A stretch of 64,000 nucleotides of DNA, taken from an uncultured Flavobacteriales bacterium (GTDB taxonomy: Bacteria > Bacteroidota > Bacteroidia > UBA10329). The notes under the pieces are model-generated. The model ran no database searches, was not told where the DNA came from, and saw nothing but the letters and a program-made list of their open reading frames with translations. Positions 1-64,000 of the stretch are shown one piece after another. Positions within the stretch are counted from its first letter, which is position 1. The number at the start of each line of letters is the position of its first letter. Location of the stretch: the NCBI GenBank assembly GCA_937900875.1, contig CALCGD010000268.1, positions 4,334-68,333 of the forward strand, read 5' to 3'. The translations under genes and the position numbers were made by a program.

Positions 1-1373
1 TCAGACCTATAGTAGAACCGGTTTGGGTCATTCTCATCGTTAAACGTATAATCAAGTTCTAAACCACCATACGTTTTATTCATCTTTTCGCTAAGCGCAT
101 GTAGTTCTGTACTTAGCTTATCTGACCCAATTAGATAGACATAATTAGAATCAGGAGCGTGAGCTTCATCTATACGTCCTATCATGTCTACATTAAGATT
201 TGCCACTGTGTTTTTGAGCGGAAAAACTGGGTTGTCCGTATAGTACTCAGACCCTAGCAACCCTTTCTCTTCTCCAGAAACAGTCATAAAAAGCATGCTT
301 CTTTTCGGTCCATTTCCGTCTGCTTTCGCCTTCATAAACGCTTCGGCCAATTCTATTATCGTTGTTGTTCCTGAACCATCATCGTCTGCACCATTAAAAA
401 TCTCGTCTCCTTTTTTTCCAAGGTGGTCATAGTGAGCGGTAATTACAACCAACTCATCTGGTTTTTCACTTCCTTCCAAGTACGCCAACACATTTTCAGA
501 GATAAGTTCTTCCCTCCTTTTTTTAACAGTGATTTCGACCTTCTGCGGAACCTTAATACTAATTGATGTTCCAGTTTTAGAAATTCTCTTTTCTAAAACC
601 TCGTATCCGCCTCTTACGTTGGCCGCGTCTAAAAACTGGTTTGCTTTTTTAGAGCTTATATAGATTAGTGGAATCCCGCTTTGTTCTGCAGGGCTATCAC
701 CCAGCTCCAAATTTGGTCGCTTTATATATCTTCCATATTGAGAAACAGATGACGTTAGGTTGTCGTCAATTACCAACAATGCCTTGGCCCCTTTAGACCG
801 TGCAAGCTCAATTTTTAACGACCAGTCTACCGTCCAATCGCTCTTATCCTTACTCTTGGTGACTTGCGATACGCCTTTTCTGGTTACCGGTTCTCCAGCA
901 GAAATTAACAGCACTTTACCTTTTACATCAACCCCGTTATAATCGCTGTATTTTTCTGAATCTATGCCATAGCCTAAGTACAGAAGCTCGTCAGATTTAA
1001 CAACCATATCTCCAAATCCTGGGAAATAATACATGTCTTTTAAAAACCGCAAAGAATCTCCTCCTACCACAAGACTTACCGTATCGGGATAGGTTAGTTG
1101 CAACTTGAAGGGTTGGAAATATCCGTTCAGTTTTTCTATTGGCACAAAGCCAAATTCTTGAAAACGCTCCTTTATATACTCAGCCGCTTTTTTTTGCCCT
1201 GGTTGCCCTGTCTCACGGCCTTCAAAATTATCAGACGCAATAATTTCTAACCTGCTTCGTAGGTCCTTTACAGTTATCGTTTCAGCATATTTTACAGCCG
1301 TATGATTGGTTTGAGCCAAAGCCCCAACGCTGCTAAAAACCAGTGCAAGTAGTAACGGTAATCTTAACATGAA
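1..1373 (-). CDS. M28 family peptidase with PA domain; partial, C-terminus lies beyond the window start. Secreted.
   Basis: Reverse-strand translation from the ATG at 1373 gives a signal peptide (MLRLPLLLALVFSSVGALAQ), then a PA-domain-like region and M28 motifs (HYDHLG, DDDGSG, EEKGLLGS). There is no stop before position 1. Confidence 0.8.
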
Positions 1374-1798
1374 ATAGCAATTTTATCTACCCGTGTGGCG
1401 TGTCTTCCCCCTTCAAAACTGGTATTTAGAAATTTGTCTACACACTCGATAGCTGTTTTCTCAGATATGAATCTTGCTGGTAGCGAAAGCACATTCGCAT
1501 CGTTATGCAATCTAGTAAGTTCGGCAATTTCAGCAGTCCAACTAATTCCAGCTCTAACGTTGGCATATTTATTAGCAGTCATAGCAACTCCATTTCCACT
1601 GCCACAAATAATTATTCCAAAAGCTATTTCTCCATCATTAATGGCTTTTGCCAAAGGATGAATAGCATCAGGATAATCCATTCGGTCTGCCGTTGACGGA
1701 CCGAAGTCAGTAATTTTAATTCCTTTTTCAATCAATTCTTGTTTTACTCGCTCTTTTAGCTCAAAACCAGCATGATCGCACGAAATAGCAATGTGCAT
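1364..1798 (-). CDS. rpiB: Ribose-5-phosphate isomerase B
   Basis: 144 aa with RpiB/LacAB hallmarks (MHIAISCDHAGFELK, IICGSGNGVAMTANK). It overlaps the downstream M28 gene start by about 10 nt. Confidence 0.9.
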   Translation of the reverse strand: MHIAISCDHAGFELKERVKQELIEKGIKITDFGPSTADRMDYPDAIHPLAKAINDGEIAFGIIICGSGNGVAMTANKYANVRAGISWTAEIAELTRLHNDANVLSLPARFISEKTAIECVDKFLNTSFEGGRHATRVDKIAISC

Positions 1799-2314
1799 AT
1801 TGTGTTTTTAGTTGTTAATAACCTAATTCTAATATTTATTTAAAAAGACTGTAAATGCTAGTGGTAGCAAGGGTTTGTAAGTCTTTTCCAAAATTCTCAC
1901 TTATTCACATTAATTAGCGGTAAAACTAAATTGCTTGTTAACATCTTCTCAAACAAAAATTTGTGCCTTTGATTCTTTAATTGCAGTTGGGCAAATAGTT
2001 GGAATATGCAAACAAAACGATCGTAAAAATGTCAACAATCCACATATCAAAATCTGACCAACCTGCTGTTGTTAGTTACAAACAATTTCAGTTATGCACT
2101 CCTCGTTAATAAAAAGCTAACTGACTGATATTATGCAACAAACCAACTTTTAAACTTGTTTATTTCTTGTTAAGTAATGCTGATAAACTTGTTATGCAAC
2201 TTATTATTAAAGATGTTCTACACGAACTAACAAGCATATAATAATACCATAGGTTTTAAATAATCTCTTATTATATATTCTATAGAGTGTTCATCAAATT
2301 ATTAGGATTCTTGA

Positions 2315-3868
2315 ATGCAACTATCTTTATCGTTCTCAATGAAAAAATACTTCTCTGTCGTTTTTATTCTAGTCTGTAACCTAGGTTTGGTTATTGGGCA
2401 AGAAGCAGAATTTGTAAAATTCACTTACGAAAATGGTGCTGTTTCCAGCGAAGGTTACATGGTTAATAATCAACCAGAATTGTACTGGAAAACTTATTAC
2501 CCTGATGGAATGCTTAAATCAGAAGGCAATCGGTTAAATCACAAGTTAGATAGTATTTGGAAATTTTATGCACCTGATGCTACACTTACCAAAAGTATCT
2601 CCTACAGCGAAGGGCTAAAATCAGGTCTATCTCAATCGTTTTCTGAAGGCGGAATTCTTGTTCAGGAAGATACTTACAGAAGGGATATTCGTATTGGTGT
2701 GACTAAAAAATATTATGCTTCTGGCCAAATAAGTGAAACCATTCCTCTGGACACCCTTGATAAAGGAAAGGAACAAGGAATTGGGTATGAATATTCAGAA
2801 GAAGATGGGCGAATTACCGCTGTAATCGAATACAGAAATGGTTTTATTAGTGGTAGAGAGCGAATAAATAGAAAAGATAAATTCAATCAGAAACAAGGGT
2901 TGTGGCGCTATTTCTATGACAATCGACAAACAAAAGAGGAAGGGCGGTTTAAAAATGATAAAAGACATGGATACTGGAAAACATTTGATGATGAAGGAAA
3001 TTTGATAGAAACCTTCAAGTATGAAATTGGAATTCTCATCCCAGAACCAGAAGAGTTAGCTAAACTTGATATTAAGAGGGAATATCATTCAAATGCACAA
3101 GTAAAATCAGTAGGTAGTTACAGTAAGGGAGTGAAAGAAGGGGTGCATAGAGAGTATACACCAACAGGAGAAGTTACTTCAGCAAAAATTTACAGCAAAG
3201 GAAAAATAGTAGGTGATGGTATTGTAGACGCTGAAGGCAAACGACAAGGTCCCTGGAAAGAGTATTATGATACCGGTGAATTAAGAAGTGAAGGGAATTA
3301 TAAGAATGGAATTAGAGAAGGAACCTGGGTATTTTACTACACAGAAGGAAAAGAAGAACAAAGAGGGGCCTATCACAAAGGAAAGGTGGATGGAGAGTGG
3401 AAATGGATACATAGGAATGGTACTACTTGGAGAGAAGAAATTTTCTATGATGGTTTGGAGGAGGGACTTGCTATAGAATATAACGATACTGGTAAAGTAG
3501 TTTCAAAAGGTAATTACTTGTCTGGAGAACGTGAAGGGATTTGGTTTCTAGACTTAGGTGATGGCATAGAAGAAGGAAACTATGTCGCTGGACAACAAAA
3601 TGGTATTTGGAAATCGTATTACCTAGATGGAAAAATAAAATTTGAAGGAAAATTTGAGCAAGGATTAGAAGCAGGAACGCACAGTTACTACTATAATACT
3701 GGTCAAAAAAGTGTTGGCGGATTGTACAAGTTTGGCCAAAAAGAAGGAGATTGGGTATACTATGATGTTGCTGGGCTGATTACTCGAACAATAACTTATA
3801 AATTGGGAGTAGTTACCAAGGTTGATGGAGAAAGAATAGAACAACCAGAAAAAGTAGATGTGCGCTAA
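2315..3868 (+). CDS. Secreted MORN-repeat (variant 2, YwqK-like) protein. The true start is possibly at the MKKYF Met near 2339.
   Basis: Signal peptide, then more than 12 iterations of the G.W..YY.NG.l..EG.Y.NG...G.W motif. Its stop overlaps the start of the downstream histidine kinase. Confidence 0.75.
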   Translation: MQLSLSFSMKKYFSVVFILVCNLGLVIGQEAEFVKFTYENGAVSSEGYMVNNQPELYWKTYYPDGMLKSEGNRLNHKLDSIWKFYAPDATLTKSISYSEGLKSGLSQSFSEGGILVQEDTYRRDIRIGVTKKYYASGQISETIPLDTLDKGKEQGIGYEYSEEDGRITAVIEYRNGFISGRERINRKDKFNQKQGLWRYFYDNRQTKEEGRFKNDKRHGYWKTFDDEGNLIETFKYEIGILIPEPEELAKLDIKREYHSNAQVKSVGSYSKGVKEGVHREYTPTGEVTSAKIYSKGKIVGDGIVDAEGKRQGPWKEYYDTGELRSEGNYKNGIREGTWVFYYTEGKEEQRGAYHKGKVDGEWKWIHRNGTTWREEIFYDGLEEGLAIEYNDTGKVVSKGNYLSGEREGIWFLDLGDGIEEGNYVAGQQNGIWKSYYLDGKIKFEGKFEQGLEAGTHSYYYNTGQKSVGGLYKFGQKEGDWVYYDVAGLITRTITYKLGVVTKVDGERIEQPEKVDVR

Positions 3869-5693
3869 ATTAAAGCAACAAGAAAGCCCAACTCGCTATC
3901 AGAACTTGGTAGAAAGTTTACCAGTTGGTGTGCTAATTATCAAAGATGGCCTAGTTGATTACGCAAATCCGCATGCAATAAAAATGCTCGGTTTAGCGAG
4001 CATAGAATCTGGAATTATTAAACCAACAGAATTTCTACACCCGTCTTATAATAATGAGTTTGACCTGCTTTTAAACAACATTAAAAAGGGCAAAAATCCA
4101 GGCTTTATTGAACTTAAAGTTAGGGTTGCAAATCTTCGAACCATTCTTGATGTTGAAACAAGTGGTGGTCTTTTGGACGATGGTTCTATACAGCTATTGA
4201 TACATGATGTTTCCACACGGAAACAACTAGCGAGAGAGCAGCTTAGGGCTCAAATAGCTGAAGAAACAAACCTGCAGTTACAACGTGAAATTATTGAGCG
4301 TACTAAAGCAGAGAAAGAACTTCGTCATGCAAAACAGTATGCAAGAAGTATCATTGACAGTTCGTTAGATATGATTGTTGCTACGGACATAGACTACAAC
4401 ATAAACGAGTTTAATGCAGCTGCTGAGGAAACCTTCGGATATAGTAGAGAAGAGGTTTTAGGAAGTCCCCTGTCCATTTTGTTTTCGGACGAGGTAGAAA
4501 TGAAAAAAGTAGTTGGTCATATTACCAATCAAGGGTCTTTGGCCAACGAAATTATTAACCGTAAAAAGGATGGAACGTTTTTTATATCTTTTCTGTCAGC
4601 GTCAGTTTTAAAGAATGAGAAGGGAGATATTGTTGGAGCGATGGGTGTTTCGCGCGACATCACAGCAATTAAAAAAGCAGAAGAGGAACTTAGGTTAAGC
4701 GAAGAACGACATAGAGCAATCTATGACCAAGCCTACATTGGTATTGCTCGAATAGCCAAAATGGGTAGGTTTCTTTTGGTGAATGAAAGGCTATGTAGCA
4801 TGTTGGGTTATGAGGCCGATGAATTGTATAAAAAGACTTTTTATGAACTTGGCGTACCGGAAGAAGTAGAAGAGAGTTTAGTTGATTGGGATCAATTGCT
4901 TAGTGGAAAGATTAAAAATTTTTCTCGTGAACAAACTTATGTCCGTAAGGATGGAGATGTATTGAGCGCAAATGTCACTGTATCTTTGGTTCGTGACTCT
5001 AACGAAAATCCAAATTATTTTGTTGCTGTTTTCGAGGATATAACTGAGAGGAAAGAATACGAAAGTCAGTTAGAAGAGTCGATCAAAGAGAAAGAAGTTT
5101 TACTTAAAGAAGTACATCATCGCGTAAAGAATAATATGCAGGTGATTTCAAGTATCCTCAATTTACAATCGTCATATATTGATGATGAAACGGCTTTGGC
5201 TATTCTTCGGGAAAGTCAAGACAGGATTAAATCAATGTCTTTCGTTCACGAGAGTTTGTATCAGAGTAAGACCTTGTCGGAGGTAAATTTTTCAGAGTAT
5301 ATTCAGAATATTGCCCGTAATCTTTTTCATTCATATGGTAGACCGGAAGGAGGATTGTCGCTGGATTTTAATTTGGAGGAAATTTTCTTGAATTTGGATA
5401 CGTCAATTCCGTGCGGGTTAATCATTAATGAAGTGGTTTCTAATTCTCTAAAATATGCCTTTGAGGGTCGTAGAACAGGTCGGATTAACATAGATTTTTC
5501 TAGATTATCTGATGGTAGATTGAAACTTATTATAGGAGATGATGGTATAGGGTTACCAGCTAACTTCGATATAGAGAATGCGGAGTCGTTGGGATTGCAA
5601 CTTGTAACCACTTTGATTACTCAAATTGGCGGAGAGTTGGATATTGTAATAAAGGAAGGAACCAAGTTTAATATTCTGTTTAAAGAACAATAA
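3858..5693 (+). CDS. Cytoplasmic PAS-domain sensor histidine kinase (HisKA_2/HWE-type with HATPase_c)
   Basis: Coiled-coil plus PAS segments, an H-box (EVHHRVKNNMQVISSILNLQ), and ATPase G-boxes (IGDDGIGLP; GLQLV). No TM helices were seen. Confidence 0.85.
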   Translation: MCAKLKQQESPTRYQNLVESLPVGVLIIKDGLVDYANPHAIKMLGLASIESGIIKPTEFLHPSYNNEFDLLLNNIKKGKNPGFIELKVRVANLRTILDVETSGGLLDDGSIQLLIHDVSTRKQLAREQLRAQIAEETNLQLQREIIERTKAEKELRHAKQYARSIIDSSLDMIVATDIDYNINEFNAAAEETFGYSREEVLGSPLSILFSDEVEMKKVVGHITNQGSLANEIINRKKDGTFFISFLSASVLKNEKGDIVGAMGVSRDITAIKKAEEELRLSEERHRAIYDQAYIGIARIAKMGRFLLVNERLCSMLGYEADELYKKTFYELGVPEEVEESLVDWDQLLSGKIKNFSREQTYVRKDGDVLSANVTVSLVRDSNENPNYFVAVFEDITERKEYESQLEESIKEKEVLLKEVHHRVKNNMQVISSILNLQSSYIDDETALAILRESQDRIKSMSFVHESLYQSKTLSEVNFSEYIQNIARNLFHSYGRPEGGLSLDFNLEEIFLNLDTSIPCGLIINEVVSNSLKYAFEGRRTGRINIDFSRLSDGRLKLIIGDDGIGLPANFDIENAESLGLQLVTTLITQIGGELDIVIKEGTKFNILFKEQ

Positions 5694-5695
5694 TT

Positions 5696-6448
5696 ATGGC
5701 AAAAACAAGCGTACTTGTCGTTGAGGATGAGAGTATCGTAGCAAAGGATATACAAAACAGCCTAAAAAAACTTGGCTATGCTGTTCCTGCAGTAGTTAAT
5801 AGTGGTGAAGACGCGATTGATGCAGCCGGAGAACATCGTCCAAATCTGATCCTTATGGACATTATGTTGAAAGGTGATATTAGTGGTATTGAAGCAGCTG
5901 AACAGATTAAAAACCGGTACAGAATACCGGTTATTTTCTTGACGGCTTATGCAGATGAAAGCACATTGAGTAAAGCTAAAGTTACTGAGCCTTATGGTTA
6001 CATCATTAAGCCGTTTAAAGAGATTGACCTGCACACTTCAATAGAAATGGCTTTGTATAAGCACGGCAAGGAGCAGGAAGTCAGAAAGGAGCGTGATTTG
6101 TATTCCTCTATCGTTTTAGATAAGTCAGTTGAAGATTGCATATTCGTGAAATCTAATAGTCGGTTGGTTAAGGTTAAAACAAAAGAAATTTATTTCGTAG
6201 AGGCTTTGAAGGATTATGTCATCATTCAAACAAAGGATGCGAAGTTTACCGTTCACTCTACCATGAAAGATATGCTTACAAAACTTTCGAGCAGCGAGTT
6301 CCTTAGAGTGCATCGATCATTTATTGTTAGGGTTGACAAAATTTTAGCAATCGAACAAAATAATTTGGTTATTGAGGATGACAAAAAGATTATACCTGTA
6401 GGTGGTTCCTACCGAGATGAGTTGCATAGTCGATTGAAGTTTGTGTAA
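5696..6448 (+). CDS. Response regulator with CheY-like receiver and LytTR DNA-binding domain
   Basis: N-terminal receiver (VLVVEDE...LILMDIMLKGD...K), C-terminal LytTR region (IFVKSNSRLVKVKTKEIYFVEALKDYV...). It lies 3 nt after the kinase stop. Confidence 0.88.
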   Translation: MAKTSVLVVEDESIVAKDIQNSLKKLGYAVPAVVNSGEDAIDAAGEHRPNLILMDIMLKGDISGIEAAEQIKNRYRIPVIFLTAYADESTLSKAKVTEPYGYIIKPFKEIDLHTSIEMALYKHGKEQEVRKERDLYSSIVLDKSVEDCIFVKSNSRLVKVKTKEIYFVEALKDYVIIQTKDAKFTVHSTMKDMLTKLSSSEFLRVHRSFIVRVDKILAIEQNNLVIEDDKKIIPVGGSYRDELHSRLKFV

Positions 6449-6570
6449 CAGCCTTATTTTCAATAAGTTACATGTATAGGCATTAAAGCTCTATATTTCT
6501 CTGTAGAATAAAGATAAATGGATTTACATGGTCTGGCCCCAGGTAATCCGTAGGAAGCCTTTAGGTGCCC

Positions 6571-7485
6571 TTAAACGACCTTTTGAAAGACGTAGGTCAC
6601 GCTTGACGCCTTTTGTTTTTCTGATATCGCCCATAGGTTTGAAACGAGACCTATAATTAAAGCAGATCCCCACCCAATTACATTTTGAAGGAAACCTTTT
6701 TGACGTGAATTCTTTTCACTAAGCAGGCTGACGTAAAATGAATCAAACCACATTGGTTTGATTTGCTTTAAGATAAAGCCGTGTTTTTGTAATAAGGGCT
6801 CAATAGACTTTAGGTCAAAGTGATATAGATGTCTGGGTACATCATATGCGGCCCATGTTGTACCATAATGTTTGGCATCGTAAGATTGGTAATTCGGGAC
6901 CGCAATAATCAAAGTTCCTTTATCATTGGCTATTCGGCTGAATTCCGCTAGCGTTTCGTTGAGCGTATGAACATGTTCTAGTACATGCCAAAGGGTAATA
7001 ATGCTAATGCTATTAGAGTCGATTACACTAATACTTTCAATTAACTCAACGTTTGAACTTTTGTTTTTTATTCGTTCCCGCGCAGATAAATCTGGTTCAT
7101 ATGCGTAAACATACCAACCGTTTTTCTGAAGTTCAATGCTAAAATCTCCTGTACCTGCTCCGAAATCTAATGCGTTTTTTTGTTTCGAAAGGGAGTTTAG
7201 AAAGTTGATTTTTCTGCTAAGGGTGTAGCTTTTTACTACCCGGTATAAGGTAAAAAGCAGTCCAGATTTCGTATCTGTATGCGATACATATTCTGGGTTG
7301 TCGTAGTATTTTCCGATGGCCCCTGCTGTTGGGCGTGGGTTGGTGAAACAAAGACTACAGGATGAGCACCTGTCAATATTAAATTTGTTTTTAGAATAGG
7401 TGTAATCTATGGCGGAAATGGTTTTTACTAATTGTTCTGATCCGCATGAAGGGCAGAATTGAAGTTTTTCAAGAGATTGTTCCAC
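6571..7485 (-). CDS. Class I SAM-dependent methyltransferase with N-terminal zinc ribbon
   Basis: CxxC...CxxC near the N-terminus; SAM motif I (LDFGAGTGDFS); methyltransferase type 11/12-like core. Confidence 0.75.
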   Translation of the reverse strand: MEQSLEKLQFCPSCGSEQLVKTISAIDYTYSKNKFNIDRCSSCSLCFTNPRPTAGAIGKYYDNPEYVSHTDTKSGLLFTLYRVVKSYTLSRKINFLNSLSKQKNALDFGAGTGDFSIELQKNGWYVYAYEPDLSARERIKNKSSNVELIESISVIDSNSISIITLWHVLEHVHTLNETLAEFSRIANDKGTLIIAVPNYQSYDAKHYGTTWAAYDVPRHLYHFDLKSIEPLLQKHGFILKQIKPMWFDSFYVSLLSEKNSRQKGFLQNVIGWGSALIIGLVSNLWAISEKQKASSVTYVFQKVV

Positions 7486-7491
7486 GTGAAA

Positions 7492-9360
7492 CTATTTACC
7501 TAAATGAACTAAAAGTACCGATATGTCCGATGGGGATACACCGCTAATTCTGGCGGCTTGCCCGAGACTAGATGGCTTTATTTGGGTCAGTTTAATTCTA
7601 GATTCCATGGACAAAGATTTGAGGGAGCCATAATTGAAATCTGGATGAAGTTGAATGTTTTCAAACTTTAATATTTTTTCTGCGGAGTCCTGTTCTTTTT
7701 GAATGTATCCGCTGTATTTGGCCTTAATCTCCACCTGTTCAATCACTGCAGGGTCCTCGCTAATTGAGTGTATTGAATGACCCACAGATGGAATTGAATG
7801 AATCATAGATGGAAGGTCGACTTCTGGCCTTGTAATTAATGAATACGCTCGCAGTTTTTGGCTAACGACAGCACTGTTTTTAGATTTTAGGTATGCATTG
7901 CTTTCCGAAACCTCTAAGCTTAGTTTGCCTAGTGCCTTTTCAATTTGGAGGACATCTTCAATTTTAGCCTGTACATTTTTCAATCTTGTTTCCGATGCCA
8001 AGCCCAATTTGTAACCGAGATGGGTAAGCCTAATGTCTGCATTGTCTTGTCTCAATAAAATTCTATGTTCTGCTCTCGAGGTGAACATGCGGTATGGTTC
8101 GTCAGTTCCTTTGGTAATAAGGTCATCAATAAGTACACCTATATAAGCATCAGATCGTCCAAGGATGAACGGTGATTTACCGGATACGTTTTGATGTGCA
8201 TTTATACCAGCCATCAATCCTTGGCACGCAGCTTCTTCATAGCCGGTTGTGCCGTTTATTTGTCCAGCAAAGAAAAGGTTATTTACAATTTTTGTTTCTA
8301 ATGTATGTGTAAGTTGAGTTGGCGGGAAGTAATCATATTCAATAGCATATCCTGGTCGAAAAATTTTAGCCTTTTCAAATCCTTTTATTTCTTGTAAAGC
8401 TTGATATTGTACATCTTCTGGGAGGGAAGTAGAAAAGCCGTTTAAATAAACCTCTACTGTATCCCAGCCTTCTGGCTCAACAAAAAGTTGATGTGAGTCT
8501 TTACCGGCAAATCGTTCGATTTTATCCTCTATTGAGGGACAGTACCTAGGACCTAGTCCTTGGATTCTGCCGTTAAACATAGGCGATCGGTCAAAGCCGA
8601 GCCGAAGGGTATCGTGCACTTTTTCGCTAGTATAAGCAAGATGACAACTTCGCTGCGTAGTTAATGACGTGGTATTTGTGAAGCTAAACTTATTTGGGTT
8701 TTCATCTCCGGGCTGTTCTTCTAATACAGAATAATCAATACTTCGTCCGTCTATTCTAGGAGGAGTACCAGTCTTCATTCTTCCACTAGAAAAACCTAGT
8801 TTTTGTAGGCATTCGGTAAGACCAGTCGATGCCTTTTCTGCACTGCGACCTCCTCCAAAGTTTTTCTCTCCAATATGAATCAGTCCATTTAGGAAGGTGC
8901 CATTGGTAAGGATAACAGAACTTGATTCAAACGTCAATCCTAACGATGTTTTTACTCCGCTGATACAGTTGTTTATGGTACTAATAGAAACAACAGTGTC
9001 TTGCCAAAAATCAAGATTATCTGTTTGCTCTAATAACATTCGCCACTCGTAAGCAAATTTGTATCTGTCATTTTGGGTCCTGGGGCTCCACATTGCTGGG
9101 CCTTTTGAGCGGTTGAGCATACGGAATTGGATCATTGATCGGTCTGAGACGATACCAGAGTAACCACCTAAAGCATCTATTTCTCTAACAATTTGGCCCT
9201 TTGCTACTCCGCCCATTGCCGGGTTACATGACATCTGACCTATGGTGGCCATGTTCATGGTGATAAGGAGGGTTTTAGAGCCAAGGTTAGCAGCAGCAGC
9301 GGCAGCTTCACATCCTGCGTGTCCTCCACCAACAACAATTACATCATAGTGTTTTTGCAT
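7492..9360 (-). CDS. mnmG: tRNA uridine-5-carboxymethylaminomethyl synthesis enzyme MnmG (GidA)
   Basis: FAD-binding N-terminus (YDVIVVGGGHAGCEAA) and MnmG motifs across the 622-aa length. Confidence 0.95.
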   Translation of the reverse strand: MQKHYDVIVVGGGHAGCEAAAAAANLGSKTLLITMNMATIGQMSCNPAMGGVAKGQIVREIDALGGYSGIVSDRSMIQFRMLNRSKGPAMWSPRTQNDRYKFAYEWRMLLEQTDNLDFWQDTVVSISTINNCISGVKTSLGLTFESSSVILTNGTFLNGLIHIGEKNFGGGRSAEKASTGLTECLQKLGFSSGRMKTGTPPRIDGRSIDYSVLEEQPGDENPNKFSFTNTTSLTTQRSCHLAYTSEKVHDTLRLGFDRSPMFNGRIQGLGPRYCPSIEDKIERFAGKDSHQLFVEPEGWDTVEVYLNGFSTSLPEDVQYQALQEIKGFEKAKIFRPGYAIEYDYFPPTQLTHTLETKIVNNLFFAGQINGTTGYEEAACQGLMAGINAHQNVSGKSPFILGRSDAYIGVLIDDLITKGTDEPYRMFTSRAEHRILLRQDNADIRLTHLGYKLGLASETRLKNVQAKIEDVLQIEKALGKLSLEVSESNAYLKSKNSAVVSQKLRAYSLITRPEVDLPSMIHSIPSVGHSIHSISEDPAVIEQVEIKAKYSGYIQKEQDSAEKILKFENIQLHPDFNYGSLKSLSMESRIKLTQIKPSSLGQAARISGVSPSDISVLLVHLGK

Positions 9361-9423
9361 AGCTCACCTAACCGTTTCACGTGGAACAAACCTAACTAAT
9401 TGAAAATCAACTGGTTGAATCAA

Positions 9424-9846
9424 TTAGTGAACCCGCGAAGATAGATAAAAATCCTCTTTATGGGTCATCCGCTCTTTTTCTTCAGCAGATTTGTCTTTGT
9501 AACCAAGTAGGTGTAGAAGGCCATGAATCATTATCCGATCAAGCTCCTCTCTCACCGGTACACCAACAGACGCAGCATTATCAATTACCCTATCAATGCT
9601 GATAAACACATCGCCTGAGACGGTTTTTTCGTCAGAATAATCGAAGGTTATTACGTCAGTATAATAGTCGTGGCAAAGGTGTTTTTGATTGAGTTCTAAA
9701 AGATAATCATCAGAGCAGAAAATATAGGTCAGCTCGGACAGATTCTTTTGTTCGGATTTGCATACCGAAATGAACCAGCTGGTTGTTTCTGGTTGATTAC
9801 TAATAGAATATTCAGTTTGTTCTGAGGCGAACGAAACGGAGGGCAT
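9424..9846 (-). CDS. ybeY: rRNA maturation endoribonuclease YbeY
   Basis: 140 aa with the H..LHL.GYDH metal-binding motif (IHGLLHLLGYKD). Confidence 0.9.
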   Translation of the reverse strand: MPSVSFASEQTEYSISNQPETTSWFISVCKSEQKNLSELTYIFCSDDYLLELNQKHLCHDYYTDVITFDYSDEKTVSGDVFISIDRVIDNAASVGVPVREELDRIMIHGLLHLLGYKDKSAEEKERMTHKEDFYLSSRVH

Positions 9847-10248
9847 TTATCCGACTTTGAAAATCATTTCGACCTTAGTTCCGTTTTCTGAGAACTCAAC
9901 TTCATCGGCCAAGTGTTTCATTAGAAAAACGCCACGGCCACTAATCTTTTCTAGATTTTCAGGGTCAGTCGGGTCAGGTAAACTATCATGGTCAAAACCC
10001 TCTCCTTCATCGCGAACGCTAAAGGAAAGCCTGTCAGCGCGCTCAATAAATTCTAGGTGAACTTTTTTCTCTGGGTTTTGTCGGTTACCATGGTTTATCG
10101 CATTGTTAACTGCTTCAGTTACAGCGATAAGTATGTTTCCATAGTAGTCTTCGTCAACAGAGAATTTTTTACATACATCATCAACCAGCTTTTCGGCAAT
10201 TACGATGTTGTCGGCCTTTGAGTCGAAATTCAGGCTTTGTTTTTCCAT
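9847..10248 (-). CDS. GHKL-type ATP-binding protein (anti-sigma regulatory factor / Ser kinase-like)
   Basis: 133 aa with an N-box (EAVNNAINHGN) and a G-box-like segment (DEGEGFD). Its stop abuts the ybeY start. Confidence 0.7.
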   Translation of the reverse strand: MEKQSLNFDSKADNIVIAEKLVDDVCKKFSVDEDYYGNILIAVTEAVNNAINHGNRQNPEKKVHLEFIERADRLSFSVRDEGEGFDHDSLPDPTDPENLEKISGRGVFLMKHLADEVEFSENGTKVEMIFKVG

Positions 10249-10256
10249 TGGTCTAG

Positions 10257-13200
10257 TTATTCGACATGCTGTTTAAAGTACTCATCAACCATGTTCCGGT
10301 AGAACGGATTTAAGTTTGGAGGTACAGTTCTTAGCAGTTCAGTCTCATTATTTTTCCGTCTTATATACTCGAAAAATATCTCAGGGTTACCATAATCTTC
10401 ATTTTGTGCTTCTTTAGACTCTCTCCGCTCTTCTTGTTCCCTTTCTCTCTCTGCTTTTTCTGCCTCTAAGAGCTTCGTTAGAATTTCTTGTTGACGCATC
10501 AAGGTTTCTTGCGTAATCATTTTGTTTACGAGGTCGGTTTCAGTCTGCTCCATGAGCTCTTGTAGTTTTTTCATTTCTCCACCAGCCCCTGCACTTCCAG
10601 CTTTTCCGTCTTTTTTTAACTGAGATTCGTACTCCCTGGCCATGTTTCTTAAGGCCTCCTGTTGTGCCGCCATTTTTGCGAACTCTTTACTCATGCCTTT
10701 ATTTCCAGGAGACATACCGGGCTTATCGCCTGGTTTCTTTCCACCCGGACTCATGCCTTTTTTCATACTTTCCATCTGCTTGTTCATCTGCTCTTGCAGA
10801 CTTCGCATAGCGCCAGCGGAGGGTTTTCCGCTGCTACCTGGTTTATTACAAGAACCAGAACCAGGCATTGACGATGCCATGGCTTGCTGCATTTGCTGAA
10901 CCGTTTCACTTAGCATCAATGCTAGGTTGTTTATTGAGGTCAGGGCAAACTGTTGCCGCGACAAAGCATCTGAAGTCTTCCTATCCGCCATATTTTGGAT
11001 GGACTTCTTCATGTTGCTATTAACCGCTCTTATTTCCCGATTTACAATCGTTTCTATTTGTGGAAAACGCTTACTAAGTGCGTATAAAGAATCTTCAATC
11101 AATTTACTATCGTCTTTCAGCTTGAGCTGCTCTCGCGCCAAATCAGTGTACTTGGGATCGTTCTGATTGGTGATTTTTAAGGTGCTAATGAGTTTTTCTT
11201 CATCAAAAGACAGCGTGAGTAAATTCTCTACAATTTGTCGCAGCGCCTCTAAATCTTCTTGTTGCCCCTGCGCTTGCATTTGCATCATCATATTGCCCAT
11301 TTTTTGAGCCATGTTTTTCATTTGATCGGACGCCTTTTTCTGAGATTCTGACGCTTTTTTGTTCTGCTCTTTGTCTAGTTGTTCTTGACTTTCCTTTTGG
11401 CTGTTTTCAACCGATTCTTCCTCATTTTCAAAGTCCTCCATATCGTTAGGACTTTCTAAATCGCTGTTCTTTTTTTCTAAATCGTCTAACTCTTTCTTTA
11501 TATCCTCGAATTTCTCATTCAGTTTTTCTTGTTTATCTGAAAGTTCTTCATTCTCACCCGTTTTTTCTTTTGTCTCTTCAGATAACTCTTCTTGTTCTTT
11601 CGCTAACTCTTCTAAACGTTCCATCGTTTGTTCAAGTTTTTGTTCAAACTCTAATTGCTTAAACAATTCGAGGCTACGATCAAGCTCTTTTTCAAGGTCT
11701 TCATTGCTGAGTTCTATGTCTTCAAGAAGTTCCTGAGCCTTGTCTTTGGTCATTTCCTCCATCAATTTTTCCATTTCATCAAACAACTTCTTCATGTCTT
11801 CAGACATAACCTCTTCAAATAGTTTTTCAAGTTGTTTCTGCTTTTCAACCAACTGCGGGTCAAACTCCATCATCTCATTCATTTTGGAGTTTTTCTGTTC
11901 GCTCTTTTGTTGAACGTCTTCCATGCGGTTTTGCAGGCTTTTTTGCATTGCTAAAACCTGTTTCATTTTTTCTTTATCCTCCCAATCAAGATTCTTTTTG
12001 TCGAGCAAGTCTTTCTGAAGATCTTCAATTGACTTCTTCATTTCCTTAGCCATTTTCAGACTTTCAGTAAGGTTCTCTTTCAGTTTTTCGCTTTGTAAGT
12101 CATTTTCCTTGGCCAATTCGTCCATCGTTGCAATGCGGTAAGTGCTTTTTTCGGTCCGACTAGACTTGCTTCCGTTTACTCCATCATTGTCCCATACTTC
12201 GAAGTAGTATTCAATGGCATCACCTGGCACAAGTCCGATAGAAGAAAGGTCCCAGAAATGGTAAAACGACTCTGACCGTTGACCCTTAGAAACATTTAGA
12301 GCGACCTCGGATAATTCATTTGACTTATCCAACTTCTTATACTTGAAAACCAAAGAGGAGAAGCCGTAATCATCTTTAATCTGGCCGTTGAAATACATCC
12401 GCTTTGGATTTAGCGAATCTTCTACACCAATTACCGAAATAGATGGGTATAAATCTGGAATAATGGTTACCGTATAACGAACAGAATCACCAGAATTGAT
12501 GAATTTATTTGAACCGACTAACGCATAGTTTGTGCTTCTAGAGAATCGTTGAGAAAAACTAAATCCGTTTTCAGAAGTCCGATCAACGTTTTGCTTTTCC
12601 TTACCGAAAAACACAGTGACGGCTTCTGTTTTCGAAGTACTTAACTCCCAATTTACCTTAGTCCCTTCTGGAATCAAAAGGTCTCCTGTATTGGACAGAG
12701 ATTCATCCGTTCGTCCAATGTATTTTGGGAATTCAAGTGATATATGGAAGCCAACCAAATTCGGTTTTGGTAGAACGCTAAGTGTATGAGTTGGTGAGTT
12801 AAACCCGTTTCCTTCAAACTTAAAATCAACGTTTTCTCTTGGTTGATGAAAAACGTATGAGAATTTGGCTGCACTTAACTTGTTCATTAACGTGCGTTTG
12901 CCAGCTACCTCCACATAAAGATCGTTCGGAACTTCGTTTCCATCAAGAGACACAAGGAGTTCAAAATCTTGCATTTCAATTGTGCTTAGTTCTTCGTTTT
13001 GAATATTGAAAAGAAACGGGGCAAGATTTTCAAATGCCGTTCTGTGATTAACAATTCTTCTAGTTCCTTCTCTAACCAAAGTGGGCCAAAGCAGCAAAAG
13101 ACCAATAAGCAACAAAAGAGGAGGTAAAGCATACCGTAAAAAATGCCTGTTTTCTTTTAAATCGATGGCTGTTGAAAATGGAATAGGCTTTAGTTCGCCT

Positions 13201-13643
13201 ATTCGTTGGTCGATACTTGCTAATAGGAGTTCGGAACTAGAACCCTCAGCTGTTTGCTGAAGCTGAAGCGTATTTAGCAAGCGATCCTCAATGTTCGTAA
13301 AATGCTTACCAACAATTGATGCTGCTTCTTCGTAAGAAATACCTGGGCGGAGTTTCCAAATTCGAATAAGTGGCTCAATTATCCATCGGCCCATGGCAAG
13401 AGCAGAAATACCAATTAGAGAGTAGAAGAAAACGGTTCTACCAGTGATACCAAATCGAACAAAATATTCGAGAGAAACAAAGGCAACAAAAAATGCAACC
13501 AGCAAACCTGTTGTCAACAAAACCCCACGAATTAGCTGATTCAGATAAAACTTCTGAATAAACTCATCTAGCTTTTGCTTTAATTGTAATCCGTCTTCGC
13601 TCATTTTTAACTCAACGCTACTAACATTTCTTTGTTGCTGCAA
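10257..13643 (-). CDS. Large membrane protein with very long E/K/Q/M-rich coiled coil; DUF4175-like (family assignment recalled from memory, not verified)
   Basis: 1128 aa with N-terminal TM helices, a central globular region, about 450 aa of low-complexity charged coiled coil, and Gly/Pro/Ser-rich linkers. It is divergent from gltX. Confidence 0.7.
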   Translation of the reverse strand: MQQQRNVSSVELKMSEDGLQLKQKLDEFIQKFYLNQLIRGVLLTTGLLVAFFVAFVSLEYFVRFGITGRTVFFYSLIGISALAMGRWIIEPLIRIWKLRPGISYEEAASIVGKHFTNIEDRLLNTLQLQQTAEGSSSELLLASIDQRIGELKPIPFSTAIDLKENRHFLRYALPPLLLLIGLLLLWPTLVREGTRRIVNHRTAFENLAPFLFNIQNEELSTIEMQDFELLVSLDGNEVPNDLYVEVAGKRTLMNKLSAAKFSYVFHQPRENVDFKFEGNGFNSPTHTLSVLPKPNLVGFHISLEFPKYIGRTDESLSNTGDLLIPEGTKVNWELSTSKTEAVTVFFGKEKQNVDRTSENGFSFSQRFSRSTNYALVGSNKFINSGDSVRYTVTIIPDLYPSISVIGVEDSLNPKRMYFNGQIKDDYGFSSLVFKYKKLDKSNELSEVALNVSKGQRSESFYHFWDLSSIGLVPGDAIEYYFEVWDNDGVNGSKSSRTEKSTYRIATMDELAKENDLQSEKLKENLTESLKMAKEMKKSIEDLQKDLLDKKNLDWEDKEKMKQVLAMQKSLQNRMEDVQQKSEQKNSKMNEMMEFDPQLVEKQKQLEKLFEEVMSEDMKKLFDEMEKLMEEMTKDKAQELLEDIELSNEDLEKELDRSLELFKQLEFEQKLEQTMERLEELAKEQEELSEETKEKTGENEELSDKQEKLNEKFEDIKKELDDLEKKNSDLESPNDMEDFENEEESVENSQKESQEQLDKEQNKKASESQKKASDQMKNMAQKMGNMMMQMQAQGQQEDLEALRQIVENLLTLSFDEEKLISTLKITNQNDPKYTDLAREQLKLKDDSKLIEDSLYALSKRFPQIETIVNREIRAVNSNMKKSIQNMADRKTSDALSRQQFALTSINNLALMLSETVQQMQQAMASSMPGSGSCNKPGSSGKPSAGAMRSLQEQMNKQMESMKKGMSPGGKKPGDKPGMSPGNKGMSKEFAKMAAQQEALRNMAREYESQLKKDGKAGSAGAGGEMKKLQELMEQTETDLVNKMITQETLMRQQEILTKLLEAEKAEREREQEERRESKEAQNEDYGNPEIFFEYIRRKNNETELLRTVPPNLNPFYRNMVDEYFKQHVE

Positions 13644-13737
13644 TTAGCAAAAATAGGGCTATTCCAAGGCTTCTAACTTTCGAGCCTTCCATAAAGATGA
13701 AATAAGGCTAACTTCGCGCGCCCAAAATCAACCTCAA

Positions 13738-15267
13738 ATGGAGAACAGAAAAGTTAGAGTAAGATTTGCGCCTAGCCCAACGGGTCCGCTACATATTGGA
13801 GGCGTTAGAACCGCTCTTTACAATTATCTACTTGCGAAGAAAATGGGTGGAGACTTCATTCTTAGAATTGAGGATACCGACCAAAATCGATATATCGAGG
13901 CTGCCGAAGAACATATTCTTGATGCTCTTGAGTGGTGCGGAATGAAGATAGATGAAGGCCCCAAAACAGGTGGGCCGTACGGCCCATATCGGCAGTCTGA
14001 ACGCAAAGAAAGTTATCGAGAGTTTGCAGACCAGCTTATTAAAAGCGGGCATGCTTACTATGCGTTTGATACTTCTGAAGAATTGACCGAAATGCGAGAA
14101 AGGTTGACCGCAGCAAAGGTTGCGGCACCGCAGTACAACGCGGTTACACGTGAAACAATGAAAAATTCGTTGACCCTTTCTGAGGATGAGGTCAAAAAGC
14201 GAATTGATGAAGGAGAACCGTACGTAATTAGGATTAAGATTCCTAGGAAAGAAGAAGTACGGTTTCATGATGCAATTCGAGGGTGGGTTGTCGTTCATAC
14301 GTCTCAAATGGACGATAAGGTTCTTTTCAAGTCAGACGGAATGCCTACTTATCATTTGGCAAATATTGTTGATGACTACAAGATGAAAATCACCCACGTA
14401 ATCCGTGGAGAGGAGTGGTTGCCATCAGCACCTCTTCATGTACTACTTTACAGATACTTAGGCTGGGAAGATGTAATGCCAATTTTGGCGCACTTACCCC
14501 TAATTCTAAAGCCAGACGGAAACGGAAAACTGAGCAAAAGAGATGGAGACCGATTGGGATTTCCTGTGTTTCCTTTGAATTGGATGGACCCAAAGTCAGG
14601 AGAACAATCACATGGTTATAAAGAACGTGGCTATTTTCCAGAAGCATTCGTGAACATGTTAGCAATGTTGGGCTGGAATCCAGGAACGCCACAAGAAATA
14701 TTCACTTTTGATGAATTGGTACAAGCATTTTCACTAGAACGTGTTGGGAAGTCAGGCTCCAAGTTTGACCCTGAAAAGGCGAAATGGTACAACCAGCAAT
14801 ATCTTAGAACAAGAGATGATGCTGAATTAGCAGAGATTTTTTCCAAATCCCTTGTAGAGAAAGAAATCAATGTAGACTTCGAGTACATTAAAGCTGTTTG
14901 TTCACTTATCAAAGAGAAAACGCAATTCACAAACGAATTTTGGGATTTTGGGAATTACTTCTTCCAAAAACCATCCTCATACGATGAAAAAGTGGTGAGC
15001 AAGCGTTGGAATGAGAGTGCTGAAAGGTTTTTCCCTGTTTTAGCAAATGCTTTGGAAAGCTTGAATAACTGGAAAGCTGACGAACTTGAAGGAACTTTTA
15101 AATCGACCGCAGAAGACTTAGAGATTAATCCAGGCCAAGTAATGCAATTGTTTAGGGTATTGCTTAGCGGGCAAGCCGGAGGTCCTGTCTTATTTGAAAT
15201 GACTGAGTTACTCGGAAAAGAGGAAGTAATTTCTCGTTTACGAGAAGGAGTAGAAAAACTAAAGTAA
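13738..15267 (+). CDS. gltX: Glutamate--tRNA ligase
   Basis: HIGH (PTGPLHIGG) and KMSKS-like (KLSKRDG) class I motifs; full-length GluRS architecture. Confidence 0.95.
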   Translation: MENRKVRVRFAPSPTGPLHIGGVRTALYNYLLAKKMGGDFILRIEDTDQNRYIEAAEEHILDALEWCGMKIDEGPKTGGPYGPYRQSERKESYREFADQLIKSGHAYYAFDTSEELTEMRERLTAAKVAAPQYNAVTRETMKNSLTLSEDEVKKRIDEGEPYVIRIKIPRKEEVRFHDAIRGWVVVHTSQMDDKVLFKSDGMPTYHLANIVDDYKMKITHVIRGEEWLPSAPLHVLLYRYLGWEDVMPILAHLPLILKPDGNGKLSKRDGDRLGFPVFPLNWMDPKSGEQSHGYKERGYFPEAFVNMLAMLGWNPGTPQEIFTFDELVQAFSLERVGKSGSKFDPEKAKWYNQQYLRTRDDAELAEIFSKSLVEKEINVDFEYIKAVCSLIKEKTQFTNEFWDFGNYFFQKPSSYDEKVVSKRWNESAERFFPVLANALESLNNWKADELEGTFKSTAEDLEINPGQVMQLFRVLLSGQAGGPVLFEMTELLGKEEVISRLREGVEKLK

Positions 15268-15620
15268 TGCAAGAGCTTTTTATTGAAGATATAAGTCTAC
15301 ACGCATACCATGGTTGCCTAGAAGAAGAAGGGAGAATTGGGGGGAAGTACAGGATTGACATCAAGGCGGTTGCAGATTTTAATGATTGTGCAGACTCTGA
15401 TGACCTTACAAAAACGGTTGATTATGTGGTCGTTTATAATTTAGTAAAAGCTGAAATGGCAGTAAGATCTAAGCTCATCGAAACAGTTGCTAAAAGAATT
15501 GCACTAAAACTTCAAGAACAATATGCGTGGGTAAACAGTTGGGAGGTAAGCCTCACCAAGTTTAATCCACCTGTTGGCGGAAGCCTTGGACAAAGCCGCG
15601 TTGTTTGGAAGGTAAATTGA
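15267..15620 (+). CDS. folB: Dihydroneopterin aldolase
   Basis: 117 aa, FolB-like (HAYHGCLEEE...GKYRIDIK). It overlaps the gltX stop by 1 nt. Confidence 0.85.
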   Translation: MQELFIEDISLHAYHGCLEEEGRIGGKYRIDIKAVADFNDCADSDDLTKTVDYVVVYNLVKAEMAVRSKLIETVAKRIALKLQEQYAWVNSWEVSLTKFNPPVGGSLGQSRVVWKVN

Positions 15621-15660
15621 AAGTGCTCTCATAAGGCACGGATTATTACTTTTGCACCAT

Positions 15661-15731
15661 GGTCGAGTGGCCGAGCGGTTAGGCAGTGGTCTGCAAAACC
15701 ATCTACAGCGGTTCAAATCCGCTCTCGACCT
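15661..15731 (+). tRNA. tRNA-Cys (anticodon GCA); CCA not encoded
   Basis: Manual fold: acceptor GGTCGAG/CTCGACC, D-arm GCC-GAGCGGTTA-GGC, anticodon stem GTGGT/ACCAT with loop CTGCAAA, short variable loop, T-arm AGCGG-TTCAAAT-CCGCT, discriminator U. Confidence 0.85.
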
Positions 15732-15734
15732 CAT

Positions 15735-15775
15735 AAAACCCCACCCGTTAAGGGTGGGGTTTTGTATTTTTGATA
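15735..15775 (+). terminator. Rho-independent terminator after tRNA-Cys
   Basis: CCCCACCC-GTTAA-GGGTGGGG hairpin followed by TTTTGTATTTTT. Confidence 0.8.
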
Positions 15776-15798
15776 GGAGTTATCTAATTAAATTCATC

Positions 15799-16590
15799 AT
15801 GAAACACATCGTTATTGTAATCGGATTAACGCTTTTTGTTCAAGCGTCCTACGCTCAGTATGGTGATTATTCTGTGCGGGTAGAAGTGGAAGGAAATGGC
15901 TTCGCACATTTTACCGAGGTTTATTTTGAAGATGATGGATGGAACCCACCTACAACGATTCCTACATATGGTTGGGATGGCTGTTGTGATGCGTTACTTA
16001 ACATGGGTAATCCTTGGCAGCCACATATTTTCACTCAAGTTGTTGCTCCACCAGCCCCAACAAATAATCACCGAATTTCAATTAACGGATTGCCACATGT
16101 GTTTGAGCATACCGAAGTTCCATTAGGGTTCTTACCTGGAGAATTGGCCCAATATACCTTCACATTTGAAGAACTTTATACTCTGCCAATAGGTATGTCG
16201 GTAGAGTTGGAGGACCACACCCAAAATGTAATTCAAGACCTTCTTGTAGATTCTGTCTATACGACTTGGGGTGCAGTTTCTGATGACGAGGAGCGATTTA
16301 CCTTGCATTTTTATCCGGAAAACGTAACCTCAACCTTTAGTCAAGACTCAAGAACTCGAACGCTAACATCTTGGTCAAACGAAGAAATGTTGGTAATAAG
16401 CGGAATTGAAACCCTTGGGCTGAAAATGGCAAAACTCACCGACATGTTTGGAAGAGTAGTATGGGAAGGAGCAGTTCCTGAAGGAGAAAAAGTTTTTTCT
16501 ATGAGTAGAAATCAGATAGCCTCTGGTGTATACATTTTTGAGTTAATTACTGATAAAACGAAACACCAATCGTTGAAAATTAGTATTTAA
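15799..16590 (+). CDS. Secreted protein with T9SS type-A C-terminal sorting domain. The ORF-track start at 15652 is an artefact that overlaps the tRNA.
   Basis: In-frame Met at 15799 gives signal peptide MKHIVIVIGLTLFVQASYAQ. The C-terminus (...GVYIFELITDKTKHQSLKISI) fits the Por_Secre_tail pattern. Confidence 0.75.
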   Translation: MKHIVIVIGLTLFVQASYAQYGDYSVRVEVEGNGFAHFTEVYFEDDGWNPPTTIPTYGWDGCCDALLNMGNPWQPHIFTQVVAPPAPTNNHRISINGLPHVFEHTEVPLGFLPGELAQYTFTFEELYTLPIGMSVELEDHTQNVIQDLLVDSVYTTWGAVSDDEERFTLHFYPENVTSTFSQDSRTRTLTSWSNEEMLVISGIETLGLKMAKLTDMFGRVVWEGAVPEGEKVFSMSRNQIASGVYIFELITDKTKHQSLKISI

Positions 16591-16607
16591 CAAAAAGTTT
16601 TAACTTC

Positions 16608-16817
16608 GTGTTCAAGTATTTAACAATGAAAAAGGCCGCTTCAATATTTTCAGTTTTCGCATTAGCCATCGGTGAGGGTTTTGCACAGCCACTGCCGCCT
16701 CCACCGCCAAACACGGCAATTCCTTTAGACGTAATCGTTTCGTTGTTAGTGTTATCGGGAATTATTTTTGGCGCAATTAAGTTGTACCGCAAGACAAACG
16801 TTACAAATCCAGCATAA
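16608..16817 (+). CDS. Mini membrane protein made of signal peptide, Pro-rich linker and C-terminal TM with basic tail. The start may be at the MKKAAS Met at 16626.
   Basis: MKKAASIFSVFALAIGEGFAQ / PLPPPPPNTAIPLD / VIVSLLVLSGIIFGAIKLY / RKTNVTNPA. Confidence 0.45.
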   Translation: MFKYLTMKKAASIFSVFALAIGEGFAQPLPPPPPNTAIPLDVIVSLLVLSGIIFGAIKLYRKTNVTNPA

Positions 16818-16841
16818 TTCACTTATTGGTAGATGACACCT

Positions 16842-17888
16842 CTATTTTAGCAGTGTTTGATCTCCTAATGCTCGGTTAGCTAAATCAGATAATTGTTGTC
16901 CCATTTTGTCGATGTCGGGCTCTCGAATTGACAAGTAATCAAGAGTACCATCTTGATTTTTTACAATTTTCATGTAGAATAGAAAAGAGCCTTCTGGGGT
17001 TTCTGATTCAAATTTACTCCTACCAAATTTCAAAGTGTAGAAGTTTAGAGTGTCTGAAGAGGGCTGTGTCACCACATATAATTGGTCGCTAAACCAACGC
17101 AACCGCTCTACACCATATTCATCATTAATATCAGAGAGTAAAGAGTGATTTTTCTCAAACTCCACCCAAGAGACGTCTTTCGTCTCATCAAATACCGAGT
17201 AGTAACCAATATGAAAAGCAGAATCTGATTCTGCTACTCCATACCATAGCGCAATATTTAAGGGGGTTGTGCCCACAAAAACAAGCTCTTTATTATCGGG
17301 TTCTAAGGCAAGGTCTTGTTGAAAGACGCTAGAAACAATCATCTTGTTGATTAATCCAGCAATAAGATAAGCGGAGCTAAGAGCAAGACCTAGATAATTG
17401 ATTTTCTGTCGCCAACCATTAGTTCTTCTTATAAAGGAAACAGCAATTACGCTGAGTAAAAATGGTAGCGTGTAAAACAAATCAACCACAAAAACGGTGG
17501 CAATACTTACACGGTAATCAGAAAACGGCAAGAATAGTTGGGTGCCATAGGTTGTTAAACAGTCCAGTAATGGATGTGTGAAAACGGCAAAGAAAAAAAG
17601 TGTCGTCCATTGTTTGAAGTTGGCCTCTGAAGATTTGCGGTACAACCAATTAACCAACCAACCTAAAACGGGTGCCATTAAAACAGCGAAGGTGATTGAA
17701 TGCGAAATTCCTCGGTGGAGCACTATTTCATCAATAGCTCCTCCACCTTTCAACCAAATATAAGCCACGTCTAAATCAGGAATTGTGCCGGCAATTCCGC
17801 CCCAAAGTAACGCCTTGTTTCCAATCTTTTTCCCAAGTACAGCTTCACCCACAGCCGCACCTAAAACAATTTGCGTTAAACTATCCAT
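16842..17888 (-). CDS. Membrane-bound metal-dependent hydrolase (YdjM/DUF457-like N-terminal domain) fused to an uncharacterised C-terminal domain
   Basis: N-terminus MDSLTQIVLGAAVGEAV...IPDLD..HRG.SHS with multiple TM helices; about 150-aa soluble C-terminal extension. Confidence 0.6.
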   Translation of the reverse strand: MDSLTQIVLGAAVGEAVLGKKIGNKALLWGGIAGTIPDLDVAYIWLKGGGAIDEIVLHRGISHSITFAVLMAPVLGWLVNWLYRKSSEANFKQWTTLFFFAVFTHPLLDCLTTYGTQLFLPFSDYRVSIATVFVVDLFYTLPFLLSVIAVSFIRRTNGWRQKINYLGLALSSAYLIAGLINKMIVSSVFQQDLALEPDNKELVFVGTTPLNIALWYGVAESDSAFHIGYYSVFDETKDVSWVEFEKNHSLLSDINDEYGVERLRWFSDQLYVVTQPSSDTLNFYTLKFGRSKFESETPEGSFLFYMKIVKNQDGTLDYLSIREPDIDKMGQQLSDLANRALGDQTLLK

Positions 17889-17965
17889 TTCGCAAATCTA
17901 ACAACAGCGTTGAAGCATAGTTCAGCATTGGCAACAATTGTATCTCCTTTGGCTATATTTGGAAT

Positions 17966-18370
17966 ATGTCAGTACAGGTGAACGACAGAAAACGTGCCCA
18001 GCAATTTTACAATGAAACCCGTGAATGGCTATCTGAAATAAATTCATTGGTTATTGATTTAGTGTTCTTTCAACGGATATTAGATATCTACGGCCTTAAA
18101 GTGTCTGACCCAGTCGAAAAACGAGATATTGAGGGACTCAAAAGCACCCTACTTTCTTTTGTCGAGCATCGAGTAGAAAATCAGAAGCTGAGAAATAAGG
18201 CTCACGAAGAATATTTGCAAAAAGTGATAGAGGATCGTGTGCTTTTAAAAGATAAAGACCTACCGTTTAAGCATAAAGATTTGGCTGGGGAAATGCAAGA
18301 CCTACGGCAAGGTGGTGGTAGACTAAAAAACGAGCTTTACGAGAAGGTTGAGCAACTAAAACAATTTTAA
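17966..18370 (+). CDS. Hypothetical cytoplasmic helical protein
   Basis: 134-aa ORF with coding-like composition. Its stop overlaps the next ORF start by 1 nt. Confidence 0.5.
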   Translation: MSVQVNDRKRAQQFYNETREWLSEINSLVIDLVFFQRILDIYGLKVSDPVEKRDIEGLKSTLLSFVEHRVENQKLRNKAHEEYLQKVIEDRVLLKDKDLPFKHKDLAGEMQDLRQGGGRLKNELYEKVEQLKQF

Positions 18371-18822
18371 TGCTAAGATGCCAATCGTCAATTGTACTCT
18401 TACTAATAACGGTACTTATTTCAGTTAACATTTCGGGGTTTGCTCAGCGTAGACCCAAGGACAAGATTCTTCACGCCAAAGTTTTTGTTGTAACAATGGA
18501 GCAACAAGAAATCAAAAAGAAAAAAGAGCTGCCACCATTTGAAGATGAGCTTACGTTTAAGTCAAATAAGTTCACCTCAAAACACATGCGCCACCCAGAC
18601 ACTGGAGGGTTCCAGCAAGGCGAGTATGCTATTTCAAAAAAGGAAGAACTGTTAGGTGAAATGGTGTACCATTTTGAGGCCGTAAACTCAAATTCCAAAG
18701 GAATGTCTTTAAAATGGGAGGGGCGGGTATTCGGTAATCAGATTGAGGGTACGGCCATCGTATCAAAAAATGGAAAAATTAAACAAGAATTTACTTTTTC
18801 CGGTACGCTCAAGATTAAATAA
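18370..18822 (+). CDS. Hypothetical secreted protein
   Basis: 150 aa; signal peptide (IVLLLITVLISVNISGFAQ); translationally coupled to the upstream ORF. Confidence 0.5.
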   Translation: MLRCQSSIVLLLITVLISVNISGFAQRRPKDKILHAKVFVVTMEQQEIKKKKELPPFEDELTFKSNKFTSKHMRHPDTGGFQQGEYAISKKEELLGEMVYHFEAVNSNSKGMSLKWEGRVFGNQIEGTAIVSKNGKIKQEFTFSGTLKIK

Positions 18823-18828
18823 CCGCAG

Positions 18829-19284
18829 TTATTTAACTACCTCGGCTCTGAACAACTGGTAGGGTACAGCATTCATTTCGCCATCTTGGTTTATCTGTAG
18901 GATACCTTTAAAAGTCACGACTTGATCGGTGCCAAAACGTGGGAATTTACCAGTAGGTAAAAGCTCAACAACGGTTTCTGGTCCTGCGTTGCCGCAGAAG
19001 AAACAATTTGCAAACGGATTGGCAGAAACCATGTACATCCCGAGTTCTATGTCTACCGGAATTACATACCCCTTCACCTTTATTTCCTTACCATTTAGGG
19101 CAAGTAAGTCTTTCGAGAATTCGGGAGGCTTGATGTTTACTTCAAATCCAAATGTTTCAGAATATTGGCGATGGAATTTAACTTGTGAAAAAGAACTCCA
19201 ACTAACAGTGGTTTGCGCAAATGTGCCAGAAATGAAGAAACAGGTAAGGGCAATGCTCAGCATTATTTTCGTTAGGAATTTCAT
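18829..19284 (-). CDS. Small secreted protein, paralog 1, with conserved CFFCGNAGPE motif (possibly DUF3299-like; family recalled, not verified)
   Basis: Signal peptide; motifs GYVIPVD and VSANPFANCFFCGNAGPETVVEL shared with the adjacent paralog. It is the last gene of the ABC operon. Confidence 0.65.
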   Translation of the reverse strand: MKFLTKIMLSIALTCFFISGTFAQTTVSWSSFSQVKFHRQYSETFGFEVNIKPPEFSKDLLALNGKEIKVKGYVIPVDIELGMYMVSANPFANCFFCGNAGPETVVELLPTGKFPRFGTDQVVTFKGILQINQDGEMNAVPYQLFRAEVVK

Positions 19285-19718
19285 TTCAGCAAAGCACCAG
19301 TTAATATATAATTACAATGTTCTAGGTCGTCCCAGTTTAGCTTTAAACGCCCTTTAAAAGTCGCTATTTCATCTGTTTTGAAGGCTTCTTTTACTCCCTT
19401 AGGAAATTGGAGTTCCATTACACTTTCTGGGCCAGCATTTCCGCAGAAAAAACAAGACGCAAACGGATTGGCAGAAAGCACATAGTAACCAGACTCTACG
19501 TCTACTGGAATTACATATCCTTCAATTACAATTAAAGCACTATCTAAACCAAGTACTTCTTTGCTGTAAGCTGGATACCAAACGGTTTCATCATATTTTG
19601 GGTAGTACTTTTCTTCCCAGGTAACTTTTGCCAAAAGAGCCCAGTCAATTGGTTTATGCTGGGCCTGTACTAGTAGTCCTGCCAAAACAAAAAGAGAGGA
19701 AATCAACACTTTATTCAT
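19281..19718 (-). CDS. Small secreted protein, paralog 2, with conserved CFFCGNAGPE motif
   Basis: Signal peptide; GYVIPVD...LSANPFASCFFCGNAGPESVMEL. It has 4-nt and 8-nt overlaps with its neighbours. Confidence 0.65.
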   Translation of the reverse strand: MNKVLISSLFVLAGLLVQAQHKPIDWALLAKVTWEEKYYPKYDETVWYPAYSKEVLGLDSALIVIEGYVIPVDVESGYYVLSANPFASCFFCGNAGPESVMELQFPKGVKEAFKTDEIATFKGRLKLNWDDLEHCNYILTGALLK

Positions 19719-20934
19719 TTCTCAAAATGGTTGAGATGTCTGTTTTGTAGGCTCTTAGGGCAGGTATCAAGGCAGCCACAACGCCTACAAAAAGGGTTAT
19801 TGGTAGCAACCAAATTTCTATTTCGCTTATTGCTACTTGCGTTATAGAAAAGTGAAATTGCTCTTCGCCAAATGTTGAAAGAGTCATAACCGCAATGCGC
19901 CCTAGAATAATGCCAAACGCGTATCCCACTAAGCATAAAAGCAGACTTTCTTGTAATACGAGAGCAAAGAGTTTTGTCGGAGACGCTCCTAATGAACGCA
20001 TCAGCGCAAGTTCATATTTCCTTTCTTTTAAAGAATTAAGGAGGGAAATAAACACACTTAATGCTGCAATACACATGATGAGGAATCCAATTGCTTGAAG
20101 AGTTGAAAACCCAATTCCCATCAAATCGTAAAGTCGGTTTATCTCAATGGCTGGTAATGCTGCCTGCATAGATGTCTTTTCGTTGATAAAACGAGGCACT
20201 TGCATTATGCCCATTGGGCTCTTAAATTTCACCAGTAGGGCGGTAATTTGCTGATCATCTTCATAATGATTGGATTCCTCATCAGCATGGCCGTGTTGGT
20301 GTTCATCTGATTCTTCTGGATGATGATGAATATCCCAAACACTTGTTGTGGAAGTGAGAATTAAGCGGTCTGCCACGGTACCGGTTTCATTCAGGATTCC
20401 AACCACGGTATAATGTGCTTCTTCATGTGCCTCTCCTTCGGTTTCTAAACCATGAGTTCCGTGGAAGTGGCTGCCTATACTCATCTCAAGACTCTTCGCT
20501 ACGGTTTTACCAAGCACCACTTCCATGCTTCCAGACCAGCTGGTTCCGGATGAAAAAGTTGCCCCAAAATGACGGAGATAAACTGAATCTGTACCAACAA
20601 TCCGATAGCCACCATAACTATCTCCATAAGAGAGTGGAATACTGTATTTAACAAGTGGATGCGTGATTATTCTTCGGGCCTCAGAAACGGGAATATTACC
20701 GGTTGGATTGTCTATTTGATAAACAGCCGAGAGAATGAGCTGAAGGGGGCTGCCTTTTGCCCCAACAACCATGTCGATTCCTCGGATATCTCGATTAAAA
20801 CGGTCGTTGAGTTGATTGCTTACAGTAACGATAAAGGACACCATCCCGATACCGATAGCTAGTAGCATAACGCTCAGTGCAGTTGTAAGGAAATGCTCCT
20901 TCAGATTTGCGTATGCAAGGCCCAACATCCTCAT
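19711..20934 (-). CDS. ABC transporter permease, FtsX/MacB-type, with His-rich periplasmic insertions
   Basis: TM1 followed by a large periplasmic domain, then three C-terminal TM helices with FtsX-like sequence. Two His clusters: GSHFHGTHGLETEGEAHEEAHY and DIHHHPEESDEHQHGHADEESNHYEDD. Confidence 0.85.
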   Translation of the reverse strand: MRMLGLAYANLKEHFLTTALSVMLLAIGIGMVSFIVTVSNQLNDRFNRDIRGIDMVVGAKGSPLQLILSAVYQIDNPTGNIPVSEARRIITHPLVKYSIPLSYGDSYGGYRIVGTDSVYLRHFGATFSSGTSWSGSMEVVLGKTVAKSLEMSIGSHFHGTHGLETEGEAHEEAHYTVVGILNETGTVADRLILTSTTSVWDIHHHPEESDEHQHGHADEESNHYEDDQQITALLVKFKSPMGIMQVPRFINEKTSMQAALPAIEINRLYDLMGIGFSTLQAIGFLIMCIAALSVFISLLNSLKERKYELALMRSLGASPTKLFALVLQESLLLCLVGYAFGIILGRIAVMTLSTFGEEQFHFSITQVAISEIEIWLLPITLFVGVVAALIPALRAYKTDISTILRNE

Positions 20935-21557
20935 AGCGTTATCGAATTTTGAAAACGGTTTTTTAACCGCTGATCATGGGTTACCACAATTAAAGCTGCT
21001 CCGTGACCCGTCACTGTCCTCTGGAGAAGGTTTGCAACCAAAGCAGCATTTTCATCATCTAAGGCAGAAGTTGGCTCATCTGCCAGCACCACTTTTGGGT
21101 TGGTTACCAAAGCCCTGGCAATGCTCGCTCTCTGGCGCTCCCCAATACTTAAATCGCTTGGCTTCGCGTGCATCCTGTGCGTAATTCCCAACTCATTAAG
21201 AAGACTTTCCGCCAACTCATTATTAGCTGATAAACCCGCTAAAGAACGTGCAAGACTTAGGTTTTGAAACACGGTGATAGAACGTACAAACTGCGCTGAT
21301 TGAAAAACGATTCCAATGTTTTCTCCACGAAACTTATCTCTTTTGGAGCCATTAAGTTCCACCAGATTGACTCCGGAAATTTCAACCAATCCATCAGCAG
21401 GATTCATTAGTCCGGCCAACAAATGTAATAGTGTTGTTTTGCCAGACCCTGACTTACCAAGAACGAGTAAAGATTGGCCCTCGGTTATGTTCAGATTTGG
21501 AAAACTGAAAGTGGCACCTTGCGGATAATTGAATGAAAGGTCTTTGGTACTGAGCAT
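20931..21557 (-). CDS. ABC transporter ATP-binding protein (MacB/LolD-like)
   Basis: Walker A (GKSGSGKTTLL), signature (LSIGERQRASIARAL) and Walker B (LADEPTSALD). Confidence 0.92.
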   Translation of the reverse strand: MLSTKDLSFNYPQGATFSFPNLNITEGQSLLVLGKSGSGKTTLLHLLAGLMNPADGLVEISGVNLVELNGSKRDKFRGENIGIVFQSAQFVRSITVFQNLSLARSLAGLSANNELAESLLNELGITHRMHAKPSDLSIGERQRASIARALVTNPKVVLADEPTSALDDENAALVANLLQRTVTGHGAALIVVTHDQRLKNRFQNSITL

Positions 21558-21623
21558 TTTCTTATATAATGCAAAACTAAGGTGTTGAGCGGAGGTTCGT
21601 ACTTTTGACCGACATTCGTAGCT

Positions 21624-22607
21624 ATGCTTGAAAGACCAAGAAGAAATCGTGCCTCTGAGACCATTAGAAGTATGGTTCGCGAAACAAGACTAGATCTTGC
21701 AAACCTCATTTTCCCACTTTTTGTGGTAGACGGCACGGGAAAGAAAGAGCCGATTGGCGCCTTACCCGGAATTTTTCGATTTTCAGAAGATTACGTGGTA
21801 AAGGAGGTTGAGGAATGTATGAATTTGGGACTGAGGTCTTTCGTGCTTTTTCCAGCCGTTGAAGACTCTCTTAAAGACAAAACGGCAACCTATAGCTACA
21901 GCGAAAAGAATTTTTACTTGCGCATTATTTCAAGACTTAAGAAGGAGTTTCCGGAATCTTGTCTTATGAGCGATGTAGCTATGGACCCATATAGCTCTGA
22001 CGGGCATGATGGACTGGTGGAAAACGGCAGAATTCTGAATGACGAAACCCTCGGCATTCTGGGCAAAATGGCCGTGGCGCAAGCCGAAGCCGGAATAGAT
22101 ATCATAGGACCATCAGACATGATGGACGGTCGCGTACAGCACATTCGCGAAGAACTGGACGATGAAGACTTCGAAAATGTGGCTATAATGAGCTATTGCG
22201 CCAAATATGCTAGCGCATACTACGGGCCATTTAGAGAAGCTCTGGCAAGCGCTCCAAAATCTGGAGATAAGAAAACTTATCAGATGGACCCAGCAAATAA
22301 GTGGGAAGCTGTTAGAGAAGGAGAATTAGATGTGGCAGAAGGAGCAGATTTTCTCATGGTAAAGCCAGCTCTTTTGTACTTGGATGTCATTCATCTATTG
22401 AAAGAAAAATTTGAGCTTCCAATTGCCGCTTATAATGTGAGTGGCGAATATGCAATGCTTAAAGCAGCGGCAGCCAATGGTTGGTTAAATTACGATCAGG
22501 CTATGCCGGAAATGCTACTGAGCTTTAAGCGAGCTGGAGCAACCTCCATTCTTACTTATGCCGCAAAAGAATACGCACAAATGTTAAAAGAAGGCCGCCT
22601 TGCTTAA
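21624..22607 (+). CDS. hemB: Porphobilinogen synthase (delta-aminolevulinate dehydratase)
   Basis: N-terminus RPRRNR...; full-length ALAD architecture and conserved active-site region. Confidence 0.92.
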   Translation: MLERPRRNRASETIRSMVRETRLDLANLIFPLFVVDGTGKKEPIGALPGIFRFSEDYVVKEVEECMNLGLRSFVLFPAVEDSLKDKTATYSYSEKNFYLRIISRLKKEFPESCLMSDVAMDPYSSDGHDGLVENGRILNDETLGILGKMAVAQAEAGIDIIGPSDMMDGRVQHIREELDDEDFENVAIMSYCAKYASAYYGPFREALASAPKSGDKKTYQMDPANKWEAVREGELDVAEGADFLMVKPALLYLDVIHLLKEKFELPIAAYNVSGEYAMLKAAAANGWLNYDQAMPEMLLSFKRAGATSILTYAAKEYAQMLKEGRLA

Positions 22608-23607
22608 GATTGATATGCATACGCATATTATGCCGCATACTATGCCGGATTTTGCCCGAAAATTTGGGTATGGCGATTTTATAATGCTTGACCATGTGGA
22701 GGCTGGCGCGGCAAATATGATGCAGGGACGAAGGTTTTTCCGAAAAATTACTGAGAACTGCTGGAATCCAGAAATACGCATATCAGAATATGAACAGTAC
22801 AATACACAGGTTCAAGTTGTATGCACTATTCCTGTGTTGTTTTCGTATTGGGCTGAGCCAAAAGATGGGGCTGAGGTGTCCAGGTTTTTAAATGATGATT
22901 TAGCTAAATCAATAGAACCGTTTTCAAAGAATTACATAGGACTAGGCACGCTTCCTATGCAGGATACCAAACTTGCCATACAAGAACTCAAACACTGCAA
23001 AGAGTTGGGTTTCCCAGGGGTACAAATAGGCTCCAACATCAATGACAAGAATCTAGACGAACCAGAATTCTACCCAATTTTCGAAGCGTGTCAAGACCTT
23101 GGAATGGCAGTTTTTGTTCACCCATGGAACATGATGGGAATGGACCAAATGAAAAAATATTGGCTGCCCTGGTTGGTTGGAATGCCGGCAGAAACGTCTC
23201 GTGCAATTTGCTCAATGGTATTCGCGGGCATTTTCGAAAAACTTCCAAACCTTCGTGTTTGTTTTGCGCATGCTGGAGGCTCATTTATACCAACGATTGG
23301 TAGAATTGAGCACGGATTTGATTGTAGACCAGATTTGGTTGCAATAGATAATGATGTGAACCCGAGAGAATACCTCGGCAAATTTTGGGTCGACTGCATT
23401 ACGCACGATCCGGATTCGTTGCGCTTTATTTTAGACAAAGTTGGTTCTGAGAAAGTTTGTCTAGGAAGCGATTATCCATTTCCATTGGGAGACTTAGAAA
23501 TTGGAAGGTTTATTGAGGAAATGAATTTGCCTCAAACCGATATTGATAACATTTTCTGCAATTCTAGTATGGATTGGTTAGCTCTCGATAAAACCCAATT
23601 CAGCTGA
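22600..23607 (+). CDS. Amidohydrolase-2 family protein (ACMSD-like metal-dependent decarboxylase/hydrolase)
   Basis: N-terminal metal-binding motif KIDMHTHIMPH; TIM-barrel amidohydrolase-2 pattern (HAGG, GSDYPFP). Confidence 0.8.
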   Translation: MLKIDMHTHIMPHTMPDFARKFGYGDFIMLDHVEAGAANMMQGRRFFRKITENCWNPEIRISEYEQYNTQVQVVCTIPVLFSYWAEPKDGAEVSRFLNDDLAKSIEPFSKNYIGLGTLPMQDTKLAIQELKHCKELGFPGVQIGSNINDKNLDEPEFYPIFEACQDLGMAVFVHPWNMMGMDQMKKYWLPWLVGMPAETSRAICSMVFAGIFEKLPNLRVCFAHAGGSFIPTIGRIEHGFDCRPDLVAIDNDVNPREYLGKFWVDCITHDPDSLRFILDKVGSEKVCLGSDYPFPLGDLEIGRFIEEMNLPQTDIDNIFCNSSMDWLALDKTQFS

Positions 23608-23617
23608 ATCTTTCGGT

Positions 23618-24748
23618 ATGAATGTAATTTTCAATAAGCCGCTGGTTTTAGGAACGGAGCAAGAATTACTAGGTCAAGTGATTGCTTCCGGTCAGTTTTC
23701 AGCAAATGGGGAGTACACTCGAAAGTGCCATCAAATTTTAGAGAATGAACTAAACTACAGAAAAGCACTTTTAACAACCTCATGCACATCAGCATTGGAG
23801 TTAAGCGCCTTATTACTAAATATTGGCCTTGGCGATGAGGTAATAATTCCTTCATACGCATTTGTTACCACGGCAAATGTGTTTGCCAACAGAGGAGCCA
23901 AAATTGTTTTTGCCGATAGTAGAGAAGATAACCCTAACATAAATGAGGCACAGATTAGCGGCTTAATCACGTCCAAAACTAAAGCAATTGTAGCATTGCA
24001 CTATGGTGGTGTTGCTTGCAACATGACCGAGATTGTTGCAATAGCTAGAAAGCACAACATTGCTGTAATTGAAGATAATGCTCAGGGTATTGGTTCAACT
24101 TACCAAGGCTCTCCTTTGGGAGGCATTGGCGATTTAGGTGCAATTTCGTTTCACGAGACTAAAAACGTTCATTGTGGAGAGGGTGGGGCGCTTTTAGTAA
24201 ATAATCAGTCGCTTATCAATAAGGCAGATGTTGCTTGGGATATGGGAACCAATAAAGCCGATTATAAAGCTGGTAAGGTTGATAGTTATGGATGGGTTGC
24301 TACTGGCTCTTCATATTATCCCTCAGAGCTTAATGCTGCATTTTTATTTAGTCAATTACAGAAGCTAAGTAGCGTTAACGAACAAAGACTGATGCTGTGG
24401 AATCAGTATGACCGAGGCCTAGAAAATCTTGAGGCCAATGGTGTTATTAAAAGACCGTTAATACCAGAAAACACCACCCATAATGCCCATACTTTTTACC
24501 TTGTTCTCAATAACAGGAAGGAAAGAGATGGCCTAATTACTTTTCTTGCCGAGCAAGGAATTGGCGCTCCATTTCATTTTCAATCTCTTCATCAGTCTCC
24601 TTACTTCAAAGATCAGTATGAAGGGCCAGAATTGAGAAATTCAGACCAGTATACAGACTGTCTAATTAGACTACCTCTGCATCATGGATTAAGGCCAAAT
24701 GAGTTAGAGTATGTCGTTAATAATGTTCAAGCATATTACAAGAACTAA
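23618..24748 (+). CDS. wecE: dTDP-4-amino-4,6-dideoxygalactose transaminase (DegT/DnrJ/EryC1 family, WecE-like)
   Basis: Close alignment by eye to E. coli WecE along its length (SCT.ALE, PSY.FV.TANAF, GAKIVF.D, FHETKN PLP-lysine motif). Confidence 0.85.
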   Translation: MNVIFNKPLVLGTEQELLGQVIASGQFSANGEYTRKCHQILENELNYRKALLTTSCTSALELSALLLNIGLGDEVIIPSYAFVTTANVFANRGAKIVFADSREDNPNINEAQISGLITSKTKAIVALHYGGVACNMTEIVAIARKHNIAVIEDNAQGIGSTYQGSPLGGIGDLGAISFHETKNVHCGEGGALLVNNQSLINKADVAWDMGTNKADYKAGKVDSYGWVATGSSYYPSELNAAFLFSQLQKLSSVNEQRLMLWNQYDRGLENLEANGVIKRPLIPENTTHNAHTFYLVLNNRKERDGLITFLAEQGIGAPFHFQSLHQSPYFKDQYEGPELRNSDQYTDCLIRLPLHHGLRPNELEYVVNNVQAYYKN

Positions 24749-24749
24749 C

Positions 24750-26093
24750 ATGACGTTGAAGCAGGTTTTAGCTGGCTTATCCACTCTTGCATTTTTCATT
24801 TACCACTTAACGGTTGATTTCTACTATCGCCCAAATGCAGATGACTTTGCCGGAATGTATTATGCTTCAAATGGCTTGCCTGGTCTAGGCTATGCTGTAC
24901 GCTTTTATTTCGAATGGGAAGGGCCGTTTCTGAGTATGATAGTTCAAGGTCTATGGATGCGATTATTGTATTTAGGAGTACCAGGCATCATCATTTTAGG
25001 CTCAATAAAAGTTATGCTATTCGTCTCATCTGTTTATATGACAGAAGGCGTAATTGAATGGATATCTGGCAAAAAAGACTGGGCATTGGCTGTAATAGGC
25101 GGTGCAGCAATTACTACAACCATGTATCTTATTTCTAGCGAACAATCAGAGATTTGGCATTGGGTAATGGGGTCGGTTGTGTACCTGCACCCCCTTTTAT
25201 TTTTACAGGTAGCTATTGGCCTCTTATTACGGGGCAAATTCTACCATGCAATTTTACCGCTTGCCTATATTATGGAAAGCAGGGCAACCTATGCTGTTTT
25301 GTTTTTCGGGCTGATTACGCTTATTACAATTTGGGCTTGGGTAAAGAATCTTGAGTGGAAAAAGAGGGCACTTTTAATGGAAGCTATCCTTTTGGTCTCG
25401 TTGCTCATTTATATTCTAGCACCCGGAAATAGTAAGCGCGTTAGCCAAGGAGGATTTGATATGGAGCACTACCTCTACGAGTACTTTAAGGAAATTAGAA
25501 ACCTCTTTCTTTCATTCAATTTAGCTAAAACGGATCGCCTGTTAATGGGCCTGATGATGCTTGTACCATTATTGCCGAATCTCAATAGCCAGCGATTTCA
25601 AACAATAAAGAAGGGGATTGCCTTGCCAGGCCTAGCTTACGTGTCATTTGTTTTTGCCCATGGGGTAGTATTTGTTCTTGCTACAGGCTATGCTGCTTGG
25701 TTCAGGGTTTATTCCATGCACACTTTCCTGTTTATTATCTGTGCACTTTTTTACGCGTACCTGGGCTATCAATTTTTTGTGAAAGAAAGACTACATGCCC
25801 GAATTATCAGTACAATTCCGATAATTGGATTCGTATTAATGTGTTTCAGTTTGTACAAAAATTTCCCCGATTATATTACAAAGGGCAAAGCATATAGCGA
25901 AGCTTATGATGTGAGATGCGATAAGATTTTTAGCTATCAGGGTTTAGAATCTGACACGCTTAGAATTGCCAAAATGCCAGACTCAGGCGTACTCTATTAC
26001 TGGGAGTTTTCTGAAAACCCAAAGCACTGGATAAACAAGGACTTTCGAACACGGTACGACATACCGTTTTATGTAGCCTTGGAGGCAGAATAA
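24750..26093 (+). CDS. Polytopic integral membrane protein, candidate GT-C-like glycosyltransferase or polymerase. Start adjusted to the Met after the wecE stop.
   Basis: About 448 aa with at least 10 predicted TM helices; no soluble domains. Confidence 0.55.
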   Translation: MTLKQVLAGLSTLAFFIYHLTVDFYYRPNADDFAGMYYASNGLPGLGYAVRFYFEWEGPFLSMIVQGLWMRLLYLGVPGIIILGSIKVMLFVSSVYMTEGVIEWISGKKDWALAVIGGAAITTTMYLISSEQSEIWHWVMGSVVYLHPLLFLQVAIGLLLRGKFYHAILPLAYIMESRATYAVLFFGLITLITIWAWVKNLEWKKRALLMEAILLVSLLIYILAPGNSKRVSQGGFDMEHYLYEYFKEIRNLFLSFNLAKTDRLLMGLMMLVPLLPNLNSQRFQTIKKGIALPGLAYVSFVFAHGVVFVLATGYAAWFRVYSMHTFLFIICALFYAYLGYQFFVKERLHARIISTIPIIGFVLMCFSLYKNFPDYITKGKAYSEAYDVRCDKIFSYQGLESDTLRIAKMPDSGVLYYWEFSENPKHWINKDFRTRYDIPFYVALEAE

Positions 26094-26137
26094 AACACAA
26101 CTGAACACAAGCGGTATTATATCTTAGTTTTGTTACA

Positions 26138-26845
26138 ATGGCTGAAAAAGTTGAGCTTTCTGTAGTAATTCTGTGTTATAGATCTGGCGCAGGTGTAGTG
26201 GATTTCATTAAGAAAGCCGAAGACCTAATTAAGACGCTTACTGATAGCTACGAACTTGTGCTCGTTGCCAATTATATCGAGGGTTCGGGCGACCGTACTA
26301 GAGACTACGTATTAAAACTTGCTGACGACAATTCTAAATGCGTTGCCTTGTGTAAACCAAAGGAAGGCATGATGGGTTGGGATATGCGCTCTGGAATGGA
26401 CGCTGCCAATGGCAAGTATATCTGTGTAATTGATGGCGATGGGCAATTCCCAATTGAAAGTATATCTGCCTGTTTTTTGGAAGTAAGAAAAGGTCAGTAC
26501 GATTTGGTTAAAACGTATCGAACAAAACGCGGAGACGGAGCTTATAGAAGGCTAATAAGCAAGGTTTATAATTTCCTTTTTTCGATCCTGTTTCCCGGAA
26601 TCAATTCTGAAGACGCTAACTCTAAGCCTAAAATTCTGAAGGCGAGTGCTTATCATCAAATGAAATTGAAATCAGACGATTGGTTTATTGATGCAGAAAT
26701 AATGCTAAACATTAGAGATAAAAAAATGACATTTTACGAACTTCCCATAGAGTTTTATGAGCTTGAAGGCCGTTCGTCATTTGTAAAACCAGCAGCCATT
26801 TGGGAATTCATGAAAAACCTGTTTAACTACAGGTTTGGCAAATAA
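26138..26845 (+). CDS. Glycosyltransferase family 2 (DPM1-like, soluble)
   Basis: VVILCY...D.D GT-A signatures (VIDGDGQ); 235 aa. Confidence 0.8.
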   Translation: MAEKVELSVVILCYRSGAGVVDFIKKAEDLIKTLTDSYELVLVANYIEGSGDRTRDYVLKLADDNSKCVALCKPKEGMMGWDMRSGMDAANGKYICVIDGDGQFPIESISACFLEVRKGQYDLVKTYRTKRGDGAYRRLISKVYNFLFSILFPGINSEDANSKPKILKASAYHQMKLKSDDWFIDAEIMLNIRDKKMTFYELPIEFYELEGRSSFVKPAAIWEFMKNLFNYRFGK

Positions 26846-26848
26846 ACA

Positions 26849-27730
26849 ATGGAAAAAAAGCAGCGCATTTTTGTAACCGGAGCCTCATCCGAATTAATGC
26901 TGCACGCGCTTTCTGGATTTGACCACAATAAGTATGAAATTACTGGGCTTACAAGAAACCCTAATCCGTCTAATATTGACGGATTGCGATGGGTTATAGG
27001 AGCCATTGAATCGCCTGAAAGCTATTCGGAAGAAATAGCAGATGTGGACATAATAATTCACGCTGCAGCAATTACCCACACCAAAAAAGAAAAGGAGTAC
27101 TTCCGCGTTAATCATTTGGGTACAACAAACCTGATTAACGCAGTTTCAAAAGGCAAAAGCCCACTGTTCGTTTTTATTTCTTCAAGAGTTGCTAGTGAAG
27201 ACAGCGGTGCCTATGGAGTTAGTAAGTTGCGTGCAGAAGAGGAGGTTCAAAAGCTTGAAAATTGGGTGATAGTTAGACCATCTGAAGTTTATGGTGGAAG
27301 CAAGTCAGAGGGAATTGAAAAAACCATACAATCGGCCATATCAGGCGGAACCCAGCTTTGCCCTGTAGGCATACAAAGCAAATTGTATCCCATTCATATT
27401 TCTGATGCGGCTTTAGCTATCACTTCCGCTGTTCTAAACCAACAGTCACGAAATAAAATTGTGATTGTCAATGGCAGCAAAGGGTATACGTTTAAAGCAC
27501 TGCTATGGTCCATTCAAGCCATTTCAGGAAAAAGAATGACCATTATTCCTATCCCAAAATGGCTTTTGCAATTGGCGGCATTAGTCTCTTCTGTTTTACC
27601 ACTAAACATTGGCTTTGTACCTGATCAGGTGCAGCGCCTTTATTCCAAAAAAGAACACAATAAATTGTGCGAGTGCTTGGTGCAATTGGAAGATTACATA
27701 AAGCAAGAGGTTGAAAAACGAAATGGATAA
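26849..27730 (+). CDS. NAD-dependent epimerase/dehydratase (extended SDR)
   Basis: Rossmann-type nucleotide-binding motif (IFVTGASS), YxxxK-type catalytic region, 293 aa. Confidence 0.75.
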   Translation: MEKKQRIFVTGASSELMLHALSGFDHNKYEITGLTRNPNPSNIDGLRWVIGAIESPESYSEEIADVDIIIHAAAITHTKKEKEYFRVNHLGTTNLINAVSKGKSPLFVFISSRVASEDSGAYGVSKLRAEEEVQKLENWVIVRPSEVYGGSKSEGIEKTIQSAISGGTQLCPVGIQSKLYPIHISDAALAITSAVLNQQSRNKIVIVNGSKGYTFKALLWSIQAISGKRMTIIPIPKWLLQLAALVSSVLPLNIGFVPDQVQRLYSKKEHNKLCECLVQLEDYIKQEVEKRNG

Positions 27731-28616
27731 GATTTCGATTATTATTCCGTGCTATCAAAACGAAGAAAATCTTCCGGTTACCGCAGAAGCGCTGAAATCA
27801 AACGAAGGGTTATTTGGCGATAACACGTCATTTGAATATGTGCTTATTGATGATGGATCTACAGACAAAACCTGGCAATCCATTCTCGAAATTAAACGCA
27901 GATGGCCAGATTCGTTTTCAGGAATTCGTCTGTCTAAAAACACTGGTTCGTATAATGCTATTTGTGCCGGATTGAAACGGGCAACAGGGAATTGTATTGT
28001 GGTAATGGCGGCTGATTTACAAGACCCACCTAGCCATATTTTCACTATGTATGACGCGTGGACAAAAGGAGCTAAGCTAGTGCTAGCTAATCGAACTGAA
28101 AGATTGGACAAATGGCCATCTAGACAAATGGCTACTGCGTATCATTTTGTCATTAAAACAATGGCACTACCTAATTTGCCCAAAGGAGGCTTCGATTTCT
28201 GTTTGTTCGATAATCAGATTAAAGATGAAATGATTGAAAAATGGATTTCAAACACAAATTCATTATTTATTCTTCTTTCTCTTAAGCACAAATATGTCCT
28301 TGCTCCTTATAAAAAGCGAAAGCGTACAATTGGCCAATCTCAATGGACCTTTAGCAAGAAGTTGAAGTTGTTTGTTAATACAGTTTTGGCCTTTTCAATC
28401 ATCCCTCCGTTAGCATTTTATACGGGAAGTTTGTTTCTAGGAACAATTTGTTTGCTTGTAAATAGAAAGGTTTTCCAAGATCAGTTTCCATGGAGTCAAC
28501 TTCTCATTCTTTCTGCGGTACTCTTATTTGGATTGGGGCTTGCAATAAGAATTGCCTATTCCAGATTTCAAAATGCGCAGAAACAACCTCCGTTTGTTGT
28601 GGAAGAATCGGTTTGA
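27711..28616 (+). CDS. Glycosyltransferase family 2 with C-terminal TM helices (GtrB/ArnC-like polyprenyl-phosphate sugar transferase)
   Basis: SIIIPCYQNEENL...IDDGSTD...AADLQDP GT-A motifs plus two C-terminal TM helices. Confidence 0.8.
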   Translation: MKNEMDKISIIIPCYQNEENLPVTAEALKSNEGLFGDNTSFEYVLIDDGSTDKTWQSILEIKRRWPDSFSGIRLSKNTGSYNAICAGLKRATGNCIVVMAADLQDPPSHIFTMYDAWTKGAKLVLANRTERLDKWPSRQMATAYHFVIKTMALPNLPKGGFDFCLFDNQIKDEMIEKWISNTNSLFILLSLKHKYVLAPYKKRKRTIGQSQWTFSKKLKLFVNTVLAFSIIPPLAFYTGSLFLGTICLLVNRKVFQDQFPWSQLLILSAVLLFGLGLAIRIAYSRFQNAQKQPPFVVEESV

Positions 28617-28640
28617 TTGTAGAACCATTCCCCTAATTTG
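28612..28640 (+). promoter_or_regulatory. Candidate Bacteroidetes sigma-A type promoter (-33 TTTG ... -7 TAATTTG) upstream of the oligopeptidase B gene
   Basis: TTTG at 28612-28615, 18 nt spacer, TAATTTG at 28634-28640, about 33 nt before the ATG at 28673. Confidence 0.35.
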
Positions 28641-28672
28641 CAGCCCCGTACAAAACCGAATTATCATTCCTA

Positions 28673-30802
28673 ATGAACAACATGAGAACCAAGATTATTA
28701 CGAGTGTAATGGCGATAGCTTTTTTAGCTAGCTGCAACACAAAAAACACAAAATCAGATATGAAAGCGCCAATTGCCGAAATAAACCCACACGAAATGAC
28801 CATTCATGGTCATACACGTACAGACAACTATTTCTGGCTTAGAGAGCGAGAAGACAAGAAGGTCATCAAGTATTTGGAGGATGAAAATGCCTACACCGAC
28901 AACGCCTTGGCTGATACCAAGCAGTTTCAGGAAGACCTGTACAAGGAAATGCGGGCGAGAATAAAGGAAGACGATGAAACAGTGCCTTACAAAGACAACG
29001 GTTACTATTACTACACCCGATACGAAGAAGGAAAAGAGTACAAGTTACACTGCCGAAAGAAAGAGTCTCTTGATGCTGCAGAAGAGATTTTTATGGATGA
29101 AAATTTGCTTGCAGAAGGACATGATTATTTCTCATTAGGCGGATTAGAAATAAGCGATGACAATAAGATTGCTGCTTTTGGTATCGATACCGTAAGCCGC
29201 AGAATATATACCCTGTATTTCAAAAACTTGGAAACAGGAGAGATTTATTCTGACCAAATCACGGGCACATCTGGTGGAGGCGCTTGGGCTAAAGACAATA
29301 AAACGTTTTTCTACATAAGTCAAGATGAAGAAACCCTACGTTCAGACCGCATTCTTAGACATCAATTAGCAACCGAACAAGCCGCAGATGTGGAGGTGTT
29401 TAACGAGAAAGACGAGACGTTTAATTGCTACGCATGGAGAACAAAAAGTAAAGACTTGATAATGATTGGTTCTTTCCAAACAGTCTCTTCGGAATTCAGA
29501 ATGCTTGATGCGGGAAATCCAACTGGCGAGTTTAAAATAATTCAACCTCGTGAACGAGACCACGAATACAGCGTTTCGCATTTTGAGAACAAGCTATACA
29601 TCTCAACCAACTGGAATGCTAAGAATTTCAGATTAATGGAAACTACTATTGACAAACCAGGAAAGGAGAATTGGAAAGAGGTTATTGCTCACCGAGAAGA
29701 AACGCTGCTTGAAGGCATCGAAATTTTCAAAAACTTTATGGTTGTTAATGAAAGAACAGATGGCCTATCTCAGCTTAGAATAATTAATCATTCTACCGAA
29801 GAAGAGCACTATTTAGACTTTGGCGAAGCTGCTTATACCAGCTATATCGGCACCAATATGGATTTTGACACTGAAGTGCTTCGATATGGGTATTCATCTC
29901 TTACAACGCCATGGTCTATGTTGGACTACAACATGAATACCAAAGCTAAAAACCTGCTAAAAGAACAAGAAGTAATTGGTGATTTTGATCGAGCCAATTA
30001 CACAACAGAACGTGTTATGGTAACTGCAGACGATGGAACGCAGGTTCCTATGTCTATTGTTTACCGAAAAGGATTGAAGAAAGACGGTTCTAACCCCACG
30101 TTGCTATACGCGTACGGCTCTTACGGCTCAAGCATGGACCCATATTTCAGTTCTGTTAGACTGAGTTTATTGGATAGAGGGTTTGTTTATGCTTTAGCTC
30201 ATATCCGAGGAGGTCAAGAAATGGGTCGCGGGTGGTATGATGACGGAAAATTGTTGAACAAGAAAAACACCTTCACCGATTTCATCAATTGCGGAGAATA
30301 CCTGATTGCGGAGAAGTATACGACCACTGAAGGCTTGTTTGCCATGGGCGGATCGGCAGGTGGCCTTCTAATGGGTGCGGTAGTAAATATGCGACCAGAC
30401 CTCTGGAAAGGAGTTGTGGCAGCCGTTCCATTTGTTGATGTAATCACTACCATGTTAGATGAAACAATTCCGCTTACTACAGGTGAGTATGACGAGTGGG
30501 GTAATCCTAATGTGAAAGAGTATTACGATTACATTTTGAGCTACTCTCCGTACGATAATGTGGAAGTACACGAATACCCAAATATGCTGATTACAACAGG
30601 TTTACACGATAGCCAAGTGCAATATTGGGAACCAGCCAAGTGGGTTGCAAAACTACGCGTGAATAAAACAGACGACAATCTGTTACTGCTTCACACTAAT
30701 ATGGAAGCAGGGCATGGTGGTGCTAGTGGGCGTTTCGAAAGCTTAAAAGAAACAGCGATGGAATACGCCTTTATGTTCAAATTAGCAGGTATTACCAAGT
30801 AA
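28673..30802 (+). CDS. ptrB: Oligopeptidase B (protease II), prolyl oligopeptidase family S9A, lipoprotein
   Basis: N-terminal beta-propeller plus C-terminal alpha/beta hydrolase with GGSAGG around the catalytic Ser; lipoprotein signal (AFLASC). Confidence 0.9.
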   Translation: MNNMRTKIITSVMAIAFLASCNTKNTKSDMKAPIAEINPHEMTIHGHTRTDNYFWLREREDKKVIKYLEDENAYTDNALADTKQFQEDLYKEMRARIKEDDETVPYKDNGYYYYTRYEEGKEYKLHCRKKESLDAAEEIFMDENLLAEGHDYFSLGGLEISDDNKIAAFGIDTVSRRIYTLYFKNLETGEIYSDQITGTSGGGAWAKDNKTFFYISQDEETLRSDRILRHQLATEQAADVEVFNEKDETFNCYAWRTKSKDLIMIGSFQTVSSEFRMLDAGNPTGEFKIIQPRERDHEYSVSHFENKLYISTNWNAKNFRLMETTIDKPGKENWKEVIAHREETLLEGIEIFKNFMVVNERTDGLSQLRIINHSTEEEHYLDFGEAAYTSYIGTNMDFDTEVLRYGYSSLTTPWSMLDYNMNTKAKNLLKEQEVIGDFDRANYTTERVMVTADDGTQVPMSIVYRKGLKKDGSNPTLLYAYGSYGSSMDPYFSSVRLSLLDRGFVYALAHIRGGQEMGRGWYDDGKLLNKKNTFTDFINCGEYLIAEKYTTTEGLFAMGGSAGGLLMGAVVNMRPDLWKGVVAAVPFVDVITTMLDETIPLTTGEYDEWGNPNVKEYYDYILSYSPYDNVEVHEYPNMLITTGLHDSQVQYWEPAKWVAKLRVNKTDDNLLLLHTNMEAGHGGASGRFESLKETAMEYAFMFKLAGITK

Positions 30803-31504
30803 TTACTTAACAGCTCGTACGTAATACTGCGCTCCCAATGGGAGCCATTGTATAAGACGTTCAGACTTAAGCGCCCAGCGGAATAATTTATGTCGGGGAA
30901 GAAATAATGTGAATAGGGTGCGTTGACTTGAAAACGCACCCTTAATCAACATTTTGTTCGTATAAGTATGTGGTAATAGTATGGCATCATCATCAAAAGC
31001 ACATTCTCTCACAATTTTTCTTGTTACTGGATTAAGCGGATTGTGCTCAAATATGTAAAACCGCCCGTTGGGTTTAAGAATACGCGTAATCTCCGCTAAT
31101 AGATCATCATGCCTATCGAAACTGATATGATGAAAGACCATGGACGTGAAAACTACATCTAATGATTCATTATCGAACGGAAGAGTAGTTCCATCATATG
31201 GTTTAAAAATGGAGCCAGATACTTTCTTTTCTGTCGCTTCTTTAATGCTTAGTTCTGATACGTCAGTTCCAAACAACTCAGCGTTTGGAAAGTATTCCCG
31301 CATATATTTCACAGAGTTTCCGTCTCCACAGCCAAAATCAAGCATGGAAAGTGAGGACGACCGATCCTCGTGTCGGCTCATTTCCTCAATCTTGTATTCG
31401 CTGAAATAATCGCGATTAGCCCCACTAATGTCTAGAGTTTCAGCATGAACCTCGTCATAGTCCCTTGCAAATTGATCAAAGTTGTCGTGCTTTCTCGACT
31501 CCAT
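30803..31504 (-). CDS. Class I SAM-dependent methyltransferase
   Basis: Motif I (LDFGCGDGNS) and methyltransferase-11-like fold; 233 aa. Confidence 0.8.
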   Translation of the reverse strand: MESRKHDNFDQFARDYDEVHAETLDISGANRDYFSEYKIEEMSRHEDRSSSLSMLDFGCGDGNSVKYMREYFPNAELFGTDVSELSIKEATEKKVSGSIFKPYDGTTLPFDNESLDVVFTSMVFHHISFDRHDDLLAEITRILKPNGRFYIFEHNPLNPVTRKIVRECAFDDDAILLPHTYTNKMLIKGAFSSQRTLFTLFLPRHKLFRWALKSERLIQWLPLGAQYYVRAVK

Positions 31505-31638
31505 TACTTGATGGTTTTCAATAAAAGAATAGCGCCAAAATTACCCGAATTGCCCAAAACGTTTAAATTCTTTCATAATTGAGATTTTCACCTTAATAAA
31601 GACGGTTTAACTTTGACCTCTTCCAAATTCAGAAGTTT

Positions 31639-33501
31639 ATGCAGTTTATACACAGGCCATTACAGTCATTATCTATTTTTATCACTCTCTTTTTTGCATT
31701 CAACATTGCCCACGCCCAACACGGATATTGGCAGCAGCACGTGTCTTATCAAATGGAGATAGACATGGATGTTGAAAAACACCAATTTTCGGGCAAGCAG
31801 AAAATAGTTTACACAAACAATTCGCCAGATACACTGACCAAGGTGTTTTACCATCTGTTTTTCAATGCGTTTAAGCCTGGAAGCATGATGGATGTTCGAT
31901 CGCGAACAATTCCAGATGCAGACTCAAGGGTGGCAGACCGAATTTCAAAACTTAAGCCCGAGGAAGAAGGTTTTCATATCGTTAAAAAGTTGAGTCAAGA
32001 CGGTAAAGACTTAACTTTTCATATTCAAGGAACCATTTTGGAGGTAAAATTGGCAACACCTATTCTACCTGGAGCAAAAGCAGAGTTTATGATGGACTTT
32101 TATTCGCAGGTTCCTTTACAGGTAAGAAGAAGCGGTAGAAACAATGCCCAAGGCATCGATTACTCTATGACGCAATGGTATCCTAAATTGGCCGAATATG
32201 ATTATGAAGGTTGGCATGCCGACCCATACGTAGGGCGAGAGTTTTATGGCGTTTGGGGCGATTTTGATGTGAAAATATCCATCGATAAAAAATATGTGCT
32301 GGGAGGCACAGGATATCTACAAAACCCTAATGAAATAGGGCACGGTTATGCAACACCCAACGTAGAGGTTAAACAACCATTGGGAGAAAAGCTGACGTGG
32401 CATTTTGTAGCGCCTCAGGTACACGATTTCGCTTGGGCTGCAGACCCAGATTATATCCATGATGTAAAGCAAGTGCCGAATGGTCCAACACTTCATTTTT
32501 TGTATCAGCCAGATACCACAGGGCATTGGGCTCGTTTGGAAAATGAGATGGTTGAAGCATTTCATATCATGAATAATAAGTTTGGGAAATACCCTTATAA
32601 GCAGTTCTCCACCATTCAAGGTGGAGATGGCGGAATGGAGTATCCAATGGCCACTCTTATTACCTCTGGGAGAACATATGGAGGTCTGTTAAGCGTTACC
32701 ATTCACGAGGCATTTCATAACTGGTATTATGGTGTTTTAGCCACAAATGAGAGCAAATACCCATGGATGGATGAGGGATTTACATCTTACGCCCAAGACT
32801 ATGTTTTGAATGCTCTACGAGAATACGAGAACCCTAATCCGCATGCAGGTGATATAACTAGAATGGCAGAGCTTCATGCTAATAATTTACAAGAACCGTT
32901 GTCAACACATGCCGACCACTTCAGCACAAATTATTGCTACGGAATTTCGTCTTATGTTAAAGGCTCAGCTTTTCTCATGCAATTGGAATACATGGTTGGA
33001 AAAGAAGCGTTTTGGAAAGGAATGAAGCGCTATTTCAACGAATGGGGATTTAAACACCCAACTCCCAACGATTTTATTCGGGTAATGGAGAAAACTTCTG
33101 GATTGGAATTGAATTGGTTCATGGACTTATGGGTTGGAACCACCCAGCATATCGATTATAGTATAGACGATTTAGAGAAAGAAAAGAAAGGGAAAACCAT
33201 CGTAGAATTAAAGCGTGTTGGGCCCTTCCCAATGCCACTTGATATTAAGGTGGTAGACAAAGATGGAAATACGTATTGGTACTACATTCCTGTTGGGTTG
33301 ATGAGGGGGGAAAAACCTGCCGATGAGGGCCAAGAATCAAGAATAATTCTACCCGATTGGGAATGGACCAACCCAACCTATTCAATAGAACTTGACATTA
33401 AGAAAAGGAAGATAGAAAGTATAGTAATCGACCCGTCAACACGCTTAGCCGACTTGAACAGTTTAAATGGAATTTACCCCTTTCCGAAAGAGAGAAAATG
33501 A
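31639..33501 (+). CDS. Secreted M1-family zinc metallopeptidase (aminopeptidase N-like)
   Basis: Signal peptide; GMEYPMATLI (GAMEN-like); HEAFHNWYYG ... MDEGFTSY (HExxH + E). Confidence 0.85.
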   Translation: MQFIHRPLQSLSIFITLFFAFNIAHAQHGYWQQHVSYQMEIDMDVEKHQFSGKQKIVYTNNSPDTLTKVFYHLFFNAFKPGSMMDVRSRTIPDADSRVADRISKLKPEEEGFHIVKKLSQDGKDLTFHIQGTILEVKLATPILPGAKAEFMMDFYSQVPLQVRRSGRNNAQGIDYSMTQWYPKLAEYDYEGWHADPYVGREFYGVWGDFDVKISIDKKYVLGGTGYLQNPNEIGHGYATPNVEVKQPLGEKLTWHFVAPQVHDFAWAADPDYIHDVKQVPNGPTLHFLYQPDTTGHWARLENEMVEAFHIMNNKFGKYPYKQFSTIQGGDGGMEYPMATLITSGRTYGGLLSVTIHEAFHNWYYGVLATNESKYPWMDEGFTSYAQDYVLNALREYENPNPHAGDITRMAELHANNLQEPLSTHADHFSTNYCYGISSYVKGSAFLMQLEYMVGKEAFWKGMKRYFNEWGFKHPTPNDFIRVMEKTSGLELNWFMDLWVGTTQHIDYSIDDLEKEKKGKTIVELKRVGPFPMPLDIKVVDKDGNTYWYYIPVGLMRGEKPADEGQESRIILPDWEWTNPTYSIELDIKKRKIESIVIDPSTRLADLNSLNGIYPFPKERK

Positions 33502-34013
33502 ATAAAATAAAATATTTGGTTCCGTGTTTGTTAATCGCCTTTTTAGTGGCATGCGATAGCGAAACAAACACAAGCGACACACCTGCTACAAGTTCTGAAA
33601 CCAGGCCAACAGGGCCTCGGTTTAAAAAGGAAGGGGAGTTGTTTTTGGTTAAAGCAACAGGAGATACAATCCGCAAGATTGACATTGAAATTGCTGACAT
33701 TGAAAGCGAGCGCACTATTGGCCTCATGCACCGCAGAAGCATGCCCGATACTCAAGGAATGTTATTCATATTTGAAGAGGAAGAACCGCGTTCGTTTTGG
33801 ATGCACAATACCCTAATGGGGCTCGACATACTTTACGTAAAAGCAGATGGCGAAATAGAAAGTATTGCCAAGTACTGTGTTCCTAAATCAGACAAATCCA
33901 TACCCTCAAAAGGTCCAGCTCTTTACGTTCTTGAATTGTTTGAAGGGTTCTGCGACATTCATGGAGTGAGTGTTGGTGATCGCATTGAATTCAATAGAAC
34001 GGACGGTAAATAA
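33498..34013 (+). CDS. DUF192-family lipoprotein
   Basis: Lipobox (LLIAFLVAC); DUF192-like core (MLFIFEEEEPRSFWMHNTLMGLDILYV). It overlaps the M1 gene stop by 4 nt. Confidence 0.7.
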   Translation: MNKIKYLVPCLLIAFLVACDSETNTSDTPATSSETRPTGPRFKKEGELFLVKATGDTIRKIDIEIADIESERTIGLMHRRSMPDTQGMLFIFEEEEPRSFWMHNTLMGLDILYVKADGEIESIAKYCVPKSDKSIPSKGPALYVLELFEGFCDIHGVSVGDRIEFNRTDGK

Positions 34014-34021
34014 TTCCAAGC

Positions 34022-35200
34022 ATGTACAAAATTCCACCCCTTCTGTTACTGCCCATTTTCGCTTTTGGGCAGAACCAACTTACAGCTAACTCGTTTGAGC
34101 CAACAAGCGAAAACATGCTTCTATTAACCAAAGGACGCAAGTTTGTTGCCGACCATGATAGCTTAAATGAAGAGCTGGTGGATCTTGTAAAAGCATTCTC
34201 TGTAGACAGTGTATTGCCTAATAAAAGTCAACGACACCGAGTGGCAGCTGCAGGTTGGGTAATCAGTGTATTTGGTTACAAATGGAAGGCCATTAACATG
34301 ACCAAGCAAAAGTTTGTAGGCACTGAAAGAGATCACATTCGTGTTCCTGGTAGTCCACCGTTGTTTACCGAATATGATGTCAATTTTAACATCATTCCGC
34401 ACACCAGAAAATATGTTGATTTGGTGTGGATTGGCTACGAACGTCAACTTAAACGTAACCGTTGGAACCGAATAAAAAACCCAGATGAAGCACCTTGGGT
34501 TTACCCCGAAACACTGGAAAACATCAAGCACTACAGGATGCACTGTGAAATTACACCACCTGTTTATGCTAGGGCAATGCTAAATGAGAAGTTCTATCCG
34601 TGTATTCGTCCCAACTCATCAAGCGAACACATCAACATTGGTACCGACCACGCCACATTCGGCTTGTACGGACCATTTGTTGCAGACTTTAACCATACAG
34701 GGCATCCCGAAATACACCCTTATGATTGGTTGTGGTGGTATGACACTCACCCTGCAAGACTGAATGAAAAGTCTCAAACTTGGTTCTTTGGATTTATGAA
34801 AGAAGCCAGTAACCGTTTTAGAGGTTGGTATAAGAAAAAAGAGCCTCGAGTAGGACAGATTTCTGTGCCGTTCATTTTCGACTTGAAAAACGACACTCTA
34901 AAAGTGACACTAGAACACCTCGTGCACGATTTGTTTGACGCGGAGGGAATTTCTTTACTTGAGACGGTACCTGATAACGCCTCTAATCTTTATTTCTCTG
35001 AGAAAATATATACGTTTTCCGATACCGAATTAAACGGGAAGGTCATTCAGTATATTACCTCAAACCCTATCCAACAGGAAGGGCTGAAAACATGGTTTTC
35101 TGAGCTTAATTTGGACAAGGACGCCAACCTACTTTCTGGCTATCTGAACATTGGTGTTTCGGTAAGCCAGCTCTACAATGCAAAGGTTTCTTTTGAATAA
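34022..35200 (+). CDS. Hypothetical secreted protein (392 aa) with His/Trp-rich segments
   Basis: Signal peptide MYKIPPLLLLPIFAFGQ; segments such as HTGHPEIHPYDWLWWYDTHP. It lies 8 nt after the DUF192 gene. Confidence 0.55.
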   Translation: MYKIPPLLLLPIFAFGQNQLTANSFEPTSENMLLLTKGRKFVADHDSLNEELVDLVKAFSVDSVLPNKSQRHRVAAAGWVISVFGYKWKAINMTKQKFVGTERDHIRVPGSPPLFTEYDVNFNIIPHTRKYVDLVWIGYERQLKRNRWNRIKNPDEAPWVYPETLENIKHYRMHCEITPPVYARAMLNEKFYPCIRPNSSSEHINIGTDHATFGLYGPFVADFNHTGHPEIHPYDWLWWYDTHPARLNEKSQTWFFGFMKEASNRFRGWYKKKEPRVGQISVPFIFDLKNDTLKVTLEHLVHDLFDAEGISLLETVPDNASNLYFSEKIYTFSDTELNGKVIQYITSNPIQQEGLKTWFSELNLDKDANLLSGYLNIGVSVSQLYNAKVSFE

Positions 35201-35203
35201 ATC

Positions 35204-35812
35204 TTAGTCAAAAGCCTTGCGTATATGTTTCCACGCTTGATTCATTTCGGTGGAAAAACTATCCCATTTATCTGAAGCCTCTTCAGAGCGGTTTTCTAAG
35301 TCTTTTTGAAACGCTTGCAATTTGATTGACGCTTCTTTTTTGCGCTTTTCCCATTCAAGTTCACCGTCCATTTTAGCTAGCTGAAGTTGAAGCTTGAATA
35401 TGTCAAACTTCACCTGATAGTCGTGCAGTTTGAGAGAAAACTCCTCTAAGAGTTCATTAGAATTTTCTTTGGATGTTGCGTACACCAAGTCAATATCAGA
35501 GCGGAGTTGTTCCATACGGATTTTGAGTTCGTGCTGTTGCTCTTTCAGTAAATCTTTGGATGTGGCTTTTCCTAAAGCGGCTTGCAAACGAAGCTCGTCA
35601 AGAGCTATTTTCAGCCGTTCGGTCTGTTCTTTGCTCAAATTTTTTGCTTCATCAACACGCACGGACATTTTGATAGCCCAGTCCTGTAGATTGTCCTTTT
35701 GCTCTTCAAATGCGTCTTCGGCTTCGGCTCTGCCTAGGTGAAGCTGAACCTTCAACCCTTCAGCAACAGATTTAGCGTCTTCTAAATATTGTTTTGCAGT
35801 TTTCTTTTCCAT
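35204..35812 (-). CDS. Hypothetical cytoplasmic coiled-coil protein
   Basis: 202 aa, heptad-rich with no signal peptide; convergent with the upstream operon. Confidence 0.5.
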   Translation of the reverse strand: MEKKTAKQYLEDAKSVAEGLKVQLHLGRAEAEDAFEEQKDNLQDWAIKMSVRVDEAKNLSKEQTERLKIALDELRLQAALGKATSKDLLKEQQHELKIRMEQLRSDIDLVYATSKENSNELLEEFSLKLHDYQVKFDIFKLQLQLAKMDGELEWEKRKKEASIKLQAFQKDLENRSEEASDKWDSFSTEMNQAWKHIRKAFD

Positions 35813-35923
35813 GATAATTCTGATTTGGCGTGGACTAAGGTATTTGAAATGCTCCGGAAATCGAGTGACTTTGATTACCTGTTGGCATGACTAAAAAAAA
35901 GGATTTAAGGAACCGTATTTTCG

Positions 35924-36490
35924 TTGTTCATGTTTCCAACGTACTTCCAACTCGGGTTTGAGCACATTACGGACCTAAACGGCTATGATCACATGTTGTT
36001 TCTTCTCGCACTTTGCGGGGCATATGTGTATTCAAGCTGGAAGAAAATTCTGATTCTCGTTACGGCTTTTACCATTGGCCATTCTGTCACATTAGCATTA
36101 GCCGTGCTCAATATTATTCCTGTTAACATCGCTTGGATTGAGTTCTTGATTCCGCTAACCATTGTAGCAACGGCTGTTAAAAATATTGTGATTCAAATTG
36201 AGAAGGGAACTATTGTTACTTATTTCATGGCACTGGCATTTGGGCTCATCCATGGAATGGGCTTTTCCAATTATTTACGGTCGCTTTTAGGAGACGAATT
36301 GATAATGCCCCTTCTTGCTTTTAACGTAGGAATCGAAGTTGGTCAGCTGTTGGTTGTAGCGGCCATTTTCCTTATCCAGTTTACTCTTATAAAAGCAATA
36401 AGTGTTAAACACAAGACTTGGAAGCTTTCTGTATCCCTTGTTGCGGGTGGCATTTCATTACTTTTGGCCGCCCAGAGAATACCATTCTAA
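35924..36490 (+). CDS. hupE: HupE/UreJ-family membrane protein (Ni/Co transporter-like)
   Basis: N-terminal GFEHITDLNGYDHMLFLLALC matches the HupE/UreJ G.xH...G.DH signature; 6 TM helices. Confidence 0.7.
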   Translation: MFMFPTYFQLGFEHITDLNGYDHMLFLLALCGAYVYSSWKKILILVTAFTIGHSVTLALAVLNIIPVNIAWIEFLIPLTIVATAVKNIVIQIEKGTIVTYFMALAFGLIHGMGFSNYLRSLLGDELIMPLLAFNVGIEVGQLLVVAAIFLIQFTLIKAISVKHKTWKLSVSLVAGGISLLLAAQRIPF

Positions 36491-36492
36491 CC

Positions 36493-38805
36493 ATGAAATA
36501 CACGATAAACCTTTTTCTGCTACTTGTTTGTAGCTCTTTTGTTCTTGCACAAGAGAATGTCAACACAAATAAGTTCAGACAGCTAGGTCAGGAGCTACCA
36601 ACGCCAAACGTTTACCGTACGGCTAGCGGTGCTCCCGGACATGAGTATTATCAGCAGCAAGCAGATTACGACATGACCATTGAGTTGGATGACGAAACGC
36701 AGCGTTTGTATGGCACTAGCACCATTACGTATCACAATAACGCGCCAGATGAGTTAACATATCTCTGGTTGCAATTAGACCAAAACGTGCGCGCTAAGGA
36801 TAGCGACACAAAGGCCATCGCCACTGGAAAGATGGAGGACAAGATGGGCACGTGGGAAATGAATCGAATGCATAACGATTTTGATGGCGGGTTTAAGATT
36901 GAATACGTGAAGGATGCTGCCGGAAATGCTCTGCCTTACACCATTGTTAAAACGATGATGCGTGTTGATTTAGCCAAGCCGTTGAAGGCTGGAGCGAAAA
37001 CAAGCATTAAGCTGAAATGGTGGTACAACATTAACGACAGAATGGAAATTGGTGGTCGATCTGGCTACGAGTATTTTCCTGAAGACAAGAACTATCTGTA
37101 CACAATTGCTCAGTTTTTCCCTCGCATGTGCGTTTACAATGAGGTTGAAGGATGGCAGCACAAGCAGTTTTTAGGAAACGGTGAATTCACACTACCTTTT
37201 GGAGATTACAAGGTTGACATTACAGTTCCAGCAGATCATATTGTTGGAGCCACCGGCTTTTGCCAGAACTACAGTCAAGTTTTAACGGCAGGTCAAAAGG
37301 CAAAATTTGATGAAGCGAAAAACGCTGACGAACCTGTGATTATCGTTACGCAAGATGAGGCTGTGGAGAACGAAAAGGAAGGCACGAAAGACAAGAAAAC
37401 GTGGACGTTTAAGGCCACAAACGTGCGTGATTTCGCCTTCGCTTCTTCTAGAAAGTTCATTTGGGATGCTATGGGAGTTGACATTGCAGGGAAGAAGGTA
37501 ATGGCAATGAGTTATTATCCGAAAGAGGGAAACCCACTTTGGGAGCAATACTCAACCAGAGTAGTGGCGCATACACTAAAATCATACAGCAAGTACACAA
37601 TCGATTATCCATATCCTGTTGCTATTTCGGTTCATGCCAAGGCGATTGGAATGGAATACCCAATGATTTGCTTCAACTTTGGTAGACCAGAAAAAGACGG
37701 AACCTACAGCGAAAACACCAAAAATCGTATGATAGGTGTAATCGTGCATGAAGTTGGTCACAACTTCTTTCCGATGATTATTAATTCCGATGAGCGCCAA
37801 TGGACTTGGATGGACGAAGGCTTGAACTCGTTTGTTGAATACCTCACCGAAAAGGAGTGGGACAAAGATTTCCCAACGAGAAGAGGACCAGCGTATAAAA
37901 TCGTTGATTACATGAAAGGCGACAAGACCGGAATTAGCCCGATTATGACAAACAGCGAAAGCATCTTTCAGTTTGGCAATAACGCTTACGGAAAACCAGC
38001 TACAGCATTAAACATTCTTCGAGAAACGGTTTTGGGACGGGAGCTTTTTGATTATTCTTTCAAGGAATACGCAAGACGATGGGCGTTTAAGCACCCAAGT
38101 CCGGCAGATCTTTTCCGAACAATGGAAGACGCTTCTGGAGTTGATTTGGATTGGTTTTGGAGAGGTTGGTTTTATACCACAGACCATTGCGATATTAGTC
38201 TGGATGCTGTTAAGTGGTATCAAATGAGCACCAAAAACCCATCTGTGGAAATGCCACTGGCCAAAAAGCAGGATGAAGAAAAAGAGAAGTACATCAGCGA
38301 TATCAGAAATGATGAAGCTTTTCAAAGCGTTGTAGAAAAAGATGCCAAAACGCGAGATTTCTACAATAATGAGTACGATCCGTTTAAATGGACCATTCTT
38401 GATACCGAAGAATATGATAGGTACATGAATCGCCTAGACGAGAAGGAGAAAAAGATAATAGAAGAAGGTTTAAACTATTATCAAGTTGATCTTTCTTCTC
38501 CAGGAGGACTGGTTATGCCGGTTATTCTTGAATTCGAATATGCGGATGGCTCGAAGGAAACGCACCGAATTCCTGCTGAAATTTGGAGGAAGGGAGATAA
38601 GGAAGTAAGCAAGGTGTTTATGACTAAAAAAGAGGTTGTTCGCATTGTATTAGACCCGCTGCTTGAAACAGCAGACATTGACCGAAACAATAATTATTGG
38701 CCAGCCAAAGTGGAGCCAACTCGTTTTGAACTTTACAAAGGTTCTGACAGAACAGAAGAAAACCCGATGCAGCGCGCAAAAAGAGCTGCTGAAAAAGGCA
38801 AGTAA
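36493..38805 (+). CDS. Secreted M1-family zinc metallopeptidase. The start is set at the MKYTINLF Met, because the ORF-track start at 36418 overlaps hupE.
   Basis: Signal peptide; GMEYPMICF; HEVGHNFF...WMDEGLNSF (HExxH + E). Confidence 0.85.
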   Translation: MKYTINLFLLLVCSSFVLAQENVNTNKFRQLGQELPTPNVYRTASGAPGHEYYQQQADYDMTIELDDETQRLYGTSTITYHNNAPDELTYLWLQLDQNVRAKDSDTKAIATGKMEDKMGTWEMNRMHNDFDGGFKIEYVKDAAGNALPYTIVKTMMRVDLAKPLKAGAKTSIKLKWWYNINDRMEIGGRSGYEYFPEDKNYLYTIAQFFPRMCVYNEVEGWQHKQFLGNGEFTLPFGDYKVDITVPADHIVGATGFCQNYSQVLTAGQKAKFDEAKNADEPVIIVTQDEAVENEKEGTKDKKTWTFKATNVRDFAFASSRKFIWDAMGVDIAGKKVMAMSYYPKEGNPLWEQYSTRVVAHTLKSYSKYTIDYPYPVAISVHAKAIGMEYPMICFNFGRPEKDGTYSENTKNRMIGVIVHEVGHNFFPMIINSDERQWTWMDEGLNSFVEYLTEKEWDKDFPTRRGPAYKIVDYMKGDKTGISPIMTNSESIFQFGNNAYGKPATALNILRETVLGRELFDYSFKEYARRWAFKHPSPADLFRTMEDASGVDLDWFWRGWFYTTDHCDISLDAVKWYQMSTKNPSVEMPLAKKQDEEKEKYISDIRNDEAFQSVVEKDAKTRDFYNNEYDPFKWTILDTEEYDRYMNRLDEKEKKIIEEGLNYYQVDLSSPGGLVMPVILEFEYADGSKETHRIPAEIWRKGDKEVSKVFMTKKEVVRIVLDPLLETADIDRNNNYWPAKVEPTRFELYKGSDRTEENPMQRAKRAAEKGK

Positions 38806-38811
38806 GATTCA

Positions 38812-39255
38812 ATGAAAAAGCAGTTGTTGGCTCATTGCGTGGAGCTTGCCAAAAGCAAGGTTCGGGCGTTAGAAAACGAGCTGGATTCAACGCGCGAAGC
38901 CACAACATCCGAGAGTAAAAGCACAGCAGGAGATAAGCACGAAACAGGACGGGCTATGATGCATTTGGAGCAAGAAAAGCTTCACAAACAGTTAGCGGAA
39001 GCACAAGCCGTTTTAGCCGAACTAGGAAGGATTGACCCAGCAATTGTTCACACCAAAATAGGGTTGGGAACGCTAATAAACACCGATAAAGGCCCATTCT
39101 TTTTAGCTGCCGGGCTAGGTAAAGTTGTATTTGACCACACCAACTATTTCGTGGTTTCAACCATGGCGCCAATTGCAACACAATTCCTTGGTAAATCGAT
39201 TGGCGATAAAGTAAACATGAATGGTACGGTGTATGATATTCTTGCGGTTGAATAA
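38812..39255 (+). CDS. GreA/GreB-family transcription elongation factor-like protein (short form)
   Basis: N-terminal coiled coil; C-terminal FKBP-like segment VSTMAPIATQFLGKSIGDKVNMNGTVYDILAV resembling the GreA C-domain. Confidence 0.6.
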   Translation: MKKQLLAHCVELAKSKVRALENELDSTREATTSESKSTAGDKHETGRAMMHLEQEKLHKQLAEAQAVLAELGRIDPAIVHTKIGLGTLINTDKGPFFLAAGLGKVVFDHTNYFVVSTMAPIATQFLGKSIGDKVNMNGTVYDILAVE

Positions 39256-39738
39256 ATGAAAATCCTCGCCCTATCAATAGCCTTGTTTTTAGCCCCGTTA
39301 CACGAGTTTCATTCGTCTGTAACGCAAGTAGACTACAACGACAAGAATAAGTCGCTAGAGATAACGGTGAGGTTATTTACAGACGATCTATGTATTGCTT
39401 TGGAAAAGACAGGTGCTCCTAATTTGAAATTAGGCACACAAGCCGAGCCACCTTCCGCCAACGAGTATTTGGAAAAATACCTGCAAAAACACCTTCAGTT
39501 TGTGGTAAATGGAAAGCCTGTACAGTTCAAATATTTAGGCAAAGAAGCGCAACTAGACGCAACCTGGTGCTACATAGAAATTGAAAAAGTAAGCAACCTA
39601 AAAAAACTGGAAGTTGAAAACACCGTATTGCTTTCCGATTTTGAGGACCAAACCAATATGGTAAATCTCAACATAAACGGAAGGAAGAAAAGCGGCCTAG
39701 CCAGAAACGGCAATGCTAAGTTGAAGTTTGAACTTTAG
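39256..39738 (+). CDS. Hypothetical secreted protein
   Basis: 160 aa, signal peptide, 1 nt after the upstream stop. Confidence 0.5.
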   Translation: MKILALSIALFLAPLHEFHSSVTQVDYNDKNKSLEITVRLFTDDLCIALEKTGAPNLKLGTQAEPPSANEYLEKYLQKHLQFVVNGKPVQFKYLGKEAQLDATWCYIEIEKVSNLKKLEVENTVLLSDFEDQTNMVNLNINGRKKSGLARNGNAKLKFEL

Positions 39739-40772
39739 AGAACGGTTACAATTTTTTCCCCTCTTTCTACCATTTCACCAATTTTCCAAACCTGCTGATT
39801 TTCTTTTTCGGCCATTTGAAGGAATGTCTTCTCAGATTCATAATCCACGCAAATCAACAAACCACCACTTGTTTGTGGGTCGCAAAGCGTAAAGAGCTGT
39901 TCGCCACCGAGCGTGCTAGATTTAGACGAATATGTGCTGAAGTTTTTCATCGTCATATCGGGGTAGATAAACTGGTCGAGATATGTTTTTAGGTTCTCGA
40001 TTAGAGGAACATCCATGTAATTTATCTGAGCAGAAACACCACTTCCTTCGCAAACTTCAATAAGATGACCCAATAGCCCAAAACCTGTAACATCGGTCAT
40101 GGCAGAAATGCCCGCCAATTCTGAAACAACCCCTCCAAACGAGTTTAGCTGAAGCATCTGTTTTACGGCCCGCTGATGGTCTTTGGCATCCGCCTTACCA
40201 CGTTTTTGGGCAGTGCTTAAAATACCCACCCCCAAAGGTTTGGTTAGATAAAGTAAATCTCCAACCTGGGCTTTGTCGTTGGTTTTAAGATTGGACAGAC
40301 TTACAGAACCGGTTACCGCAAGTCCAAATATTGGCTCAGATGAATCGATGCTGTGCCCTCCTGCCAAAGGAATATTAGCCTGTGCGCAAACAGCCCGTGC
40401 CCCTTCCATTACTTGCTGTGCAATGGCGGTTGGAATTTTACCTACAGGCCACCCAAGAATTGCGATAGCCATCAAAGGCTTTCCGCCCATTGCATAAACA
40501 TCAGATAATGCGTTTGTAGAGGCAATTCCACCAAAACTGAAGGCGTCATCTACAATTGGCATGAAAAAATCTGTGGTGCTAATAATTGCCTGATCGCCAG
40601 CAATTTGATAAACCGCAGCATCGTCTTTTGTGCTGTTTCCAACAAGAAGATCTGTGAATTCTGCAGACTTATTTGGCGTGAAAAGAATCTCCTCCAATAC
40701 TTGTGGCGAAATTTTGCATCCGCAACCTGCGCCATGAGAAAATTGGGTCAGTTTAAACTCTTCCGTGTTCAT
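39735..40772 (-). CDS. selD: Selenide, water dikinase (selenophosphate synthetase), Cys-type
   Basis: N-terminus TQFSHGAGCGCKISP (Cys rather than Sec at the catalytic position); AIR-synthase-like fold. Confidence 0.92.
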   Translation of the reverse strand: MNTEEFKLTQFSHGAGCGCKISPQVLEEILFTPNKSAEFTDLLVGNSTKDDAAVYQIAGDQAIISTTDFFMPIVDDAFSFGGIASTNALSDVYAMGGKPLMAIAILGWPVGKIPTAIAQQVMEGARAVCAQANIPLAGGHSIDSSEPIFGLAVTGSVSLSNLKTNDKAQVGDLLYLTKPLGVGILSTAQKRGKADAKDHQRAVKQMLQLNSFGGVVSELAGISAMTDVTGFGLLGHLIEVCEGSGVSAQINYMDVPLIENLKTYLDQFIYPDMTMKNFSTYSSKSSTLGGEQLFTLCDPQTSGGLLICVDYESEKTFLQMAEKENQQVWKIGEMVERGEKIVTVL

Positions 40773-41833
40773 AGTTTGTGGTAATTTGCTAGGTCTATAA
40801 GTAGACGGGCGTTGGTCTTGGCGACACCGTTAGGGAGTTCGGTTGTTATTGGTTTTCTGTCGAGATATTTGTCCTTGCTAAACGCATAGCGTTTATCGTA
40901 ATAGCGAAGTAAAAGCTCGGTTACCTCGGGTAATTTTGCGTTTTCGAGCAATTCTAAAGCCTCATTCATGTTTTGGCCACCAAGGTTTTGCTGAAGTTTG
41001 CGAATGCTTTTTTCCAACTCAGATTTAGGGGCAGCACCATAGTCATCTACCAATCTTTCCACCCGAAATTCCATCGGAAGATGAATAGCAATTGCCTGTG
41101 CATTTCTCATAGTTGTCCAAAGCGGTTGAGGTAGATACACGCGTCCTATGGTCATCCCCTCACGCTCAATCCATATCCGCTTAGTAAGATCAAGCTTTTG
41201 TAATTTGTGGTGGAGGTTGTTCTGAAATTGCTGAGATGTTGGTTGCTCTGGCAGCCCTATATTCCCGAATGCAGAACCTTTATGATTGGCTAAACCTTCA
41301 AGGTCTAATATTTGCTCACCCTGATCTCTAATAGCGTGAAGAATGTCTGTTTTTCCGCTTCCAGTGGGGCCATCAATTACCAAGAGGTTCTTTAAGTCTA
41401 AAAACCCATTTAGCGCAGCGTTTCTATAAGCTTTGTAGCCACCCTCAAGCAACGTACAATTCAATCCTATTTGTTCAAACAACCAGGCCATACGATTACT
41501 TCGCATTCCCCCTCGCCAGCAATAAACACCTATGGTTCCGTCAACTGCAGCGTCTTTTGCCTTTTGTGCCAAAGCCGCCATCTTCGGACCAACAATTTCA
41601 AGTCCTTTTTCAATGGCATCTTGCTTTCCTTGCTGCTTATAGATGGTTCCAACAATCGCGCGTTCGTCATCTCCAAATAGTGGAATACTAATAGCCCCTG
41701 TTATATGACCCGAAGCAAATTCTCCGGGAGAACGGACGTCTACTAAAGGCGTTCCAGCTGTTGCAAAAAGATAATCTCGGGGTTTGAGGTACTCCATTTT
41801 AGGAGTAGCGAAGCTATCTGTTCTTAAGTACAT
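40769..41833 (-). CDS. selU: tRNA 2-selenouridine synthase (MnmH/SelU/YbbB)
   Basis: Rhodanese domain (DVRSPGEFASGHI) plus P-loop (GPTGSGKT). It overlaps the selD start by 4 nt. Confidence 0.88.
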   Translation of the reverse strand: MYLRTDSFATPKMEYLKPRDYLFATAGTPLVDVRSPGEFASGHITGAISIPLFGDDERAIVGTIYKQQGKQDAIEKGLEIVGPKMAALAQKAKDAAVDGTIGVYCWRGGMRSNRMAWLFEQIGLNCTLLEGGYKAYRNAALNGFLDLKNLLVIDGPTGSGKTDILHAIRDQGEQILDLEGLANHKGSAFGNIGLPEQPTSQQFQNNLHHKLQKLDLTKRIWIEREGMTIGRVYLPQPLWTTMRNAQAIAIHLPMEFRVERLVDDYGAAPKSELEKSIRKLQQNLGGQNMNEALELLENAKLPEVTELLLRYYDKRYAFSKDKYLDRKPITTELPNGVAKTNARLLIDLANYHKL

Positions 41834-41855
41834 CAGTACACTTTTTTGGTAGTAA

Positions 41856-42437
41856 ATGAGTTGTACCTACTTTCCATCGCAAATGATTACCCGAGAACAG
41901 GAACAAGAGCTAATAAGGAAGGCGCAAAAGGATATTAATGCCTTTGGCCCTCTCTATGATGCTCATTTCAGTACAGTTTTCGGATTCATTTTTAAGCGTG
42001 TTCGGAGTCAATCTTTAACAGGAGAGCTGACCTCGCTTGTGTTTGTAAAGGCCATGAATTCCATGTCTAAGTATGTGATTACTGGCGCCCCACTTTCGTC
42101 TTGGCTCATTCAAATCGCGCTAAATGAGGTGCGACAATATCATCGAAGAACTAAAAAGCAGACATCAGTGCCACTTAGCGAGGCTGATTTGGTTTCTGTG
42201 TTGAGTGAATTGGATGACAAACAAGAGAAAGAACGTAACATGGATGCGCTCATTGAGGCGCTTAATAAGCTAGACGATGAAGCATCCATCTACGTAGAAA
42301 TGCGTTTTTTTGAAGGAAGGTCCTTTAAAGAAATGGCAGAGATTTTGAACATATCTGCCGATAATGCCAAGGTGCGGACCTATCGCGCTTTGAACCGATT
42401 ACGAACAATAATGACCAACTTCGGCACAACAAAATGA
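41856..42437 (+). CDS. ECF-subfamily RNA polymerase sigma-70 factor
   Basis: Region 2 (FGFIFKRVRS...) and region 4 HTH (RSFKEMAEILNISADNAKVRTYRALNRLR). Confidence 0.85.
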   Translation: MSCTYFPSQMITREQEQELIRKAQKDINAFGPLYDAHFSTVFGFIFKRVRSQSLTGELTSLVFVKAMNSMSKYVITGAPLSSWLIQIALNEVRQYHRRTKKQTSVPLSEADLVSVLSELDDKQEKERNMDALIEALNKLDDEASIYVEMRFFEGRSFKEMAEILNISADNAKVRTYRALNRLRTIMTNFGTTK

Positions 42438-42658
42438 CGCGTTATCACGCAAATACCGAAACAGAAAAGAAGGGTTCTTTTAACGAAGTTCCGTCTCAAG
42501 ATGAGATGAACAAGTACAAGGACTTTGGCAAGCTGACGCATAATTACCAACGGATGACTAATCCGCTGTACAAACGCCCAATTTATAGATACAGAAAGGG
42601 GTTTCTGGTAATTCTACTTGTTTTGATAGTGCTTTGGCTTGTGCTAGAGTTCGGTTAG
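42434..42658 (+). CDS. Small membrane-anchored protein, candidate minimal anti-sigma factor
   Basis: 74 aa with a cytoplasmic N-terminus plus C-terminal TM (FLVILLVLIVLWLVLEF). It overlaps the sigma factor stop by 4 nt. Confidence 0.5.
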   Translation: MTRYHANTETEKKGSFNEVPSQDEMNKYKDFGKLTHNYQRMTNPLYKRPIYRYRKGFLVILLVLIVLWLVLEFG

Positions 42659-42791
42659 AAATTTTTTTCTGTTCCCTTTTTTAATTCCTGCATTCTATTG
42701 ATAGGACACTGAGAATTCCGGCCGGATATCAGTCCTGAAACACTACGCCAAATGGCGTGGCTAAGGATTGTATTAACCAAACTCTACTATC

Positions 42792-44405
42792 ATGGCTGGA
42801 CAGAAAGAATCTTCAAGACAAAAAATGATCGGGATGATGTATCTCGTTCTTACCGCGCTGCTTGCGCTCAACATTTCGAAAGATATTTTGGATGCATTTG
42901 TAATTGTAAACGAAAGCTTAGCGGCAAGCTCAGAAACTACTGCTAAAAAATTGGATGCTCTGTACTCCGATTTCGATTTGGCAAAGGCCGTTGACCCGAA
43001 AAAAGTCGACAACTATTGGGCACGATCTCGCGAAGCTAGAAGACGAGCTTCCGAACTCAACACGTTTATCGACAGTGTTAAAACCACACTCATATCAAAA
43101 ACAGAAAAAATAGACCGTTCCGTGGCCGATACACTTTCGATGGAGCTCATTGCAAAAAAGGACGATTACGATACGCCCACTAACCTTCTTATTGGCAGTA
43201 AAGAAGACGGATCGAGCGGCTTGGCTAGTAAACTCAAAAACAAAATAGTGGAGTATCAAGACGCAATGAGGGAGTTGTTAAATGAGCAAGACCAAACCTA
43301 TTTCAACGACCGAATTAATGTTGCAGATAGAAAACTAGTCGACAATACATCGACCTGGGAAACCAACAATTTTTACAACACACCATTGGTTGCGTCATTA
43401 GTGATACTCTCCAAGTTACAGATGGATGTGGCGGATGTTGAGTATGATGTGGTGAACAAACTTTACCGTTCGTTTAATCAGAAAGATTTCTTTTTTGACA
43501 CCATTGCCGCAACCGTCTTGCCTCAAAGTAATTACGTTTTGCTAGGGGAGGAATACTCTTCAGACATTATTGTAGCTGCTTATAGCACCACACGGTCACC
43601 AAAAATCAGAGTAGGAAAACTGAATAAAGAGGGTAACGAATTAACCTCGTTGGAAGACACAGTAGCTACCGAAAACGGAAAAGGCCTTTTCAGAAGACGC
43701 GCAACCGCTGAGGGAATTTTCAGCTATCAAGGAATGGTGGATTTGATAGATAGCGAAGGAGAAACTCAGAGCTACCCTTTTCAATCGGAATACATCGTTG
43801 CAAGACCATCACTGGTGGTTTCAGCGACTCAAATGAATGTGCTTTATAAGGGAATAGAAAACCCAGTTGCTATTTCTGTTCCAGGCGTACCGGCAGAAAA
43901 AATTAGGGCAACTATTACCGGGGGGAACACACTGAAAAAAGTAGGTTCTAATTCATACATGGTTCAAATGACACCAAGCTCTCCAAACCAAGTTTTTGTA
44001 AATGTTTCCGCTACAATGGCTGATGGATCAACCAGAGATATGGGTCGAATGGAGTTTCGAGCTAAGCGCTTACCAAAACCATTTTCTGCCATTAATGGGA
44101 AGGAAGGAGCAATCAGAATGTCGCCAAATGAAACCTGCGCTCAACTAGGGCTTTCTGCCAAATACGATTCAAACTTTGCCTTCAATCTATATTGCAACGT
44201 GACCAAATACCGTGTCTTGATAACTGACAACAAAGGTCAAATTGTATTGAATACTGGTTATGATGGCTCTCGCTTTGATGCAAGTTTGAAGAGCAAGCTG
44301 TGTGCGGTAAAGCCAGGTTACAGAATCACTTTCGAAAACATAAAAGCCGTTGGAAGCGATGAGGTGGAACATGAGTTGGCCCCAGTCATAATCATTGTAA
44401 AGTAG
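42792..44405 (+). CDS. gldM: GldM/PorM-family protein (T9SS / gliding motility), stand-alone copy
   Basis: N-terminus MAGQKESSRQKMIGMMYLVLTALLALNISKDILDAF matches the GldM N-terminal TM/signature; about 537 aa, typical of GldM. Confidence 0.8.
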   Translation: MAGQKESSRQKMIGMMYLVLTALLALNISKDILDAFVIVNESLAASSETTAKKLDALYSDFDLAKAVDPKKVDNYWARSREARRRASELNTFIDSVKTTLISKTEKIDRSVADTLSMELIAKKDDYDTPTNLLIGSKEDGSSGLASKLKNKIVEYQDAMRELLNEQDQTYFNDRINVADRKLVDNTSTWETNNFYNTPLVASLVILSKLQMDVADVEYDVVNKLYRSFNQKDFFFDTIAATVLPQSNYVLLGEEYSSDIIVAAYSTTRSPKIRVGKLNKEGNELTSLEDTVATENGKGLFRRRATAEGIFSYQGMVDLIDSEGETQSYPFQSEYIVARPSLVVSATQMNVLYKGIENPVAISVPGVPAEKIRATITGGNTLKKVGSNSYMVQMTPSSPNQVFVNVSATMADGSTRDMGRMEFRAKRLPKPFSAINGKEGAIRMSPNETCAQLGLSAKYDSNFAFNLYCNVTKYRVLITDNKGQIVLNTGYDGSRFDASLKSKLCAVKPGYRITFENIKAVGSDEVEHELAPVIIIVK

Positions 44406-44411
44406 GAAGCG

Positions 44412-45101
44412 ATGAGGCGATTGAAATTGATGGTAGGAAGTCTTCTACTTGCATTAATGATGGTTCAAACTGGGTGTTCTCAAAAGCCACCAGATTATAC
44501 TGAAGTAAAATCTCAAATAGCCGAAAGAAGGGTACAGCTTTGTGCAGCATACAGCAATGAAAAGTGTGACAAGGATTCTGTTGTGCGCTGTGCACAACAG
44601 TTCCTATTCACCACAATGACTGGACAAGTCTTTCCAAGCTGGTATGGGACTAAATGGGATTATAATGGCACGACCGAGGAACCAAGAAAAGGCCACATAG
44701 CCTGTGGGTATTTTGTCACCACCACGCTGCGCGATTTAGGGTTCAACATTCCTCGCGTGCGTTGGGCTCAACTTCCTTCAGAAACCATGATAAAAGAGAT
44801 GACCGAAAGCAGCCAAATAAAGCGGTATCGGTTTGCTGACATCAAACACATTGAAAGCGAAATCCGCACTTGGGGCGAAGGACTTTATGTGGTGGGAATG
44901 GATTCTCACACGGGATTCATTGTCAATATAAACGGCAAATGTCGCTTCGTTCATGCGGATTATTTCAATCCCTCGTTTGGGGTTATTTCGGAAGCTCTAA
45001 ACACGGACAATCCACTTAAGAGTTCGAAATACCGTGTCATTGGAAAGATTCTTACTGACGAAATGGTGCGTAAGTGGCTCGATAATCAGCGTTTTCCTTG
45101 A
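44412..45101 (+). CDS. Hypothetical lipoprotein
   Basis: Lipobox (MMVQTGC); 229 aa; 6 nt after gldM-like. Confidence 0.55.
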   Translation: MRRLKLMVGSLLLALMMVQTGCSQKPPDYTEVKSQIAERRVQLCAAYSNEKCDKDSVVRCAQQFLFTTMTGQVFPSWYGTKWDYNGTTEEPRKGHIACGYFVTTTLRDLGFNIPRVRWAQLPSETMIKEMTESSQIKRYRFADIKHIESEIRTWGEGLYVVGMDSHTGFIVNINGKCRFVHADYFNPSFGVISEALNTDNPLKSSKYRVIGKILTDEMVRKWLDNQRFP

Positions 45102-45144
45102 TTTGAACCAAGCTTTTATTGCGCAATTCTGATTACTTCGTGGC

Positions 45145-47265
45145 ATGCAAAATAAGATAGCTACGGAAGTTGGATGCAAGCCTAGTCAGGTTGCAAGCAC
45201 CTTGAGTTTATTAAACGGTGGTGCCACGGTTCCTTTTATATCGCGGTACCGTAAGGAAGCAACAGGTGGGTTGGATGAGGTTCAAATTGCTCGAATTAAA
45301 GAGTTAGCCGAACGTTATGCAGAATTGGAAAAGCGGAGGGAAACAATACTTGCCTCACTAAAAGAACAGGATGTACTCACGCAAGATTTAAAAACTAAGG
45401 TTGAGGGAGCTGCTACTATACAAGAGTTGGAAGACCTCTACCTGCCGTTTAGACCGAAACGCAAGACGCGAGCATCAATGGCGGTGGAGTTGGGATTGGA
45501 GCCCTTAGCCAAGATTCTGATGGCCCAGAATGAGCGTTTTCCACAACAAGCCGCTCAACGATTTGTGAAAGGAGATGTTGCTTCGGTTGGAGACGCACTC
45601 CAAGGCGCTAGGGACATTATTGCCGAATGGATGAACGAGAACGCGGCTTTGCGGGCGCGTTTACGCCAATTGTTTCTTCGCGAAGCAATGATAAGCTCCA
45701 AACTGGTGAAGGGTAAAGATGATTTAGGGGAGAAATTTCGAGACTATTTTAAGCATGAAGAACAACTTAAACGTATTCCCTCTCATCGTTTTTTAGCCAT
45801 AATGCGTGGCGAGAAAGAAGGGTTTTTAAGAGTCAACATATCTCCTAAGGAGGAAAGCGCATTGCAACTTCTAGAACGCTTTTTTGTCAAAGGTCAAACA
45901 GCCAGCTCTGATGAGGTGAAAACTGCAGCCAAAGACGCATATAAACGCCTTTTGCAACCCTCTTTAGAAACCGAAATGCGTAGTACGTTTAAGCAACAAT
46001 CGGATGAGCAAGCGATTAATGTTTTTGCCGAAAACCTTCGGCAGTTGCTCATGCTTCCACCGCTTGGCGAGAAGCGAGTGTTAGCACTCGACCCTGGTTT
46101 TAAATCGGGATGTAAAGTGGTGTGTTTAAGTGCACAAGGTGATTTGATGCATAACGAAAACATTTATCCACATCCACCTAGAAATGAGCGTTCTCAAGCA
46201 ATGAAAAAGCTTTCAACGCTAGTGGAACAGTACAAAATTGAAGCAATTGCCATCGGAAATGGAACGGCTAGCAGAGAAACGGAAGCGTTGGTGAAAGCCA
46301 TTCATTTTGACAGGAAAGTGCAGGTTTTTGTGGTAAGCGAGGCAGGAGCATCAGTCTACTCGGCAAGCAAAGTAGCAAGAGATGAATTCCCTCAATTTGA
46401 TGTAACCGTCCGCGGTTCTGTTAGTATCGGAAGAAGGCTGATTGACCCGCTTGCAGAGTTGGTGAAAATAGACCCTGCGGCAATTGGAGTTGGTCAGTAT
46501 CAACACGATGTGGATCAAAAGCAATTGCAAGCTTCGCTTAGCCGTGTTACAGAAAGTTGTGTGAATCAGGTTGGCGTAAATCTTAACACGGCTAGTAAGT
46601 TTCTGTTAAGCCACGTGTCCGGGTTGGGGCCACAATTGGCGGATAACATACTAGAGTTCAGGCTACAAAGCGGAACATTTTCATCGCGCGATGAATTAAA
46701 AAGTGTTCCACGATTGGGAGCAAAAGCGTTTGAGCAAGCCGCAGGGTTTCTTCGAATTCCGAATGCGAAAGACCCGTTAGATAACTCTGCGGTCCATCCA
46801 GAGCGCTACGGATTGGTAAAAAAAATGGCCAGGGACTTGAAAGTGACGGTGGCTGACTTGATTGGGAATGAAGCTTTAGTCAACTCAATTAACCTTCCAA
46901 ATTATGTGACTATTGAGGTTGGCTTACCAACGTTACAAGACATTAAAGACGAGTTACTAAAGCCCGGAAGAGACCCACGCAGAATTATTAAAGTTTTTGA
47001 ATTTGAAGCTGGAATAGCGAAAATCACTGACTTAATTCCAGGAATGGAGTTACCCGGTATCGTAACTAATATCACCGCTTTTGGGGCATTTGTAGATGTA
47101 GGTGTTAAGCAAGATGGCTTGGTGCATATTTCGCAATTGGCTGATAGATTCGTGAAAGACCCAACGGAAGTGGTGTCTGTTCATCAGCACGTGCGGGTAA
47201 AAGTGATGGAAGTTGATGCGGCTAGAAAGCGCATCGCTTTTAGCATGAAGGGGCTTAACGAATAA
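45145..47265 (+). CDS. tex: Transcription accessory protein Tex (S1 RNA-binding)
   Basis: N-terminal Tex HTH region (VPFISRYRKEATGGLDE), YqgF/HhH domains, C-terminal S1 domain. Confidence 0.92.
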   Translation: MQNKIATEVGCKPSQVASTLSLLNGGATVPFISRYRKEATGGLDEVQIARIKELAERYAELEKRRETILASLKEQDVLTQDLKTKVEGAATIQELEDLYLPFRPKRKTRASMAVELGLEPLAKILMAQNERFPQQAAQRFVKGDVASVGDALQGARDIIAEWMNENAALRARLRQLFLREAMISSKLVKGKDDLGEKFRDYFKHEEQLKRIPSHRFLAIMRGEKEGFLRVNISPKEESALQLLERFFVKGQTASSDEVKTAAKDAYKRLLQPSLETEMRSTFKQQSDEQAINVFAENLRQLLMLPPLGEKRVLALDPGFKSGCKVVCLSAQGDLMHNENIYPHPPRNERSQAMKKLSTLVEQYKIEAIAIGNGTASRETEALVKAIHFDRKVQVFVVSEAGASVYSASKVARDEFPQFDVTVRGSVSIGRRLIDPLAELVKIDPAAIGVGQYQHDVDQKQLQASLSRVTESCVNQVGVNLNTASKFLLSHVSGLGPQLADNILEFRLQSGTFSSRDELKSVPRLGAKAFEQAAGFLRIPNAKDPLDNSAVHPERYGLVKKMARDLKVTVADLIGNEALVNSINLPNYVTIEVGLPTLQDIKDELLKPGRDPRRIIKVFEFEAGIAKITDLIPGMELPGIVTNITAFGAFVDVGVKQDGLVHISQLADRFVKDPTEVVSVHQHVRVKVMEVDAARKRIAFSMKGLNE

Positions 47266-50200
47266 GCGCTACACGGCCCAGCTTTTTTAAGCCCCGGCCC
47301 CGATAATCTTCATACAAAATTTGGTAGGTGTAAATTCCCGTTTTTACCTCTTTACCTGTTTTTCTGTCTGTTCCGTTCCATCCAACGGTAATGTTGTTGG
47401 TATAAAAAAGCACTTTTCCCCAACGGTCGAAAACACGGAAATCTATGTTGTTAATGTCTTCTCCGTACGCATAGAAAACATCGTTAGCTCTATCCTGATT
47501 GGGTGAAAAAGCGCTCGGAACATAAAGCGTTGTGAAGGGCGCTATGTACACAGAATCTGAGTACGAATCTGGACAACCGAAGCTGTTAAAAGTGGTAAGC
47601 GTAATTACTTGATACCCTGTATCGCTAAAGAAGTAAGACGGGTTTTGCTCGTCAATGAGAGCTGACCCATCTCCATAATCCCAACTCCAAGAGATTGCAT
47701 TTTCACTTAAGTCTTCAAAATGAATGAGTGGCTCAAGAGCTGTTGTGTATGTAGGGTCTGCACTAAACAACGAGTTAGGCGTTGGGTTTACCGTAATGGT
47801 TCCGGAAGCATCATCGGTGCAATTTCCGAGGGTCGCCACCATGGTTACATCAAACGTTCCTTCAGACTGATACAAAACAGAAGGGATTGAATCTGTAGAC
47901 GTTTGCCCATCGCCAAAATTCCAGACGAAAGTGACTCCCGTAAGTGGAGTAGTTAGGTTTTCGAAGAGCAGTGTATCACCAATACAAACCGAATTTCCAG
48001 AAAATGCTGCTGATGGAACTGGCTCAACGTCAAGAGTGGTTTGGTCTGAGTTCAAGCAGCCAAAAGCGTCTGTACCAATTACGGTGTAAGCAGTTGTTGC
48101 AACAGGCGAGGCTGATGGGTTTCCGATTGCCGCATTGTTCAAACCAGTTGCTGGGTCCCAGACGTAAGTTGCTGCACCAGAGGCATTGAATCCAACACTT
48201 TCTCCAGCACAAATAGGACCGTAGTTACCGGCTAAAACTGTCGGTAGATCGTGCACAGTAGCTGTAATGGTTTCGGTGGTTGTGCAGTTAGCATTAGCCA
48301 CCGAATAAGAAAGGGAAAACACTCCAACGCCCGATGTAGCTGGCGAAAATATACCTGTCGGATTAGAGATTCCCGTGCCTGCCCAAGTCCCTCCCGCTGG
48401 TGTAAATCCTGCTAGCGTTTCGTCTGGACTATCAATACAAAGATTAATGTCTGAACCAGGATTAACCGTTGGAGATGTTATGATATTCGTAACAATTGCT
48501 GCACTTGCTAGGCTCGTACAACCATTGTCGGTGGCTTCTACAGTAATGCTGTTACCAGCAACCAATCCAGTTGTGGTCCATGTTTCGGAAGCAGAATTCT
48601 GTACGGAAGTAGCACCATCAAAGAACTCATAATTGTCAAATCCAGACGGGTTGGCCGTGAAGGTTATCGATTCTCCTTGGCAAATTTCATCATCAGGATC
48701 TGAACTGCTTATTGTAACGCTAGGGAAAGGACTAACCACCGTAGTTATAACGGCACTTGCCGCGCTAACACATCCTTCGGCACTGGTTCCAACTACTGTC
48801 ACCCCAGTTCCAGAAACGAGAGTATTGGTTTGATAAAAGTTTGATACGCCAGTTTGAACAGAGGCAAGAGCTTCGAAGAATTCATAATCTGCGAGTCCCA
48901 ATGGCAATGCAGTGAAAATGATATCATCCCCTTCGCAAATACTATCGTTTAAATCTGAGCTGACTAACGTGACTTGAGGAATTGGATTGACTTGCGTAAC
49001 AATTGCGGCACTTTCTGCACTTGGGCAGCCATTATCTGTTGCAATGACAGTGATGCTATTGTTAATTGGAATCGTTCCAAAAAGAATTTCGCTCACTCCG
49101 TTTTGAAGAGACGTACCGCCATTGAAAAACTCGTAATTACCGAGTCCTGCGGGTGATGCTGTAAACGTGATTGTTTCACCTTCGCAAATCTCATTGTCCA
49201 GGTCGTCTGAAGCCAGAGTAACGGTCGGAATTGGATTTACAGTAGGTACAATTGTATCGCTTGGATTCGCAAAACAGCTGCCTACAAATGCTTCTACGTA
49301 AATACTATCTCCTTGCTGAATAGAGGAACTAGTGTAGATGGCAAGCGGACCGTTTTGAACGGATACACCATCAATGAAAAACTCGTAATTGTCGTAAGTG
49401 GCGGGTGTTGCAGTAAACACAATAGGATCTCCTTCGCAAATTGCAGTAGAACTCGCGGTAAGTGTGACATCATAACTATTGAGCTGAACGATTACTTGGG
49501 TTGAGTCCGTAACTGGTCCACAGCATTCTGTTTGCACCGTAACCTTAATCCAATACGTTCCGGGGGTGGTGAAAAACACATCCGAAGTAGTGGTAAGCGC
49601 TGGTCCGGATTCGATGGCAGGATTAGCCGCTGGTCCAAAACTCCAATCGTATTGGGTGCCTGTTAAAGTTGTTGAGAATTGATTAGGGCATCCGACATCA
49701 ACCGTTCCATTTGCAGGAGTTATGGTGGGCAACGTAGGGCCATCGCTAAAAACTTCGATGAAGTCTGTAAATGCAGTTCCACTAAAAGTGATTGTTCTCC
49801 TTCCGTAGGTAGAATAGATAACCGCGAATGGACCACTGCCATTAGCTGTGGCGGGAGTAGCGCCTAATCCGAAATCCCAAGCACCACCACTAGGTGATGT
49901 GAAGGTGATATCTGCGTTAGTACAGCCATAATTATCTACCGAAATGATTGGTGGATTGCCAGGTACTCCTGCAGTTCCATTTGCGCTTATGGGCGTCCCT
50001 CCACCTTGCTCAGAAACGGCTACACTAGGCCCTGCAATTCCTGCTCCTCCAGCCCCGCCTGCACCTCCAGCTCCACCAGCACCTCCAGGTGCGCCATTAC
50101 TTGTACCACAACCAAAACCAGGACCACCAGCCCCTCCGGCCCCTCCAACACCACCTGCTCCGCCTGCCCCACCAGCGCCTCCTGTCCCACCGGGTCCAGG

Positions 50201-51343
50201 GTTTGCAAAGCAGTCAGTTATTGCACCCCCAACTCCATTATTCCAAAGAAAAACAGCAAAAGAACCACCACCACCTGTGCCACCAGTGCCACTGGTACTG
50301 CCACCACCTCCGGCACCACCACCACCACCGCTACCTCCGGTTTGGTCGTTTCCGCCTTGCTGTCGGCCGCCACCGCCACCGCCACCGCCACCACCGCAGC
50401 CATCGCCACCAGCAGTGCCGTTTCCACCAGGCCCGCCTAATGTGTAGTAGCCACCAGCAAAAGCGCCAGCGGTTCCGATTGAACCTGCGCTACCTGCCAA
50501 TCCGGTTGAACCAGGTTGTCCAGCAACAGGATTATTGCCCTCGCAATCGTTATTGTTACTGCTACCAAATAGTCCGCAACCACAATTAGCTCCCGATCCA
50601 CTGTTTCCACCTGCTCCTCCGCAACCTCCAGGTCCACTACCAGCTTGCCCACCTGCGGACGAACCGTTCCATCGAGCACTTATGCCGCCATTTCCTCCAT
50701 TGTTAACTCCAACACCACCTGCTCCACCAGGAGGAGGAGCGTTTTCATATCCCGCAGGAAGTCCAGGGCTACCTGGGCTGCCAGGCGTTCCTGGAATGCC
50801 AGGAGAGCCAGGTAAGCCAGTGCCGCCTGCGCCAGTAGTTATTTCGCAACGAACGATGTTGTAGTTGGAGCTTACAGCTAAATAAATTCCGTAAACCGAA
50901 ATACCAGCTGAACCAGCATCTGCCACATTAATGGTCAAATCCTGCAAGCGAAACCCGCTCGCGTTAAGCCCCGCAAATCCAACCAATGCATTGGCCGGTG
51001 GAGGTAACGCATTTGCATTGGTTCGGTTGATAATTGTGGGAGTTCCATTGCTCTTTACCCAAGTTACAGGGTCAAAACCACCCTCAATGGTAACATCGTT
51101 GGGAATAGATATGAATTCTGTTATTGTGTAGGAACCAGCTGCTAACCACAGAATATTATCAGTGGCATTTAGCATACTAATACCGGTTAATAAATTGGCC
51201 GGGTCCGTTCTAGTTCCACTTCCGGCTGGGGTAGCTGTGGAGGTCACATAAATTGGCCCACATGTAGTCTGAGCCTGCGCCTCTACATTTTGCAGAGCTG
51301 AGATAAACGCCACTATGAGAATAAATGTAAATGACCTAAGCAT
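47255..51343 (-). CDS. Giant secreted cell-surface protein/adhesin with T9SS type-B C-terminal domain
   Basis: Signal peptide; N-terminal beta-helix-like domain; about 265-aa collagen-like Gly-rich tract; four tandem 83-aa CEGD...YEFF repeats; PKD-like (FGDGQ, YGDGS) domains; C-terminal FSPNQDRANDVF...type-B CTD. Confidence 0.88.
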   Translation of the reverse strand: MLRSFTFILIVAFISALQNVEAQAQTTCGPIYVTSTATPAGSGTRTDPANLLTGISMLNATDNILWLAAGSYTITEFISIPNDVTIEGGFDPVTWVKSNGTPTIINRTNANALPPPANALVGFAGLNASGFRLQDLTINVADAGSAGISVYGIYLAVSSNYNIVRCEITTGAGGTGLPGSPGIPGTPGSPGSPGLPAGYENAPPPGGAGGVGVNNGGNGGISARWNGSSAGGQAGSGPGGCGGAGGNSGSGANCGCGLFGSSNNNDCEGNNPVAGQPGSTGLAGSAGSIGTAGAFAGGYYTLGGPGGNGTAGGDGCGGGGGGGGGGRQQGGNDQTGGSGGGGGAGGGGSTSGTGGTGGGGSFAVFLWNNGVGGAITDCFANPGPGGTGGAGGAGGAGGVGGAGGAGGPGFGCGTSNGAPGGAGGAGGAGGAGGAGIAGPSVAVSEQGGGTPISANGTAGVPGNPPIISVDNYGCTNADITFTSPSGGAWDFGLGATPATANGSGPFAVIYSTYGRRTITFSGTAFTDFIEVFSDGPTLPTITPANGTVDVGCPNQFSTTLTGTQYDWSFGPAANPAIESGPALTTTSDVFFTTPGTYWIKVTVQTECCGPVTDSTQVIVQLNSYDVTLTASSTAICEGDPIVFTATPATYDNYEFFIDGVSVQNGPLAIYTSSSIQQGDSIYVEAFVGSCFANPSDTIVPTVNPIPTVTLASDDLDNEICEGETITFTASPAGLGNYEFFNGGTSLQNGVSEILFGTIPINNSITVIATDNGCPSAESAAIVTQVNPIPQVTLVSSDLNDSICEGDDIIFTALPLGLADYEFFEALASVQTGVSNFYQTNTLVSGTGVTVVGTSAEGCVSAASAVITTVVSPFPSVTISSSDPDDEICQGESITFTANPSGFDNYEFFDGATSVQNSASETWTTTGLVAGNSITVEATDNGCTSLASAAIVTNIITSPTVNPGSDINLCIDSPDETLAGFTPAGGTWAGTGISNPTGIFSPATSGVGVFSLSYSVANANCTTTETITATVHDLPTVLAGNYGPICAGESVGFNASGAATYVWDPATGLNNAAIGNPSASPVATTAYTVIGTDAFGCLNSDQTTLDVEPVPSAAFSGNSVCIGDTLLFENLTTPLTGVTFVWNFGDGQTSTDSIPSVLYQSEGTFDVTMVATLGNCTDDASGTITVNPTPNSLFSADPTYTTALEPLIHFEDLSENAISWSWDYGDGSALIDEQNPSYFFSDTGYQVITLTTFNSFGCPDSYSDSVYIAPFTTLYVPSAFSPNQDRANDVFYAYGEDINNIDFRVFDRWGKVLFYTNNITVGWNGTDRKTGKEVKTGIYTYQILYEDYRGRGLKKLGRVALIR

Positions 51344-51543
51344 GGGGTGGTGGAGACAAAACGTGCTATTAAATTCGAGTTGCCTGATGCAAATTACAAA
51401 TTTGGTAGGTTGCTGGCGAAAAGTGATTCAAGGCATGAAGGTGATTGCGAAAGCTATGAAACACTCATAGTGAATAACATTCCAATTCTGATTAAAACTG
51501 GTCTGTTGTTAAGGATAGTTTTGAATGAGCAAAACTCGCTAAT

Positions 51544-52458
51544 ATGAAAACCCTAAATATTTCTAGAATCTTGTTGCTGGCAGCGGCTGCGGCATTCATT
51601 TCGTCTTGTGCATCGGTCAAACCATGCGGAGATGTTTACACTGAGCAGCAACAATTTTTTCAATCGAAAAAGTTTAAGGAGGCTGTTAACGAAAGAGACT
51701 CACTTTGTGTTCGAACGTCTGATTTGGAAGGCGTTTTGGCAGCAACGGAAAAAGATTTAGAGCAAACCAGTTCTGAATTAGCGGACATCTCGAAACAGTT
51801 AGACAATGCAAAGAAGGAATACGACCAGCTTAATCTGGCTTCGGGCGCAAAAGTGGCAGGATTAAGTAGCGATTTAGCGACTAAACAAGCAGAACTTGAT
51901 GCAAAGGAGGAATTATTGAAGAACAGAGAAGAACGATTAAAAATGCTTGAAGAGATTGTCCGAAAGCAAGATGAGCTTATGAATGCTCTTTCTGATCGAG
52001 TGAAGAAGGCATTGATGGGCTTTGATGCAGATGAGCTAAGCGTTGAAATGAGAGACGGAAAGGTTTACGTTTCGATGAGTGATAAACTGCTGTTTAAGTC
52101 TGGTAGCGATGCTGTGGAGCCAAAAGGAGTGGAAGCACTTCAAAAAATTGCTGAGGTGATGATTAAAAACACCGACATTAACATGGCTATTGAAGGTCAT
52201 ACCGATAGTATTCCAATTAAGACGAATAGGTTTAAAGACAACTGGGATTTGAGCGTTGCACGTTCGGTTTCTGTAGTGCGTTTGCTACAAGATAGCGGCC
52301 TAGACCCTCAGCGAGTTACAGCGGCCGGAAAAGGCGAGTATACACCGATTAGCGATAATAGCACGAAAGAAGGTAGAGCTAAAAACAGAAGAACTGAACT
52401 TGTACTTACTCCAAAACTGAATGAATTGATGCAGTTATTGGGTCAGTATGAGAGGTAA
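51544..52458 (+). CDS. OmpA-family lipoprotein with N-terminal coiled coil (MotB/Pal-like peptidoglycan-binding C-domain)
   Basis: Lipobox (FISSCAS); coiled coil; OmpA_C motifs (GHTDSIPI...NRRTELVL). Confidence 0.85.
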   Translation: MKTLNISRILLLAAAAAFISSCASVKPCGDVYTEQQQFFQSKKFKEAVNERDSLCVRTSDLEGVLAATEKDLEQTSSELADISKQLDNAKKEYDQLNLASGAKVAGLSSDLATKQAELDAKEELLKNREERLKMLEEIVRKQDELMNALSDRVKKALMGFDADELSVEMRDGKVYVSMSDKLLFKSGSDAVEPKGVEALQKIAEVMIKNTDINMAIEGHTDSIPIKTNRFKDNWDLSVARSVSVVRLLQDSGLDPQRVTAAGKGEYTPISDNSTKEGRAKNRRTELVLTPKLNELMQLLGQYER

Positions 52459-52459
52459 A

Positions 52460-52843
52460 TTAATGTTGTTTTTTACCTAAAAACGTTGAGCGGCTACCTC
52501 CGCCCAACCCACCCGTATTCATGTCTACTTCGAGACTATCTCCAGAGAAAAATTGGACAGAATAAAAGCTTGACGCGCTAGCACCTCCTTGTTGGTAAAA
52601 CTCTCCGCTAGGTGGAATTTGAATTTCTGTTGCATCAATTAAGATGAGCGAATCACTTAGGGCGGTAACAAAAACAGTGTCCTCGGTAATAGATGAATTC
52701 TGGGTTCCGCCCATGACCCATGTATAGCCGCTTCTTGTTCCAATGTATTCCCCCTCAAAGGCATCTCGATAGTCCGTGTCAACAGGAGATTGGGTGTTGC
52801 AGCCAATTCCAAAAATGGCAAGTAGAAGTATTATGCTTCTCAT
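52460..52843 (-). CDS. Hypothetical secreted protein
   Basis: 127 aa with signal peptide; overlaps the upstream PAP2 gene by 4 nt. Confidence 0.5.
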   Translation of the reverse strand: MRSIILLLAIFGIGCNTQSPVDTDYRDAFEGEYIGTRSGYTWVMGGTQNSSITEDTVFVTALSDSLILIDATEIQIPPSGEFYQQGGASASSFYSVQFFSGDSLEVDMNTGGLGGGSRSTFLGKKQH

Positions 52844-53643
52844 AATTGATAGCTAAGATACAAGCCACCACCGCCATTTAACCCATAAGGTGAAATGGTT
52901 AACACTTTTGTAATTGACTTTCTTCTATGCAACCACGGCACTAAATATCCAATTGCTCCTCCAACGAAATATCCAGCAATAAGGTCTGTAGGGAAATGCT
53001 GACCAGATTCAAAACGTAAGTAACCGACAACGATAGGAACTAAAGCAGCGCCAGTCCAAACAAGTGCCTCGTGTACGTGGTTTTCGGAATAATCTGAGAA
53101 GACTTTTGCGGTAGTAAAGCATAATGCTGCTGTAAGCGATGTATGACCAGAAAAGAACGAAAAGCGCGCGTCACGTTCGGTTTTATGATGCATGCTAACC
53201 GAAGGATTGTAGACAAATGGTCTAGGGCGCTTAACCCCCGCTTTGGCAAATTCGGTAATACCAAGGGTTATCATGGCAACCTCAGCATAAATAAAACCAA
53301 CAACTAGGTAATCCTTTCGTGCACGTTTGTTTATCATCATAAAAGCGGGAAGAGCAAAAGAGGCATAAAGGACTGCATCGCTGGCCGTTTTCACCTTCGG
53401 ATTCCAATTGTTTATAGCAAATCGATCAATGCCAGAAAGCGCGTAAGAATCTAACGAATTGACTTGGGCGGCAGTTAATGGCCTTGTCTGATAGTCGGCA
53501 AAAACGCCACCTGCTAAAATTAGACCCGCTCCTGACGAGTAGATAAGATCCTTTTTCCAGTTGAAGTTATAGGGACTTTCTTGCGATAGGGCTGAATTCG
53601 ATAAAATGGCGCACGAAAGAAGAACGAATAGGCCGAATTTCAT
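52840..53643 (-). CDS. PAP2-superfamily phosphatase, secreted
   Basis: KX6RP (KAGVKRPRP), SGH (FFSGHTS) and SRX5HX3D-like (ESGQHFPTD) motifs. Confidence 0.8.
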   Translation of the reverse strand: MKFGLFVLLSCAILSNSALSQESPYNFNWKKDLIYSSGAGLILAGGVFADYQTRPLTAAQVNSLDSYALSGIDRFAINNWNPKVKTASDAVLYASFALPAFMMINKRARKDYLVVGFIYAEVAMITLGITEFAKAGVKRPRPFVYNPSVSMHHKTERDARFSFFSGHTSLTAALCFTTAKVFSDYSENHVHEALVWTGAALVPIVVGYLRFESGQHFPTDLIAGYFVGGAIGYLVPWLHRRKSITKVLTISPYGLNGGGGLYLSYQL

Positions 53644-54932
53644 TTGGCTAAAATTAGTTGTTGCTTGTAAAGCTTTCCCTTTTCTATGAGCACCGCAAGA
53701 TAAAGTCCATTAGGCAACCAAGATAGGTTCATCGATTTGTCAGCAACGATATTTTCAGTCGCCACCAGCAGCCCTTGAGAATTAAAGAGCTGAATTGTTC
53801 CAGGTTTGAACGAACGTATAATACCATTCGATGGATTTGGGAACAGGTTTGCAGTTTCGTTTATGCTGTTTTCATGTGTCGAGAGGGTTCCTTGGTAGTT
53901 GAGTTCTAAAACGGATGAAAGCACCGTTCCGTTTGGTCCTATACCGCCTATCAGATACTTTTTGGTAGTGCTAGTGTTTGCCATACCCCTTAAGTCCATT
54001 GGCAGTGGCAAATCGGTTTCGTTACCCCAATCTCCAGAAGTAGGGTGGTAAAACACGGTTCTGTTTATGGGCGGTACTTGTCCAGAACCATTATAAGCCA
54101 CAGCATTGAAATTGTACGTAACGGTTGAGCCACCCAACCAATGCACGGCTTCTGAAGTGGTACAGGCAGCAGCCCTATACCCGCTTATTATGGGTTCGGG
54201 TTCAGCCTCAGACCATGTAATATCGGCTGGATTTAATGGATTGATAAACCCCTTTCTCAGTTCGGTTTGAGCCACAAAATTGAATCCAGCAGCCCCTCCG
54301 AAATAGTACAGCGTATCCCCCAAAATTTCTCCCGAAGCCCCAAAGCACTTATAGTTATTGTTGTTGGGAACGGGCTCTCCAACCGACCAAGAATCTAAAT
54401 AAGTATTGTAAACCTGCACGTTTGGCACGTTAGCATTGTTGCTCCACCCAGTAACTACGAAGATTAAACTGTCTTGGTAAACGGCCTGTACATGGTCATC
54501 AATCGGCACGGGAATTTCAGTACCATCCGTAATAAACTGATTCTGAGTAATGTCAAATCGATGTACCCGATGAGATGATATTTCATTTCCGTTTGGAAGT
54601 ACATGGTAGCCACCAATAATGTAGATGATGTTTCCTACTCGACTGGCAGCAGCGGCAATTTTGCCAAGGGTATCAGGCAGATTATCCAGCTCCACTACTT
54701 GTAAAGTTGAAGTATTTACTCTCCAAGATTTTAGGTGAATCCCACTTGATAAAAGCGTAGAATCAATACCTGAAAACGAATAAATAAACGAGCCCTCGGA
54801 AGAAAACCCCTCACAAACAGCATTGTTGGATACTGGTTCGGGTAAACTAGCCACCTCGGCAACAGTCCAGTTTTGCCCTACGGATAGAAATGGAATTAGA
54901 AGCACAATAAACAGGGAGAGGATCTTCATCAT
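53640..54932 (-). CDS. Secreted beta-propeller (Kelch-like) protein with T9SS type-A C-terminal sorting domain
   Basis: Signal peptide; repeated propeller blades; C-terminus LFPNPSNGIIRSF...GLYLAVLIEKGKLYKQQLILAK. Confidence 0.75.
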   Translation of the reverse strand: MMKILSLFIVLLIPFLSVGQNWTVAEVASLPEPVSNNAVCEGFSSEGSFIYSFSGIDSTLLSSGIHLKSWRVNTSTLQVVELDNLPDTLGKIAAAASRVGNIIYIIGGYHVLPNGNEISSHRVHRFDITQNQFITDGTEIPVPIDDHVQAVYQDSLIFVVTGWSNNANVPNVQVYNTYLDSWSVGEPVPNNNNYKCFGASGEILGDTLYYFGGAAGFNFVAQTELRKGFINPLNPADITWSEAEPEPIISGYRAAACTTSEAVHWLGGSTVTYNFNAVAYNGSGQVPPINRTVFYHPTSGDWGNETDLPLPMDLRGMANTSTTKKYLIGGIGPNGTVLSSVLELNYQGTLSTHENSINETANLFPNPSNGIIRSFKPGTIQLFNSQGLLVATENIVADKSMNLSWLPNGLYLAVLIEKGKLYKQQLILAK

Positions 54933-54940
54933 TCATAGAT

Positions 54941-54965
54941 ACAAAAAAAGCGACCGAAGCCGCTT
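54941..54965 (-). terminator. Rho-independent terminator (minus strand) after the 54989-55651 gene
   Basis: AAGCG-GCTTCGGT-CGCTT hairpin followed on the minus strand by TTTTTTT. Confidence 0.6.
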
Positions 54966-54988
54966 TCATTTGTCAATCTCATCGGGTG

Positions 54989-55651
54989 TTATTTGATGGC
55001 CTTTAGCTTAACCTCTAACTCGGTTATTATGGCTTTCATTCCTTCAATTTCCTTCTTTTTGTTGGCTTGGTTACCCAAGTTTTGTTCAATAGCCGTTTTA
55101 GCCTCCTCAATTTTCTTCTCGTAATCCCTGATGCTAGACTCCTGATCGGCTTTTTCTTTTTCCAGTCCAACCAGCTCTTTTTCAAAGCCCTTTAAAAATT
55201 TAGCGGATGCTTCAATTTCATCTGAGACAACTTGTCTGGCTTGTTCTATCGCAAAATCATATACTAGCTTTTCTGCAGCAGGATACTGGCCCGGATGGTT
55301 GGCGGTGCTTAAATAAGCTCCTCCAAGGTCGAACGCGACAACTAAACGAACGCCTTGGTCTGTAGCTTCTTCAACCAATGAATACACGTCAAACGAGTTG
55401 TCACCCATTTCTTTTAACTTACAATTGTCACCAAAAATGATTGTTTTATCAGAGACTTTTCCTTTGAGATCCTTCAGCCTTTTCTTCCAAGCTTTCTTAA
55501 TGTCATCGGCATTAGAACCCGAAATTATTACGGCAAGACTGTTTCGACTCGTTCCGTCAATGGCAACCACCGCCTCGGTAATTTTTATTTGCTGCTGAGA
55601 AAAGCCTGCTGCTGAAACAGTAAGTAGTATGAGGGTGAATAGTTTTTTCAT
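54989..55651 (-). CDS. Hypothetical secreted protein with C-terminal coiled coil. The start is set at the MKKLFT Met, because the ORF-track N-extension overlaps the tRNA.
   Basis: Signal peptide MKKLFTLILLTVSAAGFSQQ. Confidence 0.55.
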   Translation of the reverse strand: MKKLFTLILLTVSAAGFSQQQIKITEAVVAIDGTSRNSLAVIISGSNADDIKKAWKKRLKDLKGKVSDKTIIFGDNCKLKEMGDNSFDVYSLVEEATDQGVRLVVAFDLGGAYLSTANHPGQYPAAEKLVYDFAIEQARQVVSDEIEASAKFLKGFEKELVGLEKEKADQESSIRDYEKKIEEAKTAIEQNLGNQANKKKEIEGMKAIITELEVKLKAIK

Positions 55652-55756
55652 TTTTATTGTTTTTTGATTAAAACCTGCTTGTTTATTGTTTAGACCCAAA
55701 AAATAGATGTTGGTCACGTCCAAATACAAGGTATACTCAAACACGTGACTAGACAA

Positions 55757-55783
55757 GTAAAAAGCCCCCTCAAATGAGGGGGC
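55757..55783 (-). terminator. Hairpin plus U-tract terminator downstream of tRNA (CAU)
   Basis: GCCCCCTC-ATTT-GAGGGGGC followed by TTTTT on the minus strand. Confidence 0.7.
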
Positions 55784-55786
55784 TTT

Positions 55787-55863
55787 TGGTGGGCCCACCA
55801 GGGCTTGAACCTGGGACCCCTTGATTATGAGTCAAGTGCTCTAACCAGCTGAGCTATAGGCCC
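55787..55863 (-). tRNA. tRNA with CAU anticodon (elongator Met or lysidine-modified Ile2); CCA encoded
   Basis: Manual fold: acceptor GGGCCTA/TGGGCCC (one G-U pair), D-arm GCTC-AGCTGGTTA-GAGC, anticodon loop CTCATAA, T-arm CCAGG-TTCAAGC-CCTGG, discriminator A, then CCA. Confidence 0.85.
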
Positions 55864-55889
55864 GCACTTTATGTGCGTTTCCGTTCAAT

Positions 55890-56564
55890 TTGAACGGACG
55901 CCAAAAGTATATATTTGACCGCTCTGATACAATACGACAATTGAAGCCATCTGACTACAAAAACATCATCTTCGATTTAGGAGGAGTGATTCTGAATCTC
56001 GATTATCAGCGGACAATTGATGCATTTCGGAAATTGGGCATTGAGGAATTTGACCAAAGCTATTCACAGCTTAATCAGACCAATTTGTTCGACAAGTTTG
56101 AGAGGGGTGAAATCGCATCATCAGCGTTCAGAGATGGATTGAGAAGTGTATTTAATGAAACCATTTCTGACGAAATACTTGACAATGCTTGGAATGCAAT
56201 GTTGTTGGATTTACCGGTTGAAAGACTTAAGGCTTTGGGGAAGTTGCGTGCTGAGAGGCGCATTTCACTTTTGAGCAACACAAATGAAATACACGTTCAA
56301 TCTTTTGAAACAGCGCTAAAAAAAGCGCACGGTTTGAGGAACCTGACTGGCTATTTTGATTATGTGTATTATTCATGTCGAATGGGGATGAGGAAACCAG
56401 AACCGAGCATTTTCGAATTTGTGATTAAGGATCAGGACTACGTTCCAGCGCAGACTGTTTTTATTGATGACTCATTGCAACACATTGAAGGCGCAAGGAA
56501 GGTTGGACTAAACGTGTACCACCTAAGGGCAGATAAGGGAGAAACAATCCTAGATTTATTCTGA
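55890..56564 (+). CDS. HAD-superfamily hydrolase (subfamily IA)
   Basis: Motif I (IIFDLGGVIL); motif IV (FIDDS) near the C-terminus. Confidence 0.8.
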   Translation: MNGRQKYIFDRSDTIRQLKPSDYKNIIFDLGGVILNLDYQRTIDAFRKLGIEEFDQSYSQLNQTNLFDKFERGEIASSAFRDGLRSVFNETISDEILDNAWNAMLLDLPVERLKALGKLRAERRISLLSNTNEIHVQSFETALKKAHGLRNLTGYFDYVYYSCRMGMRKPEPSIFEFVIKDQDYVPAQTVFIDDSLQHIEGARKVGLNVYHLRADKGETILDLF

Positions 56565-56960
56565 AATTTCCTGGCAGAGCTCGATAAGTACGCCAGAAGA
56601 GTCCTTAGGGTGGACAAAACAGATGAGCTTGTTGTCTGCACCTCGTTTTGGTTGTTCGTTCAAAAGATGAAATCCTTCAGCCCTTAGGCGTTGCATTTCG
56701 ACATGAATATCATCGACTGCGTAAGCCACATGGTGCATGCCTTCTCCTCGTTTTTCAATGAATTTTGCAATGGCGCTAGTCTCAGACGTTGCTTGTAACA
56801 GCTCAATCTTGTTGAAGGAGGTTTTAAAAAAGGCAGTGATTACGGACTCTGACTCGACCGTTTCTTGCTTGTAGCAAGGCGTGTTTAAAAGCTTTTCATA
56901 AATAGGAATTGAATCTTTTAAGCTCCTGACTGCAATTCCTAAATGTTCGATGTGGTTCAT
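56556..56960 (-). CDS. Methylmalonyl-CoA epimerase / VOC (glyoxalase) family protein
   Basis: 134 aa; N-terminus MNHIEHLGIAV and HHVAY...; two-module VOC fold characteristic of MCE. Confidence 0.75.
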   Translation of the reverse strand: MNHIEHLGIAVRSLKDSIPIYEKLLNTPCYKQETVESESVITAFFKTSFNKIELLQATSETSAIAKFIEKRGEGMHHVAYAVDDIHVEMQRLRAEGFHLLNEQPKRGADNKLICFVHPKDSSGVLIELCQEISE

Positions 56961-56966
56961 GGCGCA

Positions 56967-57000
56967 AAATAAAAAAGCCGACTCTTATGGCCGGCTTTTG
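56967..57000 (-). terminator. Hairpin plus U-tract terminator after the 57020-57889 gene
   Basis: AAAAGCCG-(11 nt)-CGGCTTTT stem with flanking A/T tracts (bidirectional appearance). Confidence 0.55.
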
Positions 57001-57019
57001 ATTATCTATGAAGATGATT

Positions 57020-57889
57020 TTAGTGCTTAAAGGTAGCCGTGGCAGTTCCAAAATTCAGGTAGTATTCTCCCTTGTCAAGACCAGAAACATCCACTCGTTT
57101 ACTAACACCTTTGGCAACAATATTTCCGTACCCGTTGTAAATCTCATAGAGCGTAACATCTGAAAAGTTAATGGCGTCCGTTGCTTTTTTACCATCTCCA
57201 GGTTGGAATGTGATTTCTGGAAGCGGAGAGTTTAGTTTCGATTCGAAAGAATATCTTGGTTTACTTCTATGGTCTTTTTGCTTAACTCTGAATCTATTTT
57301 GACCTGAGTGAACCGTAGAAAGCTGAACTTCATATTCGTTCTTTTCTGGGTTACCTTTTCCTTCAAACTCACCTACCTCAACCCACTTATTCCAACGAAA
57401 TTGCTCAATTATATATGGCAGTTTTCCTGTTTCATTCGTGGTAGTAATTTCTAATAGACCCTGCTTGCTAATGCCCATTGACGCAACATCGAAGGTGCTC
57501 ATTGGCTTTAAAACTTCTGGGTTAACAACCTTTGGTTTGCAGTCGTCCTTGTGCGAAATTCTAATCTCTACAGCTGCGCCAAGTTCAAGTTGAAAAAAGC
57601 TTAAATCAATCTCATAAGCACTAGAGTTAATTTCGTCCGTAGTCGTCTGCCCATTAACCTTTACTTCAAATGTGCAAAAACCAACACCTTCTGAGGCAAA
57701 AGGGTTTTGAACGTAAAGGTTTCTACCATGGTAGTTTCCTTCTAGAAGGATTGTACCGGCCAGTGAAGGCAATGCACAAAGAGCAAATAATAGTGGAAGA
57801 ATTTGCTTAGTGGTAGGTGTGAATCGTGTCATTTTTGTGGAAAACATGTTAGTAACAGACAATATTACGGGGTTGCAAAGATAATTCAA
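57020..57889 (-). CDS. Hypothetical secreted protein with possible divergent T9SS C-terminal domain. The start may be at an internal Met near 57832.
   Basis: Signal peptide; beta-rich; C-terminal about 70 aa loosely fit the type-A CTD pattern. Confidence 0.5.
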   Translation of the reverse strand: MNYLCNPVILSVTNMFSTKMTRFTPTTKQILPLLFALCALPSLAGTILLEGNYHGRNLYVQNPFASEGVGFCTFEVKVNGQTTTDEINSSAYEIDLSFFQLELGAAVEIRISHKDDCKPKVVNPEVLKPMSTFDVASMGISKQGLLEITTTNETGKLPYIIEQFRWNKWVEVGEFEGKGNPEKNEYEVQLSTVHSGQNRFRVKQKDHRSKPRYSFESKLNSPLPEITFQPGDGKKATDAINFSDVTLYEIYNGYGNIVAKGVSKRVDVSGLDKGEYYLNFGTATATFKH

Positions 57890-57947
57890 AACACGTGCCT
57901 AAGTACAAATTTGATTCTGGTCACTGAATATTCGACATAATACCGCC

Positions 57948-59033
57948 TTGCATTCCTTGCCCATAACCGTTAAACTTGTGTACACACTCAATACAATGAA
58001 ACTTTCATTCACGTCAGCACTTGTACTCGTTTTTATCGCTACGGTTACGTTTTATTCTTGTGCCCGCATGGGCTCAGGTAGCGAAGAGCGTGTTTCTCAT
58101 GGAGATGTTTCTGTTGGGGGGGTCTTGACAGTAACGGTTTCTACCCCAATTGGGTTTGTAATTCCTAGTGCCATCACGGATGCGTCTTCTTCCGAGATAG
58201 GAACACATATTCACTGTGGGCTTGTAAACCTTGACCCCGGTTTATTAGATGTTGTTCCGGCTATTGCCGAAAGCTGGTCTATTGACGATAAGAAGACCTC
58301 CTACGTATTCAATTTGCGAAAAGGCGTTTTGTTCCACAAAGACGCTTGTTTCGGAAGCGGTAACAGAGAGATTACAGCTGAAGATTTTAAATACAGCTTT
58401 GAGCAACTTTGCGGCCAGGACGAACTTGGAGCATTTGAAACAACTTTTGCAAATAGAGTTGAAGGGGCTGATGCTTTTCATAATGGAGAAGCCTCTGAAA
58501 TCTCGGGGGTTCAGGTTATTGATGATTATACACTCCGTATTCGGTTAATAAAACCAGAACAGTCCTTTCTGTTCGTGTTAGCACAGCCTTCAACAGCGGC
58601 TATAGCTGAGAAAGCAATGCTTAAGTACGGGAGTGAGTCGAAGATAGGAGCAGGCCCGTTTGTAATGAAAACAGTTGGAAAAGAAATGCTCTTGGTTAGA
58701 AATGATGAATATTATCAGACTGATGCTTTTGGAAATCACCTTCCGTATTTGGATACGTTAATCGTTAAAACCGTCTCTACAAAATCAAACCAATTAGAAC
58801 AATTTTTAGAAGGTCAACTAGATGTGGTTTCTGGGCTCTACCTAGACCCCGTAAGAGATGTTTTGGAAAGTCAAATGGCTAATTTTTCAGGCAAAAACCC
58901 GAAATATATAATGGTTAGGGAAGAAGAATCTGCTGGGTATGAATCCTACACAATTTACCGAGCCAACCTTAAGGGATTTGGGAGCAATTTTATGGGCTAC
59001 AGAAATTTTTCTCAGGTTCAGATCGAACAATAA
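57948..59033 (+). CDS. Lipoprotein resembling the N-terminal two-thirds of an ABC substrate-binding protein family 5 (peptide/nickel), apparently truncated
   Basis: Lipobox (TFYSCA); SBP_bac_5-like N-region (AIAESWSIDDKKTSYVFNLRKGVLFHKD...TAEDFKYSFEQL). It is only 361 aa (canonical forms are about 520) and the next gene starts 23 nt later. Confidence 0.55.
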   Translation: MHSLPITVKLVYTLNTMKLSFTSALVLVFIATVTFYSCARMGSGSEERVSHGDVSVGGVLTVTVSTPIGFVIPSAITDASSSEIGTHIHCGLVNLDPGLLDVVPAIAESWSIDDKKTSYVFNLRKGVLFHKDACFGSGNREITAEDFKYSFEQLCGQDELGAFETTFANRVEGADAFHNGEASEISGVQVIDDYTLRIRLIKPEQSFLFVLAQPSTAAIAEKAMLKYGSESKIGAGPFVMKTVGKEMLLVRNDEYYQTDAFGNHLPYLDTLIVKTVSTKSNQLEQFLEGQLDVVSGLYLDPVRDVLESQMANFSGKNPKYIMVREEESAGYESYTIYRANLKGFGSNFMGYRNFSQVQIEQ

Positions 59034-59056
59034 CTCAGGATCAAGATTTTATAAGA

Positions 59057-59761
59057 ATGGAATTAAAGAATCAGGTAGCCCTTGTAACCGGGGGTAGTAA
59101 TGGCATTGGTAAAGAAGTCGCTAGGCAGCTTGTAAATGCTGGAGCTGTGGTTTACATCACGGGTAGAAATGAGGAACGGCTTAACGCTGCTGCTGCAGAA
59201 ACTAAAGCGACTGGAGTACTTTCTGACGTTTCTGTACAAAAAGACATTGACCATATTGTTTCTACCATCATGGAAAACGAGGGTAGGTTAGACATTTTGA
59301 TTAACAATGCCGGATTTGGTGCAGGTTGGGCAGAAATAGGAAACTTAAACATGGAAGATATGCTTCGAGTTTATCAAACCAACGTTTTTGGTGCCGCAAT
59401 GATGGGGCAGGCAGCAGCAAGCATTTTTAAGGATCAAAAATCAGGGAACATTGTGAATATTGGCTCAACAGCTTCTTTGAAAGGGTATGCTAAGGGCAGC
59501 ATTTATGCGTCTTCAAAATTTGCGTTACGCGGTCTTAGCCAATGTTGGCAAGCGGATTTACGGCCGTATAATGTTCGTGTTATGCATGTTAATCCTTCTG
59601 AAGTTACTACGGCCTTTGGAAAAACAGATGGATTGCCTCGAGATGAAGTGGCAAATAAACTACGACCAAAAGAAATAGCGGATCAAATTCTCTCGCAGCT
59701 CAGAATTGATAATCGAGGCTTTGTGCCTGAAGTGACAATTTGGGCCACCAATCCATGGTGA
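59057..59761 (+). CDS. SDR-family oxidoreductase
   Basis: TGGSNGIG cofactor motif, NNAG, YASSK catalytic Tyr/Lys. Confidence 0.88.
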   Translation: MELKNQVALVTGGSNGIGKEVARQLVNAGAVVYITGRNEERLNAAAAETKATGVLSDVSVQKDIDHIVSTIMENEGRLDILINNAGFGAGWAEIGNLNMEDMLRVYQTNVFGAAMMGQAAASIFKDQKSGNIVNIGSTASLKGYAKGSIYASSKFALRGLSQCWQADLRPYNVRVMHVNPSEVTTAFGKTDGLPRDEVANKLRPKEIADQILSQLRIDNRGFVPEVTIWATNPW

Positions 59762-59792
59762 TGTACGAGATTCACGGAACAAGCATTTATAT

Positions 59793-61283
59793 TTGGACTA
59801 TACTTCAAAACTCATGATGAAAATATTTACGATTTCAACAATTCTTTCTTGTCTAATCTCTCTGGTTGCACTTGCACAACCAAGCACTCTTACCGTTGGC
59901 AACACTACACTAGACGTTAGAGTTGTTATTCAGGGGTCAAACTCATCTAATGGAATAGATATTCCTTGGGAGATTCAATGGGGTCCGGATAACTTTATTT
60001 GGATGACTGAAAGATCAGGAAGAGTAAGCAGATTAAACCCAGAAACGGGAGCGAGAACTACCATTTTGGATTTGAGCAATGCCGTTTACGATCAATCAGA
60101 GGCAGGGTTGTTAGGCCTTCAACTTCATCCAGATTTTGAGAATAATCCGTATGTTTTTCTTGCATACACATATTCAAGTGGAGGCGTGAAAGAGCGAATT
60201 GTGAGATACACCTACAATAGCACAAGCAACACGCTAGGGTCTCCAATGATTTTGTTAGATAACATCAACGGAAACAGCACGCACATTGGCTGCCGATTAT
60301 TGATTCTTCCGGATAATACCATGTTAGCTACAACAGGAGACTACCAAAACCAGTCTTCTCCTCAAGATGATAACGCGCTGAATGGAAAGATTTTGAGAAT
60401 GAATCTAGATGGCACAATCCCATCTGACAACCCATTTGGGCCTACGAGCTACGTTTATAGCAAAGGGCACAGAAATGCTCAAGGTCTTTTGATTGCGCCA
60501 AATGGTACCATTTACAGCTCGGAGCACGGACCAACGACCGATGATGAGTTCAATATTATTGTTCCTGGTGGCAATTATGGCTGGCCTGATGTTGCTGGAT
60601 TTTGTAACTCCACAAGCGAAATGGCAGCTTGTAATACAATGACTGATTATCAGGACCCTTTAGCAATTTGGTATTCTGGCTCAACAATAGCACCATCCGA
60701 TATCGTTTATTACAATCATCCAGCAATTCCAGAATGGCAAGGGAAAATTTTGATGGCTGTTCTTAAGGCGGAACACATCAAGGTTATTGAGTTAGACAAC
60801 GTGGACGGAACCACTGTTGTGGACCAAGAGATAATGTTCAATACTGCACATGCAAACAATCCAACATCAAGTTTCAATCAGGGTCTTTTAAATAGGCTAA
60901 GAGACCTTTGTGTTGCCCCTGACGGCCGAGTGTTTGTTGCTACCAGTGGCTCATCATGGTCAAACACATCTCCTTTTACTCATTCAATCCTTGAGTTAGA
61001 AAACTCCAGCTATTCCCCTACGTCTATCGAAAACGAGCAACTTGCCGTCAGGACTCGGGTATATCCAAACCCAACTTCTGGATTAACGAAAATTTCTTTT
61101 GCTTCAGAATTAGTCGGTGCGGACTACGTAATCACAGATTTTACAGGACGAATTATTGCAACAGAGCAAATTACTGCGGCCAATGTGACTGCTGATTTTT
61201 CCGCTTTGGCATCGGGTTTGTATATTATCCAATCAACAAATGGAAATTATACAACCAGCGAGAGACTCGTGATTAGTAAATGA
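59793..61283 (+). CDS. PQQ-dependent sugar (glucose/sorbosone) dehydrogenase beta-propeller with T9SS type-A C-terminal sorting domain
   Basis: Signal peptide; soluble-GDH motifs (PDNTMLATTGD, HGPTTDDEFNII, GGNYGWP); C-terminus VYPNPTSGLTKISF...LYIIQSTNG...RLVISK. Confidence 0.8.
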   Translation: MDYTSKLMMKIFTISTILSCLISLVALAQPSTLTVGNTTLDVRVVIQGSNSSNGIDIPWEIQWGPDNFIWMTERSGRVSRLNPETGARTTILDLSNAVYDQSEAGLLGLQLHPDFENNPYVFLAYTYSSGGVKERIVRYTYNSTSNTLGSPMILLDNINGNSTHIGCRLLILPDNTMLATTGDYQNQSSPQDDNALNGKILRMNLDGTIPSDNPFGPTSYVYSKGHRNAQGLLIAPNGTIYSSEHGPTTDDEFNIIVPGGNYGWPDVAGFCNSTSEMAACNTMTDYQDPLAIWYSGSTIAPSDIVYYNHPAIPEWQGKILMAVLKAEHIKVIELDNVDGTTVVDQEIMFNTAHANNPTSSFNQGLLNRLRDLCVAPDGRVFVATSGSSWSNTSPFTHSILELENSSYSPTSIENEQLAVRTRVYPNPTSGLTKISFASELVGADYVITDFTGRIIATEQITAANVTADFSALASGLYIIQSTNGNYTTSERLVISK

Positions 61284-62020
61284 AACCAGTTTTAGTAGCC
61301 TTATTCCCCTTTTTATTAGCCACCAATGTATTTGGGCAGATAGATAATCCTGAATTTACGGCTGTCGCCAAAAAATTTGAGAAAGGAAACTTTGAGTCAG
61401 CACTTGAGTCTGCCGAATCTCTGATTGACAACGATAAGCATCGAAAAAAGCCAGAGCCCTATTTGTGGGCCTCTATGTGCTATTACGCAATACATAATTC
61501 TGACCTTGAGAAGCTACAAGAGCGGTTCTCTGCACCGTTAAAAAACGCCTTAAAATATGCTGGTAAGGCGGTTCAAAAAGATAAGGACAATACTATTGTT
61601 GAGAATAATCTAGAGTATTTTGAAACGATGAAACGAGAAGGTGTTGCTTTCGCTAAGGAATACGAAGCAAGTGACGACCATCGTAAGGCTCTTTACACTT
61701 ACAAGCAGATTTTAAATTTTGTGCCAAACGATCCGTATGTGCTATTCGCCAAAGGAGTTTCTGAATTGCGGCAAAGCGCTACGTATGATGCCGAAAAAGA
61801 TATAGCGGAGAGTTTTCCGGTGCTTGACCAACGATACAGGGACATTGATTATGTGCCAGACCCGGCAACATCGCCATTACTGAAGGATGCTGTGGTTTAT
61901 TACATAGACCATCTAATACTAAACGCGTACGTTGATTCTGCACGTACTGTGGCAATGACAGCACGTGTATTTTTCCCTTTAGATGAAGGAATTAAAGCTA
62001 CGCTGGAAGGAATAAAGTAG
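61280..62020 (+). CDS. Hypothetical secreted helical protein
   Basis: Signal peptide; 246 aa; overlaps the upstream stop by 4 nt. Confidence 0.5.
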   Translation: MKPVLVALFPFLLATNVFGQIDNPEFTAVAKKFEKGNFESALESAESLIDNDKHRKKPEPYLWASMCYYAIHNSDLEKLQERFSAPLKNALKYAGKAVQKDKDNTIVENNLEYFETMKREGVAFAKEYEASDDHRKALYTYKQILNFVPNDPYVLFAKGVSELRQSATYDAEKDIAESFPVLDQRYRDIDYVPDPATSPLLKDAVVYYIDHLILNAYVDSARTVAMTARVFFPLDEGIKATLEGIK

Positions 62021-62088
62021 CTAGCTGTAAAGGTCTTAAAGAGATGCTTAGCGCCACTCGTTCATTTAACAATTTGGTTGTGCTCGGC

Positions 62089-64000
62089 TTAGTTACCTAG
62101 CATCCCAATTATCATGGCATTCGATTCAGAAGCTTTGACCTTTTCAACTATCATTCCTATTCGCTCTGTTAATGATTTTGCTTCTGGAGAATCTACAACT
62201 TCGGCAGATTGACGCAATCCCATTAACACTTGAATTGCGGAAAGTCTCATCCACCAAGCGCCTTCGTTAAGAGAGATATCCTCCAACATATCTAAGCCTT
62301 TTGCTTGAGTGCTCACGTCTTGGTTTAGCAAGTATTTCCCAAAAATTTGTACGTACACGTACTTGTTATTCGGGTCTGAGATTTGGTCGTAAGCTCTTGA
62401 GAAGAATGCCATTTCCTCTGTGCCTCCATGTTGTGAGTAAAGAGTTGCAATAGCCGAAATGAGCGAGCCAGAAGCGTCTGCTTCAATCTTTTTTGCTTTT
62501 GCCAATGCCATTGGTTGGTCGTATTTAGCAACACCGCTAAGTGCAGCTCCCAATACCAGGTAAGATTGATCTTTCATGGCCCCTTCTATCACCGCTTGCA
62601 CATTTTTATCTGAACTGAACTTTTCTGCTAAGGCTGTAATTGCCTCTGCTCTAACTGATGATTTTTCATCTTTCTGAGTAAGCCAAATAAGCTTGTTCTT
62701 AAGTAGTGATGTATCAGTGATTGTTTTTGCTTGAATGCTTTGAAGAGCCTTGCGTCTGGTTGCCCAATATTCATCTTCAAGTGTGGCAAATAAGACTTCA
62801 ATCACCTCAGGACTTGAATTTGTCTTTAGACTGTTCATTGCTTTCGCCTTATCGATATAAAACGGAGAATTCTTCAGCATAAAAAGGCTCTCATCATCCG
62901 ATAATGTTTCGTTGATGGTGCCTAATACCATATTCTCAGCGTCAACCTTTACAAGAGATGGCTTGCCTAAAACAGCGAACTCAAAAACCTGCTCTTGCTC
63001 AGTTAGGTCAATTCTGGTTCGATTAACTGCCCCTCCGAAATAGATGTCTACATCCATCGGAATTCTGTACAACGGAAACTCTTTTATATCTTGATTTTGC
63101 GTGATGGTAACCGCATATGTCTTGCTAGCGTCATCATAGTTGTGCTCAATTTTCAAATCTGGATGTCCCTGATTGAAAAACCATTGATTGAAAAACCAGT
63201 TCAAATCTTCGCCAGTAATTTGCTCCATGGCTAATCTTAGCTGGTGCATTTCTACAGCTTTGTATTCGTTTTGGCGGAGGTATAAATTCAGTCCTTTAAA
63301 AAAGGCTTCATCACCAATTGTTTTACGAAGCATGTGAAGAATTCGTCCCCCTTTGTTGTAGGAGTGGGCATCGAACATGTCTTCCTTATTGTCATAATAG
63401 AATCGAATCATGTCAACATGACCCGTTTGTTTAACAGAGGCGATGTATTGTCTCATTTGTTCGTTTCCGTGCTTATCGGCAGCATCTCTACCGTGGCGAT
63501 GCTCCAGCCATAAATATTCTCCGTAGGTGGCAAAAGATTCGTTTAGAGGCAGGTTACTCCAACTTTCGCAGGTAACTAAATCTCCGAACCAATGGTGAAA
63601 TAATTCGTGTGCAATGATTTCTTCATTATCACCGTCTATTAGCTCTCGTTGTGTCTTATTAAGAAACTCGCCATGAATGGTAGCCGTTGTGTTTTCCATA
63701 GCACCCGAAACGTAATCCCGTACAACTACTTGGCTGTACTTTTCCCAAGCATAAGGGTAATCCAACACGGTAGAATAGAACTCTAGCATGGTAGGTGTTT
63801 CGCCAAAAATGGCTTTTGCATGAGGCTCGTAAGCTGGCTCAACATAGTAATCGACATCAATGCCCTTCCACTTGTCTTTTACCACAGCAAATTCTCCGAC
63901 AGCCATCATAGCCAAGTACGGGGCATGCGGCTTGGTTTGCTTCCAAGTGTCCGTTCTTGTGCCGTCACCATTCGGTTTTGAACTTGTAAGTAGACCATTG
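62089..64000 (-). CDS. M1-family zinc metallopeptidase with C-terminal HEAT-like repeats; partial, N-terminus beyond the window end
   Basis: GAMEN; HELFHHWFGD...WLNESFATY. The reading frame stays open upstream of the ORF-track TTG start through to position 64000. Confidence 0.85.
   Translation of the reverse strand, partial: NGLLTSSKPNGDGTRTDTWKQTKPHAPYLAMMAVGEFAVVKDKWKGIDVDYYVEPAYEPHAKAIFGETPTMLEFYSTVLDYPYAWEKYSQVVVRDYVSGAMENTTATIHGEFLNKTQRELIDGDNEEIIAHELFHHWFGDLVTCESWSNLPLNESFATYGEYLWLEHRHGRDAADKHGNEQMRQYIASVKQTGHVDMIRFYYDNKEDMFDAHSYNKGGRILHMLRKTIGDEAFFKGLNLYLRQNEYKAVEMHQLRLAMEQITGEDLNWFFNQWFFNQGHPDLKIEHNYDDASKTYAVTITQNQDIKEFPLYRIPMDVDIYFGGAVNRTRIDLTEQEQVFEFAVLGKPSLVKVDAENMVLGTINETLSDDESLFMLKNSPFYIDKAKAMNSLKTNSSPEVIEVLFATLEDEYWATRRKALQSIQAKTITDTSLLKNKLIWLTQKDEKSSVRAEAITALAEKFSSDKNVQAVIEGAMKDQSYLVLGAALSGVAKYDQPMALAKAKKIEADASGSLISAIATLYSQHGGTEEMAFFSRAYDQISDPNNKYVYVQIFGKYLLNQDVSTQAKGLDMLEDISLNEGAWWMRLSAIQVLMGLRQSAEVVDSPEAKSLTERIGMIVEKVKASESNAMIIGMLGN

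Follow-up and report, generated by a model that had tools for sequence, protein, structure and literature searches.

Three adjacent genes on the forward strand of the window (the whole 64,000-nucleotide stretch of DNA analysed) encode, in this order, a predicted exported MORN protein, a PAS histidine kinase and a REC-LytTR response regulator. In the reading that we prefer and hold with moderate confidence, they form an operon in which the kinase reads a cytoplasmic cue, the regulator serves as the output and the MORN protein is a co-produced periplasmic product or effector. The trio would represent a vertically inherited three-gene operon of Bacteroidia. The literature searched gave no description of a module combining an exported MORN protein, a PAS kinase and a LytTR regulator, in agreement with the initial annotation, which had regarded such a module as undescribed.

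Apart from the gut hybrid kinases, the two-component systems of Bacteroidia have received little study, and hardly any function has been assigned to bacterial MORN_2 proteins. Defined by a highly conserved LytTR regulator, a freely expanding and contracting PAS stack and a constant, predicted exported MORN partner, the trio provides a handle on the role of exported MORN arrays in bacteria and on the targets of a LytTR regulator in the phylum Bacteroidota.

Gene organization and the MORN protein

The three open reading frames described in the initial annotation are all present (Table 1). The MORN stop codon (TAA, 3866–3868) lies within the beginning of the kinase gene (ATG at 3858), so that the overlap it had reported was recovered in the sequence. 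The regulator directly follows the kinase, as stated there; the kinase stop codon (TAA, 5691–5693) is separated from the regulator ATG by TT only, a spacer of 2 nt. A promoter separating the MORN gene from the kinase was not indicated: the genes overlap, and Bacteroidetes-type −7 boxes (TAnnTTT[G/A]) are absent from the 3′-terminal 460 nt of the MORN gene and 300 nt of the kinase gene. This layout is consistent with co-transcription of the three genes.

Table 1. Features of the MORN–kinase–regulator locus (positions in the window).
Feature	Position (nt)	Strand	Details
rpiB (ribose-5-phosphate isomerase B)	1364–1798	−	Divergent neighbour of the MORN gene; Pfam LacAB_rpiB, 181.7 bits
Conserved intergenic block 1, TGTTAACATCTTCTCAAACA	1936–1955	+	Run of invariant columns, 7-genome alignment
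Phased CTTGTT direct repeats, candidate operator	2155–2196	+	Starts at 2155, 2166, 2188; spacing 11 and 22 nt
Bipartite element, TTCTACAC-gaact-AACAAGC	2216–2235	+	Putative operator or promoter element
MORN ORF, longer form	2315–3868	+	517 aa from ATG 2315; used by the public and initial annotations
−7-like box, TATCTTTA	2322–2329	+	Type TAnnTTTG; 9 nt before ATG 2339
Gene of the predicted exported MORN_2 repeat protein	2339–3868	+	509 aa from ATG 2339
Predicted signal peptide, MKKYFSVVFILVCNLGLVIG	2339–2398	+	Predicted signal peptidase I cleavage before Gln21
Kinase-start/MORN-stop overlap	3858–3868	+	11 nt, ATGTGCGCTAA
Soluble sensor histidine kinase	3858–5693	+	611 aa
PAS 1	3894–4043	+	aa 13–62; Pfam
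PAS 2	4344–4661	+	aa 163–268; Pfam
PAS 3	4740–5057	+	aa 295–400; Pfam
HisKA_2 (PF07568)	5109–5336	+	aa 418–493; 101.3 bits; motif EVHHRVKNN
HATPase_c (PF02518)	5418–5684	+	aa 521–609; 34 bits
Response regulator REC-LytTR	5696–6448	+	250 aa
REC (PF00072)	5711–6043	+	aa 6–116; 83.7 bits
LytTR DNA-binding domain (PF04397)	6161–6436	+	aa 156–247; 70.1 bits

The true start of the MORN gene is probably ATG 2339, with cleavage predicted between MKKYFSVVFILVCNLGLVIG and QEAEF, since in alignments the homologues begin at M9 of the window protein and the −7-like box falls within the ORF starting at ATG 2315. TAnnTTTG is the Bacteroidetes −7 promoter consensus; TATCTTTA is the sole box of this type in the region 1799–2345, and it is kept as TATCTTT(A/G) in three related loci (L001, L009 and L005).

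The product matches the MORN_2 Pfam model (PF07661) with 87.3 bits (cutoff 29.6) and, together with full-length orthologues of about 510 aa from across Bacteroidia, makes up a family of its own. Its AlphaFold model (pLDDT 94.2) contains about 40 beta strands, i.e., about 20 predicted MORN hairpins. The long repeat array noticed in the initial annotation is thus borne out by the model, and the count given there, more than 12, can be raised to about 20. A Foldseek search with this model gave a TMt of about 0.6 to MORN1. Outside the repeats, other features of the protein are conserved as well, among them the INRKD..QKQG loop.

The AlphaFold model has an N-terminal helix spanning residues 2–18, in support of the signal peptide proposed in the initial annotation. 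Further support comes from Gln21, which directly follows the hydrophobic stretch, is at least 90% conserved among 70 homologues and matches the Bacteroidetes Q-rule, Gln after the signal peptidase I cleavage site (PMC5837995, PMC10653852). The protein is most likely soluble in the periplasm; it would be exported by the Sec pathway, processed by signal peptidase I and consist essentially of one long array of hairpins.

YwqK-type MORN_2 proteins and eukaryotic MORN proteins are cytoplasmic binders, and a PDB search with the profile built from the 70 homologues hit SET7/9, RSPH1 and MORN1 in their MORN regions. The hydrophobic N-terminus might be no working export signal, and the array might act as a cytoplasmic scaffold or inhibitor that binds the PAS kinase or the regulator, much as YwqK-type proteins in the cytoplasm neutralise their partner, which would give it a direct physical route to the soluble kinase. 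We consider this highly unlikely: the N-terminus has an n-region (KK), a hydrophobic core of 15–17 residues and a small residue at −1, the conserved Gln is the Bacteroidetes signature of signal peptidase I substrates, and the same signal is retained in lineages without a linked kinase (P0113, P0107).

Two further identities were rejected. A YwqK antitoxin or immunity protein of the YwqJK module, which would be small, cytoplasmic and encoded beside a YwqJ/LXG-type toxin gene, does not agree with the neighbours, rpiB and a histidine kinase with no toxin gene, or with a length of 509 aa and a signal peptide. The LIC20035 family adhesin model (NCBIfam NF033566) gave only a partial match of 119.1 bits against a cutoff of 250. 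It should be noted that the name "antitoxin" attached to MORN homologues is an automatic label.

The kinase, the regulator and the upstream region

The kinase carries HisKA_2 with the conserved His, followed by HATPase_c, and falls into the HisKA_2/HWE class. It lacks a transmembrane segment, as the initial annotation had claimed: no 19-residue window reaches a Kyte-Doolittle value of 1.6. In total, 49 of 53 MORN-linked kinases are devoid of such segments, while three (L036, L008 and L084) carry an N-terminal block of about six transmembrane segments with short loops. Two of these, L036 and L008, represent the sister lineage of the window.

The number of PAS domains varies, from three in the window kinase to many more in relatives. 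The kinases range from 482 to 2181 aa while the MORN protein and the regulator are constant, which argues against docking of the MORN protein on a fixed sensor domain. With this variable PAS stack as its input, the kinase would be cytoplasmic and most likely responds to a signal from inside the cell, for instance the redox state, a metabolite or a cofactor. Among NCBIfam models the kinase comes nearest to PhyK and LOV kinase, and it misses both cutoffs by a wide margin. A LOV blue-light histidine kinase was rejected (107.2 bits against the NF052306 cutoff of 450; no NCRFL-type motif in the translation).

The regulator combines an N-terminal REC domain containing the phosphoacceptor Asp with a C-terminal LytTR domain, as is typical of the LytTR family; among NCBIfam models, the one for the REC domain of PhyR comes nearest to its REC domain. 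Its orthologues are 50–91% identical across all linked loci, and the motifs LMDIMLKG and EALKDYV are invariant in them. The adjacency of kinase and regulator is conserved in about 95 loci, and the two would form a cognate pair with phosphotransfer between them. The phosphorylated regulator would then alter transcription, its candidate targets including the operon's own upstream region, which contains lineage-conserved, position-specific repeats.

Between rpiB and the MORN gene (1799–2314), CTTGTT/AACAAG hexamers occur five times, compared with 64 in the whole 64 kb, and none of 5000 shuffles reached five. The phased repeats include a second conserved block of the 7-genome alignment, TGTT-N7-TGT followed by TGAnA. 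The bipartite element TTCTACAC-gaact-AACAAGC is the window version of TTTTACAC-N6-AACAGCC. Its consensus, TT(C/T)TACAC-N5-6-AACA(A/G)(G/C)C, is position-specific and found upstream of the MORN gene in some lineages with the linked two-component system: all fetched DNA (2.16 Mb, both strands) contained 11 matches, nine of them at most 400 nt upstream of a MORN gene and on its strand. That the regulator acts on the upstream region of its own operon through this element is weakly supported, since the strict form occurs in only 13 of 81 non-redundant linked loci and does not show the usual LytTR layout, in which repeats lie about 21 nt from each other, despite about 70% regulator identity across lineages.

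Distribution of the trio and its possible role

The trio recurs in well over a hundred sampled loci of uncultured Bacteroidia from freshwater, marine and soil habitats, and an abundant marine lineage carries the identical arrangement. Among 77 assessable loci found through the MORN gene, 53 have the kinase and then the regulator directly downstream, two have the regulator without the kinase (L057, L076) and 22, mostly from one Bacteroidales-like clade, have the MORN gene alone. In the opposite direction, the MORN gene lies directly upstream of the kinase in 42 of 45 assessable metagenome loci found through the regulator. The initial annotation had suggested looking for the trio in related genomes, where it proved to be conserved, and had seen kinases without a MORN neighbour as evidence against it; a two-component system lacking this neighbour is rare (3/45). 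In the 53 linked loci the HisKA_2 kinase begins −44 to +48 nt from the MORN stop codon, in relatives mostly −4 to +19 nt. The linkage holds even where the identity of the MORN protein falls to about 35% and that of the regulator to 50%, and it follows the MORN tree with few losses.

Since the arrangement recurs in dozens of species-level genomes, it is not a chance juxtaposition. The asymmetry between MORN genes without a two-component system and the reverse case agrees with a regulatory module that is joined to the MORN gene. The MORN gene is the first on the putative common transcript, and the overlap of its stop codon with the kinase start would couple the two; therefore the MORN protein would be produced along with the kinase and the regulator and serve the system as a periplasmic product or effector, not as the ligand-binding sensor of the kinase. 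Both the autoregulation and this output role are what we infer.

A functional link between the MORN protein and the two-component system is suggested by gene order alone, and here the conserved order extends to genes with no plausible functional tie. An rpiB homologue is located upstream of the MORN gene in most loci, in a synteny conserved across Bacteroidia, and nadA neighbours it on the same strand in 34 loci (with a gap of 8 nt in L010). As these equally conserved neighbours are also syntenic with the MORN gene, gene order by itself does not prove the link. The MORN protein could belong to the core periplasmic proteins of Bacteroidia and have a role of its own, in a neighbourhood whose gene order (rpiB, nadA, MORN, kinase, regulator) changes slowly, with a two-component system that merely lies downstream, perhaps borrows read-through transcription and regulates unrelated genes elsewhere. 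This explanation, rather unlikely, agrees with the MORN genes that have no downstream system, with the upstream element not being universal among linked loci and with the regulator being far more conserved across orders than the MORN protein (about 70% vs about 42% identity), which suggests that the main constraints on the regulator lie elsewhere. However, the MORN stop and the kinase start remain only a few nucleotides apart in about 95 loci even though kinase length changes greatly, just three of the 45 loci have the system without the MORN gene, and a methyltransferase gene and mnmG move between lineages while the trio stays whole. In addition, GTTTTACAC (one mismatch allowed) is present upstream in 33 of 81 linked loci, against 9.6 in shuffles and 1/25 in loci without the system.

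The tight and ancient linkage in both directions could also reflect three-component signalling, in which the MORN protein serves in the periplasm as an accessory sensor or modulator, like ExoR for ExoS or CpxP for CpxA, and the kinase is informed of its ligand or folding state, directly in the lineages with six-segment kinases and through a separate membrane partner in those with soluble ones. The N-terminal membrane regions of the three kinases would allow this, and the conserved non-repeat features of the MORN protein suggest a specific binding surface. It is nevertheless improbable: 49 of 53 linked kinases, including that of the window, lack a membrane segment and thus have no access to a periplasmic protein, the existing membrane blocks have short loops only, no conserved fourth gene for a membrane relay was found at the locus, and a whole clade has MORN orthologues without a linked kinase. 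Quite improbable, too, is the version in which the MORN protein takes part in signalling as a genuine third component and its periplasmic state (ligand-bound, folded or envelope-attached) feeds back on the PAS kinase, by direct contact in the six-segment lineages and otherwise via a membrane partner or a diffusible product. If true, this would establish a new class of relay from the envelope to the cytoplasm, based on a MORN array and widespread in Bacteroidia; any place of the MORN protein in the signalling path would mean that the envelope is coupled to a soluble kinase in a new way.

The suggestion of the initial annotation that the kinase cannot itself sense the periplasm and that the MORN protein could be a target or decoy and not a sensor fits the kinases without transmembrane segments, but the 22 unlinked MORN genes, the rpiB/nadA synteny and the six-segment kinases leave it only partly supported. 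Likewise, our preferred reading of a co-made periplasmic effector is weakened by these kinases, which in three lineages leave room for contact between the periplasm and the kinase, and by the two loci in which the regulator follows the MORN gene without a kinase.

Comparison with known systems

With its HisKA_2 (H-box HHRVKNN) and HATPase_c domains, PAS input and cytoplasmic location, the kinase resembles the LOV kinases EL346/LovK and PhyK, which operates in the alphaproteobacterial general stress response. The scores of the PhyK, PhyR REC and LOV-kinase models all fall well short of their cutoffs (112 vs 750, 102 vs 240 and, for LOV kinases, 107 vs 450), and the kinase has no NCRFLQ-type LOV cysteine motif; its output is a LytTR transcription factor and not PhyR or a single-domain regulator, and it is linked to a predicted exported MORN protein.

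An exported accessory protein is tied to a kinase–regulator pair in ExoR-ExoS/ChvI, where ExoR is a repeat protein, and in CpxP-CpxA. The accessory protein binds the periplasmic domains of ExoS and CpxA, whereas the window kinase has no such domain.

The REC-LytTR output regulator is shared with LytS-LytR and BtsS-BtsR (YehU-YehT), but those kinases are 5TM-LYT membrane proteins with His_kinase (PF06580), and the equivalog models score only 60.6 against 246 (BtsR) and 52.9 against 375 (LytR). The MORN protein contains the same 22–23-residue MORN_2 (PF07661) repeat as other bacterial MORN_2 proteins, namely the YwqK-type immunity proteins, the Leptospira LIC20035-family adhesin and the Fusobacterium MORN2 proteins (PMC4222103). 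Unlike YwqK, it is about three times longer, has a predicted signal peptide and has no adjacent toxin gene.

An Agr/Com-type peptide quorum-sensing cassette was rejected: agrBDCA, comCDE and plnABCD pair a small peptide pheromone with a polytopic membrane kinase of HPK10 type, whereas the window has a 509-aa repeat protein upstream of a soluble HisKA_2 kinase without a transmembrane segment. AgrA, a LytTR regulator, binds direct repeats upstream of its own operon (PMC4227749); the repeats of the window are 10–11 nt apart, in contrast to about 21 nt in agr-type LytTR sites. What the locus has in common with these cassettes is the order of its genes: an exported product, then a kinase, then a LytTR regulator.

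Gene layout and the predicted export of the MORN protein

The trio consists of three co-directional genes in the ORF listing, encoding a MORN_2 repeat protein (87.3 bits in Pfam, cutoff 29.6), a kinase with three PAS domains followed by HisKA_2 (101 bits) and HATPase_c, and a regulator composed of REC and LytTR domains. In the raw sequence the MORN and kinase genes overlap by 11 nt (kinase ATG at 3858, MORN stop at 3866-3868), and the regulator ATG follows the kinase stop after a spacer of 2 nt. No TM-like window was revealed in the kinase by a Kyte-Doolittle scan. The initial annotation had described this layout, the overlap and a kinase devoid of TM segments; the description is correct, since ORFs, domains, overlap, spacer and the TM-less kinase were all found.

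Coordinates of the trio, its flanking genes and the conserved blocks of the leader
Feature	Position	Strand	Length	Source or remark
MORN gene, initially annotated form	2315-3868	+	517 aa	ORF listing
Kinase gene	3858-5693	+	611 aa	ORF listing
Regulator gene	5696-6448	+	250 aa	ORF listing
rpiB	1364-1798	-		divergent flank of the trio
Methyltransferase gene	6571-7485			convergent flank of the trio
mnmG/gidA	7492-9360			beyond the methyltransferase gene
Conserved leader block 1	1936-1955			leader alignment
Conserved leader block 2	2157-2185			leader alignment
Conserved leader block 3	2216-2239			leader alignment

Two further genes of the window adjoin each other on the minus strand and also occur as a pair in the homologous locus L001. 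One, next to ybeY, encodes a 133-aa HATPase_c_2 protein resembling anti-sigma-factor kinases (9847-10248), and the other a DUF4175 protein of 1128 aa (10257-13643), whose long low-complexity region is highly charged and rich in Glu, Lys and Gln.

The MORN gene itself was confirmed, while its start, initially placed at 2315, should probably be moved to the ATG at 2339, because the homologues begin at a position aligned with Met9 and a conserved Bacteroidetes-type -7-like box, TATCTTTA (2322-2329), lies 9 nt upstream of this ATG. The box is the only one of its type in the leader and is kept in three other loci (L001, L009 and L005). It should be mentioned that the public annotation of a near-identical contig, FLOH01000021.1 (GCA_900089805.1), likewise has the longer 517-aa model from ATG 2315, in which eight codons are probably spurious and which would include the likely -7 promoter box.

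An AlphaFold model built with 70 homologues as input (pLDDT 94.2) contains a helix at residues 2-18 and then about 40 strands, which form about 20 MORN hairpins in two blocks (24-230 and 244-495) with a short linker between them; the initial estimate of more than 12 repeats can thus be refined to about 20. A basic n-region and a hydrophobic core can be recognised in the N-terminal sequence MKKYFSVVFILVCNLGLVIG|Q, with a small residue at -1. Directly after it comes a Gln whose conservation reaches at least 90% among the 70 homologues; it is invariant among 15 aligned sequences, some of them from lineages without a linked kinase. These features agree with the Q-rule for signal peptidase I substrates of Bacteroidetes (PMC5837995, PMC10653852). 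Neither a conserved lipobox cysteine in the homologue alignment nor a Pfam match to a T9SS C-terminal domain was found. Judging from these features, the protein is most likely soluble and periplasmic. That it serves there as a co-sensor for the kinase seems improbable to us, and a role as a cytoplasmic scaffold can hardly be credited.

Conservation and evolution of the trio

The MORN protein has full-length orthologues, which together form a family of proteins about 510 aa long. Scanning one genome per GTDB species with the MORN alignment yielded 80 loci and exact look-ups added four, giving 83 distinct loci in total, which were scored by tblastn/blastp and ORF calls. In 53 of them the MORN stop and the start of a HisKA_2 kinase gene are -44 to +48 nt apart, and a REC-LytTR regulator gene follows the kinase gene. 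Neither gene was present in 22 loci, each covering 3 kb or more downstream of MORN, and six loci were too short for assessment. The remaining two have orphan arrangements, with the regulator directly after MORN and no kinase (L057, 9588-10331; L076, 9657-10400). Apparent intervening genes between MORN and the kinase were rejected, as they represent N-terminal extensions of multi-PAS kinases (e.g., 1010 aa in L016, 1153 aa in L036 and 1419 aa in L015).

A homologue search with the window regulator was unsuited to the reverse test, all matches listed having at least 82% identity. For this test we instead used a regulator alignment with a divergent member at its head (A4) to scan metagenome contigs, and obtained regulators with 50-72% identity to that of the window. 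Upstream sequence was sufficient in 45 of the loci, and in 42 of these the kinase gene is directly preceded by that of a MORN orthologue, mostly at gaps of -4 to +19 nt. In one exception (L146) rpiB is followed by kinase and regulator without MORN; two others have the orphan order rpiB-regulator, lacking both MORN and kinase (L144 and L153). A very abundant marine lineage (350 collection blocks) has the order rpiB, MORN, kinase, regulator. Kinases without a MORN neighbour, which the initial annotation had named as evidence against the module, are thus rare, because these 42 loci and the marine lineage keep MORN. Conservation in relatives, which it had proposed to check, is borne out with either anchor: the trio is a real, widespread conserved unit.

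When MORN proteins are placed on a neighbour-joining tree, the loci lacking the two-component system (TCS, kinase plus regulator) fall into three groups: one large clade labelled mostly Bacteroidales, Lentimicrobium or Draconibacterium, a small clade (L004, L068, L073) and L083. The linkage is thus old and vertically inherited, with few losses or gains. Within the same loci, identity to the window is about 70% for the regulator, about 55% for the catalytic half of the kinase and about 42% for MORN. Kinase length varies from 482 to 2181 aa, and the window's 611-aa kinase is equivalent to the C-terminal core conserved among them (PAS-PAS-PAS-HisKA_2-HATPase). TM-like segments are absent from 49 of the 53 linked kinases. 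In three loci the kinase has a block of about six TM helices, connected by short loops, at its N-terminus: L036 (9580-10200) and L008 (3337-3900), which form the lineage sister to the short-kinase clade of the window, and L084 (9566-10180). No Pfam family matched this block, which is thus an unclassified membrane input domain joined to the PAS domains.

Gene order around the trio allows another reading, that the three genes are kept together by synteny without shared function. Throughout Bacteroidia, rpiB is kept as a divergent neighbour of MORN, about 450-600 nt away (rpiB and spacer at 1364-2338 in the window). In 34 loci nadA (quinolinate synthase) immediately precedes MORN in the same orientation, with a gap of 8 nt in L010 (6063-9539); 17 of these loci are TCS-linked and 17 TCS-less. 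Since these housekeeping genes without a plausible tie to MORN also share the conserved order, guilt by association is weakened for the trio. However, pure coincidence is at odds with the distance between MORN stop and kinase start, which is kept short although kinase length differs greatly, with the near absence of the TCS without MORN, and with other neighbours such as the methyltransferase gene and mnmG, which do change position between lineages. On balance, we consider synteny without shared function rather unlikely.

Upstream region of the MORN gene

No Rfam family (E<=1), tRNA or tmRNA was found in positions 1-8000 of the window, and the 516-nt leader likewise matched no known RNA family (Rfam, E<=1). 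Predicted sigma-70 promoters (22 versus 20.2 in shuffles) and terminators (8 versus 4.0) were about as frequent as by chance, and the plus-strand terminators within the trio fall in coding sequence. The scan is uninformative, its consensus also being wrong for Bacteroidetes. The leader was aligned with six close relatives (alignment A2), and three conserved blocks were revealed (see table). A 26-codon leader ORF at 2030 was discarded, as by eye L001 shares only 'MSTI' and L009 lacks the ATG.

Enrichment of k-mers was analyzed in 81 non-redundant TCS-linked and 25 TCS-less upstream regions. The word GTTTTACAC (at most one mismatch) occurs in 33 of the 81 (9.6 in shuffles) and in one of the 25, and words containing AACAGCC are similarly enriched. 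The two halves make up a bipartite element, TTTTACAC-N6-AACAGCC, which lies on the MORN strand in every case and precedes the gene by 45-160 nt; its strict form was found in 13 TCS-linked regions, in no TCS-less one and never on the reverse strand. With a looser pattern, 11 matches were obtained across all analyzed DNA (2.16 Mb, both strands); nine of them precede a MORN gene by at most 400 nt, and the window has a single match, at 2216-2235. The window leader also contains five CTTGTT/AACAAG hexamers (versus 64 across the window; five reached in 0 of 5000 shuffles), three of them phased at 11 and 22 nt. This exact cluster is window-specific and is not conserved as such among close relatives. 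Simple regex motifs (CTTGTT, TGTT-N7-TGTT and others) did not separate TCS-linked from TCS-less loci.

The LytTR regulator AgrA binds a direct-repeat pair upstream of P2/P3 (PMC4227749), and the leader elements differ from this classical layout of 9-bp repeats about 21 nt apart. Such a layout was considered for the 22-nt pair CTTGTTAAG at 2166 and CTTGTTATG at 2188 and rejected; the second copy is not conserved in the leader alignment. The bipartite element and the CTTGTT repeats are good operator candidates, though not universal ones, and their assignment to the trio's own regulator is speculation.

In several TCS-linked lineages (e.g., L014, L020, L028, L093 and L124), an A/T palindrome, TTCTTTTT..AAAAAGAA(T), follows the AACAGCC half-site at a distance of about 20-30 nt. 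The word AAAAAGAAT occurs in 11 TCS-linked and no TCS-less loci; this feature is absent from the window. The half-site word AACAGCC, known here from the upstream element in other lineages, is also included in TTGTGTAACAGCCTTA of the window at 6441-6456, across the regulator stop, which may be a coincidence.

Proposed function and comparison with known systems

The trio can be described as a putative two-component operon in which a probably exported MORN protein is the constant partner. As the most likely mechanism, it can be hypothesized, with about even confidence, that the cytoplasmic multi-PAS HisKA_2 kinase would sense an internal cue and control the LytTR regulator, the exported MORN array being a periplasmic product of the same transcript.

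The nearest NCBIfam models of the kinase are PhyK and LOV kinases, and that of the REC domain is PhyR, all scoring far below their cutoffs; the kinase sequence contains no LOV cysteine motif. The MORN protein matches the LIC20035 adhesin model only partially (119 bits versus a cutoff of 250), and its PDB sequence matches are eukaryotic MORN proteins. The top Foldseek matches (Rhs, teneurin and Tc toxins; TM-scores at most 0.17) were dismissed as generic beta-hairpin repeats rather than homologues. Labels of 'YwqK antitoxin' on MORN homologues are automatic, with no toxin gene nearby. We found no published description of a MORN/kinase/LytTR module, in agreement with the initial annotation, and a literature treatment of MORN2 proteins was found only for Fusobacterium invasion (PMC4222103). 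The gene order resembles that of the agr, com and pln systems, which have the same succession of exported product, kinase and LytTR regulator; however, their product is a small peptide and their kinase is polytopic.

Follow-up and report, generated by a model that had tools for sequence, protein, structure and literature searches.

The zinc-regulated Zrg / PA4063-PA4066 ABC system of Vibrio and Pseudomonas, itself poorly understood, has a Bacteroidota version not described before: as judged from its sequence, a four-gene operon in the window (the whole 64,000-nt stretch of DNA analysed). In alignments each gene of the operon has a homolog in the ATPase-permease-DUF3299 core of PA4063-PA4066 / ZrgABCDE, and the operon most likely encodes a self-contained type VII ABC module that handles zinc or cobalt in the periplasm without ZrgA. 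Its open reading frames were:

20931-21557, minus strand: ABC ATPase, 208 aa, counterpart of PA4064 / ZrgC
19711-20934, minus strand: MacB/FtsX-type permease, 407 aa, counterpart of PA4065 / ZrgB
19281-19718, minus strand: DUF3299-like OB-fold periplasmic protein, proximal paralog, 145 aa
18829-19284, minus strand: DUF3299-like OB-fold periplasmic protein, distal paralog, 151 aa

The ATPase and permease genes overlapped by 4 nt (ATGA), the permease and proximal paralog genes by 8 nt (ATGAATAA) and the two paralog genes by 4 nt (ATGA). No promoter-like or terminator-like site above chance was found inside the four-gene unit, which fits the single, coupled operon proposed in the first-pass annotation. 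Genes called independently on a metagenome contig from ENA, which has an identical permease, yielded the same four products. The nearest species genomes were uncultured Flavobacteriales/Bacteroidia MAGs, with ~75-80% protein identity. Three elements flanked the operon:

21558-21623, unstranded: 66-bp intergenic region shared with a divergent hemB, its sequence kept in close relatives
21572-21579, minus strand: Bacteroidota-type -7-like box TAGTTTTG, 14 nt upstream of the ATPase ATG
18815-18836, unstranded: perfect 9-bp inverted repeat with a 4-nt loop (TTAAATAAC tgcg GTTATTTAA; RNA fold -13.6 kcal/mol, z=-2.1)

The -7 consensus of Bacteroidota reads TAnnTTTG, and the region of the -7-like box is presumed to be the operon promoter. 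A palindromic operator or Zur box was sought in the 66 bp upstream of the operon and none was found; a palindrome present in other loci was absent from the window, and no Fur-family or Zur gene was detected in its 64,000 nt. We know of no Bacteroidota Zur motif usable for scanning. The inverted repeat covered the stop codons of both the operon and a convergent gene (18370-18822) and might act weakly as a terminator in both directions, a signal that was only suggestive because the sequence is AT-rich.

The ATPase contained an ABC_tran domain (Pfam, E=6e-32) and was 36% identical to P. aeruginosa PA4064 (BLASTP, E=4e-40). The permease scored over the Pfam gathering thresholds for both MacB_PCD (E=4e-13) and FtsX (E=1e-15), and aligned with PA4065 along its full length (29% identity, 414 columns, E=8e-52, BLASTP). 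As seen by Foldseek, its AF2 model (pLDDT 71.9) resembled MacB (5gko, E=1.5e-15), LolCDE, YtrEF, HrtBA and FtsEX. The mechanism is presumably mechanotransmission, as in the type VII ABC machines MacB, LolCDE, FtsEX and HrtBA. However, MacB has an N-terminal fused NBD, whereas the ATPase here was a separate gene; no MacA/TolC, LolA or EnvC-type partner was present, unlike in MacB, LolCDE and FtsEX, and a MacA-type adaptor was not conserved in 80 Bacteroidota loci. By sequence, the permease periplasmic domain could not be aligned with those members of these families whose structures are solved.

The closest NCBIfam models for the ATPase/permease pair were LolC/E, LolD, FtsE and DevA/C (LolD, FtsE and DevA for the ATPase). 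This would suit a generic MacB/Lol/FtsX-type module unrelated to metal, for example one exporting a peptide or envelope component or controlling a periplasmic enzyme, with the OB-fold proteins as adaptors and the His loop as incidental low complexity; the His-rich insert described below was indeed dispensable in many orthologs. We regard such a module as improbable. Every ATPase score fell under its cut-off (LolD model TIGR02211, 178 vs 308), and the permease scored far below those of the lolCE model TIGR02212 (48.4 vs 362) and the MacB equivalog NF007826 (20.4 bits vs 966). The solved MacB/Lol proteins could be aligned with the permease by sequence in the C-terminal TM part only, but PA4065 along its whole length. 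The invariant His and Asp residues of the permease and the Zur control of homologous systems also argue for metal. A metal-related role, as first suggested, is the best reading.

The three invariant His lay in two His clusters of the permease periplasmic domain, both of which had been pointed out in the first-pass annotation and were found:

20413-20469, minus strand: His cluster 1, permease residues 156-174, HFHGTHGLETEGEAHEEAH (HFHGTHG...EAHEEAH), holding H161 and H170
20452-20454, minus strand: codon of invariant H161, in His cluster 1
20425-20427, minus strand: codon of invariant H170, in His cluster 1
20266-20328, minus strand: His/Asp/Glu-rich insert, permease residues 203-223, HHHPEESDEHQHGHADEESNH, beginning at invariant H203
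20326-20328, minus strand: codon of invariant H203, start of the insert

Residues 156-223 contained 12 His among 68 positions, compared with 4 among the 339 elsewhere (Fisher p=2e-7). In the AF2 model, His cluster 1 fell in a low-confidence loop (residues 161-172) and residues 204-226 had pLDDT <50; the insert is predicted to be disordered.

When 69 Bacteroidota and 66 canonical permeases were compared, just 26 columns were common to them at >=95%. H161, H170, H203, D105 and D189 were invariant in all 135 (69/69 and 66/66). These five residues (window numbering) were defined in the present analysis as the His3/Asp2 set. By this comparison the set, overlooked in the first-pass annotation, is the truly conserved feature of the permease, and the poly-His is a variable insert. 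The insert occupied one fixed site, directly after H203 (the third invariant His), and ranged from 0 to ~115 residues, the largest being that of locus L043 (~115 residues; 47 His in the protein); its number of His varied as well. Poly-His had been called unusual for FtsX/MacB proteins; this held for FtsX/MacB generally but not within the subfamily, where the insert was recurrent and length-variable.

PA4063/ZrgA (Pfam PF10986, DUF2796), the His-rich periplasmic zinc-binding protein of Zrg systems, was absent here. With PA4063 and the ZrgA-like protein of Verticiella as tblastn queries, neither the window nor any of the 80 loci gave a significant homolog, and the sole weak, compositional match was the permease's own His insert; the neighbouring ORFs had no Pfam match. 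At the place of the His/Asp/Glu-rich insert of the window permease, PA4065 has a 28-residue His-poor insert. A His-poor insert of 28 residues was present in 58/58 canonical loci with ZrgA, which are mostly close Pseudomonas-like relatives and therefore not independent observations. A ZrgA-less Pseudoalteromonas permease carried an (HE)n insert (DHEHEHEHEH...) at the same site. A strict rule, by which His-rich inserts would occur in all loci without ZrgA and in no others, failed because many ZrgA-less permeases have short inserts: a short His-poor insert without ZrgA was seen in many Bacteroidota orthologs and likewise in canonical locus L146.

The two small proteins were 42% identical (E=4e-37), and both contained GYVIPVD and SANPFA(S/N)CFFCGNAGPE. 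The loops were located at:

19425-19475, minus strand: CFFCGNAGPE loop, proximal paralog
18976-19026, minus strand: CFFCGNAGPE loop, distal paralog

Both loop Cys were invariant in 29 aligned relatives, so the earlier description of paralogs with an invariant Cys pair stood, though "periplasmic partner" suits these proteins better than "secreted". The CFFCG core was present in 103 of 104 copies (76 loci), and a CFFCG-type protein was confirmed by tblastn in at least 588 of the 599 matching stretches listed from GTDB species genomes. In a rough NJ tree, the distal paralog fell into a second paralog class, which also occurred in Owenweeksia/Schleiferiaceae-type loci with swapped gene order.

The family DUF3299, named in the first-pass annotation, was the right one, though distant. 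The distal paralog matched it weakly (Pfam PF11736, 12.9 bits, E=0.12, under the gathering threshold of 22 bits), the proximal one had no Pfam DUF3299 match, and 20 of the 29 relatives matched at E<=1 (best 1.1e-4). Alignment of the small-protein family with canonical DUF3299 by hhalign gave 97.7% probability (E=1.7e-12), with the single invariant Cys of each family in the same column. The fold agreed, the small proteins being OB-like as in 4HSP. The invariant DUF3299 loop G-A-C-I-H-x-P-P-P-P-x-N-Q (G-A-C-I-H-V-P-P-P-P in the PA4066-type motif) was not kept and was replaced here by S-C-F-F-C-G-x-A-G-P-E; only its Cys was retained, and its His column was Phe. A weak PA4066 tblastn match at 42659-42856 proved to be noise.

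An OB-fold protein with a reactive Cys loop beside an ABC ATPase might alternatively serve haem or tetrapyrrole handling or thiol-redox chemistry, like CcmE/CcmAB or the MacB-fold haem exporter HrtBA. A CcmE-containing complex and HrtBA were among the fold matches, hemB was the divergent neighbour in the window, and in one canonical locus a thioredoxin gene followed the DUF3299 gene. However, the CcmE match was weak (rank 46, E=0.05), hemB adjacency was restricted to close relatives (~9 loci), no redox or haem genes were conserved nearby, and canonical DUF3299 has Cys-x-His, not CxxC. We consider this reading highly improbable, and nothing in the analysis supported the "thiol-reactive substrate" or sensing role suggested at first.

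The gene neighbourhood proved to be conserved across Bacteroidota, the order ATPase-permease-DUF3299(-DUF3299) being found in nearly all of the 80 loci. Cultured carriers include Emticicia fluvialis BHSR1, Emticicia sp. BO119, Leadbetterella sp. DM7, Marinigracilibium pacificum KN852 and Mangrovivirga halotolerans M17. All-against-all clustering of 876 ORFs from these loci revealed no other conserved neighbour (TonB receptor, MFP, OMP, ZnuA or regulator) beyond the three core families; recurrent lineage-specific neighbours had CoA-binding or hydrolase domains, or no Pfam match.

The module is not an orphan, as "uncharacterised" had implied, since the homologous PA4063-PA4066 / ZrgABCDE systems are partly characterised (PMC4542158, PMC9817125). 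PA4063-PA4066 of P. aeruginosa shared the gene order, with the Pfam labels ZrgA, ABC_tran, MacB_PCD+FtsX and DUF3299; PA4064 is the ATPase, PA4065 the MacB-type permease and PA4066 the DUF3299 protein (PDB 4HSP). Unlike in PA4063-PA4066, the DUF3299 gene was duplicated here. In both Pseudomonas and Vibrio the module is part of the Zur (zinc-starvation) regulon; regulation of the window operon by metal is putative. PA4063-66 has a Zur site, and loss of znuA induces it 10-45-fold (PMC4542158); Zn deficiency induces zrgE (DUF3299) 76-fold (PMC9817125). Vibrio ZrgABCDE comprises ZrgA (DUF2796), the ABC pair ZrgB/ZrgC, ZrgD (DUF2607) and ZrgE (DUF3299). As judged from its published description, the ABC pair with a MacB-like permease and DUF3299 are common to both systems (PMC9820375, PMC9817125), but counterparts of neither ZrgA nor ZrgD were found here. 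The zrgABC genes and ZrgA are required for growth under Zn limitation, and deletion of zrgE gives no phenotype (PMC9820375); in PA4066 crystals Zn binding was not evident (PMC11481552). In Verticiella, a Fur-family regulator lay directly downstream of the DUF3299 gene. A lineage-4 island of Vibrio vulnificus contains an ABC permease, an ATPase and two tandem DUF3299 genes (PMC12777771), the same content as here by its annotation table, but its proteins are longer (~235-240 aa).

The same machine could act outward, expelling metal, a metal-chelate or a metallophore complex from the cell envelope without helping acquisition, the His triad and loop then binding metal for removal. In line with this, PA4065 mutants accumulate cobalt and intracellular pyochelin, export of a pyochelin-cobalt complex has been proposed for PA4064/65, and the MacB fold is not known outside outward-acting or periplasm-acting machines (PMC11481552). 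On the other hand, pyochelin is made by Pseudomonas, the 80 loci had no conserved genes for a membrane-fusion protein, an outer-membrane channel or metallophore synthesis beside the module, and in Vibrio the system helps cells to grow when Zn is limiting (PMC9820375). An outward role is, in our judgement, rather unlikely.

In our preferred reading, for which we hold the case to be evenly balanced, the operon represents the Zrg / PA4064-PA4066 module as it occurs in Bacteroidota, and serves to acquire or traffic zinc (or cobalt) when metal is scarce. The machine would be a split type VII (MacB-fold) ABC, with separate genes for the ATPase and a 4-TM permease and with DUF3299 OB-fold periplasmic partners. 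The invariant residues point to metal being handled at the pump's own outer domain, where a putative site would consist of H161, H170 and H203, perhaps joined by D105 and D189. The disordered insert after H203 might be a low-affinity capture antenna, taking over in cis the task of the His-rich ZrgA/PA4063, which in Proteobacteria acts in trans. By hydrolysing ATP, the ATPase dimer in the cytoplasm would open and close the periplasmic site through mechanotransmission, and the two OB-fold partners would dock there to give or accept metal via their invariant Cys-x-x-Cys loop.

Several points weigh against this reading: no Zur or Fur gene or operator was found near the operon, many ZrgA-less orthologs have short His-poor inserts, Zn binding was not evident in PA4066 crystals, and zrgE deletion gives no phenotype. 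Moreover, type VII ABC machines are not known to pass substrates across the inner membrane, and no import function is known for the MacB fold. We propose tentatively, as a possibility still short of a probable one, that the His3/Asp2 set is a real metal site and that ATP-driven mechanotransmission passes Zn (or Co) among three elements, in a self-contained, ZrgA-independent manner: the disordered His-rich antenna, the His triad and, on one or two OB-fold partners, the Cys-x-x-Cys loop.

In two pathogens, zinc starvation strongly induces Zrg / PA4063-PA4066, whose mechanism is disputed, between zinc import with ZrgA as binding protein and cobalt-pyochelin export. The Bacteroidota variant is a natural experiment, in which the ATPase, permease and DUF3299 were kept, ZrgA was dropped and a His-rich loop was often placed on the permease itself. 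Five ligand-type residues never varied across two phyla, turning a vague "putative zinc transporter" into specific targets: H161, H170, H203, D105, D189 and the DUF3299 Cys loop. If true, the proposed transfer would be the first ion-handling mechanism for an ABC fold without a transmembrane substrate path, and would settle the import-versus-export dispute on Zrg / PA4063-66.

The operon on the minus strand comprised four overlapping ORFs:

20931-21557, minus strand: operon ORF 1, ABC ATPase of 208 aa (ORF and Pfam ABC_tran)
19711-20934, minus strand: operon ORF 2, permease of 407 aa (ORF and Pfam MacB_PCD plus FtsX)
19281-19718, minus strand: operon ORF 3, small protein of 145 aa (ORF)
18829-19284, minus strand: operon ORF 4, small protein of 151 aa (ORF)

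The ORFs overlapped by 4, 8 and 4 nt in the sequence (junctions ATGA, ATGAATAA and ATGA), and consensus scans within the four-gene unit detected no promoter- or terminator-like sites above shuffled expectation, in keeping with the single unit proposed by the first-pass annotation. An identical permease was found on an unrelated ENA metagenome contig, where gene calls yielded the same four products.

The Pfam domains of the ATPase and permease were all above gathering scores. The permease modelled by AF2 (pLDDT 71.9) had a type VII ABC architecture, and Foldseek matched it to MacB, LolCDE, YtrEF, HrtBA, FtsEX and BceAB. A MacB/Lol-like function unrelated to metal is a rival reading. NCBIfam matches of the two proteins to LolC/E, LolD, FtsE, DevA/C and MacB were all sub-threshold, and sequence-profile alignment of the permease to solved members covered the C-terminal membrane part only. 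The ATPase was 36% identical to PA4064 of Pseudomonas aeruginosa, and the permease 29% identical to PA4065 over all 414 columns, periplasmic domain included. Permease residues 58-80 (GAKGSPLQLILSAVYQIDNPTGN; 20695-20763 of the window) were among the most conserved segments of the family, with G58, L68, T78 and N80 common to Proteobacteria; residues 63-78, most of this segment, had pLDDT below 50.

The small proteins were paralogs, as first proposed (42% identity, E=4e-37). Neither had a significant Pfam match (151-aa protein against DUF3299, E=0.12; 145-aa protein, no DUF3299 match), but the DUF3299 assignment proposed in the first-pass annotation was right. DUF3299 was the NCBI name of some relatives, 20 of 29 relatives matched it at E<=1, and the family profile aligned with the canonical DUF3299 profile at 97.7% probability (E=1.7e-12); thus, by sequence comparison, both proteins belong to this family. 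Canonical DUF3299 has one invariant Cys, in G-A-C-I-H-V-P-P-P-P, and in the profile alignment it matched the first of the two Cys in S-C-F-F-C-G-x-A-G-P-E; where canonical members have His, the CFFCG-type proteins have Phe, and their second Cys is new. Two DUF3299 copies were present in 28/76 loci, and a rough NJ tree points to two ancient classes of paralog, with gene order swapped between lineages. One comparison locus (L024, 5989-7454) carried three tandem OB-like paralogs without an adjoining ATPase or permease: the first retained CFFCGQAGPE, the second had a degenerate GFGCGTGSDP and the third lacked the Cys loop. Orphan copies of the OB-like protein also occurred in loci L057 and L074.

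A scan for the motif P[FY][AST][SN]CFFCG across GTDB, each species being represented by one genome, gave at least 599 matching stretches; of the 599 listed, tblastn confirmed 588 as relatives. The best 80 loci among these listed matches formed the comparison set; 78 were titled Bacteroidota (Flavobacteriales, Cytophagales, Saprospiraceae), the exceptions being titled Comamonadaceae and Cyanobium. Conservation of the neighbourhood across Bacteroidota was borne out, as the order ATPase-permease-DUF3299 was found in almost all of the 80. No other conserved gene family was detected at the site in this set, the remaining neighbours being lineage-specific housekeeping genes.

The module resembled the P. 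aeruginosa PA4063-PA4066 locus, which encodes a ZrgA-family protein, an ABC ATPase, a MacB_PCD/FtsX permease and, as its last gene (PA4066), DUF3299. PA4063-PA4066 and Vibrio zrgABCDE are both under Zur control, and zinc limitation induces them strongly (PMC4542158, PMC9817125). ZrgA/PA4063 is a zinc-binding His-rich protein, required in Vibrio (PMC9820375, PMC8561739); ZrgE/PA4066 (DUF3299) shows no evident Zn binding in the literature. Transport direction is disputed there. Outward transport of metal or a chelate, as proposed for Pseudomonas, is a rival reading of the present module too; pyochelin-cobalt export was argued from the MacB fold of the pump (PMC11481552).

The His clusters noted in the permease were present: 12 of its 16 His fell in residues 156-223 (Fisher p=2e-7). 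H161, H170 and H203 were invariant in 69 orthologous permeases; when 66 canonical permeases, most drawn from a metagenome scan, were added, these three plus D105 and D189 were invariant in 135/135, among only 26 columns shared at 95% or more. After W200-x-x-H203 the 69 orthologs carried a His/Asp/Glu-rich insert ranging from almost nothing to ~115 residues, and many did without it; in the AF2 model this loop was predicted to be disordered (pLDDT below 50). A Schleiferiaceae ortholog (L043, 4142-5554) had 47 His in 491 residues, its ~115-residue insert consisting of HD/HH repeats, including two copies of TCNHPDH(Q/K)H.

No ZrgA homolog was found in the window or the Bacteroidota loci. All 58 canonical loci with ZrgA had a 28-residue His-poor insert, and a Pseudoalteromonas locus without ZrgA carried DHEHEHEHEHEHEH... 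at exactly that site. The correlation of insert His-richness with ZrgA absence is only suggestive, because the ZrgA-containing loci were closely interrelated and several ZrgA-less permeases had short inserts. On the best-supported reading, the operon encodes a self-contained Zrg-type module that does without ZrgA. The invariant His/Asp set of the periplasmic domain would be the binding site for a transition metal, zinc being the most likely and cobalt a possible one; the disordered loop would act as a built-in capture antenna, perhaps substituting in cis for ZrgA in trans; the ATPase would power a conformational change from the cytoplasmic side; and the OB-fold partners may exchange metal via the Cys loop.

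Searches of the window turned up neither an operator nor a regulator, and the palindrome TGCAA-N5-TTGCA is absent from it. Across the 165 loci collected for comparison this palindrome occurred seven times. Six of these sites overlapped the presumed -33 region, ~30-110 nt upstream of the ATPase gene of the module; they belonged to Emticicia-type loci and to one further MAG of the Bacteroidota:

L018, 3355-3369: upstream TGCAA-N5-TTGCA site
L036, 3959-3973: upstream site
L039, 3913-3927: upstream site
L055, 3144-3158: upstream site
L065, 83-97: upstream site
L066, 3934-3948: upstream site

The palindrome is a candidate operator of a repressor. Directly after the DUF3299 gene, a Fur-family regulator was located in Verticiella (Burkholderiales; L083, 5074-5583) and a thioredoxin in the canonical proteobacterial locus of Lentisalinibacter (L084, 5058-5390).

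The upstream end of the operon was separated by 66 bp from divergent hemB (porphobilinogen synthase, Pfam ALAD; 21624-22607). Haem or thiol chemistry is a further rival; the hemB-operon adjacency was confined to close relatives. The active-site stretch of hemB, DVAMDPYSSDGHDG, was Asp-rich and not of the Cys-rich zinc-binding version, so we read the enzyme as probably zinc-independent. Downstream, the stop codons of the operon and of a convergent gene were 6 nt apart:

18815-18836: perfect 9-bp inverted repeat with a 4-nt loop, covering both convergent genes' stop codons

This repeat may be a weak bidirectional terminator. Two small convergent genes (17966-18822; 134 and 150 aa, signal-like N-terminus) matched no Pfam or NCBIfam family; the pair adjoined the operon only in the closest relatives (~10 loci) and probably lies outside the module. 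Elsewhere in the window, tRNA-Met was located at 55787-55863 and tRNA-Cys(GCA) at 15661-15732, inside the 5' end of a listed ORF (15652-16590, TTG start), whose true start is therefore further downstream, probably at MKHIVIVIG...

The first interpretation held up in part: the DUF3299 assignment stood and a metal link remains likely. The terms "secreted" and "thiol-reactive or sensing" did not hold up, nor did "uncharacterised", since the module's counterparts are the described PA4063-PA4066 and Vibrio zrgABCDE systems. It is a Bacteroidota variant of a known Zrg-type system, not a new category. In the literature found on DUF3299 and Zrg-type systems, neither a Bacteroidota member nor the CFFCG loop nor an invariant His triad is described, which makes this form a newly described variant. 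Its main use is in probing how the zinc-starvation machine works, for which it offers exact target residues and a naturally ZrgA-less arrangement.

Follow-up and report, generated by a model that had tools for sequence, protein, structure and literature searches.

What does a five-gene island that joins an amino-sugar aminotransferase gene to the genes for a polytopic membrane protein and two GT2 glycosyltransferases contribute to its host, an uncultured aquatic Flavobacteriales bacterium? The genes lie on the plus strand of a 64,000-nucleotide stretch of DNA (the window), and a sequence-only reading had described them as one amino-sugar lipid-carrier cluster. The ORF list confirms all five genes at the coordinates first given, and the boundaries drawn for the island prove to be the edges of a variable region in related genomes. 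With moderate confidence, we interpret the island as a 'three-component' glycosylation system that uses a lipid carrier to add an amino sugar outside the cytoplasm, and the tight same-strand packing of the genes counts in favour of this interpretation. However, the five genes do not form one unit as had been supposed. By evolutionary history they fall into two modules, and probably also into two transcription units, one comprising wecE and the gene for the membrane protein (GT-C), and the other comprising those for GT2s and a short-chain dehydrogenase/reductase-like protein (SDR), perhaps together with GT2tm.

Table. Features of the island and its flanks (positions are those of the window).
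Feature	Coordinates	Strand	Remarks
Bacteroidota -7 promoter-like box (TACTTTTG)	21600..21607	+	17 nt upstream of hemB ATG
Left flank: hemB (porphobilinogen synthase) and Amidohydro_2 protein	21624..23607	+	conserved
wecE	23618..24748	+	DegT family
GT-C membrane protein	24750..26093	+	447 aa; divergent PF19528 (DUF6056/GT_STM0557_N) member
-7 promoter-like box (TAGTTTTG)	26125..26132	+	within 44-nt gap, 6 nt upstream of GT2s ATG
GT2s, TM-less DPM1/DPMS-like GT2	26138..26845	+	235 aa
NDUFA9/HpnA-like extended SDR	26849..27730	+	293 aa
GT2tm, GtrB/ArnC-like GT2 with two C-terminal TM helices	27723..28616	+	297 aa
Right flank: oligopeptidase B-like peptidase	28673..30802	+	conserved; end of island

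The name originally given to the first gene is well founded. Its product exceeds the cut-offs of NCBIfam model NF008687 (490 bits against 375, equivalog/subfamily) and of TIGR02379 (437.6 bits against 434.85), and it matches the Escherichia coli WecE structures 4piw and 4zah over its full length (E = 5.7e-102, residues 3-373 against 22-394). Also conserved with the E. coli enzyme is the SFHETKN motif, whose lysine presumably binds PLP. The protein is predicted from its sequence to be a PLP-dependent dTDP-4-keto-6-deoxy-D-glucose 4-aminotransferase that yields dTDP-4-amino-4,6-dideoxygalactose (dTDP-Fuc4N). With this aminotransferase in the donor pathway, the sugar predicted to be transferred is a 4-amino-4,6-dideoxyhexose rather than glucose.

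The ORF for the membrane protein opens at 24711 and had been read as encoding 460 amino acids, but 24750 is the start in the public gene call for the identical protein and in all homologues, which reduces the length to that given in the table. An AlphaFold model of this protein has about 13 long helices and only a C-terminal alpha/beta unit of about 50 residues. This polytopic fold compares as GT-C, as had been predicted, and not as a Wzy protein or transporter; in the fold comparison ALG12, PIG-M and Pmt4 outscore ArnT. A search of the protein sequence against solved structures gave no match. The protein had further been called a candidate novel GT-C, and it is not without a family, since it scores 45 bits against Pfam PF19528 (gathering threshold 27) in a partial alignment of residues 182-437 with profile positions 189-433 of 442 (the C-terminal 55%). 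The same Pfam family is matched by 43 of 56 family representatives. An ADDF motif occupies residues 30-33 in the loop or helix that follows TM1. Its first aspartate, D31, is invariant in a 26-sequence clade, and both D31 and D32 are at least 90% conserved in the 56-sequence family alignment, in which identity ranges from 15 to 47% (15-27% between the island GT-C and distant members). The modelled fold suggests that this DD motif is located in the first extracytoplasmic loop, and the neighbouring genes for GtrB/ArnC/DPMS-like GT2 enzymes suggest that the protein may use a polyprenyl-phosphate-linked sugar donor.

Both of these GT2 enzymes retain the character first ascribed to them. GT2tm, for which the public gene call starts at ATG 27723 and the ORF list at TTG 27711, overlaps the SDR stop by 8 nt. 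It has a GT-A domain with a DxD-type motif and C-terminal TM segments at approximately 214-244 and 260-278, and it matches the structures of GtrB (5ekp, E = 1.8e-25) and ArnC (9hwj, E = 1.9e-20), with the alignment continuing through the TM region. The alignment to GtrB retains DDGS, ADLQDPP and the FDFCLFD/GDFRLMD block. Its best NCBIfam matches, PgfS NF047588 (108.2 bits, cut-off 500) and ArnC NF007986 (78.6 bits, cut-off 529), fall far below their cut-offs. GT2tm is orthologous to a TM-less GT2 of 248-263 amino acids in relatives (48% identity), and not to GT2tm', the enzyme that accompanies WecE in other loci (27% identity).

GT2s appears closest to DPMS in its predicted fold and does not reach the equivalog cut-offs for ArnC NF007986 (45.9 bits) or PgfS NF047588 (42 bits). 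It is a candidate catalytic subunit of a polyprenyl-phosphate sugar synthase. The adjacent protein had been described as an SDR epimerase/dehydratase. It is an SDR, but its sequence carries no signature of a known sugar 4,6-dehydratase or epimerase, and its best matches are HpnA and NDUFA9. Its nucleotide-binding glycine motif, 'TGASSxL', is atypical; S111/S112, Y122 and K126 do not vary, and residues 232-250 form a C-terminal hydrophobic segment. The SDR gene is paired with that of GT2s in every case (the window, L001, L002, L008, L010, L013 and L014). This pair is a separate, phylum-wide module whose neighbouring polytopic membrane protein differs from one examined lineage to the next, and it probably makes a second, conserved polyprenyl-phosphate sugar. 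GT2s is 76-88% identical in related genomes, as might be expected of a housekeeping protein, and is also found without a nearby aminotransferase, which argues against it carrying the variable amino sugar.

Promoter-like boxes help to define the units. The box upstream of hemB probably starts a unit composed of hemB, the amidohydrolase gene, wecE and the GT-C gene, wherein successive genes are separated by -8, 10 and 1 nt and no other such box occurs on the plus strand before the one at 26125. The two flanking genes, although probably co-transcribed with wecE, are outside the glycan pathway. Comparison with related genomes gives 84-89% identity for their products and 78-82% for the peptidase on the right, against 35-61% for WecE and the GT-C. 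The second box and its surrounding block are kept 12-13 nt before the orthologous GT2s ATG in L001, L002, L008 and L010, regardless of which gene is located upstream.

In related genomes, the slot between these flanks is variable, and the islands of relatives add either a WecD-like acetyltransferase (GNAT) or methyltransferases. The best match of the GNAT is WecD, which fits a Fuc4N/Fuc4NAc donor. Wherever an examined locus carries a close relative of the GT-C, it also has an orthologue of WecE and one or more GT2 enzymes of the GtrB/ArnC/DPMS class. The linkage of WecE, a GtrB-like GT2 and a PF19528 GT-C persists even when the GT-C is only 22% identical, as in L015, where the order GT2tm'-GNAT-WecE-GT-C is kept (WecE 48-62% and GT2tm' 50% identical). 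In L016, a 26%-identical GT-C lies some 4-5 kb away from an Arn-like set comprising formyltransferase, GT2tm, SDR and DegT genes. The islands of L001, L002 and L010 lack a TM-bearing GT2, and GT2s is the sole GT2 adjoining the GT-C there.

This analysis shows directly which genes are present, to which families and folds they are assigned, which motifs are conserved and how the loci compare in synteny; from these results we infer a donor sugar, a carrier step, a topology, an acceptor and a biological role. In the proposed mechanism, rmlA and rmlB located elsewhere in the genome would supply dTDP-4-keto-6-deoxyglucose, which WecE would convert to dTDP-4-amino-4,6-dideoxygalactose. The amine would remain free in the window variant because the island carries no acyl- or methyltransferase. 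A GT2 of the GtrB/ArnC/DPMS type, more likely GT2tm with GT2s as the alternative, would then load the sugar onto undecaprenyl phosphate at the cytoplasmic face. Perhaps a putative flippase then carries the lipid-linked sugar across the membrane, whereupon the PF19528 GT-C, whose DD motif is predicted to lie in the first external loop, would add it in the periplasm to a glycoprotein or glycan of the cell surface. The earlier observation that rmlA/rmlB, an acetyltransferase and a flippase are absent nearby agrees with a Pfam scan of about 48 window ORFs (all but two of those with at least 150 amino acids, plus four shorter ones near the island), which detected no rmlA or rmlB, no acetyltransferase and no GtrA-like or ArnE/F-like flippase. 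The hypervariable slot suggests that the likely role of the island is surface-antigen diversification. Counting against the mechanism, we know of none among the characterised polyprenyl-phosphate GT2 enzymes that takes a dTDP-sugar as its substrate, and a literature search did not find WecE, a GT-C and undecaprenyl phosphate combined. Further points against it are the lack of rmlA/rmlB and flippase genes among the window ORFs scanned, the three islands with no TM-bearing GT2, the finding that GT2tm is not orthologous to GT2tm', the partial coverage of the PF19528 profile and the housekeeping-like conservation of GT2s.

The strongest rival, which we nevertheless regard as unlikely, is that two unrelated systems happen to be adjacent. 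GT2s and the SDR (perhaps with GT2tm) would make a conserved neutral polyprenyl-phosphate sugar that is the true GT-C donor, WecE would feed dTDP-Fuc4N to a cytoplasmic glycosyltransferase encoded elsewhere, and the GT-C would transfer no amino sugar. The phylum-wide occurrence of the GT2s-SDR pair, also where there is no aminotransferase and, in Polaribacter and Arcticibacterium, next to unrelated polytopic membrane proteins, is consistent with this arrangement, as are the pair's own conserved promoter-like box, the greater conservation of GT2s compared with WecE and the GT-C, and the three loci in which GT2s is the only GT2 next to the GT-C. However, WecE adjoins or is near a PF19528 GT-C in all architectures seen, including four that lack GT2s-SDR (L007, L011, L012 and L015). 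Moreover, in L008 the gene immediately before GT2s-SDR encodes a further membrane protein, of 622 aa, in addition to a complete WecE/GT-C module, and the scan of the window ORFs revealed no cytoplasmic Fuc4N transferase, phosphoglycosyltransferase or Wzx in the island or near it.

Rather doubtful is a broader proposal that joins both modules. Under this proposal, the island could represent one of three alleles (free amine, N-acetyl or N-methyl) at a serotype locus for surface 'amine-tailoring', and its polyprenyl-phosphate glycosyltransferase could be the first to accept a dTDP-4-amino-4,6-dideoxyhexose. The phylum-wide GT2s and NDUFA9-like SDR could moreover constitute a two-subunit polyprenyl-phosphate sugar synthase, wherein the SDR either ties the catalytic subunit, which has no TM segment, to the membrane or remodels the sugar on the lipid, and the pair could serve interchangeable, lineage-specific membrane transferases across Bacteroidota.

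We consider it improbable that the island is functionally analogous to Arn, FlmK or Lgm, with a GT-C that would place a free-amine sugar on lipid A or the core phosphate region to lower negative charge and confer resistance to cationic peptides. Lacking an N-acyl- or N-methyltransferase, the window variant would produce a cationic sugar, its aminotransferase, ArnC-like GT2, SDR and GT-C mirror ArnB, ArnC, ArnA-DH and ArnT, and L016 joins a GT-C family member to an Arn-like gene set. However, sister islands acetylate the amine or probably methylate it, so that the charge is lost or altered, and STM0557, the namesake of PF19528, targets O-antigen and not lipid A. The GT-C is also outside the ArnT/PMT family, ArnT ranks behind ALG12, PIG-M and Pmt4 in the fold comparison, and the strong variability between strains better fits antigenic or phage-receptor variation than a fixed resistance. 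Finally, although the membrane protein is polytopic, has no large soluble domain and matches no solved structure by sequence, the chance that it is a Wzy-type polymerase, O-antigen ligase or transporter/flippase is very slight, given that it lacks the corresponding fold similarity and models as a GT-C.

The favoured reading, a lipid-carrier system for an amino sugar, invites comparison with several known systems. The Arn pathway (L-Ara4N on lipid A) was rejected as an assignment, as the island does not carry orthologues of ArnB, ArnA, ArnD, ArnT and ArnE/F. Its aminotransferase is of the WecE type (197 bits against the ArnB model, cut-off 631), its SDR is not ArnA-like, its GT-C belongs to a family other than that of ArnT, and it lacks ArnE/F as well as a formyltransferase and a deformylase. 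The Gtr systems of Salmonella and Shigella consist of the GtrA flippase, the Und-P-Glc synthase GtrB and a serotype-specific GtrC. The island resembles them in the match of GT2tm to GtrB and in the membership of its GT-C in PF19528, whose new name comes from the STM0557-0559 locus of S. Typhimurium, which adds glucose to O-antigen galactose (PMC3688519). As in the Gtr systems (PMC3688519), conserved donor-making genes accompany a fast-diverging membrane transferase. The island differs in the absence of a GtrA-like flippase gene among the window ORFs scanned, in its aminotransferase and hence predicted sugar, and in its Flavobacteriales host, where it is chromosomal, between housekeeping genes, and none of the flanking ORFs scanned is a phage gene.

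Gram-positive three-component systems include CsbB/GtrB with YfhO-type GT-C proteins, which act on teichoic acids or proteins, and the Streptococcus mutans Pgf operon (PgfS-PgfM1-PgfE-PgfM2), in which a GT-A enzyme and an epimerase accompany membrane proteins of the GT-C type (PMC12041528). This make-up mirrors the module of GT2s, SDR and membrane protein, and PgfS is the best NCBIfam match of GT2tm. However, the Pgf GT-C proteins are of the YfhO family and there is no aminotransferase, whereas the island has a PF19528 protein and serves a Gram-negative Bacteroidota envelope. With the Fuc4NAc branch of ECA biosynthesis in Enterobacterales (RmlA/RmlB, WecE, WecD and WecF), the island has in common the WecE equivalog, the predicted nucleotide sugar dTDP-Fuc4N(Ac) and, in sister islands, the WecD-like GNAT. 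For ECA, WecF attaches the sugar in the cytoplasm to an intermediate linked to Und-PP, whereas the island has polyprenyl-phosphate-type GT2 enzymes and a GT-C in place of WecF, WecA, Wzx and Wzy.

Amino-sugar GT-C systems are represented by Francisella FlmF2/NaxD/FlmK (GalN, lipid A), Bordetella LgmABC (GlcN) and mycobacterial PpgS/Rv3779 (GalN, arabinogalactan). In these systems, an ArnC/GtrB-like GT2 makes a polyprenyl-phosphate amino sugar that a GT-C transfers outside the cytoplasm, and synthesis begins with UDP-HexNAc that is deacetylated on the lipid. The island has no deacetylase, and its amine would instead be installed by a transaminase acting on a dTDP-6-deoxy sugar. The kind of system is already well known, and its newness would lie in the flavour of the sugar, a 4-amino-4,6-dideoxy sugar.

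The five plus-strand ORFs of the island are tightly packed and lie where the sequence-only reading had put them. The first encodes a WecE-type transaminase, again as proposed, since the product passes both NF008687 and TIGR02379, matches E. coli WecE (4piw) over its whole length at E = 5.7e-102 and has the SFHETKN motif. It is adjoined by a polytopic membrane protein that had been put at 460 aa. The ORF opens at 24711, but the gene call of an identical public protein and all homologues begin at the ATG one base past the wecE stop, which shortens the product. The reported lack of rmlA, rmlB, an acetyltransferase or a flippase nearby was borne out: none of these, and no GtrA-like or ArnE/F-like gene, is among the roughly 48 window ORFs scanned against Pfam, a set comprising all but two of the ORFs that reach 150 aa or more, together with four shorter ones near the island.

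Features of the island, of related loci and of the remaining window (GT-C, island membrane protein; GT2s, glycosyltransferase without TM segment; GT2tm, window glycosyltransferase with TM helices; GT2tm', different TM-bearing GT2 accompanying WecE in relatives; L numbers, loci from other genomes)
Feature	Locus	Position	Strand	Details
wecE	window	23618-24748	+	NF008687, 490 bits (cut-off 375); TIGR02379, 437.6 bits (cut-off 434.85)
GT-C	window	from ATG 24750	+	447 aa; PF19528
GT2s	window	26138-26845	+	235 aa; no TM segment
SDR	window	26849-27730	+	293 aa
GT2tm	window	27723-28616	+	297 aa; two C-terminal TM helices; 8-nt overlap with SDR stop
TAnnTTTG near gene starts	window	17954, 21600 (hemB), 26125 (GT2s), 31608, 51516	+	
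Free-amine island	window	23618-28616	+	wecE-GT-C-GT2s-SDR-GT2tm
Free-amine islands	L001, L002, L010			window set minus GT2tm
Acetyltransferase island	L007	5319-11359		GT2tm'-GNAT-WecE-DegT2-short GT2-GT-C
Acetyltransferase island	L008	5392-11371		same as L007
Acetyltransferase island	L012			same as L007
Acetyltransferase island	L003			same core, rearranged order
Methyltransferase island	L011	6076-11195		GT2tm'-methyltransferase-WecE-GT-C; second methyltransferase on opposite strand
TM-less GT2tm orthologue	L007	9222-9983		
TM-less GT2tm orthologue	L008	9233-9979		
TM-less GT2tm orthologue	L012	5619-6410		
GT2s-SDR locus	window	26138-27730		
GT2s-SDR locus	L008	11495-15175		
GT2s-SDR locus	L013	7001-10021		
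GT2s-SDR locus	L014	7001-10085		
Formyltransferase-GT2(TM)-SDR-DegT set	L016	13544-17362		
Four small ORFs	window	17966-19718		134, 150, 151, 145 aa
AIR-synthase-family and rhodanese-domain genes	window	39735-41833	-	345 and 354 aa
GldM	window	42792-44405		
PKD/Ig/CHU_C cargo protein	window	47255-51343	-	1362 aa
Por_Secre_tail cargo protein	window	53640-54932	-	
Por_Secre_tail cargo protein	window	59793-61283		

The membrane protein scores 45 bits on PF19528 (gathering threshold 27), which is named DUF6056 in our local Pfam copy and GT_STM0557_N in the more recent release behind the contig index. This model matches 43 of the 56 full-length representatives (15-47% identity) in the family alignment, so the protein is, to judge from its profile matches, a diverged offshoot of a known family that is itself largely uncharacterised; the earlier proposal of a novel GT-C transferase is amended to that extent. 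When the membrane-protein alignment was used as a profile against PDB sequences, a spurious Nup35 match was the only result, and a fold comparison was needed. The AlphaFold model, built with 26 homologues (pLDDT 92.9, pTM 0.91), consists of about 13 long helices with a C-terminal alpha/beta unit of about 50 residues, and Foldseek independently places PglB, STT3 and AftA at the top (probability 0.96-1.0), with transporters reaching at most 0.2. The Wzy or transporter fold named as a refutation of the sequence-only reading therefore fails, and the protein models as GT-C.

The motif YR(P/L)(N/S)ADDF follows TM1, and D31 is invariant within the close clade; D31, D32, Y53, W138, Y145, G226, R230, R319 and G413 are at least 90% conserved in the 56-sequence alignment. 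A word-indexed search of proteins with the profile did not reach outside the tight clade, so an exhaustive HMMER search was needed; it returned 678 cluster representatives at E <= 1e-3, only 15 of them at E <= 1e-30. Cluster members of the distant representatives are annotated solely as 'hypothetical protein'. With the GT-C as query there were zero tblastn matches among 50,697 phage records, so a phage origin is without evidence. The namesake Salmonella locus of the family, STM0557-0559, adds glucose alpha-1,4 onto O-antigen galactose, and GtrC proteins diverge fast whereas GtrA and GtrB are conserved (PMC3688519).

There are about 40 proteins in the close GT-C clade and all are from uncultured Bacteroidota/Flavobacteriales assemblies. 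Wherever a contig includes the flanks, the island sits between hemB with an Amidohydro_2 gene on one side and the gene for oligopeptidase B on the other. Identity to the window is 78-89% for the flanks, 76-88% for GT2s, 48-61% for WecE, 47-48% for the SDR and 35-56% for GT-C. The acetyltransferase-type islands carry a GNAT whose best match is the dTDP-Fuc4N acyltransferase WecD (94.5 bits, under the cut-off of 219), and its WecE partner passes the WecE equivalog with 535 bits. L007, L008 and L012 also have a gene for a second DegT aminotransferase (DegT2). Since the islands hold a WecD-like GNAT, a methyltransferase or no tailoring gene, the slot alleles would differ by amine tailoring, and conserved flanks around differing tailoring genes are what a variable locus of serotype-like character should show. 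The Amidohydro_2 gene was considered as a pathway deacetylase and dismissed, as its conservation (84-89%) equals that of hemB and the variable block does not include it; by eye, its product presumably resembles ACMSD-type decarboxylases.

More distant relatives were also found. The order GT2tm'-GNAT-WecE-GT-C persists in L015 with a GT-C only 22% identical to that of the window; there GT2tm' is 50% identical to its L008 counterpart, and WecE 62% to that of L008 and 48% to that of the window. In L017 a 338-aa GT2tm follows GT-C. In L016 some 4-5 kb separate the GT-C (26% identity) and a formyltransferase-GT2tm-SDR-DegT set, which looks like a split arnA/arnC/arnB group; the whole region is part of a polysaccharide cluster of the ABC-transporter type that includes GT10/GT11 fucosyltransferases.

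The PDB sequence matches of GT2tm are solely polyprenyl-phosphate glycosyltransferases, and the GtrB/ArnC-like character with C-terminal TM helices assigned to it earlier is upheld by matches to GtrB (5ekp, E = 1.8e-25), DPMS (E = 2.5e-17) and ArnC (E = 1.9e-20), the last running through the TM region. The alignment retains DDGS, ADLQDPP and an FDFCLFD block. Both GT2s and GT2tm are far under the ArnC and PgfS equivalog cut-offs; they are predicted to work like ArnC/PgfS but are non-orthologous. GT2tm is only 27% identical to GT2tm', the companion of WecE elsewhere. Its orthologues in three acetyltransferase islands are 248-263 aa long (identity 44-48% for those of L007 and L008) and share the C-terminal tail PF[VI][VI][DE]E but have neither TM helix, which suggests that the membrane anchor was lost or gained by an internal deletion or insertion. 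The remaining enzyme is indeed an SDR, but nothing in its sequence marks it as a known type of sugar epimerase or 4,6-dehydratase: among solved structures it is closest to NDUFA9/NUEM, a subunit of complex I, and to CapD/PseB, and the top NCBIfam match, HpnA, reaches 47 bits where 368 would be needed. It retains S111/S112, Y122 and K126 with an unusual yet invariant nucleotide loop, TGASSxL, and by eye it is without the Thr-Asp-Glu motif that we take to mark RmlB-type 4,6-dehydratases.

Sigma-70 promoter and intrinsic terminator scans, whose counts were at or below shuffled expectation, were set aside for the Bacteroidota -7 box TAnnTTTG. This box is strongly depleted, the window having 37 copies where 66.6 ± 7 would be expected, and a gene begins 5-24 nt downstream of five of its 18 plus-strand copies, so it is a useful transcription-unit marker for this genome. 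There is no box before wecE, GT-C, SDR or GT2tm. In the window and in L001, L002, L008 and L010, the box of GT2s is conserved together with the block around it at 12-13 nt from the ATG, independently of the gene lying upstream. We infer one unit of hemB, the amidohydrolase gene, wecE and GT-C (gaps of -8, 10 and 1 nt) and a second of GT2s, SDR and GT2tm (3-nt gap and 8-nt overlap). By synteny and promoter-like boxes, the single five-gene cluster proposed earlier therefore divides into two modules.

There are 2555 GT2s homologues at E <= 1e-10. In cultured Polaribacter vadi and Arcticibacterium, GT2s (57-61% identical) again precedes the SDR, and the next gene encodes a polytopic membrane protein (476 or 494 aa); in L008 a 622-aa membrane protein lies upstream of the pair. 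None of these three has a Pfam or NCBIfam match or any similarity to one another or to the PF19528 GT-C, whose profile was compared by hhalign with the Polaribacter and Arcticibacterium proteins; the Polaribacter protein likewise has no PDB sequence match. A 'D..GHPP' loop spotted by eye leads us to guess that they are GT-C proteins. The DPMS-like GT2s and the NDUFA9/HpnA-like SDR of about 290 aa form a phylum-wide pair, and every lineage examined has another membrane protein beside it. The layout resembles that of gtr operons, with a conserved unit for the donor and a variable transferase. With its more than 2500 homologues, this pair may be a more general lead than the island itself.

Beyond the family and fold assignments, motifs and synteny, which the analysis shows, we infer a donor sugar, carrier step, acceptor and biological role for the island. 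In the best supported reading, which we hold with modest confidence, WecE would make dTDP-Fuc4N, unacylated in the window allele, and a GtrB/ArnC/DPMS-type GT2 would load Fuc4N onto undecaprenyl phosphate. A putative flippase would then carry the lipid-linked sugar across the membrane, where the PF19528 GT-C, via its DD loop, would hand it to an acceptor in the periplasm or at the cell surface. The interpretation made from the sequence is thus supported with four amendments, concerning the GT-C family, the modules, the SDR role and the loading GT2. The main rival, that GT-C takes the product of the conserved GT2s-SDR pair and WecE feeds something else, is possible though rather unlikely, as the linkage of WecE and GT-C is unbroken, also in islands without GT2s-SDR. 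An Arn-like charge modification of lipid A is less probable still: the free amine of the window allele suits such a role, but the acetylated and methylated alleles do not. A Wzy polymerase, ligase or transporter is dismissed on the fold comparison as highly improbable.

Type IX secretion and gliding are represented elsewhere in the window by GldM, by a PKD/Ig/CHU_C cargo protein encoded in a GC-rich stretch (0.50 against about 0.41) and by a Kelch beta-propeller and a glucose/sorbosone dehydrogenase, both cargo proteins with a Por_Secre_tail. All of these confirm a Bacteroidota host, and they are possible glycoprotein acceptors as well. An AIR-synthase-family protein, possibly selenophosphate synthetase, adjoins a rhodanese-domain protein, and the two may form a tRNA 2-selenouridine system. 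Four small ORFs without Pfam matches have same-sized genes at matching positions in relatives, beside a MacB/FtsX-type ABC transporter.

Three-component lipid-carrier glycosylation (Gtr, Arn, CsbB/YfhO, Pgf) influences phage receptors, antibiotic-peptide resistance and antigenicity. Few sugars are known to travel this route, and we are not aware of a characterised polyprenyl-phosphate GT2 with a dTDP-sugar as its substrate; a literature search for WecE, GT-C and undecaprenyl phosphate jointly found nothing. If the lipid-carrier amino-sugar model is true, a dTDP-derived 4-amino-4,6-dideoxyhexose would join these sugars, one DUF6056 branch would gain a function, and abundant, uncultured aquatic Flavobacteriales would have a strain-variable surface-decoration locus.

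By analogy, the island would work like Gtr and Arn. It does not belong to Arn, however, as it is without ArnA, ArnD and ArnE/F, its aminotransferase is under the ArnB model cut-off and its GT-C is not of the ArnT family. Its GT-C is related to GtrC distantly at best, through PF19528, and it has no GtrA. The island and ECA would share their nucleotide sugar but differ in the transfer route. The island thus extends a known glycosylation scheme and does not overturn current understanding.

Follow-up and report, generated by a model that had tools for sequence, protein, structure and literature searches.

To our knowledge, type IX secretion and gliding draw their energy from GldLM/PorLM alone, and current models assign one GldM to each motor, encoded beside its GldL. 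The locus described here raises the question of what a GldM-like protein does when its gene stands apart from these partners, and whether it is an additional copy or the only one in its genome. The locus lies in a 64-kb stretch of DNA (the window, meaning the whole stretch analysed, to which all coordinates refer). An earlier note had offered two readings of it: a paralogous GldM repurposed under sigma-factor control, or a lineage with a dispersed T9SS motor. We consider it somewhat probable that the protein, designated GldM', is an extra rotor from an undescribed paralog clade, placed under its own sigma factor, mini-protein and promoter and engaging GldL.

The four ORFs of the earlier note were confirmed at their coordinates, all on the + strand. 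The first encodes an ECF-type sigma-70 factor; its longest ORF, 41856-42437, gives 193 aa and an ATG at 41883 gives 184 aa, and both the alignment of orthologues and external gene calls favour the start at 41883 (41883..42437). The gene for a 74-aa predicted tail-anchored membrane protein follows (42434..42658), its ATG overlapping the sigma stop codon (ATGA). After a gap of 133 nt comes the 537-aa ORF of GldM' (42792..44405), and then the gene of a 229-aa predicted lipoprotein (44412..45101). The locus is flanked directly by selD and a selU-like gene on its upstream side and by tex on its downstream side. Seventeen independent metagenome contigs encode a protein identical to the window GldM' next to the same genes, so the locus is not an assembly artefact. 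The described lack of gldK, gldL and gldN stands for the full 64-kb window, and an HMM of the GldL N-terminal region, built from five PDB GldL/PorL sequences, gave zero matches to its six-frame translation. PorX and PorY are also absent from the neighbourhood of the locus.

The GldM-type identity of the 537-aa protein was borne out by domain models and by fold. The ORF has the quoted N-terminus, MAGQKESSRQKMIGMMYLVLTALLALNISKDILDAF, and matches the Pfam models GldM_1st, 2nd, 3rd and 4th (E values of 1e-32 to 4e-11) with 114, 63, 75 and 44 bits, all above the gathering scores. The NCBIfam model TIGR03517 (PorM/GldM) covers residues 1-530 with 309.5 bits against a cut-off of 180; the possibility that HMM scoring would place the protein outside the GldM family was thus checked, and family membership holds. 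The layout consists of an N-terminal TM helix, a helical D1 and three beta-sandwich domains, D2-D4. An AF2 model with a pLDDT of 81 retrieved PorM 7CMG (E 5e-32) and also 6EY4 (E 5e-26) in Foldseek searches, and its domains match known structures with TM scores of 0.79 (D1 to 7SAU) and 0.76 (D3-D4 to 6EY6). GldM' shares the four-domain fold and an identical TM helix with F. johnsoniae GldM and P. gingivalis PorM (6YS8, 6EY4, 7CMG, 7SAU), the rotors that span the periplasm in the proton-driven GldLM/PorLM motor, and differs from them in having no gldL, gldK or gldN neighbours, in belonging to a separate clade, in a divergent D4, and in a promoter-like element and sigma linkage of its own.

In its single N-terminal TM helix, GldM' has the conserved arginine that corresponds to FjoGldM Arg9, together with the GldL-contacting motif RQKMI..MYLV. 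Across residues 9-27 (RQKMIGMMYLVLTALLALN), GldMs without an adjacent gldL (orphans) and canonical ones alike show little or no variation, and the segment R9-Y17 is unchanged in the 22 orphans and 64-65 of the 65 other GldMs. FjoGldM Arg9 faces GldL Glu49, and the role of this Arg9-Glu49 contact is addressed in bioRxiv 10.1101/2022.01.28.478170. Identity between orphan and canonical proteins is 82% over residues 1-30 versus 26-42% in the periplasmic domains, of which D4 is the most divergent; one column, Tyr458 in orphans and Met/Leu in canonical GldMs, separates the clades. Because the GldL-contacting helix is invariant, GldM' probably fits into the GldL stator and serves there as an alternative rotor, as judged from sequence. 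It should be mentioned that the same invariance would be equally expected were GldM' the sole GldM of its genome.

This last point belongs to the rival reading of a dispersed motor, in which the window GldM would be the sole copy, gldKLMN would have been broken up in the lineage, and ECF control would make type IX secretion and gliding conditional. GldM' scores above the TIGR03517 equivalog cut-off with all GldL-contacting residues kept, and its 202 bits to PorM and 110 bits to F. johnsoniae GldM are within the range of orthologue divergence. No canonical gldKLMN cluster was found for the organism of the window or its closest relatives. A working GldM would moreover be needed for the T9SS cargo encoded in the window: four cargo proteins had been claimed there, and two of them were verified, both on the − strand, by a CHU_C match (47255-51343) and a Por_Secre_tail match (53640-54932).

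The distribution of orphan GldMs argues in the other direction. Twenty-two GldL-less GldMs group as one clade, apart from 65 others, with a bootstrap support of 86/100 that comes from an NJ tree only; nearly all of the 65 have gldL immediately upstream. The window protein is 33-81% identical to the orphans and 26-40% to canonical GldMs. All GldMs scoring ≤358 bits against it have gldL immediately upstream, and among those scoring ≥360 bits none does except at L038, a short locus at a contig edge. At 0 of 22 loci does an orphan have gldL, gldK or gldN beside it, and flanks of up to 10 kb at the orphan loci contain no GldL-like ORF. In contrast, gldL and gldM are adjacent in all 61 canonical loci examined, so that a lone gldM is most simply an extra copy; a break-up of the cluster would need to lie far back and to have been passed on repeatedly. 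The single orphan clade also crosses taxonomic labels, and GldL-linked GldMs from similarly labelled Flavobacteriales MAGs are placed elsewhere in the tree. All of its members come from uncultured bacteria, and no description of it was found in the literature searched. Among close relatives, at least ~120 clusters were counted at the 90% identity level, and there are probably more than 200. Orphans are rare, with 0 among ~115 randomly sampled metagenomic GldMs.

Direct cases of coexistence were also found. One MAG, palsa_969, holds both an orphan (L026) and a gldL-gldM pair (L082), whose GldMs are 35% identical and whose loci are mutual best tetranucleotide matches (r = 0.96, rank 1 of 73). 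Independent lineages carry GldL-less extra copies beside a full cluster on single contigs, in the Pfam-confirmed order gldK-L-M-N-N'-M2, with the same kind of upstream element as the orphans; the TM helices of M and M2 are 97% identical and their periplasmic domains ~50%. Extrapolating from one distant MAG and these analogous tandem cases, we infer that the window's genome likewise contains a second, canonical GldM. A dispersed motor in that genome is less likely than paralogy and, taken by itself, we regard it as unlikely. The proposed paralog under sigma-factor control is thus favoured by the clade, by the two-copy MAG, and by the sigma/mini-protein linkage and the upstream motif described below.

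The ECF sigma factor claimed upstream of the GldM-like gene was confirmed by matches to Pfam Sigma70_r2, r4_2, r4 and ECF models, with nothing between regions 2 and 4, and to NCBIfam TIGR02937 with 77.5 bits (cut-off 42.9). It falls under the cut-off of every named subgroup, the best specific models being BldN and SigY; among solved structures, the BldN-type sigma 6DXO is nearest to it. Orthologues lie upstream of the orphan GldM in six further loci (L015, L007, L008, L010, L011 and L013) and downstream of it in two (L018 and L020). With L217/L218, where the contig holds only the mini-protein and the sigma position falls beyond the contig edge, the sigma/mini pair adjoins gldM' in 11 loci including the window, in two gene orders, and the remaining flanking genes of these loci are unrelated.

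A promoter-like element, TGTTCC-N13-TGCATT, lies at 42670..42694 on the + strand, 122 nt before the GldM' start codon. Its consensus is TGTwyCTTTTT and TGCATT, with 13-14 nt between the hexamers; a PWM scan of all 64 kb matched this site alone (score 26.8), against 0.05 matches expected from shuffled sequence. The motif precedes gldM' in 18 of 23 orphan loci by regular expression, including 9 that played no part in defining it, and the other five carry near-variants. The canonical loci have none, either upstream of gldK (0/54) or at the gldK-gldL junction (0/61), and in 785 kb of metagenome loci 4 of 6 PWM matches precede GldL-less extra GldMs. In sequence terms, then, the clade is marked by the lack of adjacent gldL, gldK and gldN, by its own upstream promoter-like element and by frequent linkage to the sigma factor and the mini-protein.

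Assignment of the element to the adjacent sigma factor is by association, and it may instead be the site of another regulator or sigma factor, or a part of the leader, with the sigma/mini pair nearby through shared neighbourhood ancestry. The motif is present in 12 of the 23 orphan loci with no sigma/mini within 10 kb (two further orphan loci are short contigs unable to show a sigma), and in the window's subclade the sigma gene itself is not preceded by it. One short-form sigma/mini pair with no GldM nearby stands next to an unrelated gene and has no motif, and the TGCATT block differs from the textbook CGT-type -10 element of ECF promoters. Shared ancestry fits poorly with a pair that flanks gldM' in two orders among otherwise unrelated neighbours. 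In L010 (27.4) and L011 (21.4), high-scoring copies of the motif also precede the sigma gene by ~50 nt, which suggests an ECF regulon; the motif heads gldM'-sigma-mini operons in L018 and L020, and in L217 it is located between mini and gldM'. Its geometry, a -35-like block followed by a T-tract, 13-14 nt and a second hexamer, fits ECF-type promoters. We therefore find a non-cognate element very unlikely, and keep the linked sigma factor as the putative reader of the motif.

Downstream of the element, a structured 5' leader specific to the subclade extends over 42700..42791 (+), with 79% mean column identity across five loci. Its predicted MFE of -26.7 kcal/mol (z = -3.4) was reached by 0 of 200 shuffled sequences, and three pairs of an inner hairpin at 42743-42760 show compensatory changes in RNAalifold. 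The leader has no Rfam match, and prediction of terminator-like sites on the + strand gave none in the interval from mini to gldM'. The leader is presumably transcribed.

The lipoprotein ORF begins 6 nt after the GldM' stop codon and encodes a signal peptide with the lipobox-like sequence VQTGC. Searches of Pfam and PDB gave no match, and a single-sequence AF2 model was unusable (pLDDT 40). Orthologues of 71-74% identity lie directly after gldM' in L007 and L016 only. The gene had been called unrelated, a description that agrees with its absence elsewhere and disagrees with its close spacing and its conservation in the nearest subclade. It is probably co-transcribed with gldM' and is an accessory gene specific to the window's subclade.

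The 74-aa protein had been thought to look like an anti-sigma factor. It has a ~55-aa cytoplasmic N-terminal segment, one TM helix and essentially no periplasmic part, the N-in topology being deduced from the basic residues before the TM helix. The N-terminal segment contains the conserved motif YKDFGKL..NY...KPLYK.P.Y; K29, D30, F31, K33, L34, N37 and P49 are invariant in nine orthologues (74-96 aa), and the sigma-mini arrangement is conserved in 9 loci. Clustering at 50% gives 90 representatives of the family, 12 of which are long forms (386-413 aa) with the same N-terminal domain and TM helix followed by a periplasmic domain of ~330 aa. Both long forms looked up abut or overlap an ECF sigma gene. 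No credible match was found in Pfam or NCBIfam (two sub-threshold chance matches, E > 0.05), PDB matches at E ≤ 10 involve the TM region only, and the known anti-sigma domain families (zf-HC2/RsrA-like class I, NepR/CnrY class II) gave no sequence match. The resemblance thus holds in architecture (coupling to the sigma gene, a conserved family and sigma-overlapping long forms) and does not extend to any known anti-sigma family, and we designate the protein a candidate anti-sigma factor.

Short membrane anti-sigma factors with a separate periplasmic sensor are known from CnrYXH, in which CnrX signals through the short CnrY to CnrH, and from RsbN, the partner of BldN, the type of sigma factor to which 6DXO belongs. 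Like CnrY and RsbN, the mini-protein is small and single-pass, is encoded directly after an ECF sigma gene with translational coupling, and has a cytoplasmic N-terminal domain; it differs in lacking similarity to known anti-sigma domains and in having virtually no periplasmic residues within its 74 aa. On the CnrYXH model, GldM' could be a periplasmic input module. Lacking a periplasmic domain of its own, the mini-protein would sense the state of the envelope or the T9SS by way of GldM', whose TM helix would be packed against it. The short forms have periplasmic tails of 0-25 aa, the long forms own their periplasmic domain and are followed by no GldM gene, and the sigma-mini-GldM' order mirrors sigma/anti-sigma/co-sensor operons. 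However, the orphan loci that have the motif and lack a nearby sigma/mini pair fit a regulated output better than an obligate partner in sensing. The GldM' TM helix is invariant with the canonical one, which points to GldL as its constraint rather than the variable TM helix of the mini-protein, and comparison by hhalign showed no relation between GldM and the periplasmic domain of the long forms (probability 0.2%). A sensor role for GldM' is in our estimate improbable. It is noted that such a role is compatible with the extra-rotor explanation and that feedback is possible.

For GldM' as an extra rotor, we propose the following sequence of events. The 74-aa protein would act as a sensor-less anti-sigma factor that holds the ECF sigma factor at the membrane. 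Once released, the sigma factor would take RNA polymerase to the element at 42670, and the transcript would span the structured leader and gldM', and also the lipoprotein gene in loci of the window's subclade. The GldM' dimer would then enter a GldL pentamer encoded at another genomic site, in a canonical gldKLMN cluster, as suggested by the retention of every GldL-contacting residue of the TM helix, including the Arg9 equivalent. The divergent periplasmic domains, D4 foremost, could link the proton-driven motor to another partner in the outer membrane; alternatively, GldM' might compete with the housekeeping GldM. A more tentative extension, which we put forward as possible and rather doubtful, is that the GldLM motor is modular, a single GldL ring accepting different GldM rotors. 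An ECF sigma factor that signals from the envelope would swap the housekeeping rotor for GldM' and thereby re-target or brake secretion and gliding. This arrangement would have evolved two or more times, in the ancient orphan clade and again with the tandem M2 copies, both with the same promoter type.

Exchange of motor components has precedents in the alternative flagellar stators MotAB/MotPS or PomAB and in the GldN/GldO paralog pair of F. johnsoniae. As in these systems, GldM' would combine a conserved core with one exchangeable subunit, conserved at its interface and divergent in its output domain, although for GldM' the swapping is entirely deduced. The tandem K-L-M-N-N'-M2 loci, in which GldN and GldM are duplicated together, invite comparison with GldN/GldO. 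Regulation of T9SS genes by an ECF sigma factor has been described in P. gingivalis, where PorXY-SigP drives structural genes including porM (PMC4800418, PMC8265659). The window resembles this system in the apparent linkage of an ECF sigma factor to a T9SS component gene. SigP acts on the whole por gene set under two-component control, whereas the window sigma comes with a mini membrane protein and appears dedicated to one extra GldM; PMC8265659 makes no mention of a cognate membrane anti-sigma factor for SigP.

A widespread GldM paralog challenges the assumption of one GldM per motor. The TIGR03517 and Pfam models label the orphans plainly as GldM, and HMM-based surveys of T9SS completeness may count an orphan as the motor gene. 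The sigma factor, the 74-aa anti-sigma candidate, which represents a new sequence family, and the consensus promoter define a candidate ECF regulon in Bacteroidota, and the orphans offer natural chimera-like GldM variants for mapping the domain that specifies the outer-membrane partner. The kept stator interface, the diverged domains reaching toward the outer membrane, and the sigma factor, anti-sigma candidate and promoter-like element of its own suggest that the output of the motor may be re-wired on demand. If the rotor swap is true, it would be the first regulated rotor exchange in a T9SS motor.

In the window, an ECF sigma factor gene (41856/41883-42437), a gene for a 74-aa single-pass membrane protein (42434-42658, hereafter the mini-protein), the gene for the 537-aa GldM/PorM-type protein, GldM' (42792-44405), and an ORF for a 229-aa lipoprotein-like protein (44412-45101) follow one another on the + strand, just as the earlier note had described. 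The mini-protein has its own ATG, which overlaps the stop codon of the sigma gene; gldM' begins 133 nt after the mini-protein gene and the lipoprotein ORF 6 nt after gldM'. The group is flanked on one side by tex and on the other by a selD (AIRS/AIRS_C) and selU-like (rhodanese and AAA_SelU) pair (39735-41833, - strand), which lies directly upstream of the sigma gene and is divergent from it. This pair is kept in the metagenome contigs with an identical GldM' and is missing from more distant relatives. The GC content around the locus is ~41-44%, and a compositional break is absent. The lipoprotein has no match in Pfam or PDB, and its AF2 model has a pLDDT of 40. Its Cys98, His166 and His181 are invariant in three orthologues, a pattern reminiscent of Cys/His hydrolases. 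Further along, 47255-51343 (- strand) encodes a type-B T9SS cargo, a 1362-aa Gly-rich PKD/Ig_7/CHU_C protein. The Pro-rich and His-rich ORFs that face it (49944-50864, + strand) merely mirror its Gly-rich repeats and are artefacts.

The 537-aa protein is a GldM by every test applied. All four Pfam GldM domains are matched, and the score against the NCBIfam PorM/GldM equivalog model is 309.5 bits (cut-off 180). Among solved structures it is closest to PorM (7CMG, 202 bits), F. johnsoniae GldM and Schleiferia thermophila GldM' (7SAU), the last being a GldLM motor structure whose species assignment is taken from its paper. A 37-sequence family alignment gave an AF2 model (pLDDT 81) that shows the long helical D1 domain and three beta domains, and matches PorM/GldM at E 5e-32, with TM-scores of 0.76-0.79 per domain. 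A pseudogene or decaying gene was ruled out: the reading frame is unbroken, no domain is missing, the TM helix does not vary, and 17 independent contigs from aquatic metagenomes encode the identical protein among the same neighbours. An HMM of the GldL N-terminal region (GldL_N), made from the GldL/PorL sequences of five PDB entries, found no match when run on the window and the first 14 related loci, each translated in six frames. No hidden gldL was detected with it in the window or in the orphan loci, meaning those with no gldL, gldK or gldN adjacent to gldM. The mini-protein is not a miniature GldL either, having one C-terminal TM helix versus two N-terminal ones and no match to the HMM. 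The stand-alone GldM without a gldL neighbour proposed from the first reading is borne out.

GldM' belongs to a clade of such orphans, and the MAG JBDNJH01 encodes a GldM' that is 80% identical. A sigma gene and a small ORF stand upstream of GldM in relatives of 66, 60, 46, 44 and 40% identity, with entirely different flanks otherwise, and two further relatives (48 and 43%) have lone GldMs; gldK, gldL and gldN adjoin the GldM of none of these seven. Scanning one genome per GTDB species gave 80 loci. GldMs scoring ≤358 bits against the window protein have gldL directly upstream, the canonical arrangement, and none scoring ≥360 bits does, save one short contig-edge locus (L038). The 22 GldL-less proteins group as a single clade in an 87-sequence NJ tree (bootstrap 86/100); of the three seeming exceptions, two lie at contig edges and the third has gldL downstream. 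An inverted gene order, with a canonical-type GldM and then GldL (Pfam GldL_N, 82 bits), was seen in L031 (10001-12424). Two further homology searches indicated that the orphan clade is large but limited to MAGs and metagenomes; all the orphan matches are MAGs or metagenome contigs, with no cultured host among them. The clade is rare relative to canonical GldM, because no member was present in a sample of ~115 metagenomic GldM genes sharing the invariant N-terminal peptide. An Amidase_3 (N-acetylmuramoyl-L-alanine amidase) gene lies directly upstream of the orphan GldM in L014 (6367-12180) and L019 (8560-9882), and the L014 region then continues with a TPR-HisKA_3 kinase and a GerE-type response regulator; these neighbours hint at a tie to the cell wall and at other regulators. 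No description of the GldL-less clade, its sigma/mini-protein pair or the motif described below was found in the open-access literature searched, nor anything relevant on GldM paralogs or a GldM-ECF link.

Every sigma-linked orphan gldM is preceded by a promoter-like element consisting of TGTTCC or TGTATC, TTTTT, a spacer (13-14 nt between hexamers) and TGCATT. Searched for as a regular expression no more than 450 nt from the start, coding strand only, this motif was found in 18/23 orphan loci, nine of which lie outside the set that defined it and have no sigma gene nearby; the remaining five carry near-variants. Canonical loci lack it, whether ahead of gldK (0/54) or where gldK meets gldL (0/61), which rules out a general gld operon promoter. 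Scored with a two-block weight matrix, the 64 kb of the window contain a single site, 42670-42694 (score 26.8; shuffles would give 0.05 sites). The matrix has six matches scoring ≥20 across 785 kb of metagenome loci, and four of them precede GldL-less extra GldMs. Copies of the element also occur ~50 nt upstream of the sigma genes of L010 and L011 (27.4 and 21.4; null 99th percentile, 17), and the gene order in L018 and L020 is motif, gldM', sigma, mini-protein. Within the subclade of the window, the matrix scores at null level ahead of the sigma gene, leaving autoregulation unsupported there. On the simplest reading of these sequences, the motif would be a promoter of ECF type that the linked sigma factor, at times autoregulated, recognises. 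Recurrent matches ~80 nt inside gldM, orphan and canonical alike (TGT[AT]TC-N15-TGCATT; e.g. L012 6081, L019 10081, L059 10081), and others at about -1500, inside gldK, were rejected as coding-sequence coincidence, the former encoding a conserved peptide and producing false positives when the motif is scanned for.

Between the motif and the start codon of gldM', the window, L015, L007, L016 and L008 share a leader (42700-42791 in the window, with a hairpin at 42743-42760) at 79% column identity. It folds stably (z = -3.4) with three compensatory pairs, matches no Rfam family, and could be a cis-regulatory RNA.

The mini-protein is a candidate anti-sigma factor by its architecture; known anti-sigma domains do not match it. 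Its nine orthologues (74-96 aa) have in common a cytoplasmic [Y/H]KDF.KL..N...P motif, followed by a run of basic residues, a single TM helix and, past it, 0-25 residues of low complexity. An exhaustive search extended the family to 90 representatives, 12 of them long forms of 386-413 aa (P0410, P0412, P0419, P0427, P0439, P0454 and others; L215 297-2106), in which the mini-type N-terminal domain and TM helix precede a ~330-aa periplasmic domain without a match in Pfam or PDB. An ECF sigma gene lies upstream of one long form and overlaps it, a sigma C-terminus adjoins another, and the long forms look like an undescribed anti-sigma family. That the short mini-protein and GldM' are a split long-form protein was rejected (hhalign probability 0.2%), the long-form periplasmic domain being unrelated to GldM. 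Among the divergent short forms traced, one sits in a module of mini-protein, motif and orphan GldM (L217), and another in a sigma/mini-protein pair with no GldM within 5 kb.

Both GldM types can occur in one genome. The MAG palsa_969 has an orphan (L026) and a gldL-gldM pair (L082), the two GldMs being 35% identical; their contigs are mutual best tetranucleotide matches among 73 loci (r = 0.96), with GC contents of 44.8 and 45.4%. A second GldM (M2) also lies downstream of the canonical copy (M1) on L100/L199 (same contig), L106 (6360-12361) and L143. In L100 (3406-9186), the order, confirmed by Pfam, is gldK-gldL-gldM-gldN-gldN', a terminator, a TGTTAC...TGAATT element and a GldL-less gldM2, which is among the four extra GldMs preceded by a matrix match, its site falling directly after the terminator. 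The TM helices of M1 and M2 are 97% identical and their periplasmic domains 26-68% (~50-59% in L100). Each M2 goes back to a recent duplication of its own M1 and stands outside the orphan clade; extra GldMs have an independent origin here. Palsa_969 and these contigs show that one GldL with two GldMs exists and arose more than once. The earlier note had weighed two explanations. One, a motor dispersed in a lineage with scattered motor genes, is improbable; the GldL-less clade, the motif and palsa_969 with both types favour the other, a paralog under sigma control. Paralogy is seen in palsa_969 and the tandem contigs and would carry over to the window's organism, and we infer the sigma dependence. 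We lean slightly towards this full mechanistic chain, and hold the clade and motif facts with greater confidence.

Conservation in GldM' is strongest at its N-terminus. Orphan and canonical GldMs share 82% identity over residues 1-30 (85% among canonical ones), and R9 through Y17 are invariant in both sets; periplasmic identity is 34-42% for D1-D3 and 26% for D4. In motors of known structure, the arginine corresponding to FjoGldM Arg9 is directed at GldL Glu49 (bioRxiv 10.1101/2022.01.28.478170). An orphan is never co-encoded with gldL, and the most economical reading is that GldM' would use the GldL of the canonical cluster, presenting different periplasmic domains. P. gingivalis PorXY-SigP offers a precedent for ECF control of T9SS genes, but there the whole por set is regulated, via a two-component system (PMC4800418, PMC8265659). 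For specialists in T9SS and gliding, the orphan GldMs, known from sequences of uncultured hosts alone, predict exchangeable rotors.
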